From: Candidatus Acidiferrales bacterium
GTDB taxonomy: Bacteria > Acidobacteriota > Terriglobia > Acidiferrales > UBA7541
DNA length: 64,000 nucleotides
Assembly (NCBI GenBank): GCA_035945715.1
Contig: DASYZX010000020.1
Coordinates: 129,622 to 193,621 of the forward strand
Reading direction: 5' to 3'
The translations under genes and the position numbers were made by a program. Shown here in pieces: positions 1 through 64,000 of the stretch. The notes under the pieces are model-generated. The model had not been told where the DNA came from, did no database searches, and worked only from the letters and a program-made list of their open reading frames with translations. The first letter of the stretch is position 1; each line of letters starts with the position of its first letter.

Positions 1-65
1 CCGATCTCGACGTTGCCGCGACCGAGCAGCTCAATCAAGACCGCGGCACTCCTTTGCATCTTTCG

Positions 66-1013
66 CTATAATTTGCGTCCCGGCCGAATTGGATCCGGCA
101 TGAAGTAGCCCGAGTCCTGCGGCAGTCCCGCGCGTTCAAATTGAATGGTCGTATGTGTGATGTGGAACTGTTCGTTTAATCGCGCGCGAATCGCCGCGAG
201 AATCTTTTCGCTTTCTTCCATGTGCATGTCGGGGATGCACACGTGGCAGGAGAGAGCTTGCAGTTCCGCGCCAATCGTCCAGACGTGGATGTCGTGAACC
301 TCTTCCACACCCTGCACCTCGAGAATCGCATGCGCCACATTTCCAAGCTGCATATTTCGCGGCAAACCCTCCAGCAAGATGTGGCTGCTTTCGCGCAAAA
401 TTCCGACCGCACTCCACAACACCATCACGCCGATCGCGATTCCGATGACCGGATCTACCCAAGCAACGCCGGTCCATCGCATTGCCATCGCTCCGATGAT
501 GATGGCGACATTGGAAAGGGCATCGCCAAAATTGTGAATCAGGATGCTGCGCAGATTCAGGTCTTTTCGGTCGCGCACCAGCCCGAGCGTGATTCCGCCA
601 TTCACGAAGAGCGCGAACACCGCAACTGCAACCATCCATCCGGTGCGAACGCTGAGGGGCCGCAGCAACCGCTCGTAGGATTCGAAAAGAATGTACAGTG
701 CCACCAGAACCAGCAGGATCGCGTTGACGAACGCGGCGAGCACTCCCGCCCGTTGATACCCGTACGTTTTTTCCGGCGTCGGCGGCCGCACGGCCCAGCG
801 AGCGGCAGTCCACGAAATCAAAATCGTCGGCAGATCGGTCAGATTGTGAACGCCGTCGCTGACGAGCGCGATGGAATGGCCCAGCGTCCCGGCAGCAAAC
901 TCAACAACGACCAGCGCCAGCGTCGCGAACATCGCGCCGCCCAGAACGCCGGACGATCCCGCGCCGTGACTGTGCGAGTGGCCTTGACCATGATTAGGAT
1001 CGTGGAAATGCAT
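66..1013 (-). CDS. Cation diffusion facilitator (CDF) divalent-metal efflux transporter, CzcD/ZitB-like
   Basis: 315-aa ORF. His-rich N-terminus (HGQGHSHSHG). Multiple hydrophobic helices with 'DGVHNLTD' and 'HNFGDALSN' metal-site motifs. C-terminal cytoplasmic domain 'EVHDIHVWTIG'. Confidence 0.9.
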   Translation of the reverse strand: MHFHDPNHGQGHSHSHGAGSSGVLGGAMFATLALVVVEFAAGTLGHSIALVSDGVHNLTDLPTILISWTAARWAVRPPTPEKTYGYQRAGVLAAFVNAILLVLVALYILFESYERLLRPLSVRTGWMVAVAVFALFVNGGITLGLVRDRKDLNLRSILIHNFGDALSNVAIIIGAMAMRWTGVAWVDPVIGIAIGVMVLWSAVGILRESSHILLEGLPRNMQLGNVAHAILEVQGVEEVHDIHVWTIGAELQALSCHVCIPDMHMEESEKILAAIRARLNEQFHITHTTIQFERAGLPQDSGYFMPDPIRPGRKL

Positions 1014-1217
1014 AAGGAAATTCTACCTGTCCGCAACCAACCAGGCGAAATTATCCTGTCCGCGCGTTGCTGGATTCCGCACGGAATTTGCCAAGCTCAC
1101 CACCTCGACACGTCGCGGAACATCACATTTGACTTCGGCCAACACCAACCCTAATCTGTTTTTACCGTATCGGGGGCGGGAATTTTCGGAGCACAGAGTC
1201 CATTTAAAACCCCTTCC

Positions 1218-2408
1218 ATGCATCCAAACAGCGCGAAAGTGCACTTCTGGGGGGTACGCGGTTCCATTCCGACGTTGGATCGCGGAATGTGGCGCTACGG
1301 CGGAAATACGCCCTGCCTCGATTTGATCGCTCCGGACGGAACACGCTTTGTTCTCGACTGCGGCACGGGCCTCCGGACACTCGGCAACCAATGGGCGAAC
1401 ACCGAGGGCGACCGCCCAATTCAAGCGCACGTCTTCGTGACCCATTACCATTGGGACCATATTCAAGGCGTTCCATTTTTCCGGCCGTTCTATGCGCCGC
1501 AGAACGATTTTCACTTTTACAGTTTCCAATCGAAATATTTGGGACGCGACAGTTTGCGGCAAGTGCTCGAAGCGCAGCTCGCCCGTCCGTATTTTCCGGT
1601 GGATCTCACGCTGATGCCGTCGGGCCGCAGTTTCTCGGAAATTAATGGCGGAGATCACTTCGACATCAACGGCACAAAAGTGATCGCGCGATGGCTCAAC
1701 CATCCGCAAGGCTGCCTGGGATATCGCTTCGAAACTTCTGCCGGAACGATCGTCTACGCAACGGACAATGAACCCGGGGTTCCCGAGTTCGACGAAAACC
1801 TGCGGCAGCTCGCTTCCGGCGCCGACGTTCTCATCAATGACGCGCAGTGCTCGCCCGAACAGCTGGCGTCGTCGCGAAAAGGATGGGGACATTCGAGCTG
1901 GCTCGAAAGTGTGAAACTTGCCCGCGAATGCGGCGTGAAAAATCTTGTCCTCTTTCACCACGACCCGGACTCGAACGATCGCGTCGTGGACGGCTATTTG
2001 TATGCGGCGCGGCAGGAATTCCCGAATACCTGGGCGGCGACGGATGGAATGGGACTGTCGCTCCACGGCAACCGCACGGACTTTCACCTGCGCCCTTCGC
2101 GGCTGGGCCAGCGCCGGCCAGTCCACTTTTCGGCGACCGTCAGCGGGCAATCGCGCGACGGAGCGCGCTTCCAGGAATACGCGGTGCTGAAAGAAATGAA
2201 TCTTCGCGGCGGATATTTGTGGCTCTCGCATTCGCCGCAACTGCAATCGCAGATGGACATCCGGGTGGACTGCGGAACGGCGGAACATCCGAATCATTTG
2301 GTGCTGCGTGCTTCGGTGGTTCACTGCGACGTAGGATCCGAAAAAGACCGCGTTGGCGTGGGTGTGGTGTTCGTGGACGAAACGGAAACGGCGCTTCCAT
2401 TCGACTGA
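1218..2408 (+). CDS. MBL-fold metallo-hydrolase fused to a C-terminal PilZ-like domain
   Basis: N-terminal ~290 aa has the metallo-beta-lactamase signature 'THYHWDHIQG' and 'LFHHDPD'. C-terminal ~100 aa has 'RLGQRRPVHF' (RxxxR) followed by a beta-rich segment 'LKEMNLRGGYLW...VGVGVVFVDE' resembling PilZ. Confidence 0.8.
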   Translation: MHPNSAKVHFWGVRGSIPTLDRGMWRYGGNTPCLDLIAPDGTRFVLDCGTGLRTLGNQWANTEGDRPIQAHVFVTHYHWDHIQGVPFFRPFYAPQNDFHFYSFQSKYLGRDSLRQVLEAQLARPYFPVDLTLMPSGRSFSEINGGDHFDINGTKVIARWLNHPQGCLGYRFETSAGTIVYATDNEPGVPEFDENLRQLASGADVLINDAQCSPEQLASSRKGWGHSSWLESVKLARECGVKNLVLFHHDPDSNDRVVDGYLYAARQEFPNTWAATDGMGLSLHGNRTDFHLRPSRLGQRRPVHFSATVSGQSRDGARFQEYAVLKEMNLRGGYLWLSHSPQLQSQMDIRVDCGTAEHPNHLVLRASVVHCDVGSEKDRVGVGVVFVDETETALPFD

Positions 2409-2425
2409 ACGCCGGGCGCAAAACT

Positions 2426-2776
2426 TCACGGTTTCAGCCCTGCAATCTCATGCATGCGCGCGAAGGCGCGGCGCACGTGCGGAATCGCGATCGAGCCGCC
2501 CACAACCAGCGCGACATTGAGCGCGTCGATCACTTCGTCGCGTTTCCATCCTTCCTGCGCGCACTGCTGCAAGTGATAAGTGACGCAATCGTCGCAGCGC
2601 AGCACCGCGGACGCGACCAAACCAAGCAGCTCTTTCGTTTTTCCGGGGAGCGCGCCAGACTCGTACGCCTGATGGTCGAGCGCAAAAAACCGTTTCATTC
2701 CTAAATGACCGCAGCCGAGTATTTCCTCGTTCATTTCTGCGCGAAATTTGTCGAAATCCGAAATTTTGTCCGCCAT
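2426..2776 (-). CDS. Carboxymuconolactone decarboxylase (AhpD-like) family protein
   Basis: Motif 'LRCDDCVTYHLQQC' (CxxC of the CMD/AhpD fold). Start moved to the internal ATG at 2776, preceded by GGGAGG. The upstream 20 codons of the track ORF look non-coding. Confidence 0.8.
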   Translation of the reverse strand: MADKISDFDKFRAEMNEEILGCGHLGMKRFFALDHQAYESGALPGKTKELLGLVASAVLRCDDCVTYHLQQCAQEGWKRDEVIDALNVALVVGGSIAIPHVRRAFARMHEIAGLKP

Positions 2777-2869
2777 GCCGGCCTCCCGCCACAAATAAAA
2801 AATTACCTGCTGAAACAACGCTGCCATTATGCGCAAACCGGCCAGCGGCGCGCCAGTCTGCGGGAGCTT

Positions 2870-3244
2870 CTATCCGAGCGAGCGACGCTTGCGAAATCGC
2901 TCGGCGTAAATGCCCAGATTGGAAGCGCACACGAGGACGGCGACGGTGATCAGCAGCGCCGGCGATACATTCGGATACACGGTGGCGTCCAAACAGTGAA
3001 GCAGGAACGGCCCGTGGTACGGAGCGAGGCGGGCGCGGGCTTCGCACCAGTTTTCTGCCAGGGTGAGCGGGCACGACGCGGAAGTCGTCTCGGCGATAAT
3101 GCCCCAAACAATCGTAGCGATGTGAACGGCCGCGAGCCGCGGCCGGCCGCGCGTGAAAATCGCGCCGAAAATCACCCAAAGAATGTAGAGTGCGTGAACA
3201 ATCAGCGCCGTGTCGGCCAAAATAAGATAGGTTTCCCGACTCAT
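2870..3244 (-). CDS. DUF2784-type small integral membrane protein
   Basis: Sequence from the internal Met ('MSRETYLILADTALIVHALYILWVIFG...CPLTLAENW') matches the DUF2784 pattern as I recall it. The 75 upstream codons of the track ORF are not protein-like. Confidence 0.7.
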   Translation of the reverse strand: MSRETYLILADTALIVHALYILWVIFGAIFTRGRPRLAAVHIATIVWGIIAETTSASCPLTLAENWCEARARLAPYHGPFLLHCLDATVYPNVSPALLITVAVLVCASNLGIYAERFRKRRSLG

Positions 3245-3790
3245 GTGGATGCCTTCGCGTGATTCTAGCCCGAGCCACGGCGCGCCAGAGGGTGTCCGAA
3301 AGCGGACGGCTAGTTCTTCTAAAAGCAGAAAGTTCCGCGATTGGAACTGACCTCGGCCGTATTTATAACAGAATGGCAAGTGATTCGAGGGATCCGGCTT
3401 TATGCAGTTCGCAAAACTTCGTACCGCCGCGCACGGGATGGAAAAAGGACACAAAACGAGGGCACCCAAGGGTGACTAACATGGGAAACCTGGTCGTTTC
3501 CCTCTCCGTTTCGGACCCCGGCGACTTTCAGGAGGAGAACGAGTCCGTCTTGCCCGGGAAATCCCGGCTTCGCTTCGGCCATGGATAAGATCGTAAATCC
3601 ATAAGCGTTCTTGGCAGCCACATCGCCCATGCCATTTCCGTATTCAGCCAGTTCCAGGGCCGTTTGAAACCTAGACGGTCGGGGATTTCCGGTGTAAACG
3701 GACGGCGCGGCTTGACCGACGGGAGGAAACAGGCTAAGAAAGAATGCGAGCCCGGGTTGCCGTAGTTTCGCGCCTGAGGCCAAGCTACCA

Positions 3791-6079
<2,289 letters not shown>

Positions 6080-6165
6080 GACGTTCCGGTAGCGGCGACA
6101 GGGGCAAGCAGGTCTCGCACACGAGTCGCGAAGGACGCGACTCGGTTCAGGATGACAAACGAAGA

Positions 6166-7017
6166 ATGAATGTGCGCGATATCGACGTGACGCTGGTGCA
6201 TGAGTGGGAAGAGGGGCGGATTCGTGCGCAGCAGGATTATCTGGTCGGCGAGGAGCCGCTCGAGATTCAAGTCGGCGGGCAGCCGCTGAGCGTGACGATG
6301 CGGACTCCGGGCGATGATTTGGATTTGGCGGCGGGATTTCTTTTTACCGAGGGCTTGATCGAGCGGCGCGAGCAGATTCTGTCCGTCGAACACGCAACCG
6401 AGTGCAAAGCGACGGAGCGCGGGAATATTGTCGACGTGAAAGTTTCGGCAGACGTGGCGCTGGATCTGGGGAAGACGCGGCGCAATTTTTTTGCGGCGTC
6501 GAGTTGCGGGATTTGCGGGAAAGCTTCAATTGATGCGGTTCGCGCGCGGGGCGTGCGTCCTCTTAAGGCGGATTTTCGCGTCAGTGCGGAACTGATCTGC
6601 CGTTTGCCCGAAGCGCTGCGCGCACAACAGCAGATTTTCGGGCGCACCGGCGGGTTGCACGCGGCCGGTGCATTCACCGCGAATGGCGAGCTGGTCGCGG
6701 AGCGCGAGGACGTTGGACGGCATAACGCGGTGGACAAAATTGTGGGATGGGCGCTGCGCGAAGGCAAGTTGCCGCTTTCGGAGTGCGTTCTGATGGTGAG
6801 CGGCCGCGGCGGATTCGAAATCGTGCAGAAGGCCGCGATGGCGGGCGTGCCGGTGGTCGCTTCGGTCTCGGCGTGTTCGAGCCTGGCGGTGCAGTTCGCG
6901 CGAGAAATGGGAATGACGCTGATTGGGTTTTTGCGGGACAGGCGGTTCGTTGTGTATTCGGGGAGCGAGCGTCTGGGCATGGCTCGAGAGGCAACTTCGC
7001 GGCCGGCCAAATTGTAA
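6166..7017 (+). CDS. fdhD: Formate dehydrogenase accessory sulfurtransferase FdhD
   Basis: 283 aa with the conserved 'SSCGICGKASI' cysteine loop and 'GRHNAVDK' motif. Confidence 0.92.
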   Translation: MNVRDIDVTLVHEWEEGRIRAQQDYLVGEEPLEIQVGGQPLSVTMRTPGDDLDLAAGFLFTEGLIERREQILSVEHATECKATERGNIVDVKVSADVALDLGKTRRNFFAASSCGICGKASIDAVRARGVRPLKADFRVSAELICRLPEALRAQQQIFGRTGGLHAAGAFTANGELVAEREDVGRHNAVDKIVGWALREGKLPLSECVLMVSGRGGFEIVQKAAMAGVPVVASVSACSSLAVQFAREMGMTLIGFLRDRRFVVYSGSERLGMAREATSRPAKL

Positions 7018-7122
7018 AGGTTGCGGAAGCAGGTGAGGGCAAGTCGGGGCGTCAGGCGAAGTCGGGTCAAATGAAATGCGCGGCTATCTGCCCGGATCGA
7101 GCCGCGAAATAAGGAGAGACCG

Positions 7123-8373
7123 ATGGCATCGGAACGCCTTGCAAATCGCTGGGGAATTGCCGCTGCAGCCGTGTGCATGCAGATCTGCCTGGGCGCGGTG
7201 TACGGATGGAGCGTTTTCAAAAAGCCGCTGATGGGCACGGAGCATTGGGCTGAGACGGCCGTGCAGTTGAACTTCACGCTGGCCATATTTTTTCTCGGCG
7301 TGGGAACAATCATTGGCGGACTTTGGCAGGACAAGGTCGGGCCGCGAAAAGTTGCGACGACGGCTGGAATCATTTACGGGATCGGGTACATGATTTCGGC
7401 GATGGCGGCGGGGCAGCATTCGCTGAACTTGCTCTATCTCGGATACGGCGTGCTGACGGGCATCGGGATGGGGATGGGCTACATTTGCCCCGTGGCAACG
7501 CTGGTCAAATGGTTTCCGGATATGCGCGGGCTGATGACCGGCGTGGCCGTTTGCGGTTACGGATTTGGCGCGGCAGTGATGGGTCCGTTCGCCGCATGGG
7601 AAGTGAAGAATTACAGCGTGGCGACGACGTTCTGGACGCTGGGCGTCGTTTACCTCGTGGTTGTGGTCATCGCGGCGCAGTTTTATGCGAATCCGCCGCA
7701 GGGCTGGCGGCCGGCGGGCTGGGAGCCGCGCACGGCGGTATCGAAGTCGGCGAGCACGGTTGATTTCACGGTGGGCGAAGCGCTGGGAACATGGCAGTTC
7801 TACCTGTTGTTTGTGCTGCTGTTTTTGAACGTGTCCGCGGGAATCATGATCATCAGCCAGGCGTCGCCGATGGCCCAGGAAATGGTGGGCATGACGGTGC
7901 TGAAGGCCGCGGCGATGGTGAGCGTGATTTCACTATGCAACGGGATCGGGCGCGTTTTCTGGGCGTGGGTGTCGGATTTCCTGGGGCGCGCGCGCGTTTA
8001 CTTTCTGCTGTTCCTGATTCAGGCGGCAATTTTCTTTCTGCTGCCGCGGATTCACGACTGGACGCTCTTCACCGTCTGCTTTGCAATCATCGGGCTTTGC
8101 TACGGCGGCGGGTTTGGCACGATGCCGTCGTTCACAGCCGACTTTTTTGGAGCAAAGGCCATGGGCGGGATTTACGGGATTATTTTGCTGGCGTGGGGGC
8201 TGGCGGCCATTCCCTCGCCGATTATGATTGCGCACATTCACCAGAACCTCGGGCGATACGCCCCGGCGATCAATATCATCACCGGCGTAATGGTGGTTTC
8301 GCTGATTTTCCCGATTCTGGCGCGGTGGCGTCCGGGGAAAACTGCAACGGCTGCGGTTGCCGTTACTCGTTGA
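7123..8373 (+). CDS. MFS transporter, oxalate/formate antiporter (OFA) family
   Basis: 416 aa with about 12 TM segments. N-terminal 'CMQICLGAVYGWSVFKKPL' is typical of the OFA family. Confidence 0.85.
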   Translation: MASERLANRWGIAAAAVCMQICLGAVYGWSVFKKPLMGTEHWAETAVQLNFTLAIFFLGVGTIIGGLWQDKVGPRKVATTAGIIYGIGYMISAMAAGQHSLNLLYLGYGVLTGIGMGMGYICPVATLVKWFPDMRGLMTGVAVCGYGFGAAVMGPFAAWEVKNYSVATTFWTLGVVYLVVVVIAAQFYANPPQGWRPAGWEPRTAVSKSASTVDFTVGEALGTWQFYLLFVLLFLNVSAGIMIISQASPMAQEMVGMTVLKAAAMVSVISLCNGIGRVFWAWVSDFLGRARVYFLLFLIQAAIFFLLPRIHDWTLFTVCFAIIGLCYGGGFGTMPSFTADFFGAKAMGGIYGIILLAWGLAAIPSPIMIAHIHQNLGRYAPAINIITGVMVVSLIFPILARWRPGKTATAAVAVTR

Positions 8374-8463
8374 AAAGAGGGCAGCCGGCTGCGAAATCGA
8401 AGTTCCGAGGGTTGTGCTGTCTTGGGACGGTCTTGGGATGTTCTTGAAAATAGGGCAAAACAC

Positions 8464-8967
8464 ATGAATTCCCTTTCTGCCTCAGCAAGTGTGTACGGAT
8501 TTCTGCTGGACACGTATGAAACGGAAGTCTTGAAAACCCTGACGATATGGTCGGCGTTCGCGGACGATACGATGAGTTTCAGCCCGGCAACGAAGTCGCG
8601 CACCGTGCTGGAGCAGATCGACCATCAGATCCAGTCAGAAGGCGGATGGATGGTGAAGATGCTGGGGGTCGACGTGGGAGATTTTCGGCCACAGGAAAAA
8701 ACGCGGCGTGGGTACATCGAAAAATACCGGGCGGACGCGGCGAAACGGCTCGATATTTTGCGACAGAAGCCGGAGAGCTGGTGGCGCGAAACAACGGCGT
8801 TTTTCGATGTGCAGCGGTCGCGTGCGTGGATCCTCACGCGGCGGCTGAACCACTCAACGCATCATCGAGGACAACTGGTCGTGTATCTGCGCCTGCTCAG
8901 AGCGAGAGTACCGTCCGTGTACGGACCGACGGCGGACACCAACGGAGAAGTGATCTACCAGTTCTGA
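8464..8967 (+). CDS. DinB-family protein
   Basis: Four-helix-bundle pattern with C-terminal 'LNHSTHHRGQLVVYLR'. Start set at the internal ATG 8464. Confidence 0.8.
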   Translation: MNSLSASASVYGFLLDTYETEVLKTLTIWSAFADDTMSFSPATKSRTVLEQIDHQIQSEGGWMVKMLGVDVGDFRPQEKTRRGYIEKYRADAAKRLDILRQKPESWWRETTAFFDVQRSRAWILTRRLNHSTHHRGQLVVYLRLLRARVPSVYGPTADTNGEVIYQF

Positions 8968-9024
8968 TCCCGAGATGTTTTCAGATATACTCGGCACATT
9001 CGCATCTCTTCCGGAGGCTCCACG

Positions 9025-9558
9025 ATGAAACGCGCGGCTTTGCTTTTGCTCTTTGCTGTTCCGCTTTGCGCTAACGCCCAAAATAAAAAACCACCGACCA
9101 CGCTTCGCGGCATCTTGCTCGAGCAATTGCGCACCACGCATACGCAGGAAGATTGGTTTGCACCCGCTAGCGTCGCGGTCGAAGGATTGACGGCCGAACA
9201 GGCCAAGTGGAGCCCCGGGCATGGCGGCCATTCGGTCGGCCAGCTCGCGTATCATCTTTGGTTCTGGGACGCACGATCGCTCCAGCAATTCAAAGGCGAA
9301 AAGCCCGGCGCCTACAACGGGAATAACGACGAGACTTTCACCGATTTCAACGACGCGCAATGGAATGATCTGGTGAAGAAGCTGAATCAGGTGATGAGCA
9401 ACTGGGAAACAGCAGTCGAGACCGCTGACGACGTAAAGCTGGCGGCAAACGCGTCGCTGATTGAACACGTGGCGGAACACAACGCCTATCACATCGGCCA
9501 GATTCTCTATGTCCGCAAGCTTGAGGGCGCGTGGGATCCATCGAAGGGCGTGAAATAA
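9025..9558 (+). CDS. DinB-family protein with signal peptide
   Basis: 'MKRAALLLLFAVPLCANAQ' signal peptide. DinB His triad context 'LAYHLWFWD' and 'HNAYHIGQILYVRK'. Confidence 0.85.
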   Translation: MKRAALLLLFAVPLCANAQNKKPPTTLRGILLEQLRTTHTQEDWFAPASVAVEGLTAEQAKWSPGHGGHSVGQLAYHLWFWDARSLQQFKGEKPGAYNGNNDETFTDFNDAQWNDLVKKLNQVMSNWETAVETADDVKLAANASLIEHVAEHNAYHIGQILYVRKLEGAWDPSKGVK

Positions 9559-9585
9559 AGGGCCAAACGCAAATTGCAGCGGCGG

Positions 9586-11187
9586 CTACTGCTCGACAGG
9601 TTTTCCCGGGACGGCGCGATTGCCGCCTTCGCCTTTGGCCTTGTACAGCGCTTCGTCGGCTACGCGCAGCAGTGCTGCCGCGGACGCTCCGTGCGCGGGA
9701 AATGCACTCACGCCGAGCGACAGAGCGCCGGGATTCAGAAACATGTCGCCGTATTGAATGACGATGCGGCGGAACTCACGCAGGAGCAATTCAGCGCGGC
9801 GCTCGGCTGTTTCAAGCGAAGTGTCGAGGAGAATGAGCACGAACTCGTCTCCGCCGTAGCGGCAGGCGATGTCCCCGGCGCGGACCACTCTCGCCACGAG
9901 TTCGCCGAATGAACGCAAAAGGGTGTCACCGGCCGCGTGGCCGTACGTATCGTTGAAGGCCTTGAAGTGATCCAGATCGCACATGATGATTCCCAGGTTC
10001 CGGCCGTCGCGGCTGGCGCGGTGGATTTCGCGCGGGAGCGTCTCGTCGAGATAGCGACGATTGAAGAGGCCGCTGACAGGATCGCGAATCGATTGCGCGC
10101 GGAGGCTTTCGCGCAGCCGCAGGTTGGCGAGAGCCAAACCGATGTGGCCAGCGAGAGTTTCGACAAGTTGCTGGCGCGCCGACAGCAACCTTTGCTGCAC
10201 ATCGGCTGGCTGGCTGAGTTCGTAGGGCCCGCCCTGCACGGTGAGCACCCCAAGCGTTTCGCCGGACGCTACTAAAGGCGCGCAAATCGAATTCACGGAG
10301 TTGAGGCGCGACAGATGCGGGCACAAGAGCGGCGTGGCAGGATCCGCGACGCGATGGACGTGGCCGCTGCGAAGCGCCCAGCATTCTTCGGGCGAAAAAA
10401 CCACCTCGGGCAATGGCGGCTGGCCCCACTTCACGGTAGCTTCGAGCAAGTTCACGGAGGTGTTCCATTCGAAGAGCGCGCCGGTTCCTGCGGGGAAAAG
10501 CTTTGGCAAAGACTGACTGAGGACAAGATGTGCCTCGCCCGAAGTCAGGCAGGTCTGCAGCAGCGTGCTGAGCTGCTGGACGAAATTCATTTCACGGTTG
10601 CGCTGCTCGAGGTTGCGGACCGTTTCGGAAAGCTGCCGGTTTATGCTGCGGAGCGCTTCTTCTTCGTGCTCCGGAGATTCAGTCTCACGAGCAATCGCGG
10701 CGACACCGGCGACGTAACCGGAAGGATGGCGAACCAGCGAAAGCGCAATGGCAACGGAGACTCCGATGCCTTCCCTGCGCACGCACGTTATACGGCGCAG
10801 TGGCACTCGCGAGCCGGCCGCAACGTTGCCGGCGTCACGAAGAAAGGCATTCCACTCTTCTGGAGGACAGAGCAGTGAAAAGGAGCGGTTGATCGCCTCC
10901 GCGGCAGCATAACCATAGATCCGCTCAGCGCCACTGTTCCAACTGAGAATGATGCCGTCGAGAGTCAAGCAGACAATGGCATCTTCAGCCGACTCGACGA
11001 TGGCCGCAGCCAATTCAAAGGGCCGACCCGAGGGACGAATCATGTCCGTCCCGTTTTCCACGCGCGTGGACTCGTATTGAGGGCTGTGTTCCATTCGATT
11101 TCGTGCCAGCCGGCTCGCCGCTGGCTCAAATGCTTGCGGCTCCAGGACCGATGGAGCGTTCTGCGCGGATTTGTCTAGAGAAGCCAT
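9586..11187 (-). CDS. PAS-GAF-GGDEF diguanylate cyclase
   Basis: PAS region ('DAIVCLTLDGIILSWNSGAERIYGY'), a central GAF-like region, and C-terminal 'RYGGDEFVLIL' with an RxxD I-site ('RAGD') five residues upstream. Start is ambiguous: 11187 (chosen) or 11271. Confidence 0.9.
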   Translation of the reverse strand: MASLDKSAQNAPSVLEPQAFEPAASRLARNRMEHSPQYESTRVENGTDMIRPSGRPFELAAAIVESAEDAIVCLTLDGIILSWNSGAERIYGYAAAEAINRSFSLLCPPEEWNAFLRDAGNVAAGSRVPLRRITCVRREGIGVSVAIALSLVRHPSGYVAGVAAIARETESPEHEEEALRSINRQLSETVRNLEQRNREMNFVQQLSTLLQTCLTSGEAHLVLSQSLPKLFPAGTGALFEWNTSVNLLEATVKWGQPPLPEVVFSPEECWALRSGHVHRVADPATPLLCPHLSRLNSVNSICAPLVASGETLGVLTVQGGPYELSQPADVQQRLLSARQQLVETLAGHIGLALANLRLRESLRAQSIRDPVSGLFNRRYLDETLPREIHRASRDGRNLGIIMCDLDHFKAFNDTYGHAAGDTLLRSFGELVARVVRAGDIACRYGGDEFVLILLDTSLETAERRAELLLREFRRIVIQYGDMFLNPGALSLGVSAFPAHGASAAALLRVADEALYKAKGEGGNRAVPGKPVEQ

Positions 11188-11237
11188 CGCTGCGTTTGCC
11201 CTTCGGATCGGGCTTCCAGAGATGCGGAAGCACCCGT

Positions 11238-11741
11238 TCAGCAGCCTTCTGGCATCGTTGTTGCGGCGCAACGCCGAATGCGCGAGAACAACTCTGAAAC
11301 CAGCACGTCTTTCGTCAGAAAATCGTCTGCGCCGTACCGGGCCGCGGCTTCGCGGAGCGCGTCTTCCTCCACAAGGGAGAGGAAAATCACGGTCGTCGAG
11401 GCCATTTCGGCTTTGACGCGACGCGCTCCCTCGAGACCGGCCATACCGGAAAGCGCAATGTCGACGAGAATGACGTCAGGCTTGAGCTGCCGGGACAACA
11501 GCAAAAACTCGCTTCCATTGAGCACCTCGCCGACGACTTCGAAATCCGCTTCAGAGTCGAAACGGCGGCGCATGAATTTTCTGAATTGCCGGCTCTCGTC
11601 GGCGATCAGGATTCTCAGGGGGTACGGCCTCTTGCCCTTGGTCCTGTGGGCAACCGTGCCATCGACCGACGGTTTCTCGTATTCGAAAAACAACGACTCG
11701 CTCCCTGTGCCGAGGGTACGAGAGCGGGACGAATGGAACAA
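11238..11741 (-). CDS. Stand-alone receiver (REC) response regulator
   Basis: 'LRILIADESRQFRKFM...KPDVILVDIALSGMAGLE' CheY-like receiver with no output domain. The N-terminal ~40 aa are uncertain. Confidence 0.8.
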   Translation of the reverse strand: MFHSSRSRTLGTGSESLFFEYEKPSVDGTVAHRTKGKRPYPLRILIADESRQFRKFMRRRFDSEADFEVVGEVLNGSEFLLLSRQLKPDVILVDIALSGMAGLEGARRVKAEMASTTVIFLSLVEEDALREAAARYGADDFLTKDVLVSELFSRIRRCAATTMPEGC

Positions 11742-12140
11742 TACAGCGAGTCACGGACGAGTAAACGGGCGTTAACCTGAGCCGTTCATGGAACTGCCGG
11801 ACCCGGCGAAGGCAGGCGATCTCAGTACTTGCGTTGCCTAGTACTAGATGGTTTCACTGCTCGTCAATAGAGGAACTACCGGATTGCTCAAGACTGCGCC
11901 GTCTGTAGGATAAGGGGCAAAATGATGGGAGTTTCGCATTGATAACGAAGGAGAAGAGTCTGGGAGGACTCCTTGCCACCACCGCAGGGATCCTTGGAAC
12001 TCACTCCCTTACCAGTTCCCCACGGATTTCTCCTTTGCGAAATTCCCATCTCCTACTACAGGCATACTAAGGGCATCTGCAAGGGCATACATCATCCGAT
12101 TCGAGTGACCACACGGGGCTTCCGGGAGGGATGTTGTCTT

Positions 12141-13040
12141 CTAGCTCCGATAGGAAGCAGGTCCCAAGTCCTGGAGAGCATGGGCGACGCCGCGCAGGCG
12201 GAGCTTCAGGTTGGCAGAGAGGTTGCGTATCTCCTTGCGGTGACTTTCCAGGCTCGTCGATGAGACCTTCTCCAGGCGGGCGGCAAATCGATCCAGAGCG
12301 GAGTGGCACTCCGCATCCAAGAGCACGCGGTTCTGTTCGGCCCAGTCAGACATCAAAGAACTGAGCGCTTCGGTCGCTTGCTGGCTGAGGGCCTCGGTGA
12401 AATGCCGGACCGCTTCCTCTGAAAGCAAATCCAGCCGCGTCGATGTTTGTTCACAAAACGAGTCGAGACGGCGCTCCAAGCGGCTCGAAAACTCCTCGCA
12501 TTTCTTCGCAAAAAGATCCTCAAGCAGCATGGCTACTTGCTGGCCGGTTTTTGGTTCGGTGACGGGATTAACCTTCACGCGCACGGGTGTTTCCGTACCG
12601 GAAGAAAGCGCCGGCTCCGCGGTTTTTCTGGCGGACTCGCGCGCGCCCACATCGAAAATCGGCAGGCGCTGCACAGGAGGAGCTATGGCTGCGGCAGAAA
12701 ACCGATTCGGCCGCATGAAAGTGATCGGGTTGGCGGAGATCTGTTGGGGCAAGCGACCCTCGGCGACTGTCGCTGCAGGTGTAGTTGCCGGCCGAAGCGC
12801 CTGCGCGGGAAACTTTGCCGGAAGGCTTGCCTCCGATTGCCGGCGAGTGCTGGTAGCGCCGTAGCGGCCATCCCAGGAGGCCGCCAGAAACCCTCCGCCA
12901 AGCCGGGCCAGGGCACGCAGGCCGCGCCCGGCGCCCTCGAATCCAGTCAAGACGGCCTGACGACAACGGTGCCCCGCGACTGTTAAATGATCACGCTGCG
13001 CCTGCATCCAGGTCTTGCGATGGTCCTCTTGATTCGACAT
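12141..13040 (-). CDS. Hypothetical protein with Ala/Pro-rich linker and helical C-terminal half
   Basis: ORF in the same orientation as the upstream sigma-54 activator gene and overlapping its end. Start set at ATG 13040 (alternative 13007). The C-terminal ~130 aa are heptad-like ('LLEDLFAKKCEEFSSRLERRLDSF...'). No family recognised. Confidence 0.55.
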   Translation of the reverse strand: MSNQEDHRKTWMQAQRDHLTVAGHRCRQAVLTGFEGAGRGLRALARLGGGFLAASWDGRYGATSTRRQSEASLPAKFPAQALRPATTPAATVAEGRLPQQISANPITFMRPNRFSAAAIAPPVQRLPIFDVGARESARKTAEPALSSGTETPVRVKVNPVTEPKTGQQVAMLLEDLFAKKCEEFSSRLERRLDSFCEQTSTRLDLLSEEAVRHFTEALSQQATEALSSLMSDWAEQNRVLLDAECHSALDRFAARLEKVSSTSLESHRKEIRNLSANLKLRLRGVAHALQDLGPASYRS

Positions 13041-14157
13041 AGCCGTCACCTCGCCGCGAAGGGTCATTAATCCCGTATCGACGCATCTTGTTCCACAAGG
13101 TCTTCGTACTAATGTGGAGCGCACGGGCGGTTTCCGTGCGATTCCAGCGGCTCTTTCTGAGGCACTCCTCAATCATCCGCTTTTCGGCCTCGGCGCGAAT
13201 CGAAGCAATGCGCGGCTTAAGGCCTCCGGATTTCTCCTCTTTGTTATTCGCGTCCGGCGCTGTATCACCATTGCCTGAACGCAGTTCGGCAATCAAGGTC
13301 GCATCATCCTGGAGGATCAGATGACGGCAGATAAAACTCTTAAGCTCCCGGACATTGCCGGGCCAAGAATGCTGCATGCAAGCGTCAAAGGTGCGCTTCG
13401 ACAGCGGGCGGGGAAGGCAGCCCAAGTCGGCGGAAAGCAGGCGGATGAAGTAGTCGATAAACAAAGGAATGTCTTGGCGCCGTTCCCGCAGGGCGGGAAC
13501 GCGGAGCGTGATGGTGTTCAGCCGGTAGTACAGGTCGGTGCGAAACACTTTCTGCTCAATGGCCCGCTCGATATCGATGTTCGTGGCAGCAATTACGCGT
13601 ACGTCGACGGTCAGCAACCGGCGGCCACCGAGCCGGGAAAATTGCTTGTCTTGGAGAACATGCAGGAGTTTCGCCTGGAGACCCGGTGGCATTTCTCCGA
13701 TTTCATCGAGAAGGATGGTGCCGTGGTCACAAATCTCGAACAGGCCGGGTTTCGACCTTACGGCGCCTGTAAAGGCGCCCGGCTCGTAGCCGAAAAGTTC
13801 ACTCTCGAGCAACTCGGAAGGCAGGGCCGCGCAATTGATTTTGAGAAACGTGCGCCCGGCTCGGGGCGACAGCGCATGAAGTTTCCTTGCCGCGAACTCT
13901 TTTCCCACACCGGATTCCCCCAGAAGGAGGACCGGCACATCAACGCCGGCCACGCGGTCGATCTGTTGCTGAAGCTCGACCATCGCGGGGCTGCAGGAAG
14001 CGGATAATTCCTCCAACTCAGGAACGCCATCACCGGATGCACGGTTGCGGGCCGGGGCAGGATTCCGCCGGACCTCCGGAGTCGGAATCGATCGGTCAAA
14101 GTCAATCACACGTGCTGAAGCGTTCATCCAGGACTCCCGAGTTCCGGCCCGCATCAA
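12991..14157 (-). CDS. Sigma-54-dependent transcriptional activator (bEBP) lacking an N-terminal sensory or receiver domain
   Basis: AAA+ Walker A 'GESGVGKE'. Sigma-54 contact loop 'GAFTGA' ('YEPGAFTGAV'). C-terminal Fis-type HTH 'TARALHISTKTLWNKMRRYGI'. Only ~60 non-domain residues precede the AAA+ core. Confidence 0.9.
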   Translation of the reverse strand: MMRAGTRESWMNASARVIDFDRSIPTPEVRRNPAPARNRASGDGVPELEELSASCSPAMVELQQQIDRVAGVDVPVLLLGESGVGKEFAARKLHALSPRAGRTFLKINCAALPSELLESELFGYEPGAFTGAVRSKPGLFEICDHGTILLDEIGEMPPGLQAKLLHVLQDKQFSRLGGRRLLTVDVRVIAATNIDIERAIEQKVFRTDLYYRLNTITLRVPALRERRQDIPLFIDYFIRLLSADLGCLPRPLSKRTFDACMQHSWPGNVRELKSFICRHLILQDDATLIAELRSGNGDTAPDANNKEEKSGGLKPRIASIRAEAEKRMIEECLRKSRWNRTETARALHISTKTLWNKMRRYGINDPSRRGDGYVESRGPSQDLDAGAA

Positions 14158-14344
14158 CCGCCAGAATTCCAGGCGGGAGGAATCTGAAAGGCTCTAAACC
14201 CCTTTGTCAGCAAAAAGTCGCTGATGCCGTTCAATATCGTACTGAGAGCGGAGGAGTTTCACCATTAGGTGCATCGCTGAATTCCACGTGGGAAAAATCC
14301 CTAAGGAGATGTAGGGCAACCTCTCCGTCTCCTACAGCGCCCAA

Positions 14345-14977
14345 CTACGCCTGCACCAGCCCGCGCCGAATGGCATAACGGACGAGCCCCGCGGTCTCGT
14401 GAATGTCGAGCTTTTCCATAATGCGGGTACGATGCGTCTCGGCGGTCTTGACGCTGATGTTAAGGACTCCTGCTACTTCCTTAGTGGTTTTGCCCTCGGC
14501 GATGAGCTGCAGAACTTGCCGTTCCCGCGGACTGAGCGGTTCGGATGAAAGTTCGGTCTTGTTCTGATAGGCCTGGACCACGGCGCGCGACACTTCGGGG
14601 CTGAGGTACACACCGCCGCGGGAGGCTTCGCGGATCGCCTGAACCAGATTCTCCGCGGCGTGCGTCTTGACCACGTATCCTTTTGCGCCGACACGAAGGG
14701 CATCGAGCAAATACGGGTCCTCGTCGTGCACCGTCAGGAAAATGGTTTTCGTTTGCGGCGAAACCTTCTGAATTTCCTTGGCGGCATCAATACCATTGAG
14801 GACCGCCATGCTAACGTCCAGCACGGCGACGTCGGGATGCAGCGACTCGGCGATTTTGACGGCTTCCTGTCCATTGGAGGCTTCGCCAACAATCTTGAGT
14901 CCTTCCTTTTCCAGCAATACTTTCAACGACTGGCGAACGATTTGGTGGTCATCAGCGAGTAACACTTGTATCGGCAT
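14345..14977 (-). CDS. NarL/LuxR-family response regulator (REC + HTH)
   Basis: 'IQVLLADDHQIVRQ', 'DVAVLDVSMAVLNG', and LuxR HTH 'LSPRERQVLQLIAEGKTTKEVAGVLNISVKTAETHR'. Confidence 0.95.
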   Translation of the reverse strand: MPIQVLLADDHQIVRQSLKVLLEKEGLKIVGEASNGQEAVKIAESLHPDVAVLDVSMAVLNGIDAAKEIQKVSPQTKTIFLTVHDEDPYLLDALRVGAKGYVVKTHAAENLVQAIREASRGGVYLSPEVSRAVVQAYQNKTELSSEPLSPRERQVLQLIAEGKTTKEVAGVLNISVKTAETHRTRIMEKLDIHETAGLVRYAIRRGLVQA

Positions 14978-14980
14978 GGC

Positions 14981-15889
14981 TTAAGCCTCCACGGGGATCA
15001 GAATCTTAAGTTCCGTCCCCTGTTGCGGTGCAGAATCGATCTGCAGTGTTCCTCCGAGAACATTCAAACGCTCTCGCATTCCCAAAAGGCCCAATGCATT
15101 CCTACTTCCCTTTGCGATGGCGGGATCGAAGCCGACCCCGTCATCCCGAATGGAACAGTGAAACTCGCCGGGGCTCCTCCAGAGCCGGATATTGACGCGA
15201 GAAGCTTTGGCGTGCCTGGCCACGTTGTTCAACGCTTCCTGTGCCACGCGGTACATTGCAGCTTCGACCGACTTCGTCAGGCGCGGGCTAAGCTTTCCAT
15301 CAACGCTCACGGGCAATGCAAAACGCTTTGAAAACTTCTCCGCAAGAGTTTGCAGGGCCGGCAAAAGCCCATAGTCATCCAACACGGTCGGGCGAAGTTC
15401 GTGCGAGAAATTCCGCAACTGCTGCTCGACCTGTTCGAGCAGCGACTCCACTTCTCCGAGGTCGAGCTGCACGGCCGGAGAAACGCTGCGCGCCATTTGT
15501 CGCAACTGAATGTGAACCGCGGCCAGTAGCTGGCCGGATTCATCATGGAGCGCCCGGGCAATCCTGCGGGTCTCGCTTTCTAGAGATTCATTCAAGCGGC
15601 GCAAAGTGTCATTGGCCTCGCCGAAGGCACGATGTGTCATTTCGAACGGAGACATCGACTCAACCAGAAACTCGCCGGCAGGCCGCAGCACTTCATCCTG
15701 CTGATCCCTGTGGCCATTCGACAGAATCGCTTCCAACGCGTGCTGATGCACACCGATCATGTCCAGAATTCCGCGGCCTTCGCTCAGCGCGCGGCGCCCA
15801 AGCTCATAGGCCTGCTTCAACGAAACTTCGCCGCCCTGGCGGAGATAGGTTCTTAGCGCGCGTTCATACTCACCGTGCAGCCCATCCAC
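14981..15889 (-). CDS. Histidine kinase: RsbU_N-like N-terminal domain + HisKA_3 + HATPase_c
   Basis: Start set at GTG 15889 with a GGAGG SD, overlapping the rsbX stop. N-terminus 'YERALRTYLRQGGEVSLKQAYELGRRALSEGRGILDMIGVHQHAL' resembles the RsbU N-terminal (RsbT-binding) domain. H-box 'RIARALHDESGQ'. ATPase motifs 'NNVARHA', 'DDGVGF', 'GLLGMRER'. Confidence 0.85.
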   Translation of the reverse strand: MDGLHGEYERALRTYLRQGGEVSLKQAYELGRRALSEGRGILDMIGVHQHALEAILSNGHRDQQDEVLRPAGEFLVESMSPFEMTHRAFGEANDTLRRLNESLESETRRIARALHDESGQLLAAVHIQLRQMARSVSPAVQLDLGEVESLLEQVEQQLRNFSHELRPTVLDDYGLLPALQTLAEKFSKRFALPVSVDGKLSPRLTKSVEAAMYRVAQEALNNVARHAKASRVNIRLWRSPGEFHCSIRDDGVGFDPAIAKGSRNALGLLGMRERLNVLGGTLQIDSAPQQGTELKILIPVEA

Positions 15890-16496
15890 TGGGCACCTCC
15901 TTTTGCGGCCCGGTGTACCGCGCAACGAGCACCAATGCGTCGTCGGTTCCGCGCGCGAATCGCGCGAGAACAGCGTCGGCGGTGGCTTGCGCGGAATCCG
16001 CTTTGAGCCTGTCGGCAAAACCCAGGCGGACTCCATCGGTCACAAAAATCAGCGTGTCGCCTCTCGACACAGGAACAATGGAAGCAACCAATGAGGGCAA
16101 CTGGTCGCCGACCACTCCGCCGCGAAGCGGGAGCACCTCCTGGCTCGTCGTTCCGTAAGAATCGCGATGAAGAAGCACGCCTTCCACGTTTCCGACACCG
16201 AGCCAGGTGACGGTGGCGTCACTCGCGTTAAAAGAAGCCAAGCTCATCACAACGCCGCGCGTCGGTTTCAGTTTTTCGTGGCACATCCGCACCAGGGTCA
16301 TGACCGACTCCTGCGCATTGTGTTCGAGAACTTCGGTGGCGATTCGCGCCGCCGCCGCAGCTTCCGTCCCGTGACCGAGGCCATCAACCACAGCAACCAA
16401 CGCTCCTCCGTCAAACTGTACGATGGCGTGGCGGTCGCCTATTTCCGTCTGTCCAGGCAAAGCCTGTGCCGCGACACCGCAATCGACGAATGACAT
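15870..16496 (-). CDS. rsbX: PP2C-type (SpoIIE-fold) phosphatase, RsbX-like
   Basis: ~208 aa. 'GDRHAIVQFDGGALVAVVDGLGHG' and 'TLIFVTDGV' PP2C metal-site motifs. TAATG overlap with rsbT. Confidence 0.85.
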   Translation of the reverse strand: MSFVDCGVAAQALPGQTEIGDRHAIVQFDGGALVAVVDGLGHGTEAAAAARIATEVLEHNAQESVMTLVRMCHEKLKPTRGVVMSLASFNASDATVTWLGVGNVEGVLLHRDSYGTTSQEVLPLRGGVVGDQLPSLVASIVPVSRGDTLIFVTDGVRLGFADRLKADSAQATADAVLARFARGTDDALVLVARYTGPQKEVPSGWAAR

Positions 16497-16948
16497 TACC
16501 TTTTCCATTTGCGCGCGGTCACCGTGGTGCCGTGTCCGACCCTCGATTCAATTTCGAATTCGTCCATCAGCCGCCGAACGCCGGGCAGGCCAAGTCCCAA
16601 GCTCCGCGATGTGGAAAACCCTCCCTGCAGGGCGCGGCGAATGTCTGGAATGCCGGGGCCTTGATCGCAAGCGCGAACCATGACGCCGCGCTGCTCGCCG
16701 CGTTCGAGCACGCGCAGCACGATTTCACCCTGCTTTGCGTAAAGCACGATGTTCCTTGCCAACTCGGAGATTGCGGTGGCTATCAGAGTCAACTCACTTG
16801 AAGAAAAGCCCAGTGTTGCAGCGAGCACGCGCCCTTTTTGGCGCGCCGAAACAATGTCGGTATCTTCGTTGATTCGCACGGCAATTTCTTCGAGCACACG
16901 ATCGCGCGAATGTTCGAAGGAACGCTCTGCGGACGCCGCAGCCGCCAT
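16496..16948 (-). CDS. rsbT: RsbT-like serine/threonine switch kinase (HATPase_c_2)
   Basis: 'ELARNIVLYAKQGEIVL...ACDQGPGIPD...GLGLPGVRRLMDEFEI', a Bergerat-fold anti-sigma/RsbT-type kinase. Start set at ATG 16948, 10 nt after the rsbS stop. Confidence 0.9.
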   Translation of the reverse strand: MAAAASAERSFEHSRDRVLEEIAVRINEDTDIVSARQKGRVLAATLGFSSSELTLIATAISELARNIVLYAKQGEIVLRVLERGEQRGVMVRACDQGPGIPDIRRALQGGFSTSRSLGLGLPGVRRLMDEFEIESRVGHGTTVTARKWKR

Positions 16949-16958
16949 AGGATTCCGC

Positions 16959-17345
16959 TCAGCGTCCACGGGAGTTCGCTTCCTTGGCGGGGCTCGCGTC
17001 CTTTTTGCTGAGAAACGCGATCCCTTCCTCAAGGTCAAGTGCGGTAGGCACTCCCTCCAGTTTCAATCCAAGCTGCACCATGGTGAACGCAACGTCGGGC
17101 TGTATGCCGACGATGACCGTCTCGGCGCCACGCAACCGAATCATGAAAGTGATGTCGCGGAGGGTGCGGGTGGCGAACGAATCCATCACATCAAGGGCGG
17201 TAACGTCGACAATCACGCCGCGCGAACGCAGACGGCCGACCTGTTCGACAAGCGCGTCGCGCAACTGCACAAGATCCGCGTCGGAAAGCGCCGACTGAAT
17301 CGATGCGATGAGATACGGGCCTTGTTTGAGAATGGGGACTTCCAC
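16959..17345 (-). CDS. rsbS: RsbS-like single-STAS stressosome scaffold protein
   Basis: 128 aa STAS domain 'VPILKQGPYLIASIQSALSD...GVIVDVTALDVMDSFATRTL...VIVGIQPDVAFTMVQLG'. The 'DSF' serine typical of the RsbS phospho-site is conserved. Confidence 0.9.
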   Translation of the reverse strand: MEVPILKQGPYLIASIQSALSDADLVQLRDALVEQVGRLRSRGVIVDVTALDVMDSFATRTLRDITFMIRLRGAETVIVGIQPDVAFTMVQLGLKLEGVPTALDLEEGIAFLSKKDASPAKEANSRGR

Positions 17346-17354
17346 AATTTGTCC

Positions 17355-18290
17355 TTAGGCGTGATCCGCTGATTCCGTGAAAGGCACGACTTTGTAGCCC
17401 AGTAGGCGCTCGGCTTCTTCGATTCCGCCTTGCAGGTCGCCGACCGTGTTCATCTTGCCCAAATCGACGCCAATGGTTACCAGAGTCTGCGCGATTTCCG
17501 GGGACAATCCGGTAATAATGACGGTGGCGCCCAGCAAACGGGTGGCCTCGACGGTTTGCACCAGGTTATTCGCGACGTTTGCGTCCATTACAGGCACGCC
17601 GGTGATGTCAATGACGACCACTTTTGCACGGTTCGTGCGTATGCCGCGCAGCAATTGCTCGGTCAACTGGCGGGCGCGCTGCGGATCGATTACGCCGATG
17701 ATGGGAAGAATCAGAAGGCGCTCGCGGACCTGCAGCACCGGAGTGGACAGCACGCGAATCGCTTCCTGCTGTTCGCGGATGACGCGCTCGCGCTCTTGAA
17801 CGAAGCCGACCGCCACGGTGTTCGCGATGCGGTTCGCGGCGGGCTCGTAAGCGTCCAGGATGCGGTTGAGGAGAGCGAAGTCATTCTGATACTTGGCGAA
17901 CAAAGAGCGCGCGAGCACGTCGCGCAACAGAAGCACGATGCCGACAACTTCATGGGTCTCGACGCCTCGAGGAATGATGCGTTCGGAAAGGTTGCGCGCA
18001 TATGCTTGCAGCGCCTCGAAGGTTCCGGTTTCCAGCGCTTCCACATAGTTGTCGTACACGGATGTAGCTTCGGCGAAAATCTCTTCCTTGGTCATTGCCG
18101 TCAGCAACTTGGCTTCGGTGATGCGGCGGGCCCATTCTTCGCGCAATTGTGTTCGATTCTGCCGGAGGTGTGCGACCAATTGACGCAGCAGCTCGGCCGT
18201 TGGCGCGGTCATCTGATGCGCCGGCCCAAAGGTGGTTCGTATCTCTCGCGTCTCGCGTGTCTCTCGCGTCTCGCGTGTCTCTTGTGCCAT
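17355..18290 (-). CDS. rsbR: RsbR-like stressosome sensor (N-terminal non-haem globin-type domain + C-terminal STAS)
   Basis: C-terminus 'LSTPVLQVRERLLILPIIGVIDPQRARQL...VVVIDITGVPVMDANVANNL...VIITGLSPEIAQTLVTIGVDL' matches the RsbR STAS. The helical N-terminal ~150 aa is RsbR_N-like. Confidence 0.9.
   Translation of the reverse strand: MAQETRETRETRETREIRTTFGPAHQMTAPTAELLRQLVAHLRQNRTQLREEWARRITEAKLLTAMTKEEIFAEATSVYDNYVEALETGTFEALQAYARNLSERIIPRGVETHEVVGIVLLLRDVLARSLFAKYQNDFALLNRILDAYEPAANRIANTVAVGFVQERERVIREQQEAIRVLSTPVLQVRERLLILPIIGVIDPQRARQLTEQLLRGIRTNRAKVVVIDITGVPVMDANVANNLVQTVEATRLLGATVIITGLSPEIAQTLVTIGVDLGKMNTVGDLQGGIEEAERLLGYKVVPFTESADHA
18243..18281 (-). repeat. In-frame tandem repeat at the 5' end of rsbR (18-bp unit x2 plus 3 bp, 9-bp subperiod) encoding (ETR)x4
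   Basis: The + strand reads ctctcgcgtctcgcgtgt twice in perfect succession (18243-18260 and 18261-18278). Translation is MAQ-ETR-ETR-ETR-ETR-EIR. Confidence 0.9.
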
Positions 18291-18465
18291 CCGGTCTCCT
18301 CCTGTTTTTCACACGCCAGTGAACCGAGGCATGTAAGGAAACTCTCTGACCAGCCTGTAAGGCACAAACATTCTTGCAGGCCCGTAAATACTGTGGAATC
18401 GGGGAAGCACCCTGAATTTGCCCAGTATTTTACTTACAGCGTTTACTGTAGAAACTGCATGTAAT

Positions 18466-20181
18466 TCAATTTATGGCGGTTGCGGCTATTTTGGAACCGG
18501 ATCTCGGGCGGAATTCTTTGCCGGCTAGTACGGCTTTTACCGCGGCAATCAGATCGCGGCCTGCCTTGCCTTTCGACAGAAAACCGTGAGCGCCCGCGTG
18601 GAAACTTTCTTGCGCCGTCTGTTCGGAGTCGTGAACGGTGAAGATGAGGATCTTGGTTTCCGGACGAGCGCGGAGAATCTGGCGCACCACGGCGAGTCCG
18701 TTCAACGCTGGCATATTGATGTCGAGAATGACCAGGTCCGGCTTGAGGCTCAGCGCTTTTTCGACGGCCTCAATGCCATCGGTGGCTTCACCGCAGATTC
18801 GGAGACCCGCTTCGCTTTCCAGCATGGAGCGCACTCCGCGACGGAGCATCTCGTGGTCATCAGCCACTAATATGCGATGCGCCGCCGATTTTCGTTCGTC
18901 GGTGAGTCTCTCTCCGGGAGCACCCAGGCTCTCGAGGTCAACCGGCAGGAAAAGCTCCTGAAGGGGCAGGGTGGCGACTACTACGGTGCCCTTGCCGAGC
19001 TGCGAGAGAATCTCCAACTGGCCGGAAAGCTGGCGGATGCGCTGCCTCATGCCCTGAATTCCAACACCCAACGGCGCAATCGCACCGCCCGGTGCTTTGG
19101 CTTTTTCGACCGGCATGCCCTTGCCGGAGTCGCCGATCTCCAGTTTAAACTCATCTTCATCGACGCGAACGCGAACGTATGCCGTGCGGCTACCGGAATA
19201 TCGATGAACGTTGGTGAGACTCTCCTGCACGACGCGAAACAGCGCGACCTCGGCATCGGGCCGAAGACGAGGCAAATTGCGCGCAATATCCACATCGACG
19301 CGAATTCCCGTGCGCTTCTGAAAGCCCTGCGCATACCATTTAACCGCCGCAGGCAATCCCAATTCGTCAAGCAAGGGAGGGTGCAAGAGATAGGACAGTG
19401 TACGGATTTCCTCGCTGATTTGATTCGTGAGGTCCAGACACTGCGCGATGGATTCCCGGGTCTCCTCATTGGCCGTGGGCGAAACGAGGCGCGTCATACG
19501 CGAAAGGGCGATGCACTGCAAGGCGAGTTTCTGGCCGGTTACATCATGGAGATCGCGCGCAATGCGTCGCCGCTCCTCGTCCTGAAGTTCGAGGAGGCGC
19601 GAGGAAAGCTGCCGCAGCGCTTCTTCGTTCGCCTGGAGGGCTTCGTTTGCGTCGGAAAGCTCGGTCAAATCCGTCGCGACAGCGCACACGGTTTGCAGTT
19701 CCGCGCCTTTGACAGGACTCAGTGACAAGCGAATCGACGTCTGTCGAGAACCGTTCAACTGGAGATCAACTTCTCCTTTGACGCTGCCGCGAGTCCCGCT
19801 TTCGAGGAGGGCCTTGAGCCTGGGCGCTTCGGTCGCCGCAACGTGGTCTTGCAATCGAGTGCCGATGAACTTCTCGAGCGGAAGGCCCGCAAGCTGGGCG
19901 AAGCGATTGTTGGCGTAAAGAACCGTGCCGTCGCCGTCGAGGGTGGCCGCGCCTTCATTGATGGTCTCAACAAGAACGCGATAAGGATGTTCCGCGCCCT
20001 GCAAAAGAAAAATGCGCTCGCCCTCGGCCAGCTTTACGACTACCGCGTCGACCTCGCCTCGGCGAATGGCAGTAAATATCTGCTCGAGTTCCGCGATACG
20101 CCGGCGCAACGCGGCGTCTTCGCGTCTTCGCGGAACGGCTCCTCGTTGGGAGCGTGCGGAATGGTTAGTTCGGTTTTTCAT
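18466..20181 (-). CDS. Hybrid sensor histidine kinase: PAS + HisKA_3 + HATPase_c + C-terminal receiver
   Basis: PAS region 'TINEGAATLDGDGTVLYANNRFAQLAGLP'. H-box 'RRIARDLHDVTGQKL'. ATPase motifs 'TNVHRYS', 'DSGKGMP', 'GIQGMRQR'. REC 'RILVADDHEMLRRG...DLVILDINMPALNG'. 17-nt overlap with the upstream kaiB. Confidence 0.92.
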   Translation of the reverse strand: MKNRTNHSARSQRGAVPRRREDAALRRRIAELEQIFTAIRRGEVDAVVVKLAEGERIFLLQGAEHPYRVLVETINEGAATLDGDGTVLYANNRFAQLAGLPLEKFIGTRLQDHVAATEAPRLKALLESGTRGSVKGEVDLQLNGSRQTSIRLSLSPVKGAELQTVCAVATDLTELSDANEALQANEEALRQLSSRLLELQDEERRRIARDLHDVTGQKLALQCIALSRMTRLVSPTANEETRESIAQCLDLTNQISEEIRTLSYLLHPPLLDELGLPAAVKWYAQGFQKRTGIRVDVDIARNLPRLRPDAEVALFRVVQESLTNVHRYSGSRTAYVRVRVDEDEFKLEIGDSGKGMPVEKAKAPGGAIAPLGVGIQGMRQRIRQLSGQLEILSQLGKGTVVVATLPLQELFLPVDLESLGAPGERLTDERKSAAHRILVADDHEMLRRGVRSMLESEAGLRICGEATDGIEAVEKALSLKPDLVILDINMPALNGLAVVRQILRARPETKILIFTVHDSEQTAQESFHAGAHGFLSKGKAGRDLIAAVKAVLAGKEFRPRSGSKIAATAIN

Positions 20182-20509
20182 CGCGGATCCCGAGCCCGGC
20201 TAACAGCTGCGCTTGGTCTGAAAGATTGCCGACCAGTTTTCGGACTGGAACTGGACGAGCTCTCACAAGCGTGGGCGTAGCTATGATTTGCGCCTCTCTG
20301 GCCAATTCGGGTTGTTGGCAGATGTCGATCACTTCGATGTCGTACTGCCCCTCCAAGTGGCTCTGACAAGCGCGCACCAGATTTCGCACCGAAGCCGATG
20401 ACAGGCTGCTCTGGCCAGTTATGTACAGCCTGAGAACGTAGGCCTTTGTGCGTACCGCTTTCGGCTTGCCGGCACTTGTCCTGCGCCGAGTCTTGTTATG
20501 TCTAGTCAC
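20165..20509 (-). CDS. kaiB: KaiB paralogue 2, with a basic N-terminal extension
   Basis: '[21 protein letters not shown]...[43 protein letters not shown]' aligns with the KaiB thioredoxin-like fold. Start set at GTG 20509, overlapping the kaiB1 stop by 8 nt. The ATG of the track ORF lies inside kaiB1. Confidence 0.85.
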
Positions 20510-20840
20510 TGGCCGCCTCGGCTTTTCCGCCCACTCTCTGGATGTCTGACAGATCCAGGCCCACCAACACACGGTCTGTATTTGAAAGATCGCCAATGAT
20601 CTTTCGCACGGGCACCGGCAATTTTTTGACAAGCGTGGGAATCGCCAGTATTTGGTCTCCCTGCGCGAGTTGCGGATTCTTGACCAGGTCGATCACTTCG
20701 ATCCGATATCTACCCTTGAGATGCTCGTCGCAGATTCTCTTGAGGTTGGACATTGCTGCCAAAGACTTCGGTGTCTGGCCGGCAACGTAGAGCCGGAGCT
20801 TGATGACTGTGAGCGATCCCTTGGTGCCCTTCTTGCTCAT
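20502..20840 (-). CDS. kaiB: KaiB paralogue 1
   Basis: '[85 protein letters not shown]' is close to canonical KaiB. ATGA overlap with kaiC. Confidence 0.95.
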
Positions 20841-22585
20841 CGTGAACCTCCCGCGGCCTTCGCTTTCCGTCCATTACTCGTGTTCACCCCACGGCTGTGC
20901 GACATCGCTTCTTCATCCGTTACTAAAACGCGCTCACGCTGCTGCGCCTGTTCGATCAGGCGCTTCATTTGATGCTCTTTCGCCACAAACTCCGATTGCA
21001 GCGCAGCAATTTGCACCTGCAAAGCCTGGCGCTGCCGGTCCAGTTCGACCTTTTGCCTTTCGATCTCTTGCTCGCGCGATAACATCTCAGACTTTTCTTT
21101 CGCTTGTTGAGCCAGACGGGAAGAACCCGTGAGCACACCCCCGACGCCTACGTACGCAGGTATCAGCCGGATTCCGTTCTTGCCCATGACGAACTCGCGA
21201 AGCTGGTTCGAGTGAGCCATTCCGCGGGACTTCACCAGGTACACAGCCCGATTGCGCTCACCGTTCAGCTCGATATCGCGAAGCAGGACCCAGGTGTCAA
21301 TCAAGGACGAGATCGCGAGATTGGTGTGCTCCAGCGATTCTCGCGCGGCAGTCAGCGAGGTGAAGAGAGCCGTGACCTTTCGCATTTTCAAGAAATCCAG
21401 CAAACGCGTCAGCATCGCCTGCACGTCTTTCGCTGTGCTGCCGCTGATCAGATTTGTCACGGGATCGATCACCACGGCCTTCGGCTGGAACTGCTCGATG
21501 AGCTTGTGGATTCGCAACAAATGCATTTCCATGCCGTACTGTGAAGGCCGCCAGGCCCCATGAATCAGCAGCCCCTTTTTGATCCAGGGATTGAGTTCAA
21601 ATCCGACGGATCGCATGTTCCGCGAAAGCTGCCCAAGGGACTCCTCGAATGCAATGTAGAGACATTTCTCGCCGCGACGGCAAGTAGCGTCAGCGAAGCT
21701 GGTGGCCAGCGTTGTTTTTCCAGTGCCGGCGGTTCCGCTGATCAAAACGCTTGAGCCTCGGAAATAGCCCTCGCCTTCGAGCATGTCGTCCAAGTCGCCG
21801 ATCCCCGAGCTGACCCGCTCAGTGGATGCCGCGTGCTGCAATTCGAGCGAGGTGATAGGCAATACCGACACACCCTGCTCGTCAATTAGGAAGGGGTATT
21901 CATCGGAGCCGTGGCTCGAGCCGCGGTATTTCACGATGCGCATGCGACGCGTCGAAGTCTGTTCGCTGATGCGATGATCCAGCAAAATAACGCAATCGGA
22001 AACGTACTCCTCGAGTCCGTGACGCGTGAGCGTCCCTTCCCCTCTTTCGGCCGTCACCATCGTCGTCATGCCGCGGTCCTTCAGCCACCGGAACAGCCGG
22101 CGGATCTCCGCGCGCAGAACTCCAATGTTTTTGAAGCCTGAAAAAATGGCTTCCACCGTATCCAACAGAACGCGCTTGGCACCCACAGTCTCGATAGCGT
22201 TTTGCAGGCGGACGAATAGCCCCTCGAGGTCATAGTCACCCGCCTCTTCAATTTCGCTTGGCTCAATGTAGACGTATTCGAAGAAAAGCTTCTTCCGCTC
22301 GACGAGCCCGTTCAGGTCGAACCCGAGCGAAGCTACGTTGCGAGCCATCTCCTGCGGCGTCTCTTCAAAAGCGAGGAGGACGCCTGGTTCATTGAACTCG
22401 GTGGCGCCACGAACCAAAAATTCAATGCCGAGCATCGTCTTGCCGCAGCCCGGGCCGCCGCAAACGATGGTTGTCCGGCCCTTCGGCAGCCCACCGCCGC
22501 TGATTTCATCGAGTCCCTTGATTCCCGTGCAAGACTTCTCCAGTGCGGAAAGAAAATGACTGCCATTATTTGCACGCTGGGGCAT
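20837..22585 (-). CDS. kaiC: KaiC double RecA-domain ATPase/autokinase with a ~90-aa C-terminal coiled-coil extension
   Basis: Two Walker A motifs ('GGPGCGKT', 'GTAGTGKT'). '[14 protein letters not shown]' N-terminus. CII phospho-site region '[16 protein letters not shown]'. Heptad-rich tail '[61 protein letters not shown]'. Confidence 0.95.
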
Positions 22586-22683
22586 ACCACTCCTTTTTGG
22601 AGGCCAGGAGGTGTGAAGGGCGGGGAAGCCGTGTCGCCTGGCGCGAAAGGAGGGATATTAACTGAAAACAACAAGATGGGCAA

Positions 22684-22715
22684 GCCAACCAATCGCCAAC
22701 CAATCGCCAACCATC
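22684..22715. repeat. Tandem 11-bp repeat (gccaaccaatc x2 plus a partial copy) about 100-130 bp upstream of the kaiC start
   Basis: The + strand reads gccaaccaatc gccaaccaatc gccaaccatc, in the 216-bp gap between the small basic-protein gene and kaiC. Confidence 0.85.
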
Positions 22716-22801
22716 GCGCCGCGCGCCGCGGCGGCCCGAGGGTTTGCTTGCCCCCTGAACAAATGTGAGCGTGCTGTGGCTGCGAGGGCGCCGCGAGTGA
22801 G

Positions 22802-22990
22802 CTAAGACGTCTTCTTCCGTGGAACTTTCGCGCCTTTCTTTCGCGCCTCCGAGAGTCCAATGGCAATCGCTTGCTTGCGGCTCTTCACTTTGCCACCTTT
22901 GCCTCCTTTTCCCGACTTCAAAGTGCCGCGTTTTTTCCGGTGCATCGCGCTCTTCACGCTCTTCCCCGCGGCCTTTCCATACTTGGGCAT
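22802..22990 (-). CDS. Small (62 aa) lysine/arginine-rich protein, possibly DUF6496-type
   Basis: 'MPKYGKAAGKSVKSAMHRKKRGTLKSGKGGKGGKVKSRKQAIAIGLSEARKKGAKVP'. The conserved-looking 'RKQAIAIGLSEARKKG' core matches a widespread small-protein family as I recall it. The family name is uncertain. Confidence 0.65.
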   Translation of the reverse strand: MPKYGKAAGKSVKSAMHRKKRGTLKSGKGGKGGKVKSRKQAIAIGLSEARKKGAKVPRKKTS

Positions 22991-23176
22991 CTGAATCCTC
23001 CTATCCGGGCAAGCGAGAGTGCTACTGTCTTCTTAGACTTCACCGGCAGCAGCTTGGTGACGTGCAAACGCGGCTTCTCCATTACAAAGAAATGCGAGTA
23101 GTACTCAATGAATGTGACATCCGTCGGATAGCGGGCATCAGCAAGGCAGGAGCTAAGTTTTGTTCGGGCTTCCGCA

Positions 23177-23920
23177 ATGCCAACTGTCGTCACTTGGCAG
23201 GCAATCGCAATTCGATTGCTTCTGACCATTCTCTGCGCCGGCGCGATCGGCTTCAACCGCGATGAACGCGGGCATTCCGCAGGTCTGCGCACAAATCTCC
23301 TCGTCGCACTCGCTGCCTGCGTCGCCATGATTCAAACGAACTTGCTGATCAATTCAGCAGGAAAGCCGAGCGACTCCTTCGTCGTCATGGACATCATGCG
23401 GCTTCCGCTCGGAATTCTTTCCGGCATCGGCTTCATTGGCGCGGGCGCAATCATTAAGCGGGGAGAGATGATCGTCGGAGTGACCACGGCGGCCACACTT
23501 TGGTTCGTCACGGTCATGGGACTTTGCTTCGGCGGCGGACAAAACGCCCTGGGGCTGGCGGCATTTGGGCTGGGTTTTGTGATTCTAACTGCCTTGAAAA
23601 AGATTGAAAACGAGATGCCCAAGACGCAAAGCGCAATCTTAAGAATCAGTGTCTCCCCGCAGGGCCCTAATCAAACGCAGATTGAATCGCTGTTAACGGC
23701 CGCGGGAATACGCTTAGCAAATGCTTCGCTGACCTATGAAACTTCGTCGGAGGGAATTAGACTCTTCGGGTGGAAAGTCCGCTGGAAGGCCAAGCACGAC
23801 GAGACGGCTTTGCCTAACGTCATTCAAGACTTGGCGAAAACCCCCCGAGGTGCGGCGACTGGACTTCATCCGATAAATAGCGCCCACAGCGAGCGCCGCA
23901 CCTTGCGGCGGCGCACATAA
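23177..23920 (+). CDS. MgtC/SapB-family membrane protein
   Basis: 'AIRLLLTILCAGAIGFNRDERGHSAGLRTNLLVALAACVAM' is the canonical MgtC N-terminal membrane domain, followed by a soluble C-terminal domain. Confidence 0.9.
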   Translation: MPTVVTWQAIAIRLLLTILCAGAIGFNRDERGHSAGLRTNLLVALAACVAMIQTNLLINSAGKPSDSFVVMDIMRLPLGILSGIGFIGAGAIIKRGEMIVGVTTAATLWFVTVMGLCFGGGQNALGLAAFGLGFVILTALKKIENEMPKTQSAILRISVSPQGPNQTQIESLLTAAGIRLANASLTYETSSEGIRLFGWKVRWKAKHDETALPNVIQDLAKTPRGAATGLHPINSAHSERRTLRRRT

Positions 23921-23989
23921 GAGTGCTCGTCAAGGTAAGATGTGGCTTCTCCGGATCAAGAGGCTTACCGATAGACTGATGGAAACTCT

Positions 23990-24982
23990 ATGAAGGCAGC
24001 TTTCCTTACATCTCCCAAACCAATTTCGGAGCGGCCGCTCACGATTATGGAAGTGCCGCGCCCGAAGCTCGAACCCGGGCACGTGCTGCTGCGTGTTCGC
24101 GCCTGCGGAGTGTGCCGCACCGACCTGCACATCGTCGAAGGCGAGTTACCGTCGCAAGGAAAGCAGATCATCCCCGGCCATCAGATCGTTGGAGAAATCG
24201 TCGAAGGAATAACCAAGGAATTGCCCGCAGGATTGCGCGTTGGGGTTTCCTGGCTCGGCGGCGTTGATGGAACTTGCACCTACTGCCGGCGCGGACTCGA
24301 AAACCTGTGCGATAAACCGACCTTCACCGGCTATACCGTGAACGGAGGCTATGCGGAATTCGCCTCCGCTCGCGCCGATTTTGTTTTTTCCTTACCTGCA
24401 AGCCTCGACGACGCGCACGCAGCGCCGCTTCTCTGCGCCGGCATCATCGGCTTCCGCAGCCTTCGCGTTGCGGGTGTGCAAACGGGCGAACGCATCGGAC
24501 TCTTCGGATTTGGAGCTTCCGCGCATCTAGCCATTGCCGTTCTGAATGCGTGGAAATGCGAAGTCTATGTCTCCACGCGCGGCGAATCTCATAGGAAACT
24601 GGCGGCGGCGCTCGGGGCAAAGTGGGTTGGAACCGAAGATGAAAAACCGCTGGTGCAACTCGATCGCGCCGTGACGTTCGCTCCCAGCGGCGCCGTCGTG
24701 ATTGCCGCGCTCAGCAGCCTTCGAAAAGGCGGAGTGGTCGCCATCAATGCCATTCACCTGGATCAAATGCCGCCGTTCGATTACGACAAACTGCTCTGGG
24801 GAGAGCGCCAGATTCGCAGCGTCGCCAACATGACTCGGCAGGACGCGCGCGACTTTCTGGAAATCGCTTCGCAGATTGGACTGCGGCCCAAGTCAACGGT
24901 TTTCCCTCTGGCGAATGCCAACGAGGCCCTTGCGGCCGTAAAGAGCGATTCGATCGATGGCGCTGCCGTCATCGTGCCGTAG
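23990..24982 (+). CDS. Zinc-dependent alcohol dehydrogenase family protein
   Basis: 'GVCRTDLHIVEGE' catalytic-Zn motif. Structural Zn cluster 'CTYCRRGLENLC'. Rossmann motif 'GLFGFGASAHL'. Confidence 0.92.
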   Translation: MKAAFLTSPKPISERPLTIMEVPRPKLEPGHVLLRVRACGVCRTDLHIVEGELPSQGKQIIPGHQIVGEIVEGITKELPAGLRVGVSWLGGVDGTCTYCRRGLENLCDKPTFTGYTVNGGYAEFASARADFVFSLPASLDDAHAAPLLCAGIIGFRSLRVAGVQTGERIGLFGFGASAHLAIAVLNAWKCEVYVSTRGESHRKLAAALGAKWVGTEDEKPLVQLDRAVTFAPSGAVVIAALSSLRKGGVVAINAIHLDQMPPFDYDKLLWGERQIRSVANMTRQDARDFLEIASQIGLRPKSTVFPLANANEALAAVKSDSIDGAAVIVP

Positions 24983-25048
24983 TTTTCCGAAACATCCATC
25001 CTGACCTTTGTCCCCAGAGTTCGGGTCTTGTACTATGTTTCTCACGCA

Positions 25049-25124
<76 letters not shown>

Positions 25125-25184
25125 AAATTTCTGGGTTCGGCCCGGAGACATGGGTTACACGACGTACTTAAGACATAGATAACA

Positions 25185-25375
25185 CTTTCGACATCGATGC
25201 TGCCGACATGAGCTTCCTCTGCCTCCGATATAAGCAAATCCGGTACCCACCCTCCAACAACAACGAGGCAATCGCGAAACGAGGCCAAAACTTGGCCGAC
25301 GTCCACCAAGACACGGCGTGCCGCCTCTACCTGGCGGGACTCGTACTCAGCGTAGCGGCGCGGCTCATCGTTCAT
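25185..25375 (-). pseudogene. 3'-truncated nucleotidyltransferase-fold gene (AbiEii/DUF1814-like toxin remnant)
   Basis: From ATG 25375: 'MNDEPRRYAEYESRQVEAARRVLVDVGQVLASFRDCLVVVGGWVPDLL...HVGSIDV' (GG...GSxDxD minimal NTase motif). Protein-like sequence then ends, and the reading frame runs through junk into the tRNA gene. It overlaps the upstream gene stop by 11 nt. Confidence 0.5.
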
Positions 25376-26501
25376 GGGATATGCTGCGACTCCATTGGGG
25401 CCTGAGGTTCTGTTGCAATAGGGCGTCGGCTGCTTCCTCGCCACGGCCACCACAATGATAAAGATCGACGTAAGTCTGAACAGGGTTGGTCGAAGCCAGT
25501 CGGTGCTCTCCGACAGTTCCGCCATCCGCCAAGTAAAAAACACCCGGGTCGTCGGGTATCAAAACAACAAGGTTATCCCCGGTGTCCAGGCGTTTCGCTT
25601 CAGCCAATTCTTCAAGCCGTTTGGCGTATTCAACATCGAGATAGATCCAAGTTTTCGGTTGGCGTACGTGAGGGGCCGGAGCATCGGCCGCTGAGAATGC
25701 GGCGTAAGCTGCAAAGCCTCCAGAATCCAGACCGAGTCGCGCCAACGCGTTACGCAGCTGTCTTCCTTGCATCAGACTGAAATAGTTGCGACGTTCGTGC
25801 CTGTTGAAACGATAAACGTTTCGCCAGGCTATGAGTAACTTTTCCGGCTCTGGTACGAAAAACCCGCCGTCAGGTGAAACTTCGATGAATGCTTCGTCCC
25901 TCAGGTACCTGACGACCTTATTGACCAAACCCAGGCTCGGTTCTGGAACCCGTGGATTACGTGAGCCAAAATGGGTTTCCATGCTTCTCTGTGTCCAACG
26001 TATGCCGAAGTTCTCCGGCGCCAAAAGAGCCCGAATGACTCGGGCCGCTTCCCGGGTGCTCAGATTTGCGGGCGGCCGACTTGGAGAGTAGGAGGATTCG
26101 TTGCCGTGGCGATCAAGATAAATAGCGTTAGGCACATCAATATGGCAATTTCCGGCCAGGTCATACCACCCCCACCCGTGCTGGATGCACAACTCACCTA
26201 TGCGGGGTGAGACAAAGGGCATGGCTAATACAGGTACGACCGATTTGAGATGGCGGACCTGAGAGCTCTTTTGCAGAGCCCAAGTGTGAAATGTGCTGGG
26301 TCGTAGTTCCTTCTTGCATTCGATGGCAAGGGTGGTTTTGCCGGACGGCAGGGTAAGCACCGCCTCTATATCGTATCCTGGATCTGAGCTGCCACCGACG
26401 CGTTCTATTCGCGAATCGTGGAGCCATGGGATCGCACCGAGCAGCTCTTTGAGCTTTGAGGCCAGTACCTCCTCTAGACCGGAATTGCTTACTATGCTCA
26501 T
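25365..26501 (-). CDS. Hypothetical protein: N-terminal PD-(D/E)xK-like motif, central wHTH-like region, C-terminus AbiEi-antitoxin-like (function uncertain)
   Basis: 378 aa from ATG 26501. 'GYDIEAVLTL...LAIECKK' fits D...ExK. C-terminal 'NPVQTYVDLYHCGGRGEEAADALLQQ' resembles the AbiEi C-terminal domain as I recall it. The 144 upstream codons of the track ORF cross an IS remnant and are rejected. Confidence 0.6.
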   Translation of the reverse strand: MSIVSNSGLEEVLASKLKELLGAIPWLHDSRIERVGGSSDPGYDIEAVLTLPSGKTTLAIECKKELRPSTFHTWALQKSSQVRHLKSVVPVLAMPFVSPRIGELCIQHGWGWYDLAGNCHIDVPNAIYLDRHGNESSYSPSRPPANLSTREAARVIRALLAPENFGIRWTQRSMETHFGSRNPRVPEPSLGLVNKVVRYLRDEAFIEVSPDGGFFVPEPEKLLIAWRNVYRFNRHERRNYFSLMQGRQLRNALARLGLDSGGFAAYAAFSAADAPAPHVRQPKTWIYLDVEYAKRLEELAEAKRLDTGDNLVVLIPDDPGVFYLADGGTVGEHRLASTNPVQTYVDLYHCGGRGEEAADALLQQNLRPQWSRSISHER

Positions 26502-26502
26502 A

Positions 26503-26558
26503 TGTTCACGAAATAAGGTCTGTTCACGTATACGTGAACATAGCACTTTACATGAACA
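26503..26558. promoter_or_regulatory. 56-bp dyad-symmetric operator: four TGTTCACG half-sites, including a perfect 20-bp palindrome, directly upstream of the 26501 start
   Basis: tgttcacg (26503-26510), N10, tgttcacgtatacgtgaaca (26521-26540, perfect palindrome), N10, catgaaca (26551-26558). On the minus strand a TTGCAG-N18-TATGTT promoter-like pair overlaps it. Confidence 0.55.
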
Positions 26559-26569
26559 TACTGCAAGTA

Positions 26570-26758
26570 CTATTTCGGGTCCAGAACGATGCCGGCGGTT
26601 TCCGGAAGCTGTGGTCCGCGAAGCTTCCGAACAAAGCGCTTCACCGCCTGATAGCCGCCGGTAGAGCCGTGGTCCGACACCAAATCTTGCCAGCTGGCCG
26701 TGGCATTGCGGCCACGGGCGAGGCCCTGTTCGATCCGTTCGCGGTACGCTGCACAAAC
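26570..26758 (-). pseudogene. IS21-family transposase (istA) N-terminal fragment
   Basis: 'CAAYRERIEQGLARGRNATASWQDLVSDHGSTGGYQAVKRFVRKLRGPQLPETAGIV' matches the HTH N-terminus of IS21-family IstA proteins. The frame then stops after ~60 codons. No catalytic domain and no istB are present. Confidence 0.6.
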
Positions 26759-26820
26759 ACTGGCCGAGGGTGGGAACGGGCCACTGGAAGCCCCCGGTTT
26801 TGGTGAAAAAGGCCCAACAA

Positions 26821-26888
26821 AGTCGGGGGTCACTCGTATGGCCGGTTTTGCCCCAGAGTCGGGAGTCACCTATATGGCCGGTTTTGCC
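26821..26888. repeat. Two 32-bp direct repeats (28/32 identical, 36-bp period)
   Basis: agtcgggggtcactcgtatggccggttttgcc (26821-26852) and agtcgggagtcacctatatggccggttttgcc (26857-26888). Confidence 0.9.
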
Positions 26889-26984
26889 GGCACGCGGCGT
26901 CCCCATCCAGCGGTTTAAGACGCGGACTGGCACAGATGGGCCACCGCATGAACCGGGGCCATCTGGTGTGAGGCGTCATTGCAC

Positions 26985-28241
26985 TCATTCTGGGAGCCAG
27001 GTTTGACCGCCGTCATCGCTGATCCACCGCTTGCCTGCGCTGTTGGTGAGCACGAAAGTGACTCTCGCCGACGCAAGGCGCGCAGCCATGCTCGGTGGCT
27101 TCGCGGCGGGGCCGGCAGCCGAATTATTCGTCCCTGTGTTCGGAGTCAAAGCGGGACGCGCGGCCTGCTCGGCTACAGCAGCCGACGACCCCGCGCCGGT
27201 GCCGGAGAAGGCTTGCATTCCGGGGAAGGGTTGGGAAGGAATCACCGATTCTGCCTCCAGTGTTGCCGCTTTGCCCTGCCACTGGGCGTGCACCTCTGTC
27301 CAGTGCTCGCCAAGATCCGTACTCCGATAGACCTTCCGGCTTCGAGAAAGCACCAGCACGATATCCGCACTGTTCGCAACTGCTTTTGCCTTCGCGCCTT
27401 TTGGCAGTCGAAGCTTTTGGAACTGGCTCGCGTTCCACCGTTTCAACTCCCCATTTATGATGGCGAATTGAGGGAAGGAATTCTGTGGCGGAACCAAGCC
27501 GCCAGCGACGGCTGCATCCGAGCCTAGCGTTTCCGCGTTCATCTTCGCCTCAGCTGTTGCAGTCACCCTCTCCGTGTCGGGGCGCACCGCAGGTGGCGGT
27601 GCGGGCTGCGCAGTGGCCGGGAGCTGCGAAACGAGTGGAACCGATTGTTGCGGCGATGCAGCGCGTGTCTGAGGCAGTCCCTCTGCGGCGCTGGTTGCAC
27701 TCGCGCCGGGCCCGCTCGACGACGGAGGGGCGGAAAGACGATGAAACGCCAGTTCCGGAGCGGGAGGTTGCTTTGATACGGCTCTTCTCTGCCGGTTCCT
27801 TGCTTGTGATTCATGCTTGGCTTTGTGCGGAATCGAGCCCGGCTCTGTCGCGGGAGGGGTTTTCGTGGCAGGCATGTCGGAGTTCGAAGTTTTGTACTGA
27901 GGCGTGACTGTCGCGGCAACCTCACGGTTGCTATTGGGGAAAGAGAGCCGCCGCCCATGCCAAATGAGCAAAGCCGCACCGATCACCGCTACTCCAGCTG
28001 CGGTGGCAACCGGGACTTGCCATCGCCGCGCCACGGAACCAGCGTGCGCGACCTTGCCCTGGACAGATTCAGAGCCTGCCACAGCTTCGCGGGCCAGGAA
28101 GACGATTTCCCGGCAACGCGCGCAGTCGGCGAGATGCGCGACCACGGCTCGGTGCTCAGCGCCCTGGAGCGCCCGCTCGGCGAATGCCGCGAGCCGGTTC
28201 TCGTCCGGATGGATCGTTCTCGCCTTTTGCTCTGTGGTCAT
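26985..28241 (-). CDS. Membrane-spanning anti-sigma factor (zf-HC2) with an extracytoplasmic domain carrying BNR/Asp-box-like motifs
   Basis: N-terminal 'HLADCARCREIV' (Hx3Cx2C). One TM segment ('VATAAGVAVIGAALLIW'). Pro/Ala-rich linker. C-terminal 'STDLGEHW' and 'SDDGGQTW'. ATGA overlap with the upstream ECF sigma gene. Confidence 0.85.
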   Translation of the reverse strand: MTTEQKARTIHPDENRLAAFAERALQGAEHRAVVAHLADCARCREIVFLAREAVAGSESVQGKVAHAGSVARRWQVPVATAAGVAVIGAALLIWHGRRLSFPNSNREVAATVTPQYKTSNSDMPATKTPPATEPGSIPHKAKHESQARNRQRRAVSKQPPAPELAFHRLSAPPSSSGPGASATSAAEGLPQTRAASPQQSVPLVSQLPATAQPAPPPAVRPDTERVTATAEAKMNAETLGSDAAVAGGLVPPQNSFPQFAIINGELKRWNASQFQKLRLPKGAKAKAVANSADIVLVLSRSRKVYRSTDLGEHWTEVHAQWQGKAATLEAESVIPSQPFPGMQAFSGTGAGSSAAVAEQAARPALTPNTGTNNSAAGPAAKPPSMAARLASARVTFVLTNSAGKRWISDDGGQTWLPE

Positions 28242-29260
28242 TGACCCGCTTCCGCACCTCGTTCCTTGAACGAAGGCTCGTGCTCGCTTTGCAAGAGTTT
28301 TCGCAGATTCACCGTAATGTCACGCACATCCGTTCCCATTGCTTCCTGAGCCGCTCGCTTGCTGAGGCCTGACCGCTGCAGCTCTTTTATTAAAGCCTTT
28401 CGAAGTCTCCCGGTCAGCCGCTCGATTCGCCGGCTGATCGTTGATTCGTGCACCGAGAGTAGCCCGGCAATCTGCTGGAGAGTTCTACCGTCCAGGTAAT
28501 AGGATACAACCAGCAGGCGCTCCCCCGCGTTCATCCGCGCAAGGACTACGGCAATCGAGCTGGCGAGGCAAGCCAGATGATCGGCAGTCGGGGTTTGGGG
28601 ATCCGAAACGGACGCGGCAGAGGGCTTTTCGCTCTCCAGTGCGTCCAAGCTGGTTTCGCGTCGCGTCCGACGCGAGTTATCGACAAACCGCTGCGCGAGC
28701 ACCGCACGAAGCCACCCGGCCAGCGAGCCGCGACCCGTATAGGACTCAAGACGCGAGCGGCGCTGCCCACCGCGCTCCGCCAGCCCGTACAGGTCGGCGT
28801 AGAGCGAGTCGGCCAGCTCGCGACCCGCGGACTCCTGCCTGGCAATGGCATACGCGGCGCGATAGAGCATTTCGCGGTACCGAGTGAGGAACAGCTCCCA
28901 CGCTACTTCGTTTCCGGATGCGCACGCTCGGGCAAGAATCAGCTCCTCGATTCTGAGCGACTTGAGAAAGTGAGCCTGCATGGAAGGAGAGTTTTTCCCC
29001 TCGGCTCCGCCCCACTCCTGTGCCTCCCCGGCCTGAAGCAGTATTTCCGCGAACTGCCGTTGGGAGAACCCAAACTTAGGCGAGTCACTGGCGCGCCAGA
29101 GTTGGTCAACTGCGCGTTCGACCTCATACGGGAGGCTCGTCGGAAGGCCGATCGCCGCAGGCAAGCTGGCCCCAGTGTCGGACAGGGAGTCCGGGATCAC
29201 TGCTCCGATCGCGCTCTCTTCAGAATCTTGCTGCAAGAATTCTCCCGTCCAGCGTTCCAC
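28238..29260 (-). CDS. ECF-type sigma-70 family factor with a ~130-aa N-terminal extension
   Basis: Region 2 'WELFLTRYREMLYRAAYAI...ADSLYADLYG'. Region 4 'LLVVSYYLDGRTLQQIAGLLSVHESTISRRIERL'. The N-terminal extension contains 'FGFSQRQFAEILLQAG...LKSLRIEELILARACASG'. Confidence 0.85.
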   Translation of the reverse strand: MERWTGEFLQQDSEESAIGAVIPDSLSDTGASLPAAIGLPTSLPYEVERAVDQLWRASDSPKFGFSQRQFAEILLQAGEAQEWGGAEGKNSPSMQAHFLKSLRIEELILARACASGNEVAWELFLTRYREMLYRAAYAIARQESAGRELADSLYADLYGLAERGGQRRSRLESYTGRGSLAGWLRAVLAQRFVDNSRRTRRETSLDALESEKPSAASVSDPQTPTADHLACLASSIAVVLARMNAGERLLVVSYYLDGRTLQQIAGLLSVHESTISRRIERLTGRLRKALIKELQRSGLSKRAAQEAMGTDVRDITVNLRKLLQSEHEPSFKERGAEAGQ

Positions 29261-29300
29261 AGTCAGCCGGCCATGCCGAGCTCAGAAAGGAGAACCAAGT

Positions 29301-30500
29301 ATGCTTGCTAATATACCCATGAAAAACCAAGGGGGCACGTGTTTCAGCCGACCGCTGATTGCTCTCGGCGTCCTCGTCTGCGGTTTCGTCCTCCTACCCG
29401 GTACGGGATCACGTTCAAGCGCCTCCCAACCGTTAGACGCCGAAAATGGGAATCCGTATCGCGTGCTCGCACCCCTCCAAAGCGGCGATCTCGCTATTTT
29501 CCCTGTTGTGCAAGCGAATGGAGAGGCAAAAGCGCAGCACTGGCAGTACATCACTCTGGACGAAGGTCTGCGAACCGGCCAAGTGGTGGTTGCGGAAGCT
29601 GGACAGGTCGTGGGACTTGTCCGTTCGCGGCACCCTGTTCTGGCGGCACCCCCCGCGACCGGTGACGAGGTCAATCGTCTTGTTCTCGTCAATAATTCTT
29701 CGCGACCTCTGCTGCTTCTCGCTGGCGAGATCGTCGCCGGAGGCAAGCAGGATCGAGTGATCGGCAAAGACCGCATCGTTCCTCCGGAAAGTGACCCGAT
29801 CGATTTCTCGGTCTTCTGCATCGAGCCCGGGCGATGGACGGGCGAGTCGCCGGAATTTCATGCCGCGGGGAAAGTGGGCGAGAGTTTCATGGTACAGCCC
29901 GAGGTACGAAGCAAGGCGATGGCCGCGCAGAATCAGCAGCAGGTATGGAACGCCGTTGGCTCTGTAATTCAGGAGATGGCCGCAGCGGGTGGTGCCATGT
30001 CCAGTCCGACGCCGGCGCCTACGACTTCGTACGCGCGGGCAATGGAGAGCACGGCTGTCGAGAATGACGTCAACAAGACTGCGGCGCCACTGTTGCAATC
30101 CGGAGAGGCGCTGCGTGCCCAACTTAGCAAGGAGCATGCGGTAGGTGTGGTGGTGGCGATCCGAGGAGAGATCATCTGGGCAGACGTTTTCTCCGATACT
30201 GACATGCTGGAAAAGTATTGGACGAAACTCATTCGCTCTTATGCCGCCGAAGCATTGACCGGACGGGAATCACGCAACGGTTCGCCCACGACGGAGGACG
30301 CGGAACGCTTCCTCGCGATCGCGAACACTGGCCACGTTAGCAGCGAGGGAGACACAGGCATCTACCGTTACAGCACCATCCGCGCGGGTGATGTCGAGTC
30401 TTTCGTCCTTCGCGCCTTGCTTCCAGATACCAGCTTCGATGTGCATATAAGCAAGATCCGGACCGAACAGACTGCCGACCGCCTCCGGCCGGTCAGATAG
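29301..30500 (+). CDS. Secreted or membrane-anchored hypothetical protein (possibly ARPP-1/DUF6569-like N-terminal domain)
   Basis: ATG 29301 preceded by AAGGAG. Hydrophobic N-terminus 'LIALGVLVCGFVLL'. 'VNRLVLVNNSSRPLLLLAGEIVAGGKQDRVI...FCIEPGRW' resembles a family I recall as ARPP-1/DUF6569. That assignment is tentative. Confidence 0.65.
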   Translation: MLANIPMKNQGGTCFSRPLIALGVLVCGFVLLPGTGSRSSASQPLDAENGNPYRVLAPLQSGDLAIFPVVQANGEAKAQHWQYITLDEGLRTGQVVVAEAGQVVGLVRSRHPVLAAPPATGDEVNRLVLVNNSSRPLLLLAGEIVAGGKQDRVIGKDRIVPPESDPIDFSVFCIEPGRWTGESPEFHAAGKVGESFMVQPEVRSKAMAAQNQQQVWNAVGSVIQEMAAAGGAMSSPTPAPTTSYARAMESTAVENDVNKTAAPLLQSGEALRAQLSKEHAVGVVVAIRGEIIWADVFSDTDMLEKYWTKLIRSYAAEALTGRESRNGSPTTEDAERFLAIANTGHVSSEGDTGIYRYSTIRAGDVESFVLRALLPDTSFDVHISKIRTEQTADRLRPVR

Positions 30501-30721
30501 ACAACGCACGCCCGCGTCAACTGGGGCATCGCGTTTCGCAATTGAACTCAGTCAGGCCGACAACCTTCGTTGCCGTTCGCGGGGGCGCGTAACAAAGATG
30601 GAACCGTGCAGAAGGAGCACTATGAACTGAACATGACGACGAATTAAGCGTTTCGAATGCGGCCTTCGAATAGAGAGATTTGCCTTGTGATCTCCATCCG
30701 ACCTCTGATAACTCGCGTTGC

Positions 30722-32167
30722 CTAGAAATCCACGTGGAGGCGGACACCTGGGACCAGAACAGGTCCGCGGTCCTGGTTGTAACCCGGATTATTGATGTGC
30801 TGCAGATCGAACGACGCGAACACGCCGCGCCAAAGGTGCGCAGTGTAATAGCTCTCGAAAATTTTTTCCCGTCCGTAATTGAGCGCGCCATCGCCCAGCA
30901 AAAAGCCGGTCCCTCCAAGAGCGAGATATTCCCTGTGGTCTGCGGAAATGCCATTCAGAGAAAATGCCGCCCCGACGCGGTCATTCTTCCGATGCCACGA
31001 ATCGCCGCGATAATCGGCGCCCAGCTCAAACGCGCGATCCACTTCCGTGTAGACGAAAGACTCATTGTGACCGTCGCTCCATCCCCAGCGACCAAAGGCG
31101 CGAACGCGATCGGTTAAATTCTGCTCGAAGTTAAGTCCAACGCCGTATTTATGGCGGCCCTGGCGCCGCGTGGCAATGAGATTGGGCGAAGGACTTTCGC
31201 CTGCAAGGAATTCGTCGATGGCTCGGCGATAGTTGCCCATGTCCGCATGGTTGAGGTAGGTGAGCACGCGTAGAGCGCCGTCGCGGTGACGCAGGAATCC
31301 GGCGTTGTAATCGACCTCGAAATTCTCCGAACGCGCGCGGGCAATATCAGCGTCCAGCTGAACACCGTTCGCGACCTTGGGCATTAACGCCTCGACGAAT
31401 CGCGCAGTCCAGCGGCCATCGTCATACTCCAGCATGGCGCCATCGGTGTACCCGCGAGTGTTCGCGGCGTAGTCGTAGACGCCGTTATCGTCCACGGTCC
31501 AGTTCAAGAACTGAAGATGGGAATCGCTGCCGGGTCCGTTGTTATCCAGAAAGTCCGGAATTGTGAACTTGCCTATCCAGAATTCCAGCCGACGCTTGGG
31601 TAGTGAAGTCACAAGATTCAGAAAGGAACGTTCGGCCGGCACCTGTTCAGAAGAGAGCGGAATGATTTGCCGGAAAAGCAGTCTGGCGAGATACGGCGAG
31701 TGCGACAGCGGCACTCCCGCAGCCGTACGAACGACGTCCAGGTTCGTATAGCCCGCGAGCCCGAGAGCGTTGCCGATTCCCGTGCCGGTCGAATCCTCGA
31801 GATCGAGAAAAACCTCCGTCGTGTCCGTGGCTTGGTAGCCGGTATAGAGTGTTAGCACGCGCGAAGTGGCGCTCTGCGCCGGCGCCGAAAGGCTGTTTGG
31901 CCCGCTGTAATCAGCGGGAAATGATGGATGCCATTGCAGGACGATGTTGGCTTGGCCGGAGATCCAGAAACGGCTGGAGTTGGAATGAGGAAAGATTGTC
32001 GTGGTTGTGTCTTCGGAAACTGACGAGTTACCGGAAGTGGATTGGGCCGGTGCGAATGGCTGGCCTTGCGCATAGACGCGCCGGGAAACCGCTGCGGCGA
32101 GAGCCACAGCCAGAAGCAGCCTCAAACAGACAGTCCGATAACGCACAACGCACGTCCCTTGCGTCAA
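30722..32167 (-). CDS. Carbohydrate-selective porin, OprB family
   Basis: Signal peptide 'LLLAVALAAAVSRRVYAQ'. Beta-strand-rich sequence with aromatic girdle residues. C-terminal 'VRLHVDF' ends in Phe. Confidence 0.75.
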   Translation of the reverse strand: MTQGTCVVRYRTVCLRLLLAVALAAAVSRRVYAQGQPFAPAQSTSGNSSVSEDTTTTIFPHSNSSRFWISGQANIVLQWHPSFPADYSGPNSLSAPAQSATSRVLTLYTGYQATDTTEVFLDLEDSTGTGIGNALGLAGYTNLDVVRTAAGVPLSHSPYLARLLFRQIIPLSSEQVPAERSFLNLVTSLPKRRLEFWIGKFTIPDFLDNNGPGSDSHLQFLNWTVDDNGVYDYAANTRGYTDGAMLEYDDGRWTARFVEALMPKVANGVQLDADIARARSENFEVDYNAGFLRHRDGALRVLTYLNHADMGNYRRAIDEFLAGESPSPNLIATRRQGRHKYGVGLNFEQNLTDRVRAFGRWGWSDGHNESFVYTEVDRAFELGADYRGDSWHRKNDRVGAAFSLNGISADHREYLALGGTGFLLGDGALNYGREKIFESYYTAHLWRGVFASFDLQHINNPGYNQDRGPVLVPGVRLHVDF

Positions 32168-32289
32168 CCATTAATGGAGGATCGAATTCCACGCGCAGAG
32201 AGTAAATGAAACTCCGCAAACAAAGCCATAGAAAATGCGCCTCGCGCAGAATATTTATGGAATTCTAACGAAGTCCTTACGGCAACCGG

Positions 32290-34110
32290 TTACTTGAGCC
32301 GATTCAGAACTGGCTGTAATCGTCCCACGAGCGTCACGTCAGTATCATCCCGGGTATCGAAAATGATCACCTCATTTCGTCCTTTCTTGAGCCAGACGCC
32401 TGGAACATACAGTGTTTGCTGCGGCCCGATGTTCCAGAACCGGCCCAGATTATGGCCGTTGACCCACGCCACACCCATGCCCAACGAACTTACATCAAGG
32501 AACGTGTCGCCCGCCCGTTTCAGTCGGAATGTACCCCGGTAAAATGCTGGCCGCGCAGCAGCACCCGTCGAAAAGTCCAGAGAGCCTGGATCATTCATCG
32601 GGAGCGGATAGATCTTCCATCCGCCCAACTCGCGTCCATCGAGCGTAACCGACTGAGTTATCCCTTTGCGGTCATCGCGCAACTGTGGCCCAAAGTTTAT
32701 TCGGCCGAGATTTTCGACCAAGATATCCAGCCTGCGCGGGCCCGGCGGAATCTCGATGGGGACACTGTTCTGATTCAGCCGCCGGTCAAGCGTTCCAACG
32801 CGATAGCCGTCCACGAAAACTGTCGCGTAGTCGCGTACTTCGTTGACCGTCAAACTGCCCTTTGCGGGTCCGTCAACGCGGGTGCGATACAGAATGTAGC
32901 CGTATGCTTGCCCGATCTGTTCCATCGTCTTCGGCTGCACGCTTTCGACCGCTCGACCAAGGTTCTTCCAGAGCGAAGCCGACTCCGTCAGCTTGAATGC
33001 AGGAATTTCGATCACAGGGATGGAATCCGGCACTGGCGGAAACTCCGCGCCATGTGAGCGACGCAGAATCACGTCTCGAAACAGAGAATACTTCTGCGTG
33101 GGCCGTCCCGCCTCGTCCAGTGGAGCATCATAGTCGTAGTTCGTTGTGTCCGGCTCGTAGGCCTTGCCGTAGTTTGCGCCAGCCATGAAGCCGAACGAAG
33201 TCCCGCCCTCAAACATATAGAGATTCACCGAGTAGCCGCGCGACAACATCCATTCCAATTCTTGCGCCTCCTGCTCCGCGTCAGTCACATTGTGGGTTTC
33301 GCCCCAGTGGTCGAACCATCCGTCCCAGTATTCGCCGCTCATCAACGGGCCGTTCGGACGGAGTTTGTGAAGCGCGGCGAACGCCTGCTCCACATACCCA
33401 GGGCCGAAGTTCACGACCGCCGGCAAATCCGGCAGCGTCCCGCTCGGCAATTCGGACGGCCCATCGGCGGTATACAAGATCGCGCCATCAAATCCCGCCT
33501 CCGTGATCAAATCGCGAATCCTCGACATGTAGGCGGTGTCACTACCGAACGAGCCGTACTCGTTTTCCACTTGCACCGCAATGATCGGACCTCCTCGCGT
33601 GACTCGCAGCGGCGCGAGCTCCTGTCCCAGCCGTTTCAGCCATTTTCCAGCGGCCTGCACAAACGCTTCCTGATTGCTCCGCAACTCCATCTTCGGGTCC
33701 GCCAACAGCCATGCTGGCAAACCGCCCAGGTCCCATTCAGAGCAAACATACGGACCGGGCCGCAGAATCACGTGCAGCCCCTCCTGCTGCGCCTCGCGAA
33801 TGAATTCAGCCACGTCGAGCTGTCCGCTGAAGTCGTACGTTCCCTGTGTTGGCTCGTGCAGATTCCAAAAAACGTACGTCGAGATCGTGTTCAGTCCCAT
33901 CGCCCGCGCTTTCCGCAAACGATCCCGCCAATACGCGCGCGGAATTCGCGCGTAGTGCATTTCGCCGGAAATGATTTGGAGGGCCTTCCCGTCGACCATG
34001 AACTGATTGCCTTCCAAGCGAATGGAATGGCGTTCTCGGGGCGATCCAAACATTGTGGCGGCTGCACAAATCAAAAAAAGTAGCGTTAGAACCCGCATCG
34101 GCACGCGCAT
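32290..34110 (-). CDS. Glycoside hydrolase family 35 beta-galactosidase, secreted
   Basis: 'IISGEMHYARIPRAYWRDRLRKARAMGLNTISTYVFWNLHEP' and 'IIAVQVENEYGS' GH35 signatures. Signal peptide 'MRVLTLLFLICAAATMFG'. The start is one of the ATGs at 34122, 34110 or 34098. Confidence 0.9.
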   Translation of the reverse strand: MRVPMRVLTLLFLICAAATMFGSPRERHSIRLEGNQFMVDGKALQIISGEMHYARIPRAYWRDRLRKARAMGLNTISTYVFWNLHEPTQGTYDFSGQLDVAEFIREAQQEGLHVILRPGPYVCSEWDLGGLPAWLLADPKMELRSNQEAFVQAAGKWLKRLGQELAPLRVTRGGPIIAVQVENEYGSFGSDTAYMSRIRDLITEAGFDGAILYTADGPSELPSGTLPDLPAVVNFGPGYVEQAFAALHKLRPNGPLMSGEYWDGWFDHWGETHNVTDAEQEAQELEWMLSRGYSVNLYMFEGGTSFGFMAGANYGKAYEPDTTNYDYDAPLDEAGRPTQKYSLFRDVILRRSHGAEFPPVPDSIPVIEIPAFKLTESASLWKNLGRAVESVQPKTMEQIGQAYGYILYRTRVDGPAKGSLTVNEVRDYATVFVDGYRVGTLDRRLNQNSVPIEIPPGPRRLDILVENLGRINFGPQLRDDRKGITQSVTLDGRELGGWKIYPLPMNDPGSLDFSTGAAARPAFYRGTFRLKRAGDTFLDVSSLGMGVAWVNGHNLGRFWNIGPQQTLYVPGVWLKKGRNEVIIFDTRDDTDVTLVGRLQPVLNRLK

Positions 34111-34123
34111 CGGCTGTAGCATA

Positions 34124-34990
34124 ATGGCGCTCGCATCTCGCAGCAAGACGGACTTCCGCAGGGAGGCGTCAACGAAGGAGATCACCAAAGCGGTCATCCT
34201 CGCGCGTGGGTTGGGCAAACGCATGCGTTCCTCCGAGACGACTGCGCAGCTCGAAGACAGTCAGTCCCGCGCAGCGGATAGCGGTATGAAGGCCATGATT
34301 CCCATCGGACGCCCGTTCCTCGATTTTGTCCTGAGCGCGCTTGCCGACGCGGGCTTCACCCAAGCATGTCTCGTCGTTGGGCCCGAGCACACCGCGATCC
34401 GCGAATATTACGCATCCACTCCGGCGCGGCGCATCAGAATCAGTTTCGCAATTCAGAAAGAGCCCATCGGCACCGCGAATGCTCTCCTTGCTGCGCGGTC
34501 TTTCACCGGAGGCGAAGCATTTCTCGTGCTGAATTCCGACAATTTTTATCCCGTTGAAATCTTCCGCGCCCTCCGCGCGCTCGGCGAGCCGGGGCTTCCG
34601 GCGTTCGAGCGCGAAGGTTTATTGCGCGAAAGCAATATTCCGCGCGAACGAATTCTCGGCTACGCCTTGTTGAAAATTAACGGTACGGGCTATCTCGACC
34701 AGATTGTCGAGAAGCCAGAGCAGATGCCAGCCGCACCGCCAAGAGGCGAGGAGATTTTCATCAGCATGAACTGCTGGCGATTCTCGCCGGAAATCTTCAA
34801 AGCCTGCCGCGAAGTTCCTCGCTCGCGACGCGGCGAATTCGAATTGCCCGAGGCGGTTCAATTCGCCATAAGCTGTCTCGGCCTTCGCTTCAAAACCATT
34901 CCCTTTCACTGTGGCGTGCTGGATCTCTCGTATCGCGGCGATATCGCCGAGGTCGCGCGGCACCTCGCGGGAATCCACGTGGAACTATGA
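34124..34990 (+). CDS. Sugar-1-phosphate nucleotidyltransferase family protein
   Basis: 'KAVILARGLGKRM' (GxGxR pyrophosphorylase loop), 'KAMIPIGRPFLDFVLSALADAG', 'GTANAL', 'LVLNSDNFY'. ATGA overlap with the downstream kinase. Confidence 0.8.
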   Translation: MALASRSKTDFRREASTKEITKAVILARGLGKRMRSSETTAQLEDSQSRAADSGMKAMIPIGRPFLDFVLSALADAGFTQACLVVGPEHTAIREYYASTPARRIRISFAIQKEPIGTANALLAARSFTGGEAFLVLNSDNFYPVEIFRALRALGEPGLPAFEREGLLRESNIPRERILGYALLKINGTGYLDQIVEKPEQMPAAPPRGEEIFISMNCWRFSPEIFKACREVPRSRRGEFELPEAVQFAISCLGLRFKTIPFHCGVLDLSYRGDIAEVARHLAGIHVEL

Positions 34991-36342
34991 CGCGGTTTGG
35001 CGCGCAGCTTCGCTCCGCTGGAATGTCTGCCGAAGAATCGGCAGCCAAAGCCGCGCTCTTCGAAAAGCTCAGTCACGAACTGGCTCTGTTCCGACAAGGA
35101 AACCCTTCTCCGCACTTTGCTTCTTTCGTTCCCGGCCGTCTCGAGTTCTTGGGCAAGCACACTGACTATGCGGGCGGACGAAGCATCGTCTGCGCTATCG
35201 AGCGCGGCCTCTGCCTTGTTGAAGCGCGGCGCGCAGAGGCCCAGATCCGCATTCTCGACGTCGGCCGCGGCTCATCCCTGAACTTCAAACTCGCGCCTGA
35301 CCTCGAACCAACGGCAGGCCACTGGTCGAATTTTCCCATGACCGTCGCGGCGCGGATGGCGCGTGATTTTCCCGAAGCAAGATGCGGCGCCGACATTGTT
35401 TTCACGAGCGACCTGCCACGCGCCTCCGGCATGAGCAGTTCCAGCGCTTTGGTTATCGCCATGTTCTTCGCGCTCGCGGAAGCAAACTCGCTCTGGAACA
35501 AAGATGCTTACCGCCGCGCCTTCCCCGATCGCGAACATCTTGTCGGCTACGTTTCTGCGATCGAAAGCGGCGCGAGTTTCGCTTCGTTTTCCGGCGGACG
35601 CGGCGTCGGCACGCAAGGCGGAAGTGAAGATCACGCAGCGATTCTCTGCTCACGCGCCGGATCCTTGCGGCAGTACTCCTTCTGTCCGATTCGCCTAGAG
35701 AACGAAATCCGTTTCCCTGGGGATAACGCGCTCGTCATTGGCGTCAGCGGCGTCAAGGCCGACAAAACGGGCGACGCCCGCGACGCCTACAACCGCGCTT
35801 CCGGCGCAACGCGAAAAATCCTGGAGTTGTGGCGAAACGCAAACAGCCGCCCGAATACCGACGACGATTCTTCTCTCGCTACTGTCTTGGCGCAGCCCGG
35901 CGCTCTGGAACGACTGCGCCAAATTGTGCGCGATTCCTGGGATCCCGACTACTCCGCGGACATCCTTCTCAAGCGACTGCAACAATTCACCGAAGAAACA
36001 AGCGAAATCGTCCCTCAAGCCGCAGGCGCGCTGGCTCACAGCAACTTCGAGCATTTGGGAGCGCTGGCTGACCGCTCGCAATTTCTCGCGGAAACCTGCC
36101 TGGCAAATCAAGTGCCCGAAACGATTGCGCTCGCCCATTCAGCGCGCCCGTTAGGCGCTCTCGCCGCGTCCGCGTTCGGCGCTGGATTCGGCGGCAGCGT
36201 CTGGGCGCTGATACCGGCCGGCAGCGCAGAAGAATTTCGTCAGAACTGGGCCTCGCAGTATCATCAGCGCTTTCCTGCGCGGACGGACGCCAGTTCTTTC
36301 TTCATCGCTCGCCCTGGGCCCGGGCTGATTCAGTTCGCGTAA
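34987..36342 (+). CDS. GHMP-family sugar kinase (galactokinase-like)
   Basis: 'GRLEFLGKHTDYAGGRS' (galactokinase signature-like), 'DLPRASGMSSSSALV' (GHMP motif II), 'GAGFGGSVWALI' (motif III). Confidence 0.85.
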   Translation: MTRFGAQLRSAGMSAEESAAKAALFEKLSHELALFRQGNPSPHFASFVPGRLEFLGKHTDYAGGRSIVCAIERGLCLVEARRAEAQIRILDVGRGSSLNFKLAPDLEPTAGHWSNFPMTVAARMARDFPEARCGADIVFTSDLPRASGMSSSSALVIAMFFALAEANSLWNKDAYRRAFPDREHLVGYVSAIESGASFASFSGGRGVGTQGGSEDHAAILCSRAGSLRQYSFCPIRLENEIRFPGDNALVIGVSGVKADKTGDARDAYNRASGATRKILELWRNANSRPNTDDDSSLATVLAQPGALERLRQIVRDSWDPDYSADILLKRLQQFTEETSEIVPQAAGALAHSNFEHLGALADRSQFLAETCLANQVPETIALAHSARPLGALAASAFGAGFGGSVWALIPAGSAEEFRQNWASQYHQRFPARTDASSFFIARPGPGLIQFA

Positions 36343-36364
36343 TTTGTGCTGCGTCAGGAGGCGC

Positions 36365-38452
36365 GTGAACCGTAAAAAAGAAGAGATACGCTCTGGCTTG
36401 CACACCCCTGAAGATTTCCTGACGCGCCGTCACTTTGTACGCAACGGCGTGCTGCTTGTAGGAAGTTTGCCCATATCATCACTTCTTTCTCGCGCTCGGC
36501 TCAATGCGTTCCTCCAAAGCCCCGGCAACGCTCCGGATTCGTCGCACGCGCAGATACAGGGCCGCAAGATTTTGCTATCCAACGCATTCGTAGCGACGGA
36601 ATGGAACATTTCTTCTACCGGTTTGCAGCTCATAGAAATCCAGGATCGCCGCAACGCTCAAATAATCACCAATCCGGCGCCAGTTTTTTCACTGGCGCTC
36701 ACCGATGGCTCTCGGATCGTTTCTTCAGCAATGCGCCTCGTGGCACAGCCAAGAATCGAAACTCTGCCCGCACAACCTCATGCAGCGCGCTACTCCGACC
36801 GCCTCTCCGGCCACGCCGTAAGCGCAACGCTCGAAGACGAGCAGCGCGGCCTGCGTGCTCTATGGCGCGCAATTCTCCGCGAAGGCTCGCATTACACTCG
36901 CCAGGAGATCGAATTCTCCGCGACGAAAGACCGCCTGCCCATCACCGAAGTGGCCATGCTCGACCTCCCTGTCGCAAACGCCGAAGTGAACGGTACCGTC
37001 AAAGGTTCCCCGGTAACCTCCGGCACGTGGTTTTTTGGATTCGAGCATCCGCTTTCGGAAAGCTCTGCCCAGAATGGCCGATTGCGTTGTGCACTAGCGC
37101 GCCAGTTGCCGCTCGAACATGGCCGTTCCGCCTCATATTCCTCGGTAATTGGAACGACGGCGCCGGGCCAGCTTCGCCGCGATTTTCTGCGCTATATCGA
37201 ACGCGAGCGCGCCCATGCTTACCGCACCTTCTTGCATTACAACTCCTGGTACGACCTCGGCTATTTCACTCCGTACGACCAAACCGGCGCCCTCGACGTG
37301 ATCCACGCGTTCGGCGAAGAGCTTCACGTGAAGCGCGGCGTTCACCTCGATTCCTTTCTCTTCGACGACGGATGGGACAACCACAAATCCCTCTGGAATT
37401 TCAATTCCGGCTTCCCGAATGGATTTACGCCCGTAAAAAGCGCCGCGACAAAATACGGCGCCGCGCCCGGCATCTGGCTTTCGCCCTGGGGTGGTTACGA
37501 TGGTCCGCGCACCGAACGCCTCGAATACGGCAAGCAGCGAGGCTACGAAGAAAACTCCGGCGGCTTCGTACTTTCCGGCACGCGTTATTTCCGCCGCTTC
37601 CATGAAGTCTGTCTAAAAATGATTCGAGACTATGGAATCAATCAGTTCAAATTTGACGGCACCGGCAACGCCTCCACCGTTTTTCCCGGCAGCGAATTCG
37701 ACAGCGACTTTGCCGCCATGATCAGCCTGATCGGCGATTTGCGCGTGGCGGAGCCCGATCTCTACGTGAATCTGACAACCGGAACCTATCCATCGCCATT
37801 CTGGCTGCGCTACGCCGACTCGATCTGGCGGGACGGCGACGATCATTCATTCGCCGGCGTCGGCTCATACCGCCAGCAATGGATTACGTATCGCGACTCT
37901 GCGACTTACCAATATGTGGTCCGCCGCGGCCCGCTTTATCCTCTAAATTCCCTCATGCTGCACGGAATGATTTACGCGCGTTTCGCCAAAAACCTCAACG
38001 ACGACCCGCAGCGCGATTTTCCTGACGAAGTTCACTCATACTTCGGCACGGGAACACAGCTTCAGGAAATGTACATCACGCATTCGCTGCTCTCCGATTC
38101 CGATTGGAATACGCTCGCCGAAGCCGCTCAATGGTCGCGCCGCAACGCAGATACTCTTGTCGACACGCATTGGATCGGCGGCGACCCAGCGCATCTCGAA
38201 GTTTATGGGTGGGCTTCCTGGTCGCCGCGCTGCGGAATCGTCACGCTCCGCAATCCCGACAGAGTGCCGCACAGTTTCGAACTCGATCCGCAATCCGCAT
38301 TTGAGCTGCCGACCAATGCGCCGCGCAGTTTTATTGCGCGCAGCCCCTGGACCGGCGCTCGTCCGCTCGAAATCAAGCTTCGTGCTGGCCAACCACACGC
38401 GATTGCGCTGCAGCCATTCGAAGTTCTGACGCTGGAAATGGTCCCGCAATGA
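36365..38452 (+). CDS. Tat-signal glycoside hydrolase, alpha-galactosidase-like TIM barrel (family uncertain)
   Basis: 'TRRHFVRNGVLLVGSL' twin-arginine signal. 'LDSFLFDDGWD' and 'NQFKFDG' motifs resemble clan GH-D enzymes. Start set at GTG 36365 behind AGGAGG (the track uses TTG 36344). Confidence 0.6.
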   Translation: MNRKKEEIRSGLHTPEDFLTRRHFVRNGVLLVGSLPISSLLSRARLNAFLQSPGNAPDSSHAQIQGRKILLSNAFVATEWNISSTGLQLIEIQDRRNAQIITNPAPVFSLALTDGSRIVSSAMRLVAQPRIETLPAQPHAARYSDRLSGHAVSATLEDEQRGLRALWRAILREGSHYTRQEIEFSATKDRLPITEVAMLDLPVANAEVNGTVKGSPVTSGTWFFGFEHPLSESSAQNGRLRCALARQLPLEHGRSASYSSVIGTTAPGQLRRDFLRYIERERAHAYRTFLHYNSWYDLGYFTPYDQTGALDVIHAFGEELHVKRGVHLDSFLFDDGWDNHKSLWNFNSGFPNGFTPVKSAATKYGAAPGIWLSPWGGYDGPRTERLEYGKQRGYEENSGGFVLSGTRYFRRFHEVCLKMIRDYGINQFKFDGTGNASTVFPGSEFDSDFAAMISLIGDLRVAEPDLYVNLTTGTYPSPFWLRYADSIWRDGDDHSFAGVGSYRQQWITYRDSATYQYVVRRGPLYPLNSLMLHGMIYARFAKNLNDDPQRDFPDEVHSYFGTGTQLQEMYITHSLLSDSDWNTLAEAAQWSRRNADTLVDTHWIGGDPAHLEVYGWASWSPRCGIVTLRNPDRVPHSFELDPQSAFELPTNAPRSFIARSPWTGARPLEIKLRAGQPHAIALQPFEVLTLEMVPQ

Positions 38453-39975
38453 CTTTCACGGTTGCCGACTGGCTGATCGTCATCGGCTATCTGACTGGCT
38501 CCGTCGCGATCGGACTGCTCGGCAAGCGCTACCTTGGCGACGTTTCCCACTACCTGGTTGCGGGCCGCGAGCTCGGTCTTTACGTTGGAATCGCCACTCT
38601 TGCCGCCACGGAAATCGGCACCATCACCTACATGTACAACGGCGAACTCGGCTACCGCTTCGGGTTCGCTTCGTTCGCCGCGGCGTTGATTTCCGGTGTG
38701 GTGATGATCGTCGTCGGACGCACCGGCTTCATCATCAGCCGTTTCCGCCAGCTCAAACTGATGACCGTGCCGGAGTTTTTCGAGGTGCGCTACAGCCGCG
38801 GGTTGCGCCTCGTCACAGGAATTTTGGTCGCGCTCGGCGGAATTCTCAACATGGGCGTTTTCCTGAAAATCGAAGGCGAATTCTTGACCATCGTCAGCGG
38901 CATTCCTCAGCGCTACCTCATCGCCGTCATGACCGCGATCCTGCTGCTCGAACTTCTCTATACCGTCATCGGCGGAATGGTCTCCGTGGTCATCACCGAT
39001 TTTTTGCAATACTCATTGCTCTCCGTCGCCACAATACTCATCACGATCTACGCCGTGCACTTTGCAGGATGGGGCAATATCGTCCACAAAGTGACGCTCA
39101 CCATGGGCGCAGCCGGCTTCAGCCCAATCATCAGCCCGAAATTCGGCTGGACCTTTCTCATCTGGCAAGTTTTGCTGTGGCTTTCCGTCGTCACCTGCTG
39201 GCAAACCACGGCAATGCGCATCTTCTCAACACGCGATCCTCGCACCTCAAAGCGCGTCATGACCTGGACTGGCTTCATTTTTCTCGGCCGCGGCATGCTG
39301 CCAATGTTGTGGGGCATCGCCGCGCTCACGCTCTTCGGCACAGGCATGCTCGACAAAGGCATCCCGCTGCCCATGATTCACGGCCACACGATGGCGCCGA
39401 TCGACGCCATGCCTGCAATGCTCGCGCAAATCCTGGGTCCGGGTGTGCGCGGCATCGTCGTAGCCGGCATGCTCGCCGCAACCATGTCGGTGAACAGCTC
39501 GTATCTTCTCGGCTGGAGCGCCGTGATTTCGCAGGATGTCGTCCTCCCGCTGCGCGGCATGATGGGAAAATCACCGCTCGGTTCGCGCGCCCAGCTGGTC
39601 GTGAATCGCATCGCCAATCTTTTCGTGAGCCTGTTCCTGATGTTCTGGGGCTTGTATTACACGCCTCCCGGCGCCGTTTATCTCTACCTAAACATCACCG
39701 GCACGATTTTCCTGGCCGGTGCGTTTGTTTCGGTAGTGGGCGGTCTGTACTGGTCGCGCGCCAATATTCTCGCAGGCTATCTGGCCATGATTCTCGGCGC
39801 AGCGGGCGCGATCGTTCCGTTCTTTTTCCTCCACTGGAATGAGAACGTCACCGGCTTCATGGCTTTCGGACTTGCCGCTTGCGGATTCTTGCTCGGTTCG
39901 CTCGTCGGACGCCGCTCACCGCCGTCGGAAGCAATTCGCTCAGCCGGAAAACAACTCAGGGAAGCAGCATCATGA
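38449..39975 (+). CDS. Sodium:solute symporter (SSS) family transporter
   Basis: 508 aa with about 13 TM segments. 'YLVAGRELG' and 'TDFLQY' are typical SSS motifs. ATGA overlap with the upstream glycosidase. Confidence 0.88.
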   Translation: MTFTVADWLIVIGYLTGSVAIGLLGKRYLGDVSHYLVAGRELGLYVGIATLAATEIGTITYMYNGELGYRFGFASFAAALISGVVMIVVGRTGFIISRFRQLKLMTVPEFFEVRYSRGLRLVTGILVALGGILNMGVFLKIEGEFLTIVSGIPQRYLIAVMTAILLLELLYTVIGGMVSVVITDFLQYSLLSVATILITIYAVHFAGWGNIVHKVTLTMGAAGFSPIISPKFGWTFLIWQVLLWLSVVTCWQTTAMRIFSTRDPRTSKRVMTWTGFIFLGRGMLPMLWGIAALTLFGTGMLDKGIPLPMIHGHTMAPIDAMPAMLAQILGPGVRGIVVAGMLAATMSVNSSYLLGWSAVISQDVVLPLRGMMGKSPLGSRAQLVVNRIANLFVSLFLMFWGLYYTPPGAVYLYLNITGTIFLAGAFVSVVGGLYWSRANILAGYLAMILGAAGAIVPFFFLHWNENVTGFMAFGLAACGFLLGSLVGRRSPPSEAIRSAGKQLREAAS

Positions 39976-39994
39976 AGCGCTTCGAGAGAACGCG

Positions 39995-40141
39995 ATGAAA
40001 TACTGGGAAGCCTTTTGGACGCTGTGCCTCATTGTCGCTGGCGCAACCTTCGTCTTCATCACGCTGGTGGTAATCATCAAAGGCGTTCCGGACCTTCGCG
40101 AAACGCTGCGCCAGCTCCGCCGCCAAAACCTTCAACGTTAG
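39995..40141 (+). CDS. Small (48 aa) single-TM protein downstream of the symporter
   Basis: 'MKYWEAFWTLCLIVAGATFVFITLVVIIKGVPDLRETLRQLRRQ'. One clear TM helix. Position suggests an accessory subunit. No homology is asserted. Confidence 0.4.
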   Translation: MKYWEAFWTLCLIVAGATFVFITLVVIIKGVPDLRETLRQLRRQNLQR

Positions 40142-40148
40142 TTCCCCA

Positions 40149-41261
40149 TCAGCGTTCCGCAATCCATGCGTCAAATCGCTCCAGCGCCTTCTTCAGTTTC
40201 TCCCGCCCTTCTCCAAATCCGATGCGTATATATCCGGGCATCGCAAACTGATCGCCGGGAACGATCAACACATCTTTCTTTGCGCGCAACTCTTCGGCCA
40301 GCTGCCCCGAATTCCACTTCTTCAGCAATCCAACCCACGCAATGGCGCCGGCTCGCGGCGAAACATGAGAAAAAACATCGTTGTGCTGCTCCAGCCATCC
40401 GCCGACCACCGGATAATTCTCTCTCAGAATCTGCCGCGTCCGTTCGAGCAGCCCCGCATGTCTGCGCGGCTCAAGCGCCAGCGACGCAATGCGATCGGTA
40501 AGCATCGTCGGTCCAATGCTCGTGTAATCGTGATAGCCCCACAGCTGGTCGGTCATTTCCGCCGGCGCAATCACCCACCCCGTGCGCAACCCCGGCAACC
40601 CGTACGCCTTGGAAAGTCCCGCATTGCACAGGACGCGTTCATATTGGCCCCAGAAGCTCTGTGTCGTTTTCCCATCGAACTCTGCGCCGCGATAGACCTC
40701 GTCCGCCAGAATCCAAGCACCCACCTTGCTTGCCGCCGCGCAAATCGCGTTCATCGTTTCCTGGTCCAGCACCGCGCCTGTCGGATTGCTCGGGTTGCAT
40801 ACGGCAATGATCTTCGTGCGCGGCGTCACTAACGTCTCCAGCTCATCGGCGTCCGGCGCCCAGTTCAACTCTTCGCGCAACCACCACGGTTTCACGGTCG
40901 CGCCGAATCCTTTCGCCAGGCCCGCCACCTGCATGTAGTTCGGCTGCATAAAAACAACTTCATCGCCGCGTTCGACAAGCGCCCACGTGCTTACGTAATT
41001 CGCCTCGGCACCTCCGCACGTCACCAGCACGTTCTTCGCCGCCGCTCCCGGATAAAGCGCTGCGATGTGCGCGCGCAACTCTTCGCTGCCGTTCGTTTGC
41101 GCATAACCAAGCCGCGCGTCGAGCACACGCTCCACGTCGGCCGCATCCTCGAGAAGCTCGCGCACGCTCAGCGGGTCCACGCCGCTTTCCGCGATGTTCA
41201 GCTCGATGCGGTTCTCCCAAACCGATTGCCATCGTTCCAGTTCAAATGTCTCGATCTGCAT
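40149..41261 (-). CDS. Class I/II PLP-dependent aminotransferase
   Basis: 370 aa. 'NPSNPTGAV', 'ADEVYRG', and the PLP-lysine context 'AGLSKAYGLPGLRTGW'. Confidence 0.88.
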   Translation of the reverse strand: MQIETFELERWQSVWENRIELNIAESGVDPLSVRELLEDAADVERVLDARLGYAQTNGSEELRAHIAALYPGAAAKNVLVTCGGAEANYVSTWALVERGDEVVFMQPNYMQVAGLAKGFGATVKPWWLREELNWAPDADELETLVTPRTKIIAVCNPSNPTGAVLDQETMNAICAAASKVGAWILADEVYRGAEFDGKTTQSFWGQYERVLCNAGLSKAYGLPGLRTGWVIAPAEMTDQLWGYHDYTSIGPTMLTDRIASLALEPRRHAGLLERTRQILRENYPVVGGWLEQHNDVFSHVSPRAGAIAWVGLLKKWNSGQLAEELRAKKDVLIVPGDQFAMPGYIRIGFGEGREKLKKALERFDAWIAER

Positions 41262-41504
41262 TCCTCACCTCACTCGTTGCGCACAGTAAACTATGCCGCG
41301 CGAGACCACAGGTCAACTCATCTGCTGAGCTCCCTGCCGCCGTGCATTCCGGTTGCCTCGATTTGTGCCTTGGAGCAAAATGTCGCCGCCGCTAGCGCGT
41401 CCTCGAGCCGCAAGCGGCAGCCAATTTCACAAAATGGCTCTTCGAAACGGAGGTTTCATGTTTTGCCGCAGCTCTTTTCTTCCACGCACTGAAAGGACGA
41501 CCCT

Positions 41505-42956
41505 ATGAAAAAGACAGAATTCTTCGCGTTCCTCGCCGCGCTCCTGCTATGCGCGACGCCTTCGCTCCACGCGCAATCCGCCTCGTCTCTCGCTCCGGGC
41601 GTTCGCGAATTCGTCAAAGTCAGCGCGCCGGTCATCGCGCTTACGCATGCGCGGGTGATCGACGGCACAGGCTCGCCCGCGCGCGCCGATCAAACCATCG
41701 TCATCTTGGACGGAAAAATTCAATCGATTGGCGATTCCGCCAGCACCGCCCCGCCTTCCGGCGCGCAGGTTCTCGACCTCTCGGGCAAGACCGTCATTCC
41801 CGGCCTCGTCGGCATGCACGAGCATCTTTTTTATCCCGCCGGAGGCCGCACGGCTGTCGCGCTTTATAACGAAATGGGCTTCAGTTTCCCGCGTTTGTAC
41901 CTCGCCTGCGGCGTCACGTCGATGCGCACCACCGGCAGCATTCAGCCGTACACGGATCTCGAATTGAAGAAACTGATCGACACTGGCAAACTCGCCGGCC
42001 CGAAAATCCACGTCACCGCTCCGTACCTCGAAGGACCGGGCGCATTTACTCCCGTCATGCACCAACTGACCGGGCCCGACGACGCGCGCGAGACCGTCAA
42101 CTACTGGGCCGATGAAGGCGCCACTTCGTTCAAAGCGTACATGAACCTCACCCGTGCCGAACTTGCCGCCGCCGTCAACGCCGCCCACAAGCGCAACATC
42201 AAAGTCACCGGCCATTTGTGCTCGATCGGCTTCAAGGAAGCCGCCGCGCTCGGCATCGACGACCTCGAGCACGGACTCATGGTCGACACGGAGTTCGATC
42301 CGGGCAAAACTCCCGATGTTTGCCCCTCGCAGCAACTCACCGCAAAAACACTCGCTGATATCGACATCGAAGGCACGCCCGTGCAGGACACAATTCGCGA
42401 CTTGGTCGCGCATCACGTCGCGGTCACATCCACCATCGTGATTTTCGAAACCAGTGTTCCCAATCAGCCGCCGCTTGAGCGCCGCGTCATCGACGCAATG
42501 CTTCCCGAAGCCGCCATCGCCTATCTCAGCACGCGCTCGGTCATCGGAAGCAACGCAAGTTCTCCCTGGCCAACGCTGCTCAAAAAAGAAATGCAGTTCG
42601 AATATGACTTCGTCAAGGCCGGCGGCCTTCTCCTCGCAGGCGAAGACCCCACCGGCTACGGCGGCGATCTCGCTGGTTTTGGCGACCAGCGCGAACTGGA
42701 GCTTCTCGTGCAAGCCGGCTTCACGCCTGCGGAAGCCATCCACATCTACAGCGAAAACGGCGCGCGCTTTCTCGGAGAAGATGACCGCGTCGGCACTCTC
42801 GCGGCCGGCAAGCAGGCCGACATCGTCGTCATCGCCGGCGATCCGTTAGCCAACATTCACGATATCGAAAAAACCGAGCTCGTATTCAAGGACGGAATCG
42901 GCTACGACTCCGCCAAACTGATCGAATCGGTTCGCGGGTCCGTCGGCCTCCAATAA
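41505..42956 (+). CDS. Secreted amidohydrolase-family metallo-hydrolase
   Basis: Signal peptide 'FFAFLAALLLCATPSLHAQ'. 'VIPGLVGMHEHLFY' (HxH metal site). 'ADIVVIAGDPL' C-terminal motif. Confidence 0.85.
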   Translation: MKKTEFFAFLAALLLCATPSLHAQSASSLAPGVREFVKVSAPVIALTHARVIDGTGSPARADQTIVILDGKIQSIGDSASTAPPSGAQVLDLSGKTVIPGLVGMHEHLFYPAGGRTAVALYNEMGFSFPRLYLACGVTSMRTTGSIQPYTDLELKKLIDTGKLAGPKIHVTAPYLEGPGAFTPVMHQLTGPDDARETVNYWADEGATSFKAYMNLTRAELAAAVNAAHKRNIKVTGHLCSIGFKEAAALGIDDLEHGLMVDTEFDPGKTPDVCPSQQLTAKTLADIDIEGTPVQDTIRDLVAHHVAVTSTIVIFETSVPNQPPLERRVIDAMLPEAAIAYLSTRSVIGSNASSPWPTLLKKEMQFEYDFVKAGGLLLAGEDPTGYGGDLAGFGDQRELELLVQAGFTPAEAIHIYSENGARFLGEDDRVGTLAAGKQADIVVIAGDPLANIHDIEKTELVFKDGIGYDSAKLIESVRGSVGLQ

Positions 42957-43004
42957 TTTCGGCCAAATAACGATCAGGCTTCAGTTCACGGAAAAGGGGA
43001 ACGC

Positions 43005-43661
43005 ATGAAAAACTTACTCGCAGAGTCTTGCCTTCTCGCTCGCGGATTCCACGGCACTGTGCTTCTCGCCATCCTCGCGCTGTGCCCATTGATGGCACAG
43101 GCGCAAACATCCGCGCCATCTGCGCCAACGAGCGGAATCTCCGCGCAGCAATCGCAAGTTTATTCTTCTTCGCTGACCAGCGATCCCGGGCCGCTGCTCT
43201 TTGGAAAAGGATTCCTGCGCGGCTTTGGAGACTTCGAGCTCGCGCCGCCGCACAACGAACCCGACCTCGGCCGCTGCAACCAGCCCCAGCCAACCTGCTC
43301 GGCCTTCGCGCGCTACATCGCCGAAGGCTATGTCGAATTTCAGCCTTTCGCGCGCACCCCGCTGCGCCACGCCTACCTTTTCCTCGATTCGCGCTTCTTC
43401 TTCGGCAAAACCATCCCTCAGGTCGACTACACATATTCCATGCAGCCGCTCGCCTGGGAACGCACCCTGGGCCTCGCCATTGCTTTGCCGAAACACTTCG
43501 AGCTTCGCGTCACCAATCACGGCGTCACTTCGTTCAGCCCATTCGACAAAAGTCTTGGAGCTTTCGACTCCGGCCCCAACAAAGAGCCTCTCGGCATCTA
43601 CAACACCATTGGCGTTCGCTGGTATTTCGGCGGATACGCCCATTCGAGTTCTTCGTGGTAA
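43005..43661 (+). CDS. Hypothetical secreted or outer-membrane protein
   Basis: Signal peptide 'VLLAILALCPLMAQAQ'. Alternating beta-like C-terminus 'IGVRWYFGGY'. No family recognised. Confidence 0.6.
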   Translation: MKNLLAESCLLARGFHGTVLLAILALCPLMAQAQTSAPSAPTSGISAQQSQVYSSSLTSDPGPLLFGKGFLRGFGDFELAPPHNEPDLGRCNQPQPTCSAFARYIAEGYVEFQPFARTPLRHAYLFLDSRFFFGKTIPQVDYTYSMQPLAWERTLGLAIALPKHFELRVTNHGVTSFSPFDKSLGAFDSGPNKEPLGIYNTIGVRWYFGGYAHSSSSW

Positions 43662-43745
43662 GAGGAAGTTGCGGCCACTGCGAAGTAGCGCGGAAGGGTC
43701 GGACGGAACTCATTCGAAGTGGTTTTTGAAATTCGCAGGCCGCGG

Positions 43746-46238
43746 TTAGCTTTTCCCGGTGCCAAACGCAAGCGCCACGAGCGTCTTCTGCTCCATCTCA
43801 TGCGCTTTCGCTGAACCTGTCGCCGGACTCGCGCTCGCCGAACGCTTGACCGACCGCACCGCATGCCCGCGCAACACGCGCTCCAGCCTCGGCATCACGA
43901 AATTCAGAGCGCCCATATTCGCCGGCTCTTCCTGTACCCACACGAAATCGCGCGCCGACGAGTACTCTCCGAGCATTCGTTCCAGTTCTTTCTCCGGGAA
44001 TGGATAAATCTGCTCCAGAAAAATGACCGCCGTCGAACGGTCCTGTCGCCGTTTCCGCTCCGCTGCGAGCTCGTGCCCGATTTTCCCCGTGCACATCAGA
44101 ATTCGCTCCGCTTGCGGCGCTTCCGCGTCCGGCAAAACCGTCTGAAATCTCGGCAACGAAAAATCGGCAATGGCCGAAGCCGCCGCCGGATTTCTCAGCA
44201 TGCTTTTCGGCGTGAACACAACCAGCGGCTTTCGCCATCGCCGCCGGGCCTGCCGCCGCAGCAAATGAAAATACTGCGCCGCATTCGAAGGCTGGCAAAC
44301 CTGAATGTTGTCGTGCGCCGCAAGCTGCAAGTATCGCTCGATGCGCGCACTCGAATGCTCCGGCCCCTGCCCTTCATATCCATGCGGCAGCAGCAGCACC
44401 AGCCCCGACAGCAGTTTCCACTTGTCCTCGCCCGCCGCGATGAACTGGTCAACAATCACCTGTGCGCCATTCGCAAAATCGCCGAACTGCGCCTCCCACA
44501 ACACCAGCGCCTCCGGGAAGTCTCGGCTGAACCCGTATTCGAATCCCATCACCGAGGCTTCCGAAAGCGACGAACTGTACACCTCAAACCGCGCCTGATT
44601 CGCCGAAACATTGGCCAGCGGCACGAACTCCTTTTCCGTCTGCGTGTCAATCAGCACGGAATGCCGCTGGTTGAAAGTTCCGCGCTTACTGTCCTGCCCG
44701 CTCAGCCGCACCGGCGTTCCTTCCGCGAGCAACGAACCAAACGCCAGCGCCTCCGCCATCCCGTAATCCACTGCGCTTTTTCCCGCGCCCATCGCCGCGC
44801 GTTGATCCAGCAGCTTCTTCACCTTTGGATGAATCGCAAAATCGCTCGGATAACTCGTCAGCTTCACCGTCAACTGGCACAGCGTTTCCTGCGCCACGCC
44901 TGTCTCAACGTCGAACTCCGGCTTGTAAATCCCTCCTTCGTAATTGTCCCAGTACGAAGGCAGCCGCCACATCTTGGGGACTTTTTCCAAACTCACCGCG
45001 TTCTTCTGCGCCTTCTCGAAATCCGCGCGCACTTCTTCCACCGTACTGGTTGGATCGCTTCCCGTTCTCTCCGCATATAGCTTCCACAGGGCCGGGTGCG
45101 CTTGAATCTTGCGATAGCGCAGCGGCTGCGTGATTGTAGGATCGTCCACTTCGCTGTGCCCGTATCGCCGGTAGCCAATCAAATCAATCACCACCGGACT
45201 CTGAAACGCATACCGGTACTCCACTGCCATCCGCGCCACGCGTACCACCGCATCGGGATCCTCCGCGTTCACGTGGAAAACCGGTACTGGAATGCGCTTC
45301 ACAATATCCGAAGCGAATCGCGACGACTGGCACTCCGACGGCACCGCCGTAAATCCGATCAAATTATTCACGATGATGTGCACGCCGCCGCCGACGGAAA
45401 ATCCATCAATGAGCAAAAAGTTCAGCGTCTCCGCCCAAATTCCCTGCCCCGCAAACGCAGCATCGCCGTGCATCACCACGGGAAGCACCTGCGCGACTCC
45501 TTTTTCTCCGCGCCGCGTCTGTTTCGCGCGCGCGCGGCCTAGCGCCACCGGGTCTACCGCCTCCAAATGGCTCGGATTCGACACCAGATGAATGCCGATC
45601 GGCCGCCCGCTGAGCGTTGTGTATTCCCCTGTCGCGCCGATGTGATACTTCACGTCGCCGCCGCCCAGCTCGCTCCGCGCATCCACTTCCTCGAACCGCG
45701 CGAAAATGTCCTCCGCTGGCCGCCCGACAATATGAATCATCACGTTGAGCCGCCCGCGATGGCTCATCCCCAGCACAATTTCTTCAACGCCTCGCTCTGC
45801 CGCGCTCTCGATCGTTTCGTCCAGCAGAGGAATGAGCGACGTCAATCCTTCGAGCGAAAATCTTTTGTTCCCCAGATAGCGGCTCTGCACGACTTGCTCG
45901 AACAGCTCCGCTCGCACCAGCCGTTCCAGAATGCGTCCGCGGTCCGGCTCCGGCGCGGGCGACTCCATCCGTTGCTGAATCCACCGTCGGCGCCCTCCGT
46001 CCAAAATGTGCATGAAATCCGCGCCGATGGTTCCGCAATAAATGCGCCGCGCCTCGTCAGCATCCTCGCCGCTGAGCTGCGTCAATTCCGGCACAGGGCA
46101 CGGCTTGAAATCTCCGAGCGGATCCAGGTCCGCTTCGTAATATCCCCAGCGCCGGAACGCGTCGAAAACCGCTTCGCGTTTTCCGTTCCGCTTTTCGGCT
46201 GACGCGCTTTCTTCGATCACCGCTGATTTGTTTTTCAA
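43746..46238 (-). CDS. sucA: 2-oxoglutarate dehydrogenase E1 component
   Basis: 'IGADFMHI', 'GMSHRGRLNV', 'HGDAAFAGQG', 'GYRRYGHSEVDDP', 'WEAQFGDFANGAQ', 'LLLPHGYEGQGPEHSS'. The upstream DinB gene ends at 46289, so the start was set at TTG 46238 behind GAAGGAA. The start is uncertain. Confidence 0.9.
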   Translation of the reverse strand: MKNKSAVIEESASAEKRNGKREAVFDAFRRWGYYEADLDPLGDFKPCPVPELTQLSGEDADEARRIYCGTIGADFMHILDGGRRRWIQQRMESPAPEPDRGRILERLVRAELFEQVVQSRYLGNKRFSLEGLTSLIPLLDETIESAAERGVEEIVLGMSHRGRLNVMIHIVGRPAEDIFARFEEVDARSELGGGDVKYHIGATGEYTTLSGRPIGIHLVSNPSHLEAVDPVALGRARAKQTRRGEKGVAQVLPVVMHGDAAFAGQGIWAETLNFLLIDGFSVGGGVHIIVNNLIGFTAVPSECQSSRFASDIVKRIPVPVFHVNAEDPDAVVRVARMAVEYRYAFQSPVVIDLIGYRRYGHSEVDDPTITQPLRYRKIQAHPALWKLYAERTGSDPTSTVEEVRADFEKAQKNAVSLEKVPKMWRLPSYWDNYEGGIYKPEFDVETGVAQETLCQLTVKLTSYPSDFAIHPKVKKLLDQRAAMGAGKSAVDYGMAEALAFGSLLAEGTPVRLSGQDSKRGTFNQRHSVLIDTQTEKEFVPLANVSANQARFEVYSSSLSEASVMGFEYGFSRDFPEALVLWEAQFGDFANGAQVIVDQFIAAGEDKWKLLSGLVLLLPHGYEGQGPEHSSARIERYLQLAAHDNIQVCQPSNAAQYFHLLRRQARRRWRKPLVVFTPKSMLRNPAAASAIADFSLPRFQTVLPDAEAPQAERILMCTGKIGHELAAERKRRQDRSTAVIFLEQIYPFPEKELERMLGEYSSARDFVWVQEEPANMGALNFVMPRLERVLRGHAVRSVKRSASASPATGSAKAHEMEQKTLVALAFGTGKS

Positions 46239-46288
46239 TTGGGTTCCTTCGTATGAATGCAAAATCGGGTCACCAACACTGGGTTTCG

Positions 46289-46840
46289 CTACGATTCCCG
46301 CCACGCTCCCAGCAATTTCCGCACCAGCACAATCTGTCCCAGATGATAAGCGCTGTGATCGGCGGCCAGCAGGGCTTCGCGCAAAATCGTTTGCCCATCT
46401 CCGTGCGCGATCTTCTCGAAGAGATTTGCCTTCGGATCGCTCACCAGTTTCTTCATTTCCGCCAAATCCCTTCCGAACGCCTTCGCGCTCTTTCCCCACG
46501 CCTCCGCATTCGGCGGCGCATCAGTAGATGGCCAGTAGCCTTCCGGGAACTGCGGAGAAACGTGCTTCGCATTCCGCGAAAATTCCAAAATGTCCCGTTG
46601 CGCGATTCGCATGTGCTCCAGCAATTGCCACGCCGTGTGCGGCGCTCCATGCGCCTTCGCCCCTTGCAGATTCGCCGGTATGTCGGCCACAACGTCCTGC
46701 CACGACGCATGCGCCTGGCCGCCATCCAGTAATTTCGCAAGCTGCTCGCGCAGCGCCTTATCATCCGCCGAGCCGACGCCCTTCGCAGCCTTGGACGGAA
46801 CGGTGCGCTTGCGCGCTTTCTCTTTTCCTGAGTGTTTCAT
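46289..46840 (-). CDS. DinB-family protein
   Basis: 'TAWQLLEHMRIAQRDILEF' and 'AADHSAYHLGQIVLVRK'. Confidence 0.85.
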   Translation of the reverse strand: MKHSGKEKARKRTVPSKAAKGVGSADDKALREQLAKLLDGGQAHASWQDVVADIPANLQGAKAHGAPHTAWQLLEHMRIAQRDILEFSRNAKHVSPQFPEGYWPSTDAPPNAEAWGKSAKAFGRDLAEMKKLVSDPKANLFEKIAHGDGQTILREALLAADHSAYHLGQIVLVRKLLGAWRES

Positions 46841-46900
46841 CTCAATATTTTAAGACCCAGCCCTCCGCCGGTCAACGCATCCCGAAGCTCGCTAGCTGCG

Positions 46901-46925
46901 GGAACTGTTTGTACCTCTTCCGAAC
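46901..46925 (+). promoter_or_regulatory. Candidate ECF-type promoter (GGAAC-N15-CGAAC) upstream of the ECF sigma gene
   Basis: ggaac tgtttgtacctcttc cgaac, about 45 nt upstream of the GTG start at 46968. A similar motif lies downstream of the operon at 47880. Confidence 0.3.
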
Positions 46926-46967
46926 TCTTTTTCCCAACAAAGCCTCTATTACAATTGAACACACAGC

Positions 46968-47507
46968 GTGGCTACGCCAAGACAAGAAGCACAGTGGGCC
47001 CTGAGAGCGCAGTGCAACGACCGTGAAGCTCTTGAGCTTCTGCTGCGCAGCGTACAGCCTTCGCTTCACCGTTATCTTAAAAGGCTGGTTGGCGCCTCAT
47101 CGGCCGATGACGTCTTGCAGGAGGTCCTCATTATTATTTCGCGCAAACTGAAGTGGTTGGATACGCCAGAGTTTTTTCGGTCTTGGGCTTATCGAGTTGC
47201 AAGCCGCGCTGCTTTCCACCACTTGAAGAAGGAAAAACGGTGGTGGGAGCAGTTTCGCGACGAGTCCGTGCTCGAAGAGGTCGCAGGTCCCTCGTTATCG
47301 CCTGCGGTGGAGCTGCTACCGGAGTTATTGAATTCGGATGCGCTCTCGTCAGCGAGCCGCGCCGTATTGGCGCTCCACTTTCAGGAGGAGTTGTCTCTTC
47401 CGGAAGTCGCCGCAATCCTCGGGATTCCTCTGGGTACCGTCAAATCGCGCCTCGCATATGGTTTGGCCACCCTCCGCAAAAAACTCGATTCAACAAGGAG
47501 CGTGTAA
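46968..47507 (+). CDS. ECF-type sigma-70 family factor
   Basis: 179 aa. Region 2 'ALELLLRSVQPSLHRYL...ADDVLQEVLI'. Region 4 'SRAVLALHFQEELSLPEVAAILGIPLGTVKSRL'. GTG start. Confidence 0.88.
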   Translation: MATPRQEAQWALRAQCNDREALELLLRSVQPSLHRYLKRLVGASSADDVLQEVLIIISRKLKWLDTPEFFRSWAYRVASRAAFHHLKKEKRWWEQFRDESVLEEVAGPSLSPAVELLPELLNSDALSSASRAVLALHFQEELSLPEVAAILGIPLGTVKSRLAYGLATLRKKLDSTRSV

Positions 47508-47803
47508 TGTCACAGGAAATGGAAACTATTTTGCGCAAGTCGCTGGATGAAATGGACCGCATCCAAAAATGGCAGGTCGTAGGTCTAGTGATCTTTCTCC
47601 TTCTGTTCTTGCTTCAGGCCTTCAGCTTCTTCGCGACCATGAGTCACGCTGCTGCAAAGACGATCCCCGCCTATGGAATCGCGGGTTTAGGCGTATCAGT
47701 TATCTTGTTTACTGTGGTCTTTTGCACACTTGGAATTACGCTGTTTATTGCTCGCATGACCAAGAGAATCTTGAAGGCCATTGAATTATCGTCGAGGCCG
47801 TGA
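47507..47803 (+). CDS. Small two-TM membrane protein, possible cognate anti-sigma factor
   Basis: TAATG overlap with the sigma gene. 'VVGLVIFLLLFLLQAFSFF' and 'GLGVSVILFTVVFCTLGITLFI' are hydrophobic helices. No zf-HC2 motif. Confidence 0.6.
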   Translation: MSQEMETILRKSLDEMDRIQKWQVVGLVIFLLLFLLQAFSFFATMSHAAAKTIPAYGIAGLGVSVILFTVVFCTLGITLFIARMTKRILKAIELSSRP

Positions 47804-47879
47804 TCGCGGGGTCAAGGCCTGGAATGCGAGCCGTGTCGTCCGCTTGGTTTCGCCGGCGCGGGTGAGTCAGAGGTTACTC

Positions 47880-47905
47880 GGAACGAATCGCACCTGAATT
47901 CGAAA
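47880..47905 (+). promoter_or_regulatory. Candidate ECF-type promoter (GGAAC-N16-CGAAA) upstream of the Tat-aminotransferase gene
   Basis: ggaac gaatcgcacctgaatt cgaaa, about 90 nt upstream of ATG 47996. It resembles the 46901 motif. Confidence 0.25.
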
Positions 47906-47995
47906 CCCCCGCATCCCTTGCGCGCTTCCTCGGTCGGACGGATAATCCGCCCAGCGATCCTGCGAGGAGAATCGCACGCGCGGCTGGAGGATTCG

Positions 47996-49156
47996 ATGCA
48001 ACCAGAGAATACAGGAAGCAAGGTTTCCCGTCGTCAATTCGGACAATCTCTCAGCGCACTATTTGCTGGCGCTTATCTTTCTCCGAAACTCGTTCAAGGC
48101 GTCACCGGCGGCCGCCTCAAAGGCTTCTCGCGCTCCGACGCCATCCTGCTCAACTCCAACGAAAATCCTTACGGCCCCGCGTCAAGCGCCATCGCCGCGA
48201 TCACCGGCTCCGAAGCCGTCGCCTGCCGCTACCCCGACGACCTTTACTCTCGCGCCGTCCGCTCCATCGCCAACCTGCACCACGTGGACCCCGAAAACGT
48301 CGCCCTCGGCTGCGGCTCGACCGAAATCCTCCGCGTCTGCGACGCCGCTTTCGTCGGCCCGGACAAGCAACTCGTCGTCGCCGAGCCCACCTTCGAAGCC
48401 GTCACCTATTACGCGCAAGTCTCCCGCGCGAGCGCCGTCAAAGTTCCTCTCACTTCCGATTTCCGCCACGATCTTCCCGCCATGGCCCAGGCCTGCGCGA
48501 ATGGCGTTGGACTGGCCTACATCTGCAATCCCAATAACCCGACTGCTACAATCAACACACGCGACGAGTTCTCTGATTTTCTCTCCAAAGTTCCGCCCTC
48601 CACCTACGTCCTGGTCGACGAAGCCTATTTCCATTTCGTCGAAGACCCGCGCTACTCCAGCGTCGTCGACATGATTCCTCAGCACGCCAATCTCATCGTC
48701 ACGCGCACGTTCTCGAAAGTCTACGGCATGGCTGGCATGCGTCTCGGCTATGCCGTCGCGCAGAAAGAAACAATCGAAGCCATGCATCGCGAGATTCTCT
48801 TCGACAACGGCAACGCCGCCGTGCTTTCCGCCGCCGTCGCCAGCCTCGCCGACGCCGAAATCGTCCCCACAAACAAAAAACGTCTGAACGGCACGCGCAA
48901 CCTGGTCACTTCGGAACTTACGAAATCCGGCTACACCGTCATTCCTTCGCACGCGAATTTTTTCATGGTCGACACTGGCAATGACGTCAAACCCGTCATC
49001 GAAGCCTTCCACGAACGGAAAATCATCGTCGGGCGCAAATTCCCGTCCATGGGCAACTGGCTGCGCGTCTCCGTCGGCAAGCCGGACGAAATGCAAAAAT
49101 TCCTCGCGGCCTTCCGCGAAATCGTCCCCGCTCCCCGAAAATCCGTCGCCGCGTAG
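47996..49156 (+). CDS. HisC-like class II PLP aminotransferase with a twin-arginine signal peptide
   Basis: ATG behind GGAGGA. 'SRRQFGQSLSALFAGAYL' Tat motif. 'LNSNENPYGP', 'NPNNPT', and 'RTFSKVYGMAGMRLGY' (PLP lysine). Confidence 0.85.
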   Translation: MQPENTGSKVSRRQFGQSLSALFAGAYLSPKLVQGVTGGRLKGFSRSDAILLNSNENPYGPASSAIAAITGSEAVACRYPDDLYSRAVRSIANLHHVDPENVALGCGSTEILRVCDAAFVGPDKQLVVAEPTFEAVTYYAQVSRASAVKVPLTSDFRHDLPAMAQACANGVGLAYICNPNNPTATINTRDEFSDFLSKVPPSTYVLVDEAYFHFVEDPRYSSVVDMIPQHANLIVTRTFSKVYGMAGMRLGYAVAQKETIEAMHREILFDNGNAAVLSAAVASLADAEIVPTNKKRLNGTRNLVTSELTKSGYTVIPSHANFFMVDTGNDVKPVIEAFHERKIIVGRKFPSMGNWLRVSVGKPDEMQKFLAAFREIVPAPRKSVAA

Positions 49157-49171
49157 TCGAGGCTTGCGTGT

Positions 49172-49606
49172 ATGGAAAACGTGCGGCTTGAGTCGATCCG
49201 AATCCGCATTGCGGATATGCAATTCACGGCAAGACTGGAGTGGTCGCTGTCGCCAGTCACATGCCGAAACTTCTCCGCTATCTTGCCTCTCCGCGCCAAG
49301 CTGCTCCAAGCGCGTTGGAGCGGAGAGGCGGCGTGGGTTCCCCTGGCTCGACTCGACCTGGGAGTCGGACGCGAAGCCGCTCTGACCTCTCCGAGTGCAG
49401 GTGACATACTTTTTCACCCGCTCGATTGCTCCGAATGCGAAATATTGATTCCGTACGGAAAATCGGCCTTCCGCAGCAAGGACGGCGACTTGACCGGGAA
49501 TCACTTCCTGACCATCGTTGAAGGCAGAGATCAGCTGACCAGGGTCGGACATCTCGTACTGTGGCAAGGGAGCCAGGACATCGAATTCTTTGCTTTCACT
49601 GGATGA
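49172..49606 (+). CDS. DUF3830-type (cyclophilin-like fold) protein
   Basis: 'FTARLEWSLSPVTCRNFSAILPLRAKLLQARWSGEAAWVPL' matches my recollection of DUF3830 family N-termini. Confidence 0.6.
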   Translation: MENVRLESIRIRIADMQFTARLEWSLSPVTCRNFSAILPLRAKLLQARWSGEAAWVPLARLDLGVGREAALTSPSAGDILFHPLDCSECEILIPYGKSAFRSKDGDLTGNHFLTIVEGRDQLTRVGHLVLWQGSQDIEFFAFTG

Positions 49607-49694
49607 GGTCCTTGTCTTTGTTCCGCTGGACTGCTGCAGTCTTGGCGAAGAATCTCGAACTGAAACGCTCGTAAAAACCGCTGTAAAACAAAAA

Positions 49695-49732
49695 TCGCCT
49701 CCGCGCGGCCACCTACACCGCAACGGAGGCGA
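49695..49732. terminator. Hairpin between convergent genes (9-bp perfect stem, 20-nt loop), possible terminator
   Basis: tcgcctccg (49695-49703) pairs with cggaggcga (49724-49732), flanked by A-rich runs. The loop is long, so this is weak. Confidence 0.3.
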
Positions 49733-49795
49733 AACAATCCCTAACCCAAACTCACAGCCAGCCCTCGGACGCGTCGCTCCGCGTCCGCCCTGCCC

Positions 49796-50134
49796 TTATC
49801 CCGCCGCTTCCGACGCCGTCGCCGGTCCCCCGATCGTCCGCCGCTGCTGGAAACACTCGCGGCAGTAAACCGGGCGCCCTTGTGTCGGCTTGAACGGCAC
49901 CGTCGTTTCTTTTCCGCACTGCGAGCAAACAGTCTTCGTCTCGACGCGCTGCATGCCCGTTGTGGCGCCGGCGCCCGCGCTGTTTCCTCCCTGCCCGCGC
50001 GCCGTCTTGCACGGTTTGCACCGTTTCGGTTCGTTCTTGAAGCCTTTGTCGGCGAAGAACATTTGTTCGCCGGCGGTAAACACAAACTCCGAACCGCATT
50101 CGGCGCACTTCAGAACCTTATCGTGGAATTCCAT
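49796..50134 (-). CDS. Double zinc-ribbon protein (CxxC-x17-CxxC type C-terminal domain)
   Basis: 'CAECGSEF...CKPC' and 'CSQCGKETTVPFKPTQGRPVYCRECF' (exactly 17 residues between the CxxC pairs). Confidence 0.8.
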   Translation of the reverse strand: MEFHDKVLKCAECGSEFVFTAGEQMFFADKGFKNEPKRCKPCKTARGQGGNSAGAGATTGMQRVETKTVCSQCGKETTVPFKPTQGRPVYCRECFQQRRTIGGPATASEAAG

Positions 50135-50282
50135 GGATCGCTCCGGGCCGTAGCCTGAGCGGCGATTATAATTATCGCGCCGCCCTGAATCGGATGATGC
50201 CGAGAATGATGGGAACTCCCTGCTTTTCCCGACGGAAGATCGGAACCAAGCTGGAACGAAGTACCCAAGGATTTCCGCCTAT

Positions 50283-50480
50283 TTAGTCCTGCTCTCTGCG
50301 CTGCTTCTTACGGAGACGCTTGCGTGATAGCGCTTCTTTGGCCCGGCGCTTCTCTCCAGGTTTCATGTAGTAGCTGTGCCGCTTGATTTCCTTGATGATG
50401 TCTTCGCCCTGGACTTTTCTTTTGAACCGCCGGAGAGCATTCTCCAAAGATTCGCCCTCTTGTATAACAACTTCAGCCAC
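50283..50480 (-). CDS. rpsU: 30S ribosomal protein S21
   Basis: 'ESLENALRRFKRKVQGEDIIKEIKRHSYYMKPGEKRRAKE' is canonical bS21. Confidence 0.95.
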   Translation of the reverse strand: MAEVVIQEGESLENALRRFKRKVQGEDIIKEIKRHSYYMKPGEKRRAKEALSRKRLRKKQRREQD

Positions 50481-50794
50481 GCAAATTCACCCCCGTTCGG
50501 GAACGCAGTTATTCGATAGTTGCTGAGTGGGGACCACCAGGATACCCGCCACAGGACAACATCTTAGGGCGTTTCTAACCAACCCTATCTGGTAAGTCAA
50601 GCACTATATTTTCTCGGACCAACTACAAACCCTGGCTCTCGCGCCTTCCCTCTATTTTGCGGTTTAGTACACATTTTCGCAAGCTTTGGACATCGGACGC
50701 GGCCCGGCTCGCGCACTTGCTGCCGCGCAGGCAGAATGTCCCTCTTGCGCCCGGATATTGCTAGAATGGTTTTGGCGCCTGGCCACTGGAAACC

Positions 50795-52027
50795 ATGTCT
50801 TTGATGAAAAATGCGATCGGCGTGCTCATGGCGGGCGGACAGGGCGAACGCCTCTGGCCTCTCACGCGTGACCGTGCCAAGCCCGCCGTTCCCTTCGGCG
50901 CCATTTATCGCATCATCGACGTCACCCTTTCCAACTGCCTCAACAGCGACCTCCGCCGCGTTTTCGTCCTCACGCAGTACAAAGCTCTCAGCCTCAATCG
51001 CCACATCCGCCAGGGCTGGTCCGCCCTGATGGGCGTCGGCGACTTCATCGAGATTCTTCCGCCGCAAATGCGCGTCTCCGCCCACTGGTATCTCGGCACC
51101 GCCGACGCCGTCTACCAGAACATCTATTCCATCGGCAGCGAGCAATCGAGCTACGTCATCATCCTTTCCGGCGACCACATCTACAAAATGAACTACGAGA
51201 AAATGCTCGAGCAGCACGTCGAAACCGGCGCCGACGTCACTGTCGCCACCGTCGAGATGACCCCAGAGGACGCCGCCGGCAAATTCGGCGTCATCGAAAC
51301 CGACACCGAGGGCCGCATCCTCGCCTTCTACGAAAAGCCCGCCGACCCCAAACTCTCCCCGCGCCATCCCGGTAAAGTCGACGCGTCGATGGGCATCTAT
51401 GTTTTCAACACCCAGTTCCTTCTGCCCACGCTCATCTCTGACTCCGAAGACCCCAATTCCTCGCATGACTTCGGCCACGACATCCTCCCCAAGGTCATCG
51501 GCAAATTCCGCGTCTATGCCTACAACTTCTACGACGAAAACAAAAAAGAAAATCTCTACTGGCGCGACGTAGGAACCATCGACGCCTACTACGACGCCAA
51601 CATGGATTTGGTCTCCGTTTCTCCCGTCTTCAACCTGTACGACAAGAGCTGGCCGCTCAAAACGTGGGAGCAGCAGTATCCCGCCGCGAAATTTGTCTTC
51701 GCCGACCCCGAGCGCACCGGCACGGCCGTCGACTCCATCGTCGCAGCCGGCTCCATCATCTCCGGAAGTCGCGTCAGCCATTCCGTGCTCGGCTACGACG
51801 TGCGCATCAACAGTTTTTGCAACGTCGACGACTCCATCATCTACAACCACGTGAATATTGGCCGCCATTCGCGCATCCGCCGCGCCATCATCGATCGTCA
51901 CGTCAGCCTGCCCGAGCACACCGAAATCGGCTACAACCTCGACGAAGACCGCAAGCGTTATCACGTCAGTGAAAACGGCGTTGTCGTCGTCGTCCGCGAA
52001 GAATCCATGCTCGAAGAGCCCGAGTGA
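50795..52027 (+). CDS. glgC: Glucose-1-phosphate adenylyltransferase
   Basis: 'VLMAGGQGERLWPLTRDRAKPAVPFG', 'YLGTADAVYQN', 'ILSGDHIYKMNY', and a left-handed beta-helix C-terminus. Confidence 0.95.
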   Translation: MSLMKNAIGVLMAGGQGERLWPLTRDRAKPAVPFGAIYRIIDVTLSNCLNSDLRRVFVLTQYKALSLNRHIRQGWSALMGVGDFIEILPPQMRVSAHWYLGTADAVYQNIYSIGSEQSSYVIILSGDHIYKMNYEKMLEQHVETGADVTVATVEMTPEDAAGKFGVIETDTEGRILAFYEKPADPKLSPRHPGKVDASMGIYVFNTQFLLPTLISDSEDPNSSHDFGHDILPKVIGKFRVYAYNFYDENKKENLYWRDVGTIDAYYDANMDLVSVSPVFNLYDKSWPLKTWEQQYPAAKFVFADPERTGTAVDSIVAAGSIISGSRVSHSVLGYDVRINSFCNVDDSIIYNHVNIGRHSRIRRAIIDRHVSLPEHTEIGYNLDEDRKRYHVSENGVVVVVREESMLEEPE

Positions 52028-52033
52028 CGTTCG

Positions 52034-52801
52034 GTGTCCTGTGAATTCCAATCCAAGTTTGGCCACATCGCCGAGGAATTCGAGCGCTACCGTCCAGACT
52101 ACCCGGCCGAACTTTTCGAGCACATCCTGGCCGCCGTTCCCGCCGCTCCCCGCGAACGTGCGGTCGACCTCGGCGCCGGAACCGGCAAATCCACTCGCGC
52201 CCTGCTCCCGCACTTTCAAGAAGTCATCGCCGTCGAGCCCGACCCCGGCATGGCCGCAAAACTGAAACAAGAAACTCCTGCGATCATCGTGCACAACATC
52301 ACCGCCGAAGATTTCTCCCGAACCCCCTCGACCGTCGACCTCGTCACCGTCGGCAACGCTCTTCACTGGATGGATCTCCCGCGCGTCTTCGCCAACGCCC
52401 ATTCCTGGCTGCGTCCCGGCGGAATCTTCGCCGTCTACGACCGCCCTCTGCCGAAAACCATTCCCGCGGTCGACACCATCACGCTCGCCGAAATGCGCGG
52501 CCCATGGAAGCCTTATCGCGACCAACGCCTCAAGCACGACAAAAACTGGGAAGAAAAAGTTCGCGCCGCTCCCGGCTTCCATATCGTCGAAAGCACCAGG
52601 TTTTCCTACATCATTCCGATAAGCCCGTCCGGCTTCACCGGCTTCTGGCGCTCCACTTCTTACGGCAGCGCCTACGCGCGCGCTCTCTCTGATCCCGAAA
52701 CTTACTGGCGCTCTCTCGAATCGCGTTTCGCCGAAGTCGCCTCCGGCGCCACCATTCCCGTCGACCTCAGCCCGACGCTCGTCATTGCATGCAAGCTCTG
52801 A
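52034..52801 (+). CDS. Class I SAM-dependent methyltransferase
   Basis: Motif I 'AVDLGAGTGKSTRAL'. 'GNALHWMD' and 'LRPGGIFAV'. GTG start. Confidence 0.8.
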   Translation: MSCEFQSKFGHIAEEFERYRPDYPAELFEHILAAVPAAPRERAVDLGAGTGKSTRALLPHFQEVIAVEPDPGMAAKLKQETPAIIVHNITAEDFSRTPSTVDLVTVGNALHWMDLPRVFANAHSWLRPGGIFAVYDRPLPKTIPAVDTITLAEMRGPWKPYRDQRLKHDKNWEEKVRAAPGFHIVESTRFSYIIPISPSGFTGFWRSTSYGSAYARALSDPETYWRSLESRFAEVASGATIPVDLSPTLVIACKL

Positions 52802-52860
52802 CTCACCTCGATTCGCTCGCACCCTAGTGAGGGATCGGTTTGGGATGTTCTTGATCGTGA

Positions 52861-54345
<1,485 letters not shown>

Positions 54346-54497
54346 GCTGCGGGGGGCCGCGCCCTCTCGTTCGGCAATTCGCCCACCGGCAACCAGCGCC
54401 GCCAGGCGCCATTGTCCTATTTATTGATAGGCCTACAGTTCCCCAGCCGGAACACGCACCGTGCTAGTCTTATGATGGGTAGGCGTCCGCAGCCAAC

Positions 54498-56273
54498 ATG
54501 AAACTGTCAAAATCAACGTGGTTGATTATTGTCGCTTGGGCCGTTTTTGTTGGCGGATTTGCCCTTCTTCCAGTAATCCTCCCCGCCGGATCCACACGCG
54601 AGGTCGTCGCTAACATCGCCCTCTGCATCGTGCCTCTTTTCGCCAACGCTTGCTTGCTCTGGAACGCCTCTTCGCCCTATCGACGCCAGAATAATTTCTG
54701 GATGCTGCTCGCCCTTGGCTGCACTCTCTGGCTTGCCGGCCAGCTCATGTGGACTTACAAATTATTGGTCCTCCACTCCGTCACCCACTCCATCACAGCC
54801 GTGGACGTCATTTTCTTCCTGCACGCCGTCCCCTTGATGGCCGCCCTCGCGATGATGCCCCATGCCCGCAAGATGCGTGAAGCCTTACGCTATGGCCATC
54901 TCGACACGTTGTTGCTGGCCGTCTGGTGGTTGTTCGTCTACTTGTTCATGGTCGTCGCCTGGTCGAAAGACCCCGCCAATTCAGGCCTCGCGAATATCCG
55001 CGACCTGCAGGTCTATGTCCTGGCCAATCTCGTTTTTCTGCTTGGCACGGGCTTCTTTGCTCTTCGCGCCAATCGCGAATGGCGAATCATTTATGGCAAT
55101 CTGTTCGGCGCCTCCTGCCTGTACGTCTCCAGCCTTTGGCTCGCCACCGCGGCCTTCACCAGGGGCCATTATTCTGCGGGCAGTCTGTTGAATGTTCCGC
55201 TCATGGCAGCGTTCGTTTGGTTCGGCACCGTCGGCATCCTCGCCCACCGCATGTCGCCCAAGCCGGACCTCACGCATAGCGTCAAAATGCGCGACTCCCA
55301 ATGGTTCGCCCGCCTCGCCGTCCTGTGTGTGCTTTCCATGCCCTTGATGGCGGCATGGTCTGGTTTTGCCAGCGATGCGCCTCCCGTCGTTCGGCACTTC
55401 CGCTTGCTTCTGACTCTTGCTGTCATCATCATCGGCACAGGCCTCGTTTTCTTGCGGCAGCATCTGGTCGATCGCGAGCGCCTTGCGCTGCTCAAAGGCT
55501 TGCAGGATTCCGTCGACAATCTCAAGCGCCTCCAAATGCAGTTTGTCCAGGCGGAAAAGCTCGCCTCGCTCGGCCAGCTTGCCGCCGGCGCTGCGCACGA
55601 AATCAATAATCCCCTCACCGCCATCCTCGGCTACGCCGACTTGATTCAGGCCGATTCGAGCGCTTCTGAACGCTCCCGCAGCCTCAGCGAAAAAATCCGC
55701 GACCAGGCCCGCCGCACCAAAGTCCTCGTCACCAACCTGCTCAGCTTCGCGCGCCAGGTCCCTGCGGAAAAACAGCTCCTCGATCTGCGCTCCGTCATCA
55801 CCAGCGCCATCGAACTGCGCCAGCTCGACCTGCGCGACAAAAAAATCCGTATCGAAGTCGAGAATCCCGGGACCCTTCCCGCCGTCCGCGGCGATCCCAA
55901 CCAGCTCCTCCAGGTCTTTTTCAATTTAATCAACAATTCCGTGGACGCCATGGAAACCGTCGGCGGCGGCTCGCTCACGGTCCGCATGCGCACCGAACGC
56001 GGCAGCATCATCCTGGATTTTTCCGACTCTGGCCCGGGCCTCCGCGAACCCGACCGCGTATTCGATCCCTTCTACACAACCAAGCCTGTCGGCAAAGGTA
56101 CTGGCCTCGGTCTCAGCATCTGCTACGGGATCGTTCAGGAACACGGCGGCCAGATTTTTGGTTTCAATCGTCCCGAAGGCGGCTGCACTTTCCGCGTAAT
56201 TCTTCCTGCCGTCCTCGCTCTCTACCCCCAGCTCGCCACTTCCGCCACCCCCGTCGGCTCCCGGCAGTCTTAA
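54498..56273 (+). CDS. Multi-pass membrane sensor histidine kinase (HisKA + HATPase_c)
   Basis: About 8 N-terminal TM helices. H-box 'LAAGAAHEINNPLTAI'. N, G1 and G2 boxes 'NLINNSVDAM', 'DSGPGL', 'GTGLGLSICYGIV'. Confidence 0.9.
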   Translation: MKLSKSTWLIIVAWAVFVGGFALLPVILPAGSTREVVANIALCIVPLFANACLLWNASSPYRRQNNFWMLLALGCTLWLAGQLMWTYKLLVLHSVTHSITAVDVIFFLHAVPLMAALAMMPHARKMREALRYGHLDTLLLAVWWLFVYLFMVVAWSKDPANSGLANIRDLQVYVLANLVFLLGTGFFALRANREWRIIYGNLFGASCLYVSSLWLATAAFTRGHYSAGSLLNVPLMAAFVWFGTVGILAHRMSPKPDLTHSVKMRDSQWFARLAVLCVLSMPLMAAWSGFASDAPPVVRHFRLLLTLAVIIIGTGLVFLRQHLVDRERLALLKGLQDSVDNLKRLQMQFVQAEKLASLGQLAAGAAHEINNPLTAILGYADLIQADSSASERSRSLSEKIRDQARRTKVLVTNLLSFARQVPAEKQLLDLRSVITSAIELRQLDLRDKKIRIEVENPGTLPAVRGDPNQLLQVFFNLINNSVDAMETVGGGSLTVRMRTERGSIILDFSDSGPGLREPDRVFDPFYTTKPVGKGTGLGLSICYGIVQEHGGQIFGFNRPEGGCTFRVILPAVLALYPQLATSATPVGSRQS

Positions 56274-56275
56274 GC

Positions 56276-57106
56276 CTATAAGTCGCACACTTGAAAGTGG
56301 TAAATGGCAATCAGCAATGCAATCAACAGGTAGAAGCCCGCATATCCGATCATCGCCGCGCTCGGGATCGAAACATTCGCGAACGGCGAAAATGGCAGCG
56401 AGCCCGCCAGCGGCGTCTGCATTTCAAACGCAGCCCGTCTCCATATCGCTTCGCTTGGCATAATGAGGCTCGTCGTCACTCCCACCGCCACCAGGCGCGC
56501 GCTCTCGGTAAATCCGCTCATCTGTTCCAGCCAGCCACCCATAAACGCCAAACCGTGCAACCCAATAACGATGACCCCATTCGTCAAAGTCGAAAACCAT
56601 GTGCCAAATAGAAATGTCACCGTCAGTGTCAGCAGGCACTCCAGCAACACCAGCGCGCCGCCAAGAATTCCGTGCTCCGGAGCCACGCCGCCCATAAAGT
56701 AGGCCACCGCAATCGTCCCGCCGAACGTTAACGCAACAAACCCGGCGATCATCCCCGCGAATCCGATCCATTTCCCCGAGAAGATCTGCCACCGCGGCAC
56801 CGGCTTGGTCGCAATCGCATGAATCGTGCCGGAACTGATTTCTCCCGAGATGGTGTCCACCGACGTCAGGATGGTCATTACCACTGCTAGCAGGTCCACC
56901 ACATACAGGCCAATCATCAGCATCGCGCTCAATATCTGGTAGCGGATGAATGGAGCTGTGTCGTGAGCTTGGAAATCCTCGATTTGAAAATGCACCGCCG
57001 CTCCGAACAGGACCAGAAAACCAACGCCCGCAATAAGCGCCGTCCACAGAATCTTCTTCCGCGCTGCCTCCCGAAATGTGATTCCGGCCATAATCCAGCA
57101 GCCCAT
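56276..57106 (-). CDS. ABC-2-type transporter permease
   Basis: About 6 TM helices. 'ITFREAARKKILW' N-terminus is typical of NosY/ABC-2-like permeases. The ATG at 57106 overlaps the ATPase stop. Confidence 0.8.
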   Translation of the reverse strand: MGCWIMAGITFREAARKKILWTALIAGVGFLVLFGAAVHFQIEDFQAHDTAPFIRYQILSAMLMIGLYVVDLLAVVMTILTSVDTISGEISSGTIHAIATKPVPRWQIFSGKWIGFAGMIAGFVALTFGGTIAVAYFMGGVAPEHGILGGALVLLECLLTLTVTFLFGTWFSTLTNGVIVIGLHGLAFMGGWLEQMSGFTESARLVAVGVTTSLIMPSEAIWRRAAFEMQTPLAGSLPFSPFANVSIPSAAMIGYAGFYLLIALLIAIYHFQVCDL

Positions 57107-58035
57107 CACAATCCTCGGTCCTCGCCCATGATTCGCATGAACAAATCTTCCAGTGAAGCCTTCTCCGCGGTAAATGAGAAAATGTCCGCGCCCGAAGCCG
57201 CCAAATGTCGCACGATATCGGGAAGCACCTCGCTGCATCGCGCGCTCAGGGTCAGAGATTCTCCCTCAAGGCTCGCCATCGTGGTCCACTGCCGCAACCC
57301 CTCCAAAGCGCCGGCGGGAAGTTTTCTGGCACGTACATTGACGTGGACTTCCTCTTTGTCGCCAGTGGCGCGCAATTCCTTTGCCTCAACCACTTCGCCA
57401 TCCTTCAAAAACGCAACGCTGTCGCATGTGATTTCCACTTCACTCAACAGATGCGAATTCAGAAACACTGTCGCGCCGCGCTCGCTTTGCGCCCGGATCA
57501 CGTCGCGAACCAACCTCCGGCCCATAGGGTCCAATCCCGAAGTTGGCTCGTCCAGAAACACAATCTCTGGCTCATGAATCAGCGCCTGTGCGAGCCCGAT
57601 TCGCTGCATCATCCCTTTCGAGAAGTCATGCACACGCTTGTCGCGATGCGGCCCGAGTCCCACCATCTCCAGCATTTCAGGAATGCGCGTCTTCAGCCGT
57701 CCTCGGGACATCCCACAAAGGCGTCCGTGGAGCCTGAGCAATTCGCCGGGTGTAAGCCAGTCGTAAAACCGGAAATGCTCCGGCAGAAACCCGATTTTCT
57801 GCCGCGTTCGTACATCCCCAGCCTCCTTGCCCAGCAGAAATGCCTGCCCGCTCGTCGGCTTCACCAGCCCGAGCAGCATTTTTATTGACGTGCTTTTCCC
57901 GGCTCCATTCGGGCCAAGAAACCCGAAGATCGATCCACGCGGCACGCCCAGCGAGAGATTGCGGACGGCGACCTTCTTCCCGTATTCCTTGCGGAGATTG
58001 TCAGTTTGGATTGCGAGATTCTTCCGGTCGTCCAG
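57106..58035 (-). CDS. ABC transporter ATP-binding protein, probable non-canonical (CTG) start
   Basis: Walker A 'GPNGAGKST', signature 'FSKGMMQRIGLAQ', Walker B 'IVFLDEPTSGLD'. The conserved N-terminal strand 'IQTDNLRKEYGKKVAVRNLSLGV' lies upstream of the first ATG/GTG/TTG. Only CTG 58035 (behind GGGAGA) or ATC 58011 can include it. Confidence 0.8.
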   Translation of the reverse strand: MDDRKNLAIQTDNLRKEYGKKVAVRNLSLGVPRGSIFGFLGPNGAGKSTSIKMLLGLVKPTSGQAFLLGKEAGDVRTRQKIGFLPEHFRFYDWLTPGELLRLHGRLCGMSRGRLKTRIPEMLEMVGLGPHRDKRVHDFSKGMMQRIGLAQALIHEPEIVFLDEPTSGLDPMGRRLVRDVIRAQSERGATVFLNSHLLSEVEITCDSVAFLKDGEVVEAKELRATGDKEEVHVNVRARKLPAGALEGLRQWTTMASLEGESLTLSARCSEVLPDIVRHLAASGADIFSFTAEKASLEDLFMRIMGEDRGL

Positions 58036-58050
58036 GGCGCTCTCCCGCGA

Positions 58051-58977
58051 CTACCGAACCGAATTGGCCAGCGAAACTGCGCTCCCCGAGTCTCCGTATC
58101 CTGTGAGCGAATATACCCTGCCGTTTTTCGCCCAAAGCAGCGTATACGTCGGCCCGCGCCGGCCGGCCATATTCAACAGCGTCCCTTGCACTCCGTTGAC
58201 TTTCACGCTTTCGTAGGAGCGCATATAACGCGGCACAGATACTCCGAGTGTGGATGTCCAGTTGACGTTGCGCAGAAATTCCTGCGCCTGGCTCGGCGTC
58301 ATCCCTGCAAGCTCCAACCCTACTTCTGCCAATTGTTCCAAGTTGAGGCCTTCCGGCGCGTTCACTGTCGGGCTCGGCCCTTGGCTCAGGATCACGCAGT
58401 CGTTGTATTGCATGGACGTTGGCGTCGGCGTCGCAATGTCCGCAGTTGCGCTCGGTCTTCCCGGACACGTGCCGTACCGCGCCCTTACCTCACGAGGAAT
58501 GCTAACGTCCACATTCGCCCCGTCAATCGAATCCGGCAGCGTAAGCTCGGGCCGCCCCGCTTCTTTCAGGATATCCTGTAGCCGCGCGCGGTCCACCGTC
58601 AGCGTGAATGCATGGGCTCCGGTAACCACCAGGCTGGGTTTGTCTTTGCGATTCCCCAGCAATTCTGCACGAAAGCCCGCCAGTTGGCTTGCCGCTCCGG
58701 CGTCGGGGGCACTCTGCGGGTCTTCGTTCTTCGTGGTTACTACCTTATCGGAAATCATCTGGCTGACCATGTTCTGCAGCGTGGAATTCGCATTGGGGCC
58801 GACGAAGTTCGAAAGATCCACGTTCACCGCCTGAACATTCTGCACGCGAAGCGAACCGAAAAACTTTTGTGTCAAGCGGCGCGTCGCCGGCAGACTGATC
58901 CACAGGATGACAGCCACCGCTGCCACAAGAATCGCCCAAAACGCGCCGCGCTTTTTGCCGGAACTGGCTGACCCCAT
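58051..58977 (-). CDS. Membrane-anchored hypothetical protein (DUF4367-like C-terminus)
   Basis: N-terminal TM 'FWAILVAAVAVILWISL'. C-terminal 'TYTLLWAKNGRVYSLTGYGDSGSAVSLANSV' resembles DUF4367 as I recall it. Confidence 0.65.
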   Translation of the reverse strand: MGSASSGKKRGAFWAILVAAVAVILWISLPATRRLTQKFFGSLRVQNVQAVNVDLSNFVGPNANSTLQNMVSQMISDKVVTTKNEDPQSAPDAGAASQLAGFRAELLGNRKDKPSLVVTGAHAFTLTVDRARLQDILKEAGRPELTLPDSIDGANVDVSIPREVRARYGTCPGRPSATADIATPTPTSMQYNDCVILSQGPSPTVNAPEGLNLEQLAEVGLELAGMTPSQAQEFLRNVNWTSTLGVSVPRYMRSYESVKVNGVQGTLLNMAGRRGPTYTLLWAKNGRVYSLTGYGDSGSAVSLANSVR

Positions 58978-59168
58978 AGATCCCTCCTGCCCTGTGAGTT
59001 ATCTCGAACTGTAGGACGCGTCTCCAACGTCATCCGTTGCGTCCGCAGCTCTTACACTTTCAGCTCCGGCGATGAAACATCCTTGTCCCTTCGTCTCGCT
59101 GAGCCTCCGCCTCCCGCGGCAACATCACGAGCCACTCATCGCTGTCTTTCTGTGTTACATTCACCCGC

Positions 59169-59969
59169 ATGCCCAGTAACATCGCCATCTCCACCGAAAA
59201 TCTTACCCGCCGGTTCGGCGAACTCGTCGCCGTTGACACCGTCAACCTTTCCGTCCAGGCCGGCCAATTCTTCGGCTTCCTCGGACCCAACGGCGCCGGC
59301 AAATCCACGATGATCAAGATGCTCACCGGCCTGCTCGCCCCGTCCTCCGGCGGCATCCGCGTCCTCGATCTCGAACTCGCAACGCACAGCGTCGAAGTCA
59401 AGGCCAGCATCGGCGTCGTCCCCGAAGGCCTTGCCCTCTTCGGCCGCCTCACCGCTTCGGAATATCTGAATTTTGTCGGCCGCATGTACGGGCTCGATTC
59501 TGCCACTGCCGCGCAGCGCACTCAGGAACTGCTCGAATTCATGCAGCTGGCCGACCGTCCCAAAACCCTGATTACCGATTATTCCCACGGCATGCAGAAA
59601 AAGCTCGCCATGGCCGCCGCCGTCATTCACGGCCCGAAAATCCTTTTCCTCGACGAGCCCTTCGAAGGCGTCGACGCTATCGCCGCCACGACCCTCAAAG
59701 CCATGCTCCAGCGCATGATCTCCCGCGGCGCCACCATTTTCCTCACCTCGCACGTCCTCGAAATCGTCGAACGCCTCTGCAGCCACGTCGCCATCATTGC
59801 CAAAGGCAAACTTGTCGCTCAGGGTTCCCTCGAAGAACTTCGCGCCGGCATCGAAGCCCGACAGGGCGCCACAGCCTCCGGCGACGGCAAGCTCACTCTC
59901 GAACAAATCTTCTTGGACATCGTCGGCGGCTCGCGCGAAACCGATCGGGAGCTCACGTGGCTGGGCTAA
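59169..59969 (+). CDS. ABC transporter ATP-binding protein
   Basis: 'ISTENLTRRFGELVAVDTVNL', Walker A 'GPNGAGKST', signature 'YSHGMQKKLAMAAA', Walker B 'ILFLDEPFEGVD'. Confidence 0.92.
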   Translation: MPSNIAISTENLTRRFGELVAVDTVNLSVQAGQFFGFLGPNGAGKSTMIKMLTGLLAPSSGGIRVLDLELATHSVEVKASIGVVPEGLALFGRLTASEYLNFVGRMYGLDSATAAQRTQELLEFMQLADRPKTLITDYSHGMQKKLAMAAAVIHGPKILFLDEPFEGVDAIAATTLKAMLQRMISRGATIFLTSHVLEIVERLCSHVAIIAKGKLVAQGSLEELRAGIEARQGATASGDGKLTLEQIFLDIVGGSRETDRELTWLG

Positions 59970-61639
59970 ACGCCATTCCCGGCGTCTCGCAACAGATCCG
60001 CCTCATTGGCCGCCTTCGCTGGATGCTCTTCAAGAACTCCCTCCGCAACGTCAAGGGCCGCCTCGAAGCCGTCTCCACCGTCATTCTCTGGCTGATGATG
60101 AGCGGCCTCGTCCTTGGCGGCGGCATTTTCTTCGGGGTCGCCAGTTATTATCTCGTCGCCCAGGGTCGCTGGGAGTGGCTTGCCGGCCTGATGTGGATCG
60201 TTTTTCTTTTCTGGCAGATTTATCCGATTTTCGCCGCCTCGGTTGGCGCGCAATTCGATTTTTCCAATTTGCTCCGCTTCCCGCTGCGCTTCACAAGCTT
60301 CCTGGTTCTGAGCGCCGTCTACGGTCTGTTCGATCCCGGCGCGGTTGCTTCGCTCTTCTGGCTTTTTTGCATGTGGATCGGCCTTGGCATCGTCCGGCCG
60401 GCCATGCTCGGCTGGGCGCTGCTCGTCCTGCTCGCTTTTGCGGCCATGAATCTGTTTTTCGCCCGCATGCTTCTCTCCTGGCTGGAAAAGTGGCTGGCCC
60501 GCCGCCGCACGCGCGAAATCCTCGGCTTCATTTTCATTTTGATTATCATCGGCTTCCAACTCATCGGCCCCGCCATCGAACATTTCCAGCATCACCGCGC
60601 GCAGCTCCAGGCCGGCTGGCTCCCGGCGCTCGTTTCCGTCGCCAACGTTCTTCCTCCGGGCCTCGCCGGCCGCTCCTTGCAACTCGGCCTGGCATCAAGC
60701 TTCGCCCATGCTGCCTCTTTGCTCGTGTTTCTTCTGATTTACGCTGCGGCATTTTTCTTCCTGCTGCGCATTCGCCTCGTCGCCCAGTTCCACGGGGAAA
60801 ATCTCGGCGAAACTTCCGCCGCCTCCGCGCCCGTCGCTCCTGCTCGGAACGCGCGCCCCGTACCCGCTTCAAAATCCGCAGCCGCATCCTGGGAAATCCC
60901 CGGCCTCTCGCGCCCCATCGCCGCCGTTTTCGAAAAGGAGGTCCGCTACGCCTTCCGCAGCGGCCCCATGCTCCTCAATTTCGTCATTCCTGTTTTCCTC
61001 GTCATCTTCCTGGGCTTCACATTTCGCCAGCAAGGCGCGTTGAAACACTTGCCCCAATCGATGGTTTTCCCCATCGCCATTGCTTATACCTTCCTGATTC
61101 AGATGAACTGGGTGTTTAATTCTTTCGCCTTCGAGGGCACCGGCATCCAATTCTTCCTGCTGGCGCCCGTGCGTTTCCGCGACATTATGGTCGGCAAAAA
61201 TCTTTTCCTCGGAGCGATGAGCATTGTCGACGCTCTTCTGGTCTTGGCGGTGATCAGCTGGATGTTTGCTCCGCCCTCGGCCGCCGTCACTGTAGCGACT
61301 TTCATCGCGCTGCTCTACGGCACTCTCGGCAATTTCGCCCTCGGCAATCTCCTGTCTGTTTGTTTTCCCCGCCGCCTGGAATTCGGCGTCTTCCGCCAGA
61401 AAAAACAGGCCGGCGTGACCATGGCCGTCGCCTTCGCCGCACAAATCGTTTTCATCGGCCTGGGCGGCCTGATCTTTGTACTCACGCGAGTCACGCATCG
61501 CCCGTTCCTCGCTGTGCCGGTTTTTATCGTCCTTGCCGTTCTTACCGGCATCGGCTACCGCATCAGCCTCGGCCGCGTGGATGCGCTCGCCATGAGCCAT
61601 CGCGAAACCCTCACCGCCGAACTCTGCCGCCAGGAGTAG
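59957..61639 (+). CDS. Large multi-pass membrane protein, putative permease partner of the 59169 ATPase
   Basis: 560 aa with at least 10 hydrophobic helices. Its GTG start overlaps the ATPase stop. No specific family recognised. Confidence 0.7.
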   Translation: MAGLNAIPGVSQQIRLIGRLRWMLFKNSLRNVKGRLEAVSTVILWLMMSGLVLGGGIFFGVASYYLVAQGRWEWLAGLMWIVFLFWQIYPIFAASVGAQFDFSNLLRFPLRFTSFLVLSAVYGLFDPGAVASLFWLFCMWIGLGIVRPAMLGWALLVLLAFAAMNLFFARMLLSWLEKWLARRRTREILGFIFILIIIGFQLIGPAIEHFQHHRAQLQAGWLPALVSVANVLPPGLAGRSLQLGLASSFAHAASLLVFLLIYAAAFFFLLRIRLVAQFHGENLGETSAASAPVAPARNARPVPASKSAAASWEIPGLSRPIAAVFEKEVRYAFRSGPMLLNFVIPVFLVIFLGFTFRQQGALKHLPQSMVFPIAIAYTFLIQMNWVFNSFAFEGTGIQFFLLAPVRFRDIMVGKNLFLGAMSIVDALLVLAVISWMFAPPSAAVTVATFIALLYGTLGNFALGNLLSVCFPRRLEFGVFRQKKQAGVTMAVAFAAQIVFIGLGGLIFVLTRVTHRPFLAVPVFIVLAVLTGIGYRISLGRVDALAMSHRETLTAELCRQE

Positions 61640-61642
61640 CCC

Positions 61643-62146
61643 CTAACCCCTCCCTCCGCCGCGCAGCCTTCTCAACATTTGAATCTGTCCCGCGTGATAC
61701 ACATCGTGCATCGCGATGCCGACAACGTTCTGCTTCACCGTTTGCCGGCTCCCGCGGCACCGCCCGCCGAGCTCCGCATCCTTCATCTTCGCAATCGTCC
61801 CCCGCAATTCCTTGTGCATCTTCGCCAGCAACGCCAAGTCGCGCTCCCACTTTTTCTCCGCTTCGCCCTTACTCAATCCTCGCGCGTCGCGCGCAAACCA
61901 GTTTCTTCCCTTCTCCGGAAACACGTGCTTCTTGCTCCCCGTCAGCCGCTTCGTCACCGCATACTTCCAATACGCCGCATGCACCGCAATCTCCCAGATG
62001 TTGTGGCGATTCTTCCCGGGACGCCACGATGCTCCCTCCGCGCTCACCCCGCTCAGTGAACGCCGCAAGTTCGGTCCATGCCACGCCGCCGCCTGAAATC
62101 CTTCCTCCACCAACCCCAGCAGCTGCTCTTTCATCCTGCCCTCCAT
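61643..62146 (-). CDS. DinB-family protein
   Basis: 'WEIAVHAAYWKY' and 'AMHDVYHAGQIQMLRR'. Confidence 0.85.
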   Translation of the reverse strand: MEGRMKEQLLGLVEEGFQAAAWHGPNLRRSLSGVSAEGASWRPGKNRHNIWEIAVHAAYWKYAVTKRLTGSKKHVFPEKGRNWFARDARGLSKGEAEKKWERDLALLAKMHKELRGTIAKMKDAELGGRCRGSRQTVKQNVVGIAMHDVYHAGQIQMLRRLRGGGRG

Positions 62147-62225
62147 CTGCCCCTCTTTTCCGGCGCACGCCTGCTCGCGCCGCCCTCGTTCCCTCTAACT
62201 TTGCGCGCCCCTCTGGGTATTCTTC

Positions 62226-63650
62226 CTATTCGCACCTGCTTTGCGCGCGATGGATTCGCTTTTCGATTTTCGTACTGCCTTTCGCGCCAGCCACTCGCCA
62301 CGAATCACTCGCCACTGCTTTCTTCTCCGCCAGAATCTCCTTCAGCCTTTCAATCGGCAGCGCCTCGATCAGGTGCCCATCGCGCCCTTTCACCGTCGTC
62401 GCGCGCAGCAGCGAGTTGTCAATTGCCTCTTCCGTCGCTTCAATGGTTGCCTCAAACAGCGGTGACAGCGACTCTTCGGAAAGCATGGTCGTCTCAGCGC
62501 TCTTCTCCGATCCCTCCGCAATTCTCGTCGTCGTCGAGAATGCGATGACAAAGTCTCCGCTGCCGTTGCTCCCCGAAGATCCCGTCCGCGCCAGCCCAAG
62601 GGTCGCCCGTTTCCCGAGGCGCATCAATTGACGCGCATCGAGCGGCGCATCCGTCGCCACCACCATCATGCACGAACCATCCGCCTCATTGCGCTTCTCT
62701 CCCCGCGCCGCCGCGTGCTGCGAAGGACGCAGCTCGCGATACACCGGCACACCCGCAATCGTCAGATTCCCGCCGAAATTCGTTTGCACCAGCACTCCCA
62801 CCGTGTATCCGCCCGCATCGGCGCCCAGTTTTCGCGAACTCGTCCCGATTCCACCTTTCCATCCAAACGCCACCGTGCCCGTTCCCGCTCCAACCGTGCC
62901 TTCCTCGACCGCACCGCCCCGCGCCGACTCTAGCGCGCGCCGCACATCCTCGGCCTTCACGTGCCTTCCGCGAATGTCGTTGAGCCATCCGTCATTCGTC
63001 TCGCCCACCACCGGATTGATCGACCGCACCTCTTCATTCCCCGGCAGCGCGAGCATCCAATCGGTCAGCGCCGCGGCCGCGTCCCACACGCTCAGCGTAT
63101 TCGTCAGCAAAATCGGAGTCTCGATCTGCCCCAGTTCGTTCACCTGCGCCAACCCAACGAGTTTTCCGAACGCGTTGAACACATAAACCGCTCCCGCCAC
63201 TTTCTGCTGAAACATATTTCCCGCATGTGGAAAAATCGCGGTCACCCCCGTGCGCACAAGGTCTCCCTGAGTGATTGTCGTCTGCCCCACACGGACGCCC
63301 TCCACATCCGTTATCGCATCGAGCGGCCCCGGCTCGTACACGCCGATGCGTATCCCCAAATCCCTCGCCCTCGGCCGTGCATTCATCGCCCCGCTCTCCT
63401 CTGTTTGCCCCACCGCAAGGGCTTGCGCGTCATTTTTCAACGAACTTTTCCGCGGGACCGTGCTGGGCCGCTCCTGCGGAAGCGAAGCTGCGTTTGGCGG
63501 CGAGATTTTCGTAGGGGCGGGACTTGCCCCGCCCGGGGCAACTCTCCGACTGGCGTTCGCTCCATCGTGCGCTATCGCACCTCCAGCCGCCAGTGCGATA
63601 ACGCAACTCAATGCCACAACACTCGTGACTTTCATCGCTGTTTTCCTCAC
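62226..63650 (-). CDS. DmpA/P1-family (S58) aminopeptidase, secreted
   Basis: Signal peptide 'VVALSCVIALAAGGAIA'. 'GVRVGQTTI', 'GVTAIFP', 'GAGTGTVAFGWKGGIGTSS' (self-processing G/S site context), 'GSGDFVIAFST'. Confidence 0.85.
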   Translation of the reverse strand: MRKTAMKVTSVVALSCVIALAAGGAIAHDGANASRRVAPGGASPAPTKISPPNAASLPQERPSTVPRKSSLKNDAQALAVGQTEESGAMNARPRARDLGIRIGVYEPGPLDAITDVEGVRVGQTTITQGDLVRTGVTAIFPHAGNMFQQKVAGAVYVFNAFGKLVGLAQVNELGQIETPILLTNTLSVWDAAAALTDWMLALPGNEEVRSINPVVGETNDGWLNDIRGRHVKAEDVRRALESARGGAVEEGTVGAGTGTVAFGWKGGIGTSSRKLGADAGGYTVGVLVQTNFGGNLTIAGVPVYRELRPSQHAAARGEKRNEADGSCMMVVATDAPLDARQLMRLGKRATLGLARTGSSGSNGSGDFVIAFSTTTRIAEGSEKSAETTMLSEESLSPLFEATIEATEEAIDNSLLRATTVKGRDGHLIEALPIERLKEILAEKKAVASDSWRVAGAKGSTKIEKRIHRAQSRCE

Positions 63651-63814
63651 TCACCGTTGGGGCCGCCTGTTCAGCCGTGTCCGGTCTCTGACTGGCCTGC
63701 GACCCAGTATTCTAAGTCCTTGCGGCGATTTCTCCCCTGCGTTACATTCGCGGCTTCGCGCGTCGCCGCTTTCGCGAATCGCACACAGTTCATAACGCAG
63801 AAGCTCGCAGCAAG

Positions 63815-64000
63815 ATGTCGACGCACCCGAAGGGAAAACAATCCGCCATGATCAAGCGACTCTCATTTTCATTTTTTGCAGTAGCGCTCATCTCCGTCGC
63901 GCCGTCCTCGTTCGCGCAAGCCACTTCAAGCAACGGCTTTGACAATACTGTTATGCGCGACTTTGTGGAAACTCCCGCGATCCCCGGATATGAATCCGCG
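63815..64000 (+). CDS. Partial CDS (5' end only) of a secreted protein, possibly an M42/M20-like peptidase
   Basis: Open frame to the window edge. 'MIKRLSFSFFAVALISVAPSSFAQ' signal peptide. 'FVETPAIPGYES' resembles the N-terminal motif of M42-type aminopeptidases. Too short to be sure. Confidence 0.4.
   Translation, partial: MSTHPKGKQSAMIKRLSFSFFAVALISVAPSSFAQATSSNGFDNTVMRDFVETPAIPGYESA

What the first reader, a model, noticed from the sequence alone, without database searches (positions are those of the whole stretch)
14345..22585. KaiC-KaiB-KaiB-hybrid kinase module directly abutting a complete stressosome, both apparently feeding HisKA_3 kinases with a single NarL-type output
Seen in the sequence: ten consecutive minus-strand genes with almost no spacing.
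- kaiC/kaiB1: ATGA overlap.
- kaiB1/kaiB2: 8-nt overlap.
- kaiB2/hybrid kinase: 17-nt overlap.
- 175-bp gap, then rsbR.
- rsbR/rsbS: 9-bp gap.
- rsbS/rsbT: 10-bp gap.
- rsbT/rsbX: TAATG overlap.
- rsbX/kinase: 20-nt overlap, with a GTG start and GGAGG SD.
- kinase/NarL regulator: 3-bp gap.

Established knowledge: KaiBC is a post-translational timer. It is also linked to stress resistance in non-photosynthetic bacteria such as Legionella. RsbR/S/T form the stressosome.

Inference: both kinases in the block carry HisKA_3 (NarX/DegS-type) dimerisation domains. That class pairs with NarL/LuxR regulators, and only one DNA-binding NarL regulator is nearby. An hourglass or timer input and an environmental-stress input may therefore converge on one transcriptional output. 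I am not aware of a described physical or genetic Kai-stressosome linkage.
Basis: partly seen in the sequence, partly recalled or inferred. Interest (0 to 1): 0.85.

Follow-up and report, generated by a model that had tools for sequence, protein, structure and literature searches.

The report
Kai timer beside a stressosome operon
Two well-known bacterial signalling gene sets, a KaiBC "hourglass" timer with its kinase and a stressosome with its own kinase and regulator, sit side by side in one group of soil Acidobacteria. Related genomes keep either set without the other, so this looks like two independent modules that became neighbours rather than one new integrated circuit.

Summary
Ten tightly packed minus-strand genes (14345-22585) encode kaiC, kaiB, kaiB and a PAS-HisKA_3-REC hybrid kinase. 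After a 175-bp gap come rsbR, rsbS, rsbT, rsbX, an RsbU_N-HisKA_3 kinase and a NarL-type regulator.

The proposed convergence on one NarL output is not supported.
- Each half is a widespread, self-contained cassette.
- Only 1 of 80 KaiC loci from other genomes has a stressosome within 10 kb.
- None of 10 distant stressosome loci with enough upstream sequence, and none of 4 closer ones, has Kai genes.

The adjacency is conserved only in the window's own Acidiferrales clade (KaiC at least 77% identical).
- Sister lineages carry the same stressosome locus, with the same flanks, but no Kai.
- Another lineage keeps an intact Kai cassette beside a decayed narL remnant.
- Each cassette has its own conserved promoter-like region.
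- NarL's receiver helix alpha-1 is unchanged between Kai+ and Kai- lineages.

Most likely these are two autonomous operons. Read-through transcription or kinase cross-talk remains possible but is untested. No paper in the searched library links Kai and stressosomes. A second adjacency, equally shallow, exists in Burkholderiales.

The parts
22802..22990 (-). DUF6496 small basic protein (62 aa). It is the conserved upstream neighbour of the locus.
   Evidence: Pfam PF20106, 106.9 bits. It lies upstream of kaiC in Kai+ relatives. In Kai-less L171/L172 it lies directly upstream of rsbR.
22655..22683 (-). Promoter-like region of the Kai cassette: -35 TTGCCC (22683-22678), 17-nt spacer, -10 TAATAT (22660-22655). 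A conserved leader of about 75 nt follows.
   Evidence: Read from the sequence. Conserved in Kai+ relatives and in the Kai-only loci L087-L089 (alignments A4/A5). The strict sigma-70 scan did not pick it up, so it is inferred from conservation.
20837..22585 (-). kaiC, 582 aa, of the KaiA-independent type with a C-terminal extension of roughly 50-80 aa.
   Evidence: Two PF06745 domains. NF006799 scores 716 bits against a cutoff of 408. Full-length alignment, residues 15-566, to Rhodobacter sphaeroides KaiC 8dba at 645 bits. This includes the Ser-Ser site (ISSLIDTW vs LSSLMDGW) and the tail.
20502..20840 (-). kaiB1, 112 aa.
   Evidence: PF07689 94.1 bits. NF006798 scores 111.7 against a cutoff of 110. 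ATGA overlap with kaiC.
20165..20509 (-). kaiB2, 114 aa from a GTG start, with a basic N-terminal extension.
   Evidence: PF07689 81.8 bits. NF006798 scores 75.7, below its cutoff of 110. Two tandem kaiB genes are present in 46 of 80 Kai loci.
18466..20181 (-). Hybrid histidine kinase (PAS-HisKA_3-HATPase_c-REC). It is the last gene of the Kai cassette.
   Evidence: Pfam. The receiver shows the DD, D, T and K positions in the translated sequence, read by eye. Orthologous kinases follow kaiB in 69 of 80 loci.
18291..18465 (-). 175-bp spacer holding the stressosome operon's own promoter/operator-like region. It contains the inverted repeat CTACA-N8-TGTAG (18434-18451, one mismatch) followed by TAAAAT (18432-18427), then a conserved leader.
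   Evidence: Alignment A3 shows this region is homologous in Kai+ loci and in Kai-less L171/L172. The palindrome is unique in the window at up to 1 mismatch, although 22 of 100 shuffles also gave at least one such match. At 2 mismatches there is still none near kaiC. No terminator-like site lies in the gap on the coding strand.
17355..18290 (-). rsbR, 311 aa: an N-terminal RsbR-type sensory domain plus a STAS domain. The 5' end carries an (ETR)n tandem repeat.
   Evidence: STAS 57 bits; RsbRD_N 23.7 bits, just under the 24.3 cutoff. Residues 40-302 align to solved RsbR chains at 124 bits. The tandem repeat is at 18238-18282.
16959..17345 (-). rsbS, 128 aa, a single STAS domain.
   Evidence: STAS 48.4 bits. 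94 bits to RsbS 6qcm. The DSF serine aligns with the position that is Ala in the variant chain 9o4r; that this is the phosphorylated RsbS serine is my own knowledge.
16496..16948 (-). rsbT serine kinase, 150 aa (157 aa if it starts at the GTG at 16969).
   Evidence: HATPase_c_2 45.5 bits. Nearest solved relatives are anti-sigma F kinases.
15870..16496 (-). rsbX-like PP2C feedback phosphatase.
   Evidence: SpoIIE 41 bits and PP2C_2 25 bits. Its position directly after rsbT matches the conserved rsbRSTX module (PMC9237108).
14981..15889 (-). Soluble histidine kinase with RsbU_N-HisKA_3-HATPase_c. It is the presumed target of RsbT.
   Evidence: RsbU_N 45.6 bits against a cutoff of 25.5, HisKA_3 36.6 bits, HATPase_c 52.7 bits. 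All but one of the 120 listed homologues carry the same four domains (P0220 lacks RsbU_N and HisKA_3). In the loci examined with upstream sequence the kinase directly follows rsbX, except L103, where rsbRSTX follows narL.
14345..14977 (-). NarL/LuxR-type response regulator, the cognate output of the RsbU_N kinase. A terminator-like hairpin follows at 14299-14316.
   Evidence: Response_reg 103.5 bits and GerE 71.5 bits. Terminator-like site. Amino-acid identity is 99.5-100% across Kai+ relatives although third-codon-position identity is only 51-62%.
9586..14157 (-). Conserved downstream neighbours: a sigma-54 activator without a sensory domain (12991-14157), a hypothetical protein (12141-13172), a REC-only protein (11238-11741) and a PAS-GAF-GGDEF protein (9586-11271).
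   Evidence: Pfam. The same genes follow narL in Kai+ relatives. L172-L174 also carry them, in part; L171 lacks the sigma-54 activator.

Best explanation
The block is two autonomous signalling operons that became neighbours in one lineage of Acidobacteriota (order Ca. Acidiferrales). It is not one integrated system.

Operon 1 is kaiC-kaiB1-kaiB2-hybrid kinase.
- It is a KaiA-independent KaiBC timer of the Rhodobacter sphaeroides type.
- By homology, KaiC with the long C-terminal tail autophosphorylates constitutively. KaiB binding promotes dephosphorylation. The cycle is driven by the ATP/ADP ratio.
- By inference, the PAS-HisKA_3-REC kinase that travels with the cassette reads out the KaiBC state and phosphorylates its own receiver domain.

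Operon 2 is rsbR-rsbS-rsbT-rsbX-kinase-narL, a minimal stressosome with a two-component output.
- By homology, stress causes RsbT to phosphorylate RsbR/RsbS and be released.
- By inference from the RsbU_N domain, free RsbT docks on the kinase's RsbU_N domain and switches it.
- NarL~P then changes transcription, and RsbX resets the complex.

Shown here:
- Both cassettes are separately conserved units, each with its own conserved promoter-like region.
- Either one can be present at this same locus without the other.

Inferred:
- The biochemical steps above.
- Any coupling is at most facultative, through read-through transcription or weak cross-talk.
For: Kai cassette autonomy:
- In 80 loci from other species (KaiC 56-66% identical, many phyla including archaea), 76 have kaiB right after kaiC, 46 have two kaiB and 69 have a kinase next.
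- Only 1 of the 80 has stressosome genes within 10 kb, and only 2 have a NarL-like regulator.
- The kaiC promoter-like region is conserved in the Kai-only loci L087-L089.

Stressosome cassette autonomy:
- rsbRSTX-kinase-narL occurs intact in about 37 metagenome loci (kinase 31-55% identical). Of the 20 that contain rsbR, 10 have at least 2.5 kb upstream, and none of those has Kai.
- Closer relatives L171-L174 (kinase 59-79% identical) have the cassette without Kai. L171 and L172 also have DUF6496 upstream; L172-L174 also have the sigma-54 activator downstream.

Separability at the same locus:
- L088 has kaiC-kaiB-kaiB-hybrid kinase intact. It is followed by a BNR/Sortilin gene and an 86-aa narL 3' fragment.
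- That fragment is 88% identical to NarL residues 125-210. It carries 9 substitutions, 8 of them at positions invariant in every intact orthologue.

Separate promoters: the 175-bp rsbR upstream region aligns between Kai+ and Kai- loci.

No sign of adaptation: NarL helix alpha-1 is unchanged between Kai+ and Kai- lineages.

Homology:
- KaiC aligns full length to 8dba.
- RsbR and RsbS align to solved stressosome chains.

Literature:
- kaiC-kaiB followed by a histidine kinase is a described gene context (PMC3164672).
- rsbRSTX followed by two-component or RsbU_N-bearing output proteins is described (PMC9237108, PMC10014275).
Against: - The adjacency is retained, in the same order and orientation, in all four relatives examined with KaiC 77-89% identical. 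Synonymous sites there are near saturation and the upstream flanks have been rearranged. That is more persistence than a purely neutral neighbour might be expected to show.
- No terminator-like structure follows the hybrid kinase, so read-through into rsbR is possible.
- Both kinases are HisKA_3 type, and the only GerE regulator in 64 kb is the narL here.
- A second, independent Kai/stressosome adjacency exists in Burkholderiales MAGs (L038, L175).
- Whether Kai was gained once or lost several times cannot be resolved with the data in hand.
Confidence: 0.7

Rival explanations
1. Convergent signalling. The Kai-associated hybrid kinase and the RsbT-controlled RsbU_N kinase both act on the single NarL regulator, as kinase and/or phosphatase. 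Time or energy state and environmental stress would then be integrated into one transcriptional output. This would resemble SasA and CikA acting on RpaA in cyanobacteria.
For: - Both kinases have HisKA_3 dimerisation domains.
- There is only one GerE-type regulator in the window.
- The adjacency is conserved in the clade with KaiC at least 77% identical.
- A second Kai/stressosome adjacency occurs in Burkholderiales.
Against: - The hybrid kinase has its own NarL-family receiver, in which I read the usual conserved positions by eye.
- Orthologous Kai cassettes almost never have a NarL nearby: 2 of 80.
- In L088 the Kai cassette stays intact after loss of the RsbU_N kinase and NarL.
- NarL is 98% identical in Kai-less lineages, with an essentially unchanged helix alpha-1.
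- Read by eye from the sequence, about half of the DHp residues just after the phospho-His differ between the two kinases. This is inference, not a test.
Confidence: 0.1
2. Transcriptional coupling only. The proteins do not cross-talk. Instead, read-through from the kaiC promoter, or regulation of one promoter by the other module's output, makes stressosome expression depend on the Kai operon or the reverse.
For: - Same strand, a 175-bp gap and no terminator-like site after the hybrid kinase.
- A terminator-like hairpin appears only after narL.
- The spacing of 169-183 bp is conserved in Kai+ relatives.
Against: - The rsbR-proximal region keeps the same promoter/operator-like sequence as in Kai-less loci.
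- The operator-like palindrome is found only at rsbR, not near kaiC.
- No expression data are available.
Confidence: 0.15
3. Assembly or binning artefact: the two halves come from different genomes and were joined by mis-assembly.
For: The window comes from an uncultured soil organism. Taxon labels of related contigs are inconsistent; for example, L088 is labelled Limnocylindrales although it is syntenic with Acidiferrales loci.
Against: - The same junction is found in four other contigs from different samples and sources (JGI, ENA, NCBI, Logan), with diverged sequence.
- GC content is uniform across the block.
Confidence: 0.01

Closest known systems
Rhodobacter sphaeroides KaiBC hourglass timer (KaiC2-type KaiC with a C-terminal coiled coil; PDB 8dba/8db3; Pitsawong et al. 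2023, PMC10076222)
   Same: - KaiC aligns over residues 15-566, including the Ser-Ser phosphosite pair and the extended tail, at 645 bits.
- No kaiA was noted among the called genes of any locus examined.
- kaiB lies directly downstream.
   Different: - There are two tandem kaiB genes here, the second divergent and below the NCBIfam KaiB cutoff.
- The host is an uncultured acidobacterium with no evidence of phototrophy.
- Dodecamer formation and hourglass kinetics are untested.
The 'first kaiC context' of De Luca et al. 2011: kaiC-kaiB followed by a histidine kinase or GGDEF/EAL protein in non-cyanobacteria (PMC3164672)
   Same: The gene order kaiC-kaiB(-kaiB)-PAS kinase matches. I found the same order in 69 of 80 loci across many phyla.
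   Different: - The kinase here is the HisKA_3 subtype with a C-terminal NarL-family receiver.
- Only 26 of 80 loci have a HisKA_3-like kinase in this position.
Minimal stressosome rsbRSTX with a two-component downstream module, for example Vibrio vulnificus VvRsbRSTX-VvD1/D2 (Pane-Farre 2005 as cited in PMC10014275; PMC9237108)
   Same: - rsbR-rsbS-rsbT-rsbX are in the same order.
[quoted passage not shown]
   Different: - The RsbR N-domain here resembles the Bacillus/Listeria RsbR N-domain rather than a haem globin.
- The kinase here carries a clear RsbU_N domain, which VvD1 lacks (PMC9237108).
- The output is a DNA-binding NarL rather than a c-di-GMP enzyme.
Bacillus subtilis RsbT-RsbU activation through the RsbU_N domain
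   Same: An RsbU_N domain (45.6 bits) sits on the protein encoded after the stressosome genes. This is the expected docking site for released RsbT (mechanism as summarised in PMC9237108).
   Different: RsbU_N is fused to a HisKA_3 histidine kinase rather than a PP2C phosphatase. The downstream step is His-Asp phosphotransfer to NarL, not partner switching to sigma-B.
Cyanobacterial SasA/CikA-RpaA output, where two kinases act on one regulator.
   Same: It is a Kai-linked kinase system in which two sensor kinases could set the phosphorylation level of one response regulator.
   Different: - No KaiB-like (SasA) domain or pseudo-receiver (CikA) domain is present in either kinase here.
- The second kinase is controlled by a stressosome.
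- Comparative data show the two kinases are separable.

Membership tests
KaiC (KaiA-independent type with C-terminal extension) | Two tandem RecA-like KaiC domains, each with a Walker A motif. | tested here: met
   PF06745 matches in 2 stretches, E = 5.8e-108. GPGCGKT and GTAGTGKT are present in the translation. NF006799 scores 716 bits against a cutoff of 408.
KaiC (KaiA-independent type with C-terminal extension) | Ser-Ser phosphosite pair and a C-terminal extension of about 50 aa homologous to the KaiC-RS coiled coil. | tested here: met
   The alignment to 8dba runs to residue 566 and pairs ISSLIDTW with LSSLMDGW. The clade is defined in PMC10076222.
KaiC (KaiA-independent type with C-terminal extension) | Constitutive autokinase activity, dodecamer formation and hourglass behaviour. 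| not testable with these tools
   Requires biochemistry.
Cyanobacterial circadian KaiC (TIGR02655 equivalog) | Score above the curated cutoff. | tested here: not met
   352.4 bits against a cutoff of 546.25.
KaiB | KaiB domain above curated cutoffs. | tested here: met
   Pfam PF07689: KaiB1 94.1 bits and KaiB2 81.8 bits, cutoff 27. NCBIfam NF006798: KaiB1 111.7 against 110 (met); KaiB2 75.7 (not met).
Stressosome rsbRSTX module | RsbR has an N-terminal sensory domain plus a C-terminal STAS domain. RsbS is a single STAS domain with the conserved serine. | tested here: met
   STAS hits. RsbR residues 40-302 align to RsbR chains 9o3z/7b0u at 124 bits. RsbS aligns at 94 bits to 6qcm, with the DSF serine matching the site mutated in 9o4r. 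The RsbRD_N Pfam score of 23.7 is just below its 24.3 cutoff.
Stressosome rsbRSTX module | The RsbT kinase (HATPase_c_2) and the RsbX PP2C phosphatase are encoded directly after rsbS. | tested here: met
   HATPase_c_2 45.5 bits; SpoIIE 41 bits. Gene order and junctions are read from the sequence.
Stressosome rsbRSTX module | Assembly into the large RsbR/RsbS/RsbT complex and stress-dependent release of RsbT. | not testable with these tools
   Requires biochemistry or cryo-EM.
Stressosome with a two-component output through RsbU_N | The protein encoded downstream of rsbX carries RsbU_N. It is a histidine kinase with an adjacent cognate regulator. | tested here: met
   RsbU_N 45.6 bits (cutoff 25.5), HisKA_3 and HATPase_c, with narL 3 bp downstream. 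The arrangement is conserved in the loci found with the kinase (about 37 metagenome loci plus L171-L174).
   - 1 of 80 Kai loci has a stressosome.
- 0 of 4 closer and 0 of 10 distant stressosome loci have Kai.
- The adjacency is conserved only where KaiC is at least 77% identical.
   - L088 has an intact Kai cassette with a decayed narL remnant and no rsb genes.
- L171-L173 have intact stressosome operons at the same locus without Kai.
   A conserved promoter/operator-like sequence lies in the 175-bp gap. There is no terminator-like site after the hybrid kinase. No expression data are available.
   Needs phosphotransfer profiling.

The most novel reading that the evidence does not exclude
In Ca. 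Acidiferrales the KaiBC hourglass and the stressosome form a time- or energy-gated stress circuit. Either the hybrid kinase tunes NarL phosphorylation, or kai-promoter read-through sets stressosome dosage. Recurrent juxtaposition, seen independently in Burkholderiales, would then reflect selection for this coupling. This would be the first link between a Kai timer and a stressosome.
Probability: 0.12. Interest if true: 0.75.

Novelty: new member of a known kind. Interest (0 to 1): 0.3.

Why it matters
If the two modules were coupled, this would be the first case of a Kai timer gating a general stress sensor in a non-photosynthetic soil bacterium. It would give both poorly understood systems a testable output.

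The comparative evidence instead shows modular cassettes that are gained and lost independently at a signalling "hot spot". This is useful in three ways.
- It warns against reading function from adjacency of signalling genes in a single genome.
- It supplies natural Kai-only and stressosome-only variants of the same locus as ready-made controls.
- It documents that the kaiC-kaiB-kaiB-kinase cassette and the rsbRSTX-RsbU_N kinase-narL cassette are each widespread, self-contained units in soil bacteria.

Tried and rejected
- **Structured RNA in the kaiC leader.** A hairpin exists (GCCAGG..CCUGGC; UUAGCGU..ACGCUAA in L087). RNAalifold found no consensus structure. The window fold is no better than shuffles, z = -0.4. 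Not pursued.
- **Rfam scan of 9000-24000.** Only a sub-threshold twister-P5 hit, 21.9 bits against a gathering score of 37.6. Rejected as chance.
- **More copies of the rsbR operator-like palindrome**, as a sign of a shared regulon with kaiC. None lies near kaiC at up to 2 mismatches, and the counts are within chance.
- **Intrinsic terminator between the operons.** None found on the coding strand, so co-transcription is neither supported nor excluded.
- **Polarising gain versus loss of Kai with sigma-54 activator identities.** The distances are star-like: window to L172 68%, to L173 67%, to L087 62%; L173 to L087 67%. Unresolved.
- **Profile HMMs built from 27-40 homologues each of RsbR, RsbS, RsbT and RsbX**, to catch distant stressosomes near the 80 Kai loci. 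Only L038 was found.
- **Conservation of the Burkholderiales adjacency.** It is present in the 88%-identical RsbR relative (L175) but absent in the 80% relative (L176). It is therefore as shallow as the acidobacterial one.
- **Direct-repeat or mobile-element hallmarks at the cassette borders.** I only looked by eye and saw nothing convincing. L087 has a DDE transposase upstream of kaiC.

Full report
**Observation**

The order on the minus strand is:
- kaiC (20837-22585)
- kaiB1 (20502-20840)
- kaiB2 (20165-20509)
- a PAS-HisKA_3-HATPase_c-REC hybrid kinase (18466-20181)
- a 175-bp gap
- rsbR (17355-18290), rsbS (16959-17345), rsbT (16496-16948), rsbX (15870-16496)
- an RsbU_N-HisKA_3-HATPase_c kinase (14981-15889)
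- a REC-GerE regulator (14345-14977)

A terminator-like hairpin follows narL. No other GerE-type regulator is detectable in the 64-kb window. Names attached to close KaiC homologues place the organism in Acidobacteriota, order Ca. Acidiferrales (also written 'Acidoferrales').

**What the parts are**

- KaiC aligns over residues 15-566 to Rhodobacter sphaeroides KaiC (8dba, 645 bits). The alignment includes the Ser-Ser phosphosites and the long C-terminal tail. That tail defines the KaiA-independent, coiled-coil, hourglass-type KaiC (PMC10076222).
- KaiC passes the NCBIfam KaiC model NF006799 but not the cyanobacterial TIGR02655 model.
- RsbR and RsbS align to solved stressosome chains, and the conserved RsbS serine is present.
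- The second kinase has a clear RsbU_N domain. This is the module through which RsbT activates RsbU in Bacillus. It has been noted on diverse output proteins encoded after rsbRSTX (PMC9237108).
- A stressosome with a two-component downstream module is a described type (PMC10014275, PMC9237108).
- kaiC-kaiB followed by a histidine kinase is a described context (PMC3164672).

**Is the adjacency conserved? From the Kai side**

A genome scan with a KaiC alignment returned 80 loci with 10-kb flanks where the contig allows. KaiC identity was 56-66%, and the loci come from Acidobacteriota, Verrucomicrobiota, Bacteroidota, Planctomycetota, Proteobacteria, archaea and others.
- 76 have kaiB after kaiC, 46 have two kaiB, and 69 have a kinase next.
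- Only one locus has stressosome genes: L038, a Burkholderiales MAG. This held with both single-sequence and profile searches.
- Only two loci have a NarL-like regulator.

Closer relatives give a graded picture.
- KaiC at 89, 86, 80 and 77% identity (L081, L083, L084 and L086, with L082 a duplicate of L081): all have the whole block from DUF6496 through kaiC...narL to the sigma-54 activator. Where the contig extends far enough they also have the REC and PAS-GAF-GGDEF genes. Their upstream flanks differ.
- KaiC at 72% (L087/L088): the Kai cassette is intact, but a BNR/Sortilin gene replaces the stressosome.
- KaiC at 70% (L089/L090): the cassette sits in an unrelated context.

**Is the adjacency conserved? 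From the stressosome side**

All but one of the 120 listed homologues of the RsbU_N kinase have the same four-domain architecture.
- Relatives at 79, 76, 72 and 59% identity (L171-L174) carry rsbRSTX-kinase-narL without any Kai genes.
- DUF6496 is directly upstream in L171 and L172.
- The sigma-54 activator is downstream in L172-L174, and the PAS-GAF-GGDEF gene in L171-L173.
- A metagenome scan gave about 37 more loci with the RsbU_N kinase (31-55% identity). In all of them with enough flanking sequence the six-gene cassette is intact.
- 20 of these contain rsbR, and 10 have at least 2.5 kb upstream. None has Kai.

**A natural deletion**

In L088 an 86-aa ORF sits between the Sortilin gene and the sigma-54 activator. 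It is 88% identical to NarL residues 125-210. It carries 9 substitutions, 8 of them at positions invariant in every intact orthologue, including the distant L174.

This is a 5'-truncated, decaying narL. That lineage therefore once had the stressosome operon next to Kai, lost it, and kept all four Kai-cassette genes intact. Conversely, NarL is 98% identical in the Kai-less lineages. Its helix alpha-1, the usual kinase-contact surface, is unchanged apart from K24R in L173/L174.

**Promoters**

- The 175-bp gap aligns between Kai+ loci and the Kai-less L171/L172.
- It contains a conserved inverted repeat, CTACA-N8-TGTAG (window 18434-18451), lying just upstream of and overlapping a TAAAAT/TATAAT box. 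A conserved leader follows.
- The palindrome is unique in the window and absent near kaiC.
- Upstream of kaiC, a TTGCCC-17 nt-TAATAT element and leader are conserved in Kai+ loci and in Kai-only loci.
- So each cassette brings its own promoter-like region.
- No terminator-like site follows the hybrid kinase, so read-through cannot be excluded.

**Evolutionary rates**

Across Kai+ relatives the third-codon-position identity is only about 50-65%. Amino-acid identities are:
- NarL 99.5-100%
- RsbR 96-98%
- RsbS 97-99%
- KaiC 77-89%
- KaiB2 68-76%
- hybrid kinase 74-89%

The stressosome core and NarL are under exceptionally strong constraint. That constraint is the same with or without Kai.

**Second adjacency**

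- L038 and L175 (Burkholderiales) have rsbR-rsbS-rsbT, a HATPase_c_2+SpoIIE protein, and a HATPase_c_2-HisKA-HATPase_c-REC kinase.
- These genes are transcribed divergently from kaiC-kaiB-PAS.
- The relative with an 80%-identical RsbR (L176) has the stressosome cassette without Kai.
- This juxtaposition is therefore also shallow.

**Conclusion**

The most economical reading is two autonomous operons juxtaposed at a locus rich in signalling genes. Their mechanisms are inferred by homology.
- KaiBC hourglass, read out by the hybrid kinase and its own receiver.
- Stressosome, then RsbT, then the RsbU_N kinase, then NarL.

The separability data argue against an obligate link. I put about 0.7 on independent modules, 0.15 on transcriptional coupling only, and 0.1 on shared NarL signalling. 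Literature searches found no described Kai-stressosome link. The juxtaposition itself is therefore unreported, but both components are ordinary members of known kinds.

**Limits**

- Gain versus loss of Kai could not be polarised.
- Taxon labels on some MAG contigs are inconsistent.
- No expression or biochemical data exist.

Noticed in passing
window 14345-14977 (narL), 17355-18290 (rsbR), 16959-17345 (rsbS), compared with L081, L083, L084, L086 and L171-L174: NarL is 99.5-100% identical at the protein level across relatives whose third codon positions are only 51-62% identical and whose KaiC is 77-89% identical. It is still 98% identical in Kai-less lineages. RsbR (91-98%) and RsbS (85-99%) are similarly frozen. 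This is unusually strong constraint for a response regulator.
   Followed up: partly
L088:7923-8183: This is a 5'-truncated narL remnant: 86 aa, 88% identical to NarL residues 125-210, with substitutions at otherwise invariant positions. It lies between a BNR/Sortilin gene and the sigma-54 activator. It records a deletion of the stressosome operon next to an intact Kai cassette.
   Followed up: yes
window 18434-18451: A conserved inverted repeat, CTACA-N8-TGTAG, lies just upstream of (overlapping by 2 nt) the TAAAAT box ahead of rsbR. It is present in Kai+ and Kai- loci and perfect in L086 and L172. It looks like an operator for a dimeric HTH regulator, possibly NarL autoregulation. It is unique in the window.
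   Followed up: partly
L038:1-8091 and L175:4697-14733: Burkholderiales MAGs carry rsbR-rsbS-rsbT, a HATPase_c_2+SpoIIE protein and a HATPase_c_2-HisKA-HATPase_c-REC kinase. These are transcribed divergently from kaiC-kaiB-PAS. The 80%-identical RsbR relative L176 lacks Kai.
   Followed up: yes
window 18238-18282 and 22684-22717: An 18-nt tandem repeat (2.5 copies) at the 5' end of rsbR encodes an (ETR)n run. An 11-nt repeat (3.2 copies, GCCAACCAATC on the plus strand) lies just upstream of the kaiC -35 element. The second is not conserved in relatives.
   Followed up: no
window 22586-22655 (kaiC leader); L087:1848-1925: A conserved leader of about 75 nt has a hairpin whose stem sequence differs in L087 (GCCAGG/CCUGGC versus UUAGCGU/ACGCUAA). 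The fold is not better than shuffles in the window, and RNAalifold finds no consensus structure.
   Followed up: partly
window 9586-14157; L172-L174; L096, L104, L108-L110, L114, L119, L120: The stressosome-kinase-narL cassette is often followed by c-di-GMP genes. In close relatives these are the sigma-54 activator (no sensory domain), a hypothetical protein, a REC-only protein and PAS-GAF-GGDEF. In distant loci a GGDEF protein follows narL, sometimes with a second tandem NarL. These are more consistent neighbours of the stressosome than Kai is.
   Followed up: partly
L001-L080: Two tandem kaiB genes follow the tailed kaiC in 46 of 80 loci across many phyla. In the window the second KaiB falls below the NCBIfam KaiB cutoff. 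The role of a second KaiB in KaiA-less systems is not addressed in the papers I read.
   Followed up: no
window 22802-22990; L171:7155-7355; L172:7140-7325: A DUF6496 gene (about 62 aa, lysine-rich) is the conserved upstream neighbour of this locus whether or not Kai is present. Its function is unknown.
   Followed up: no
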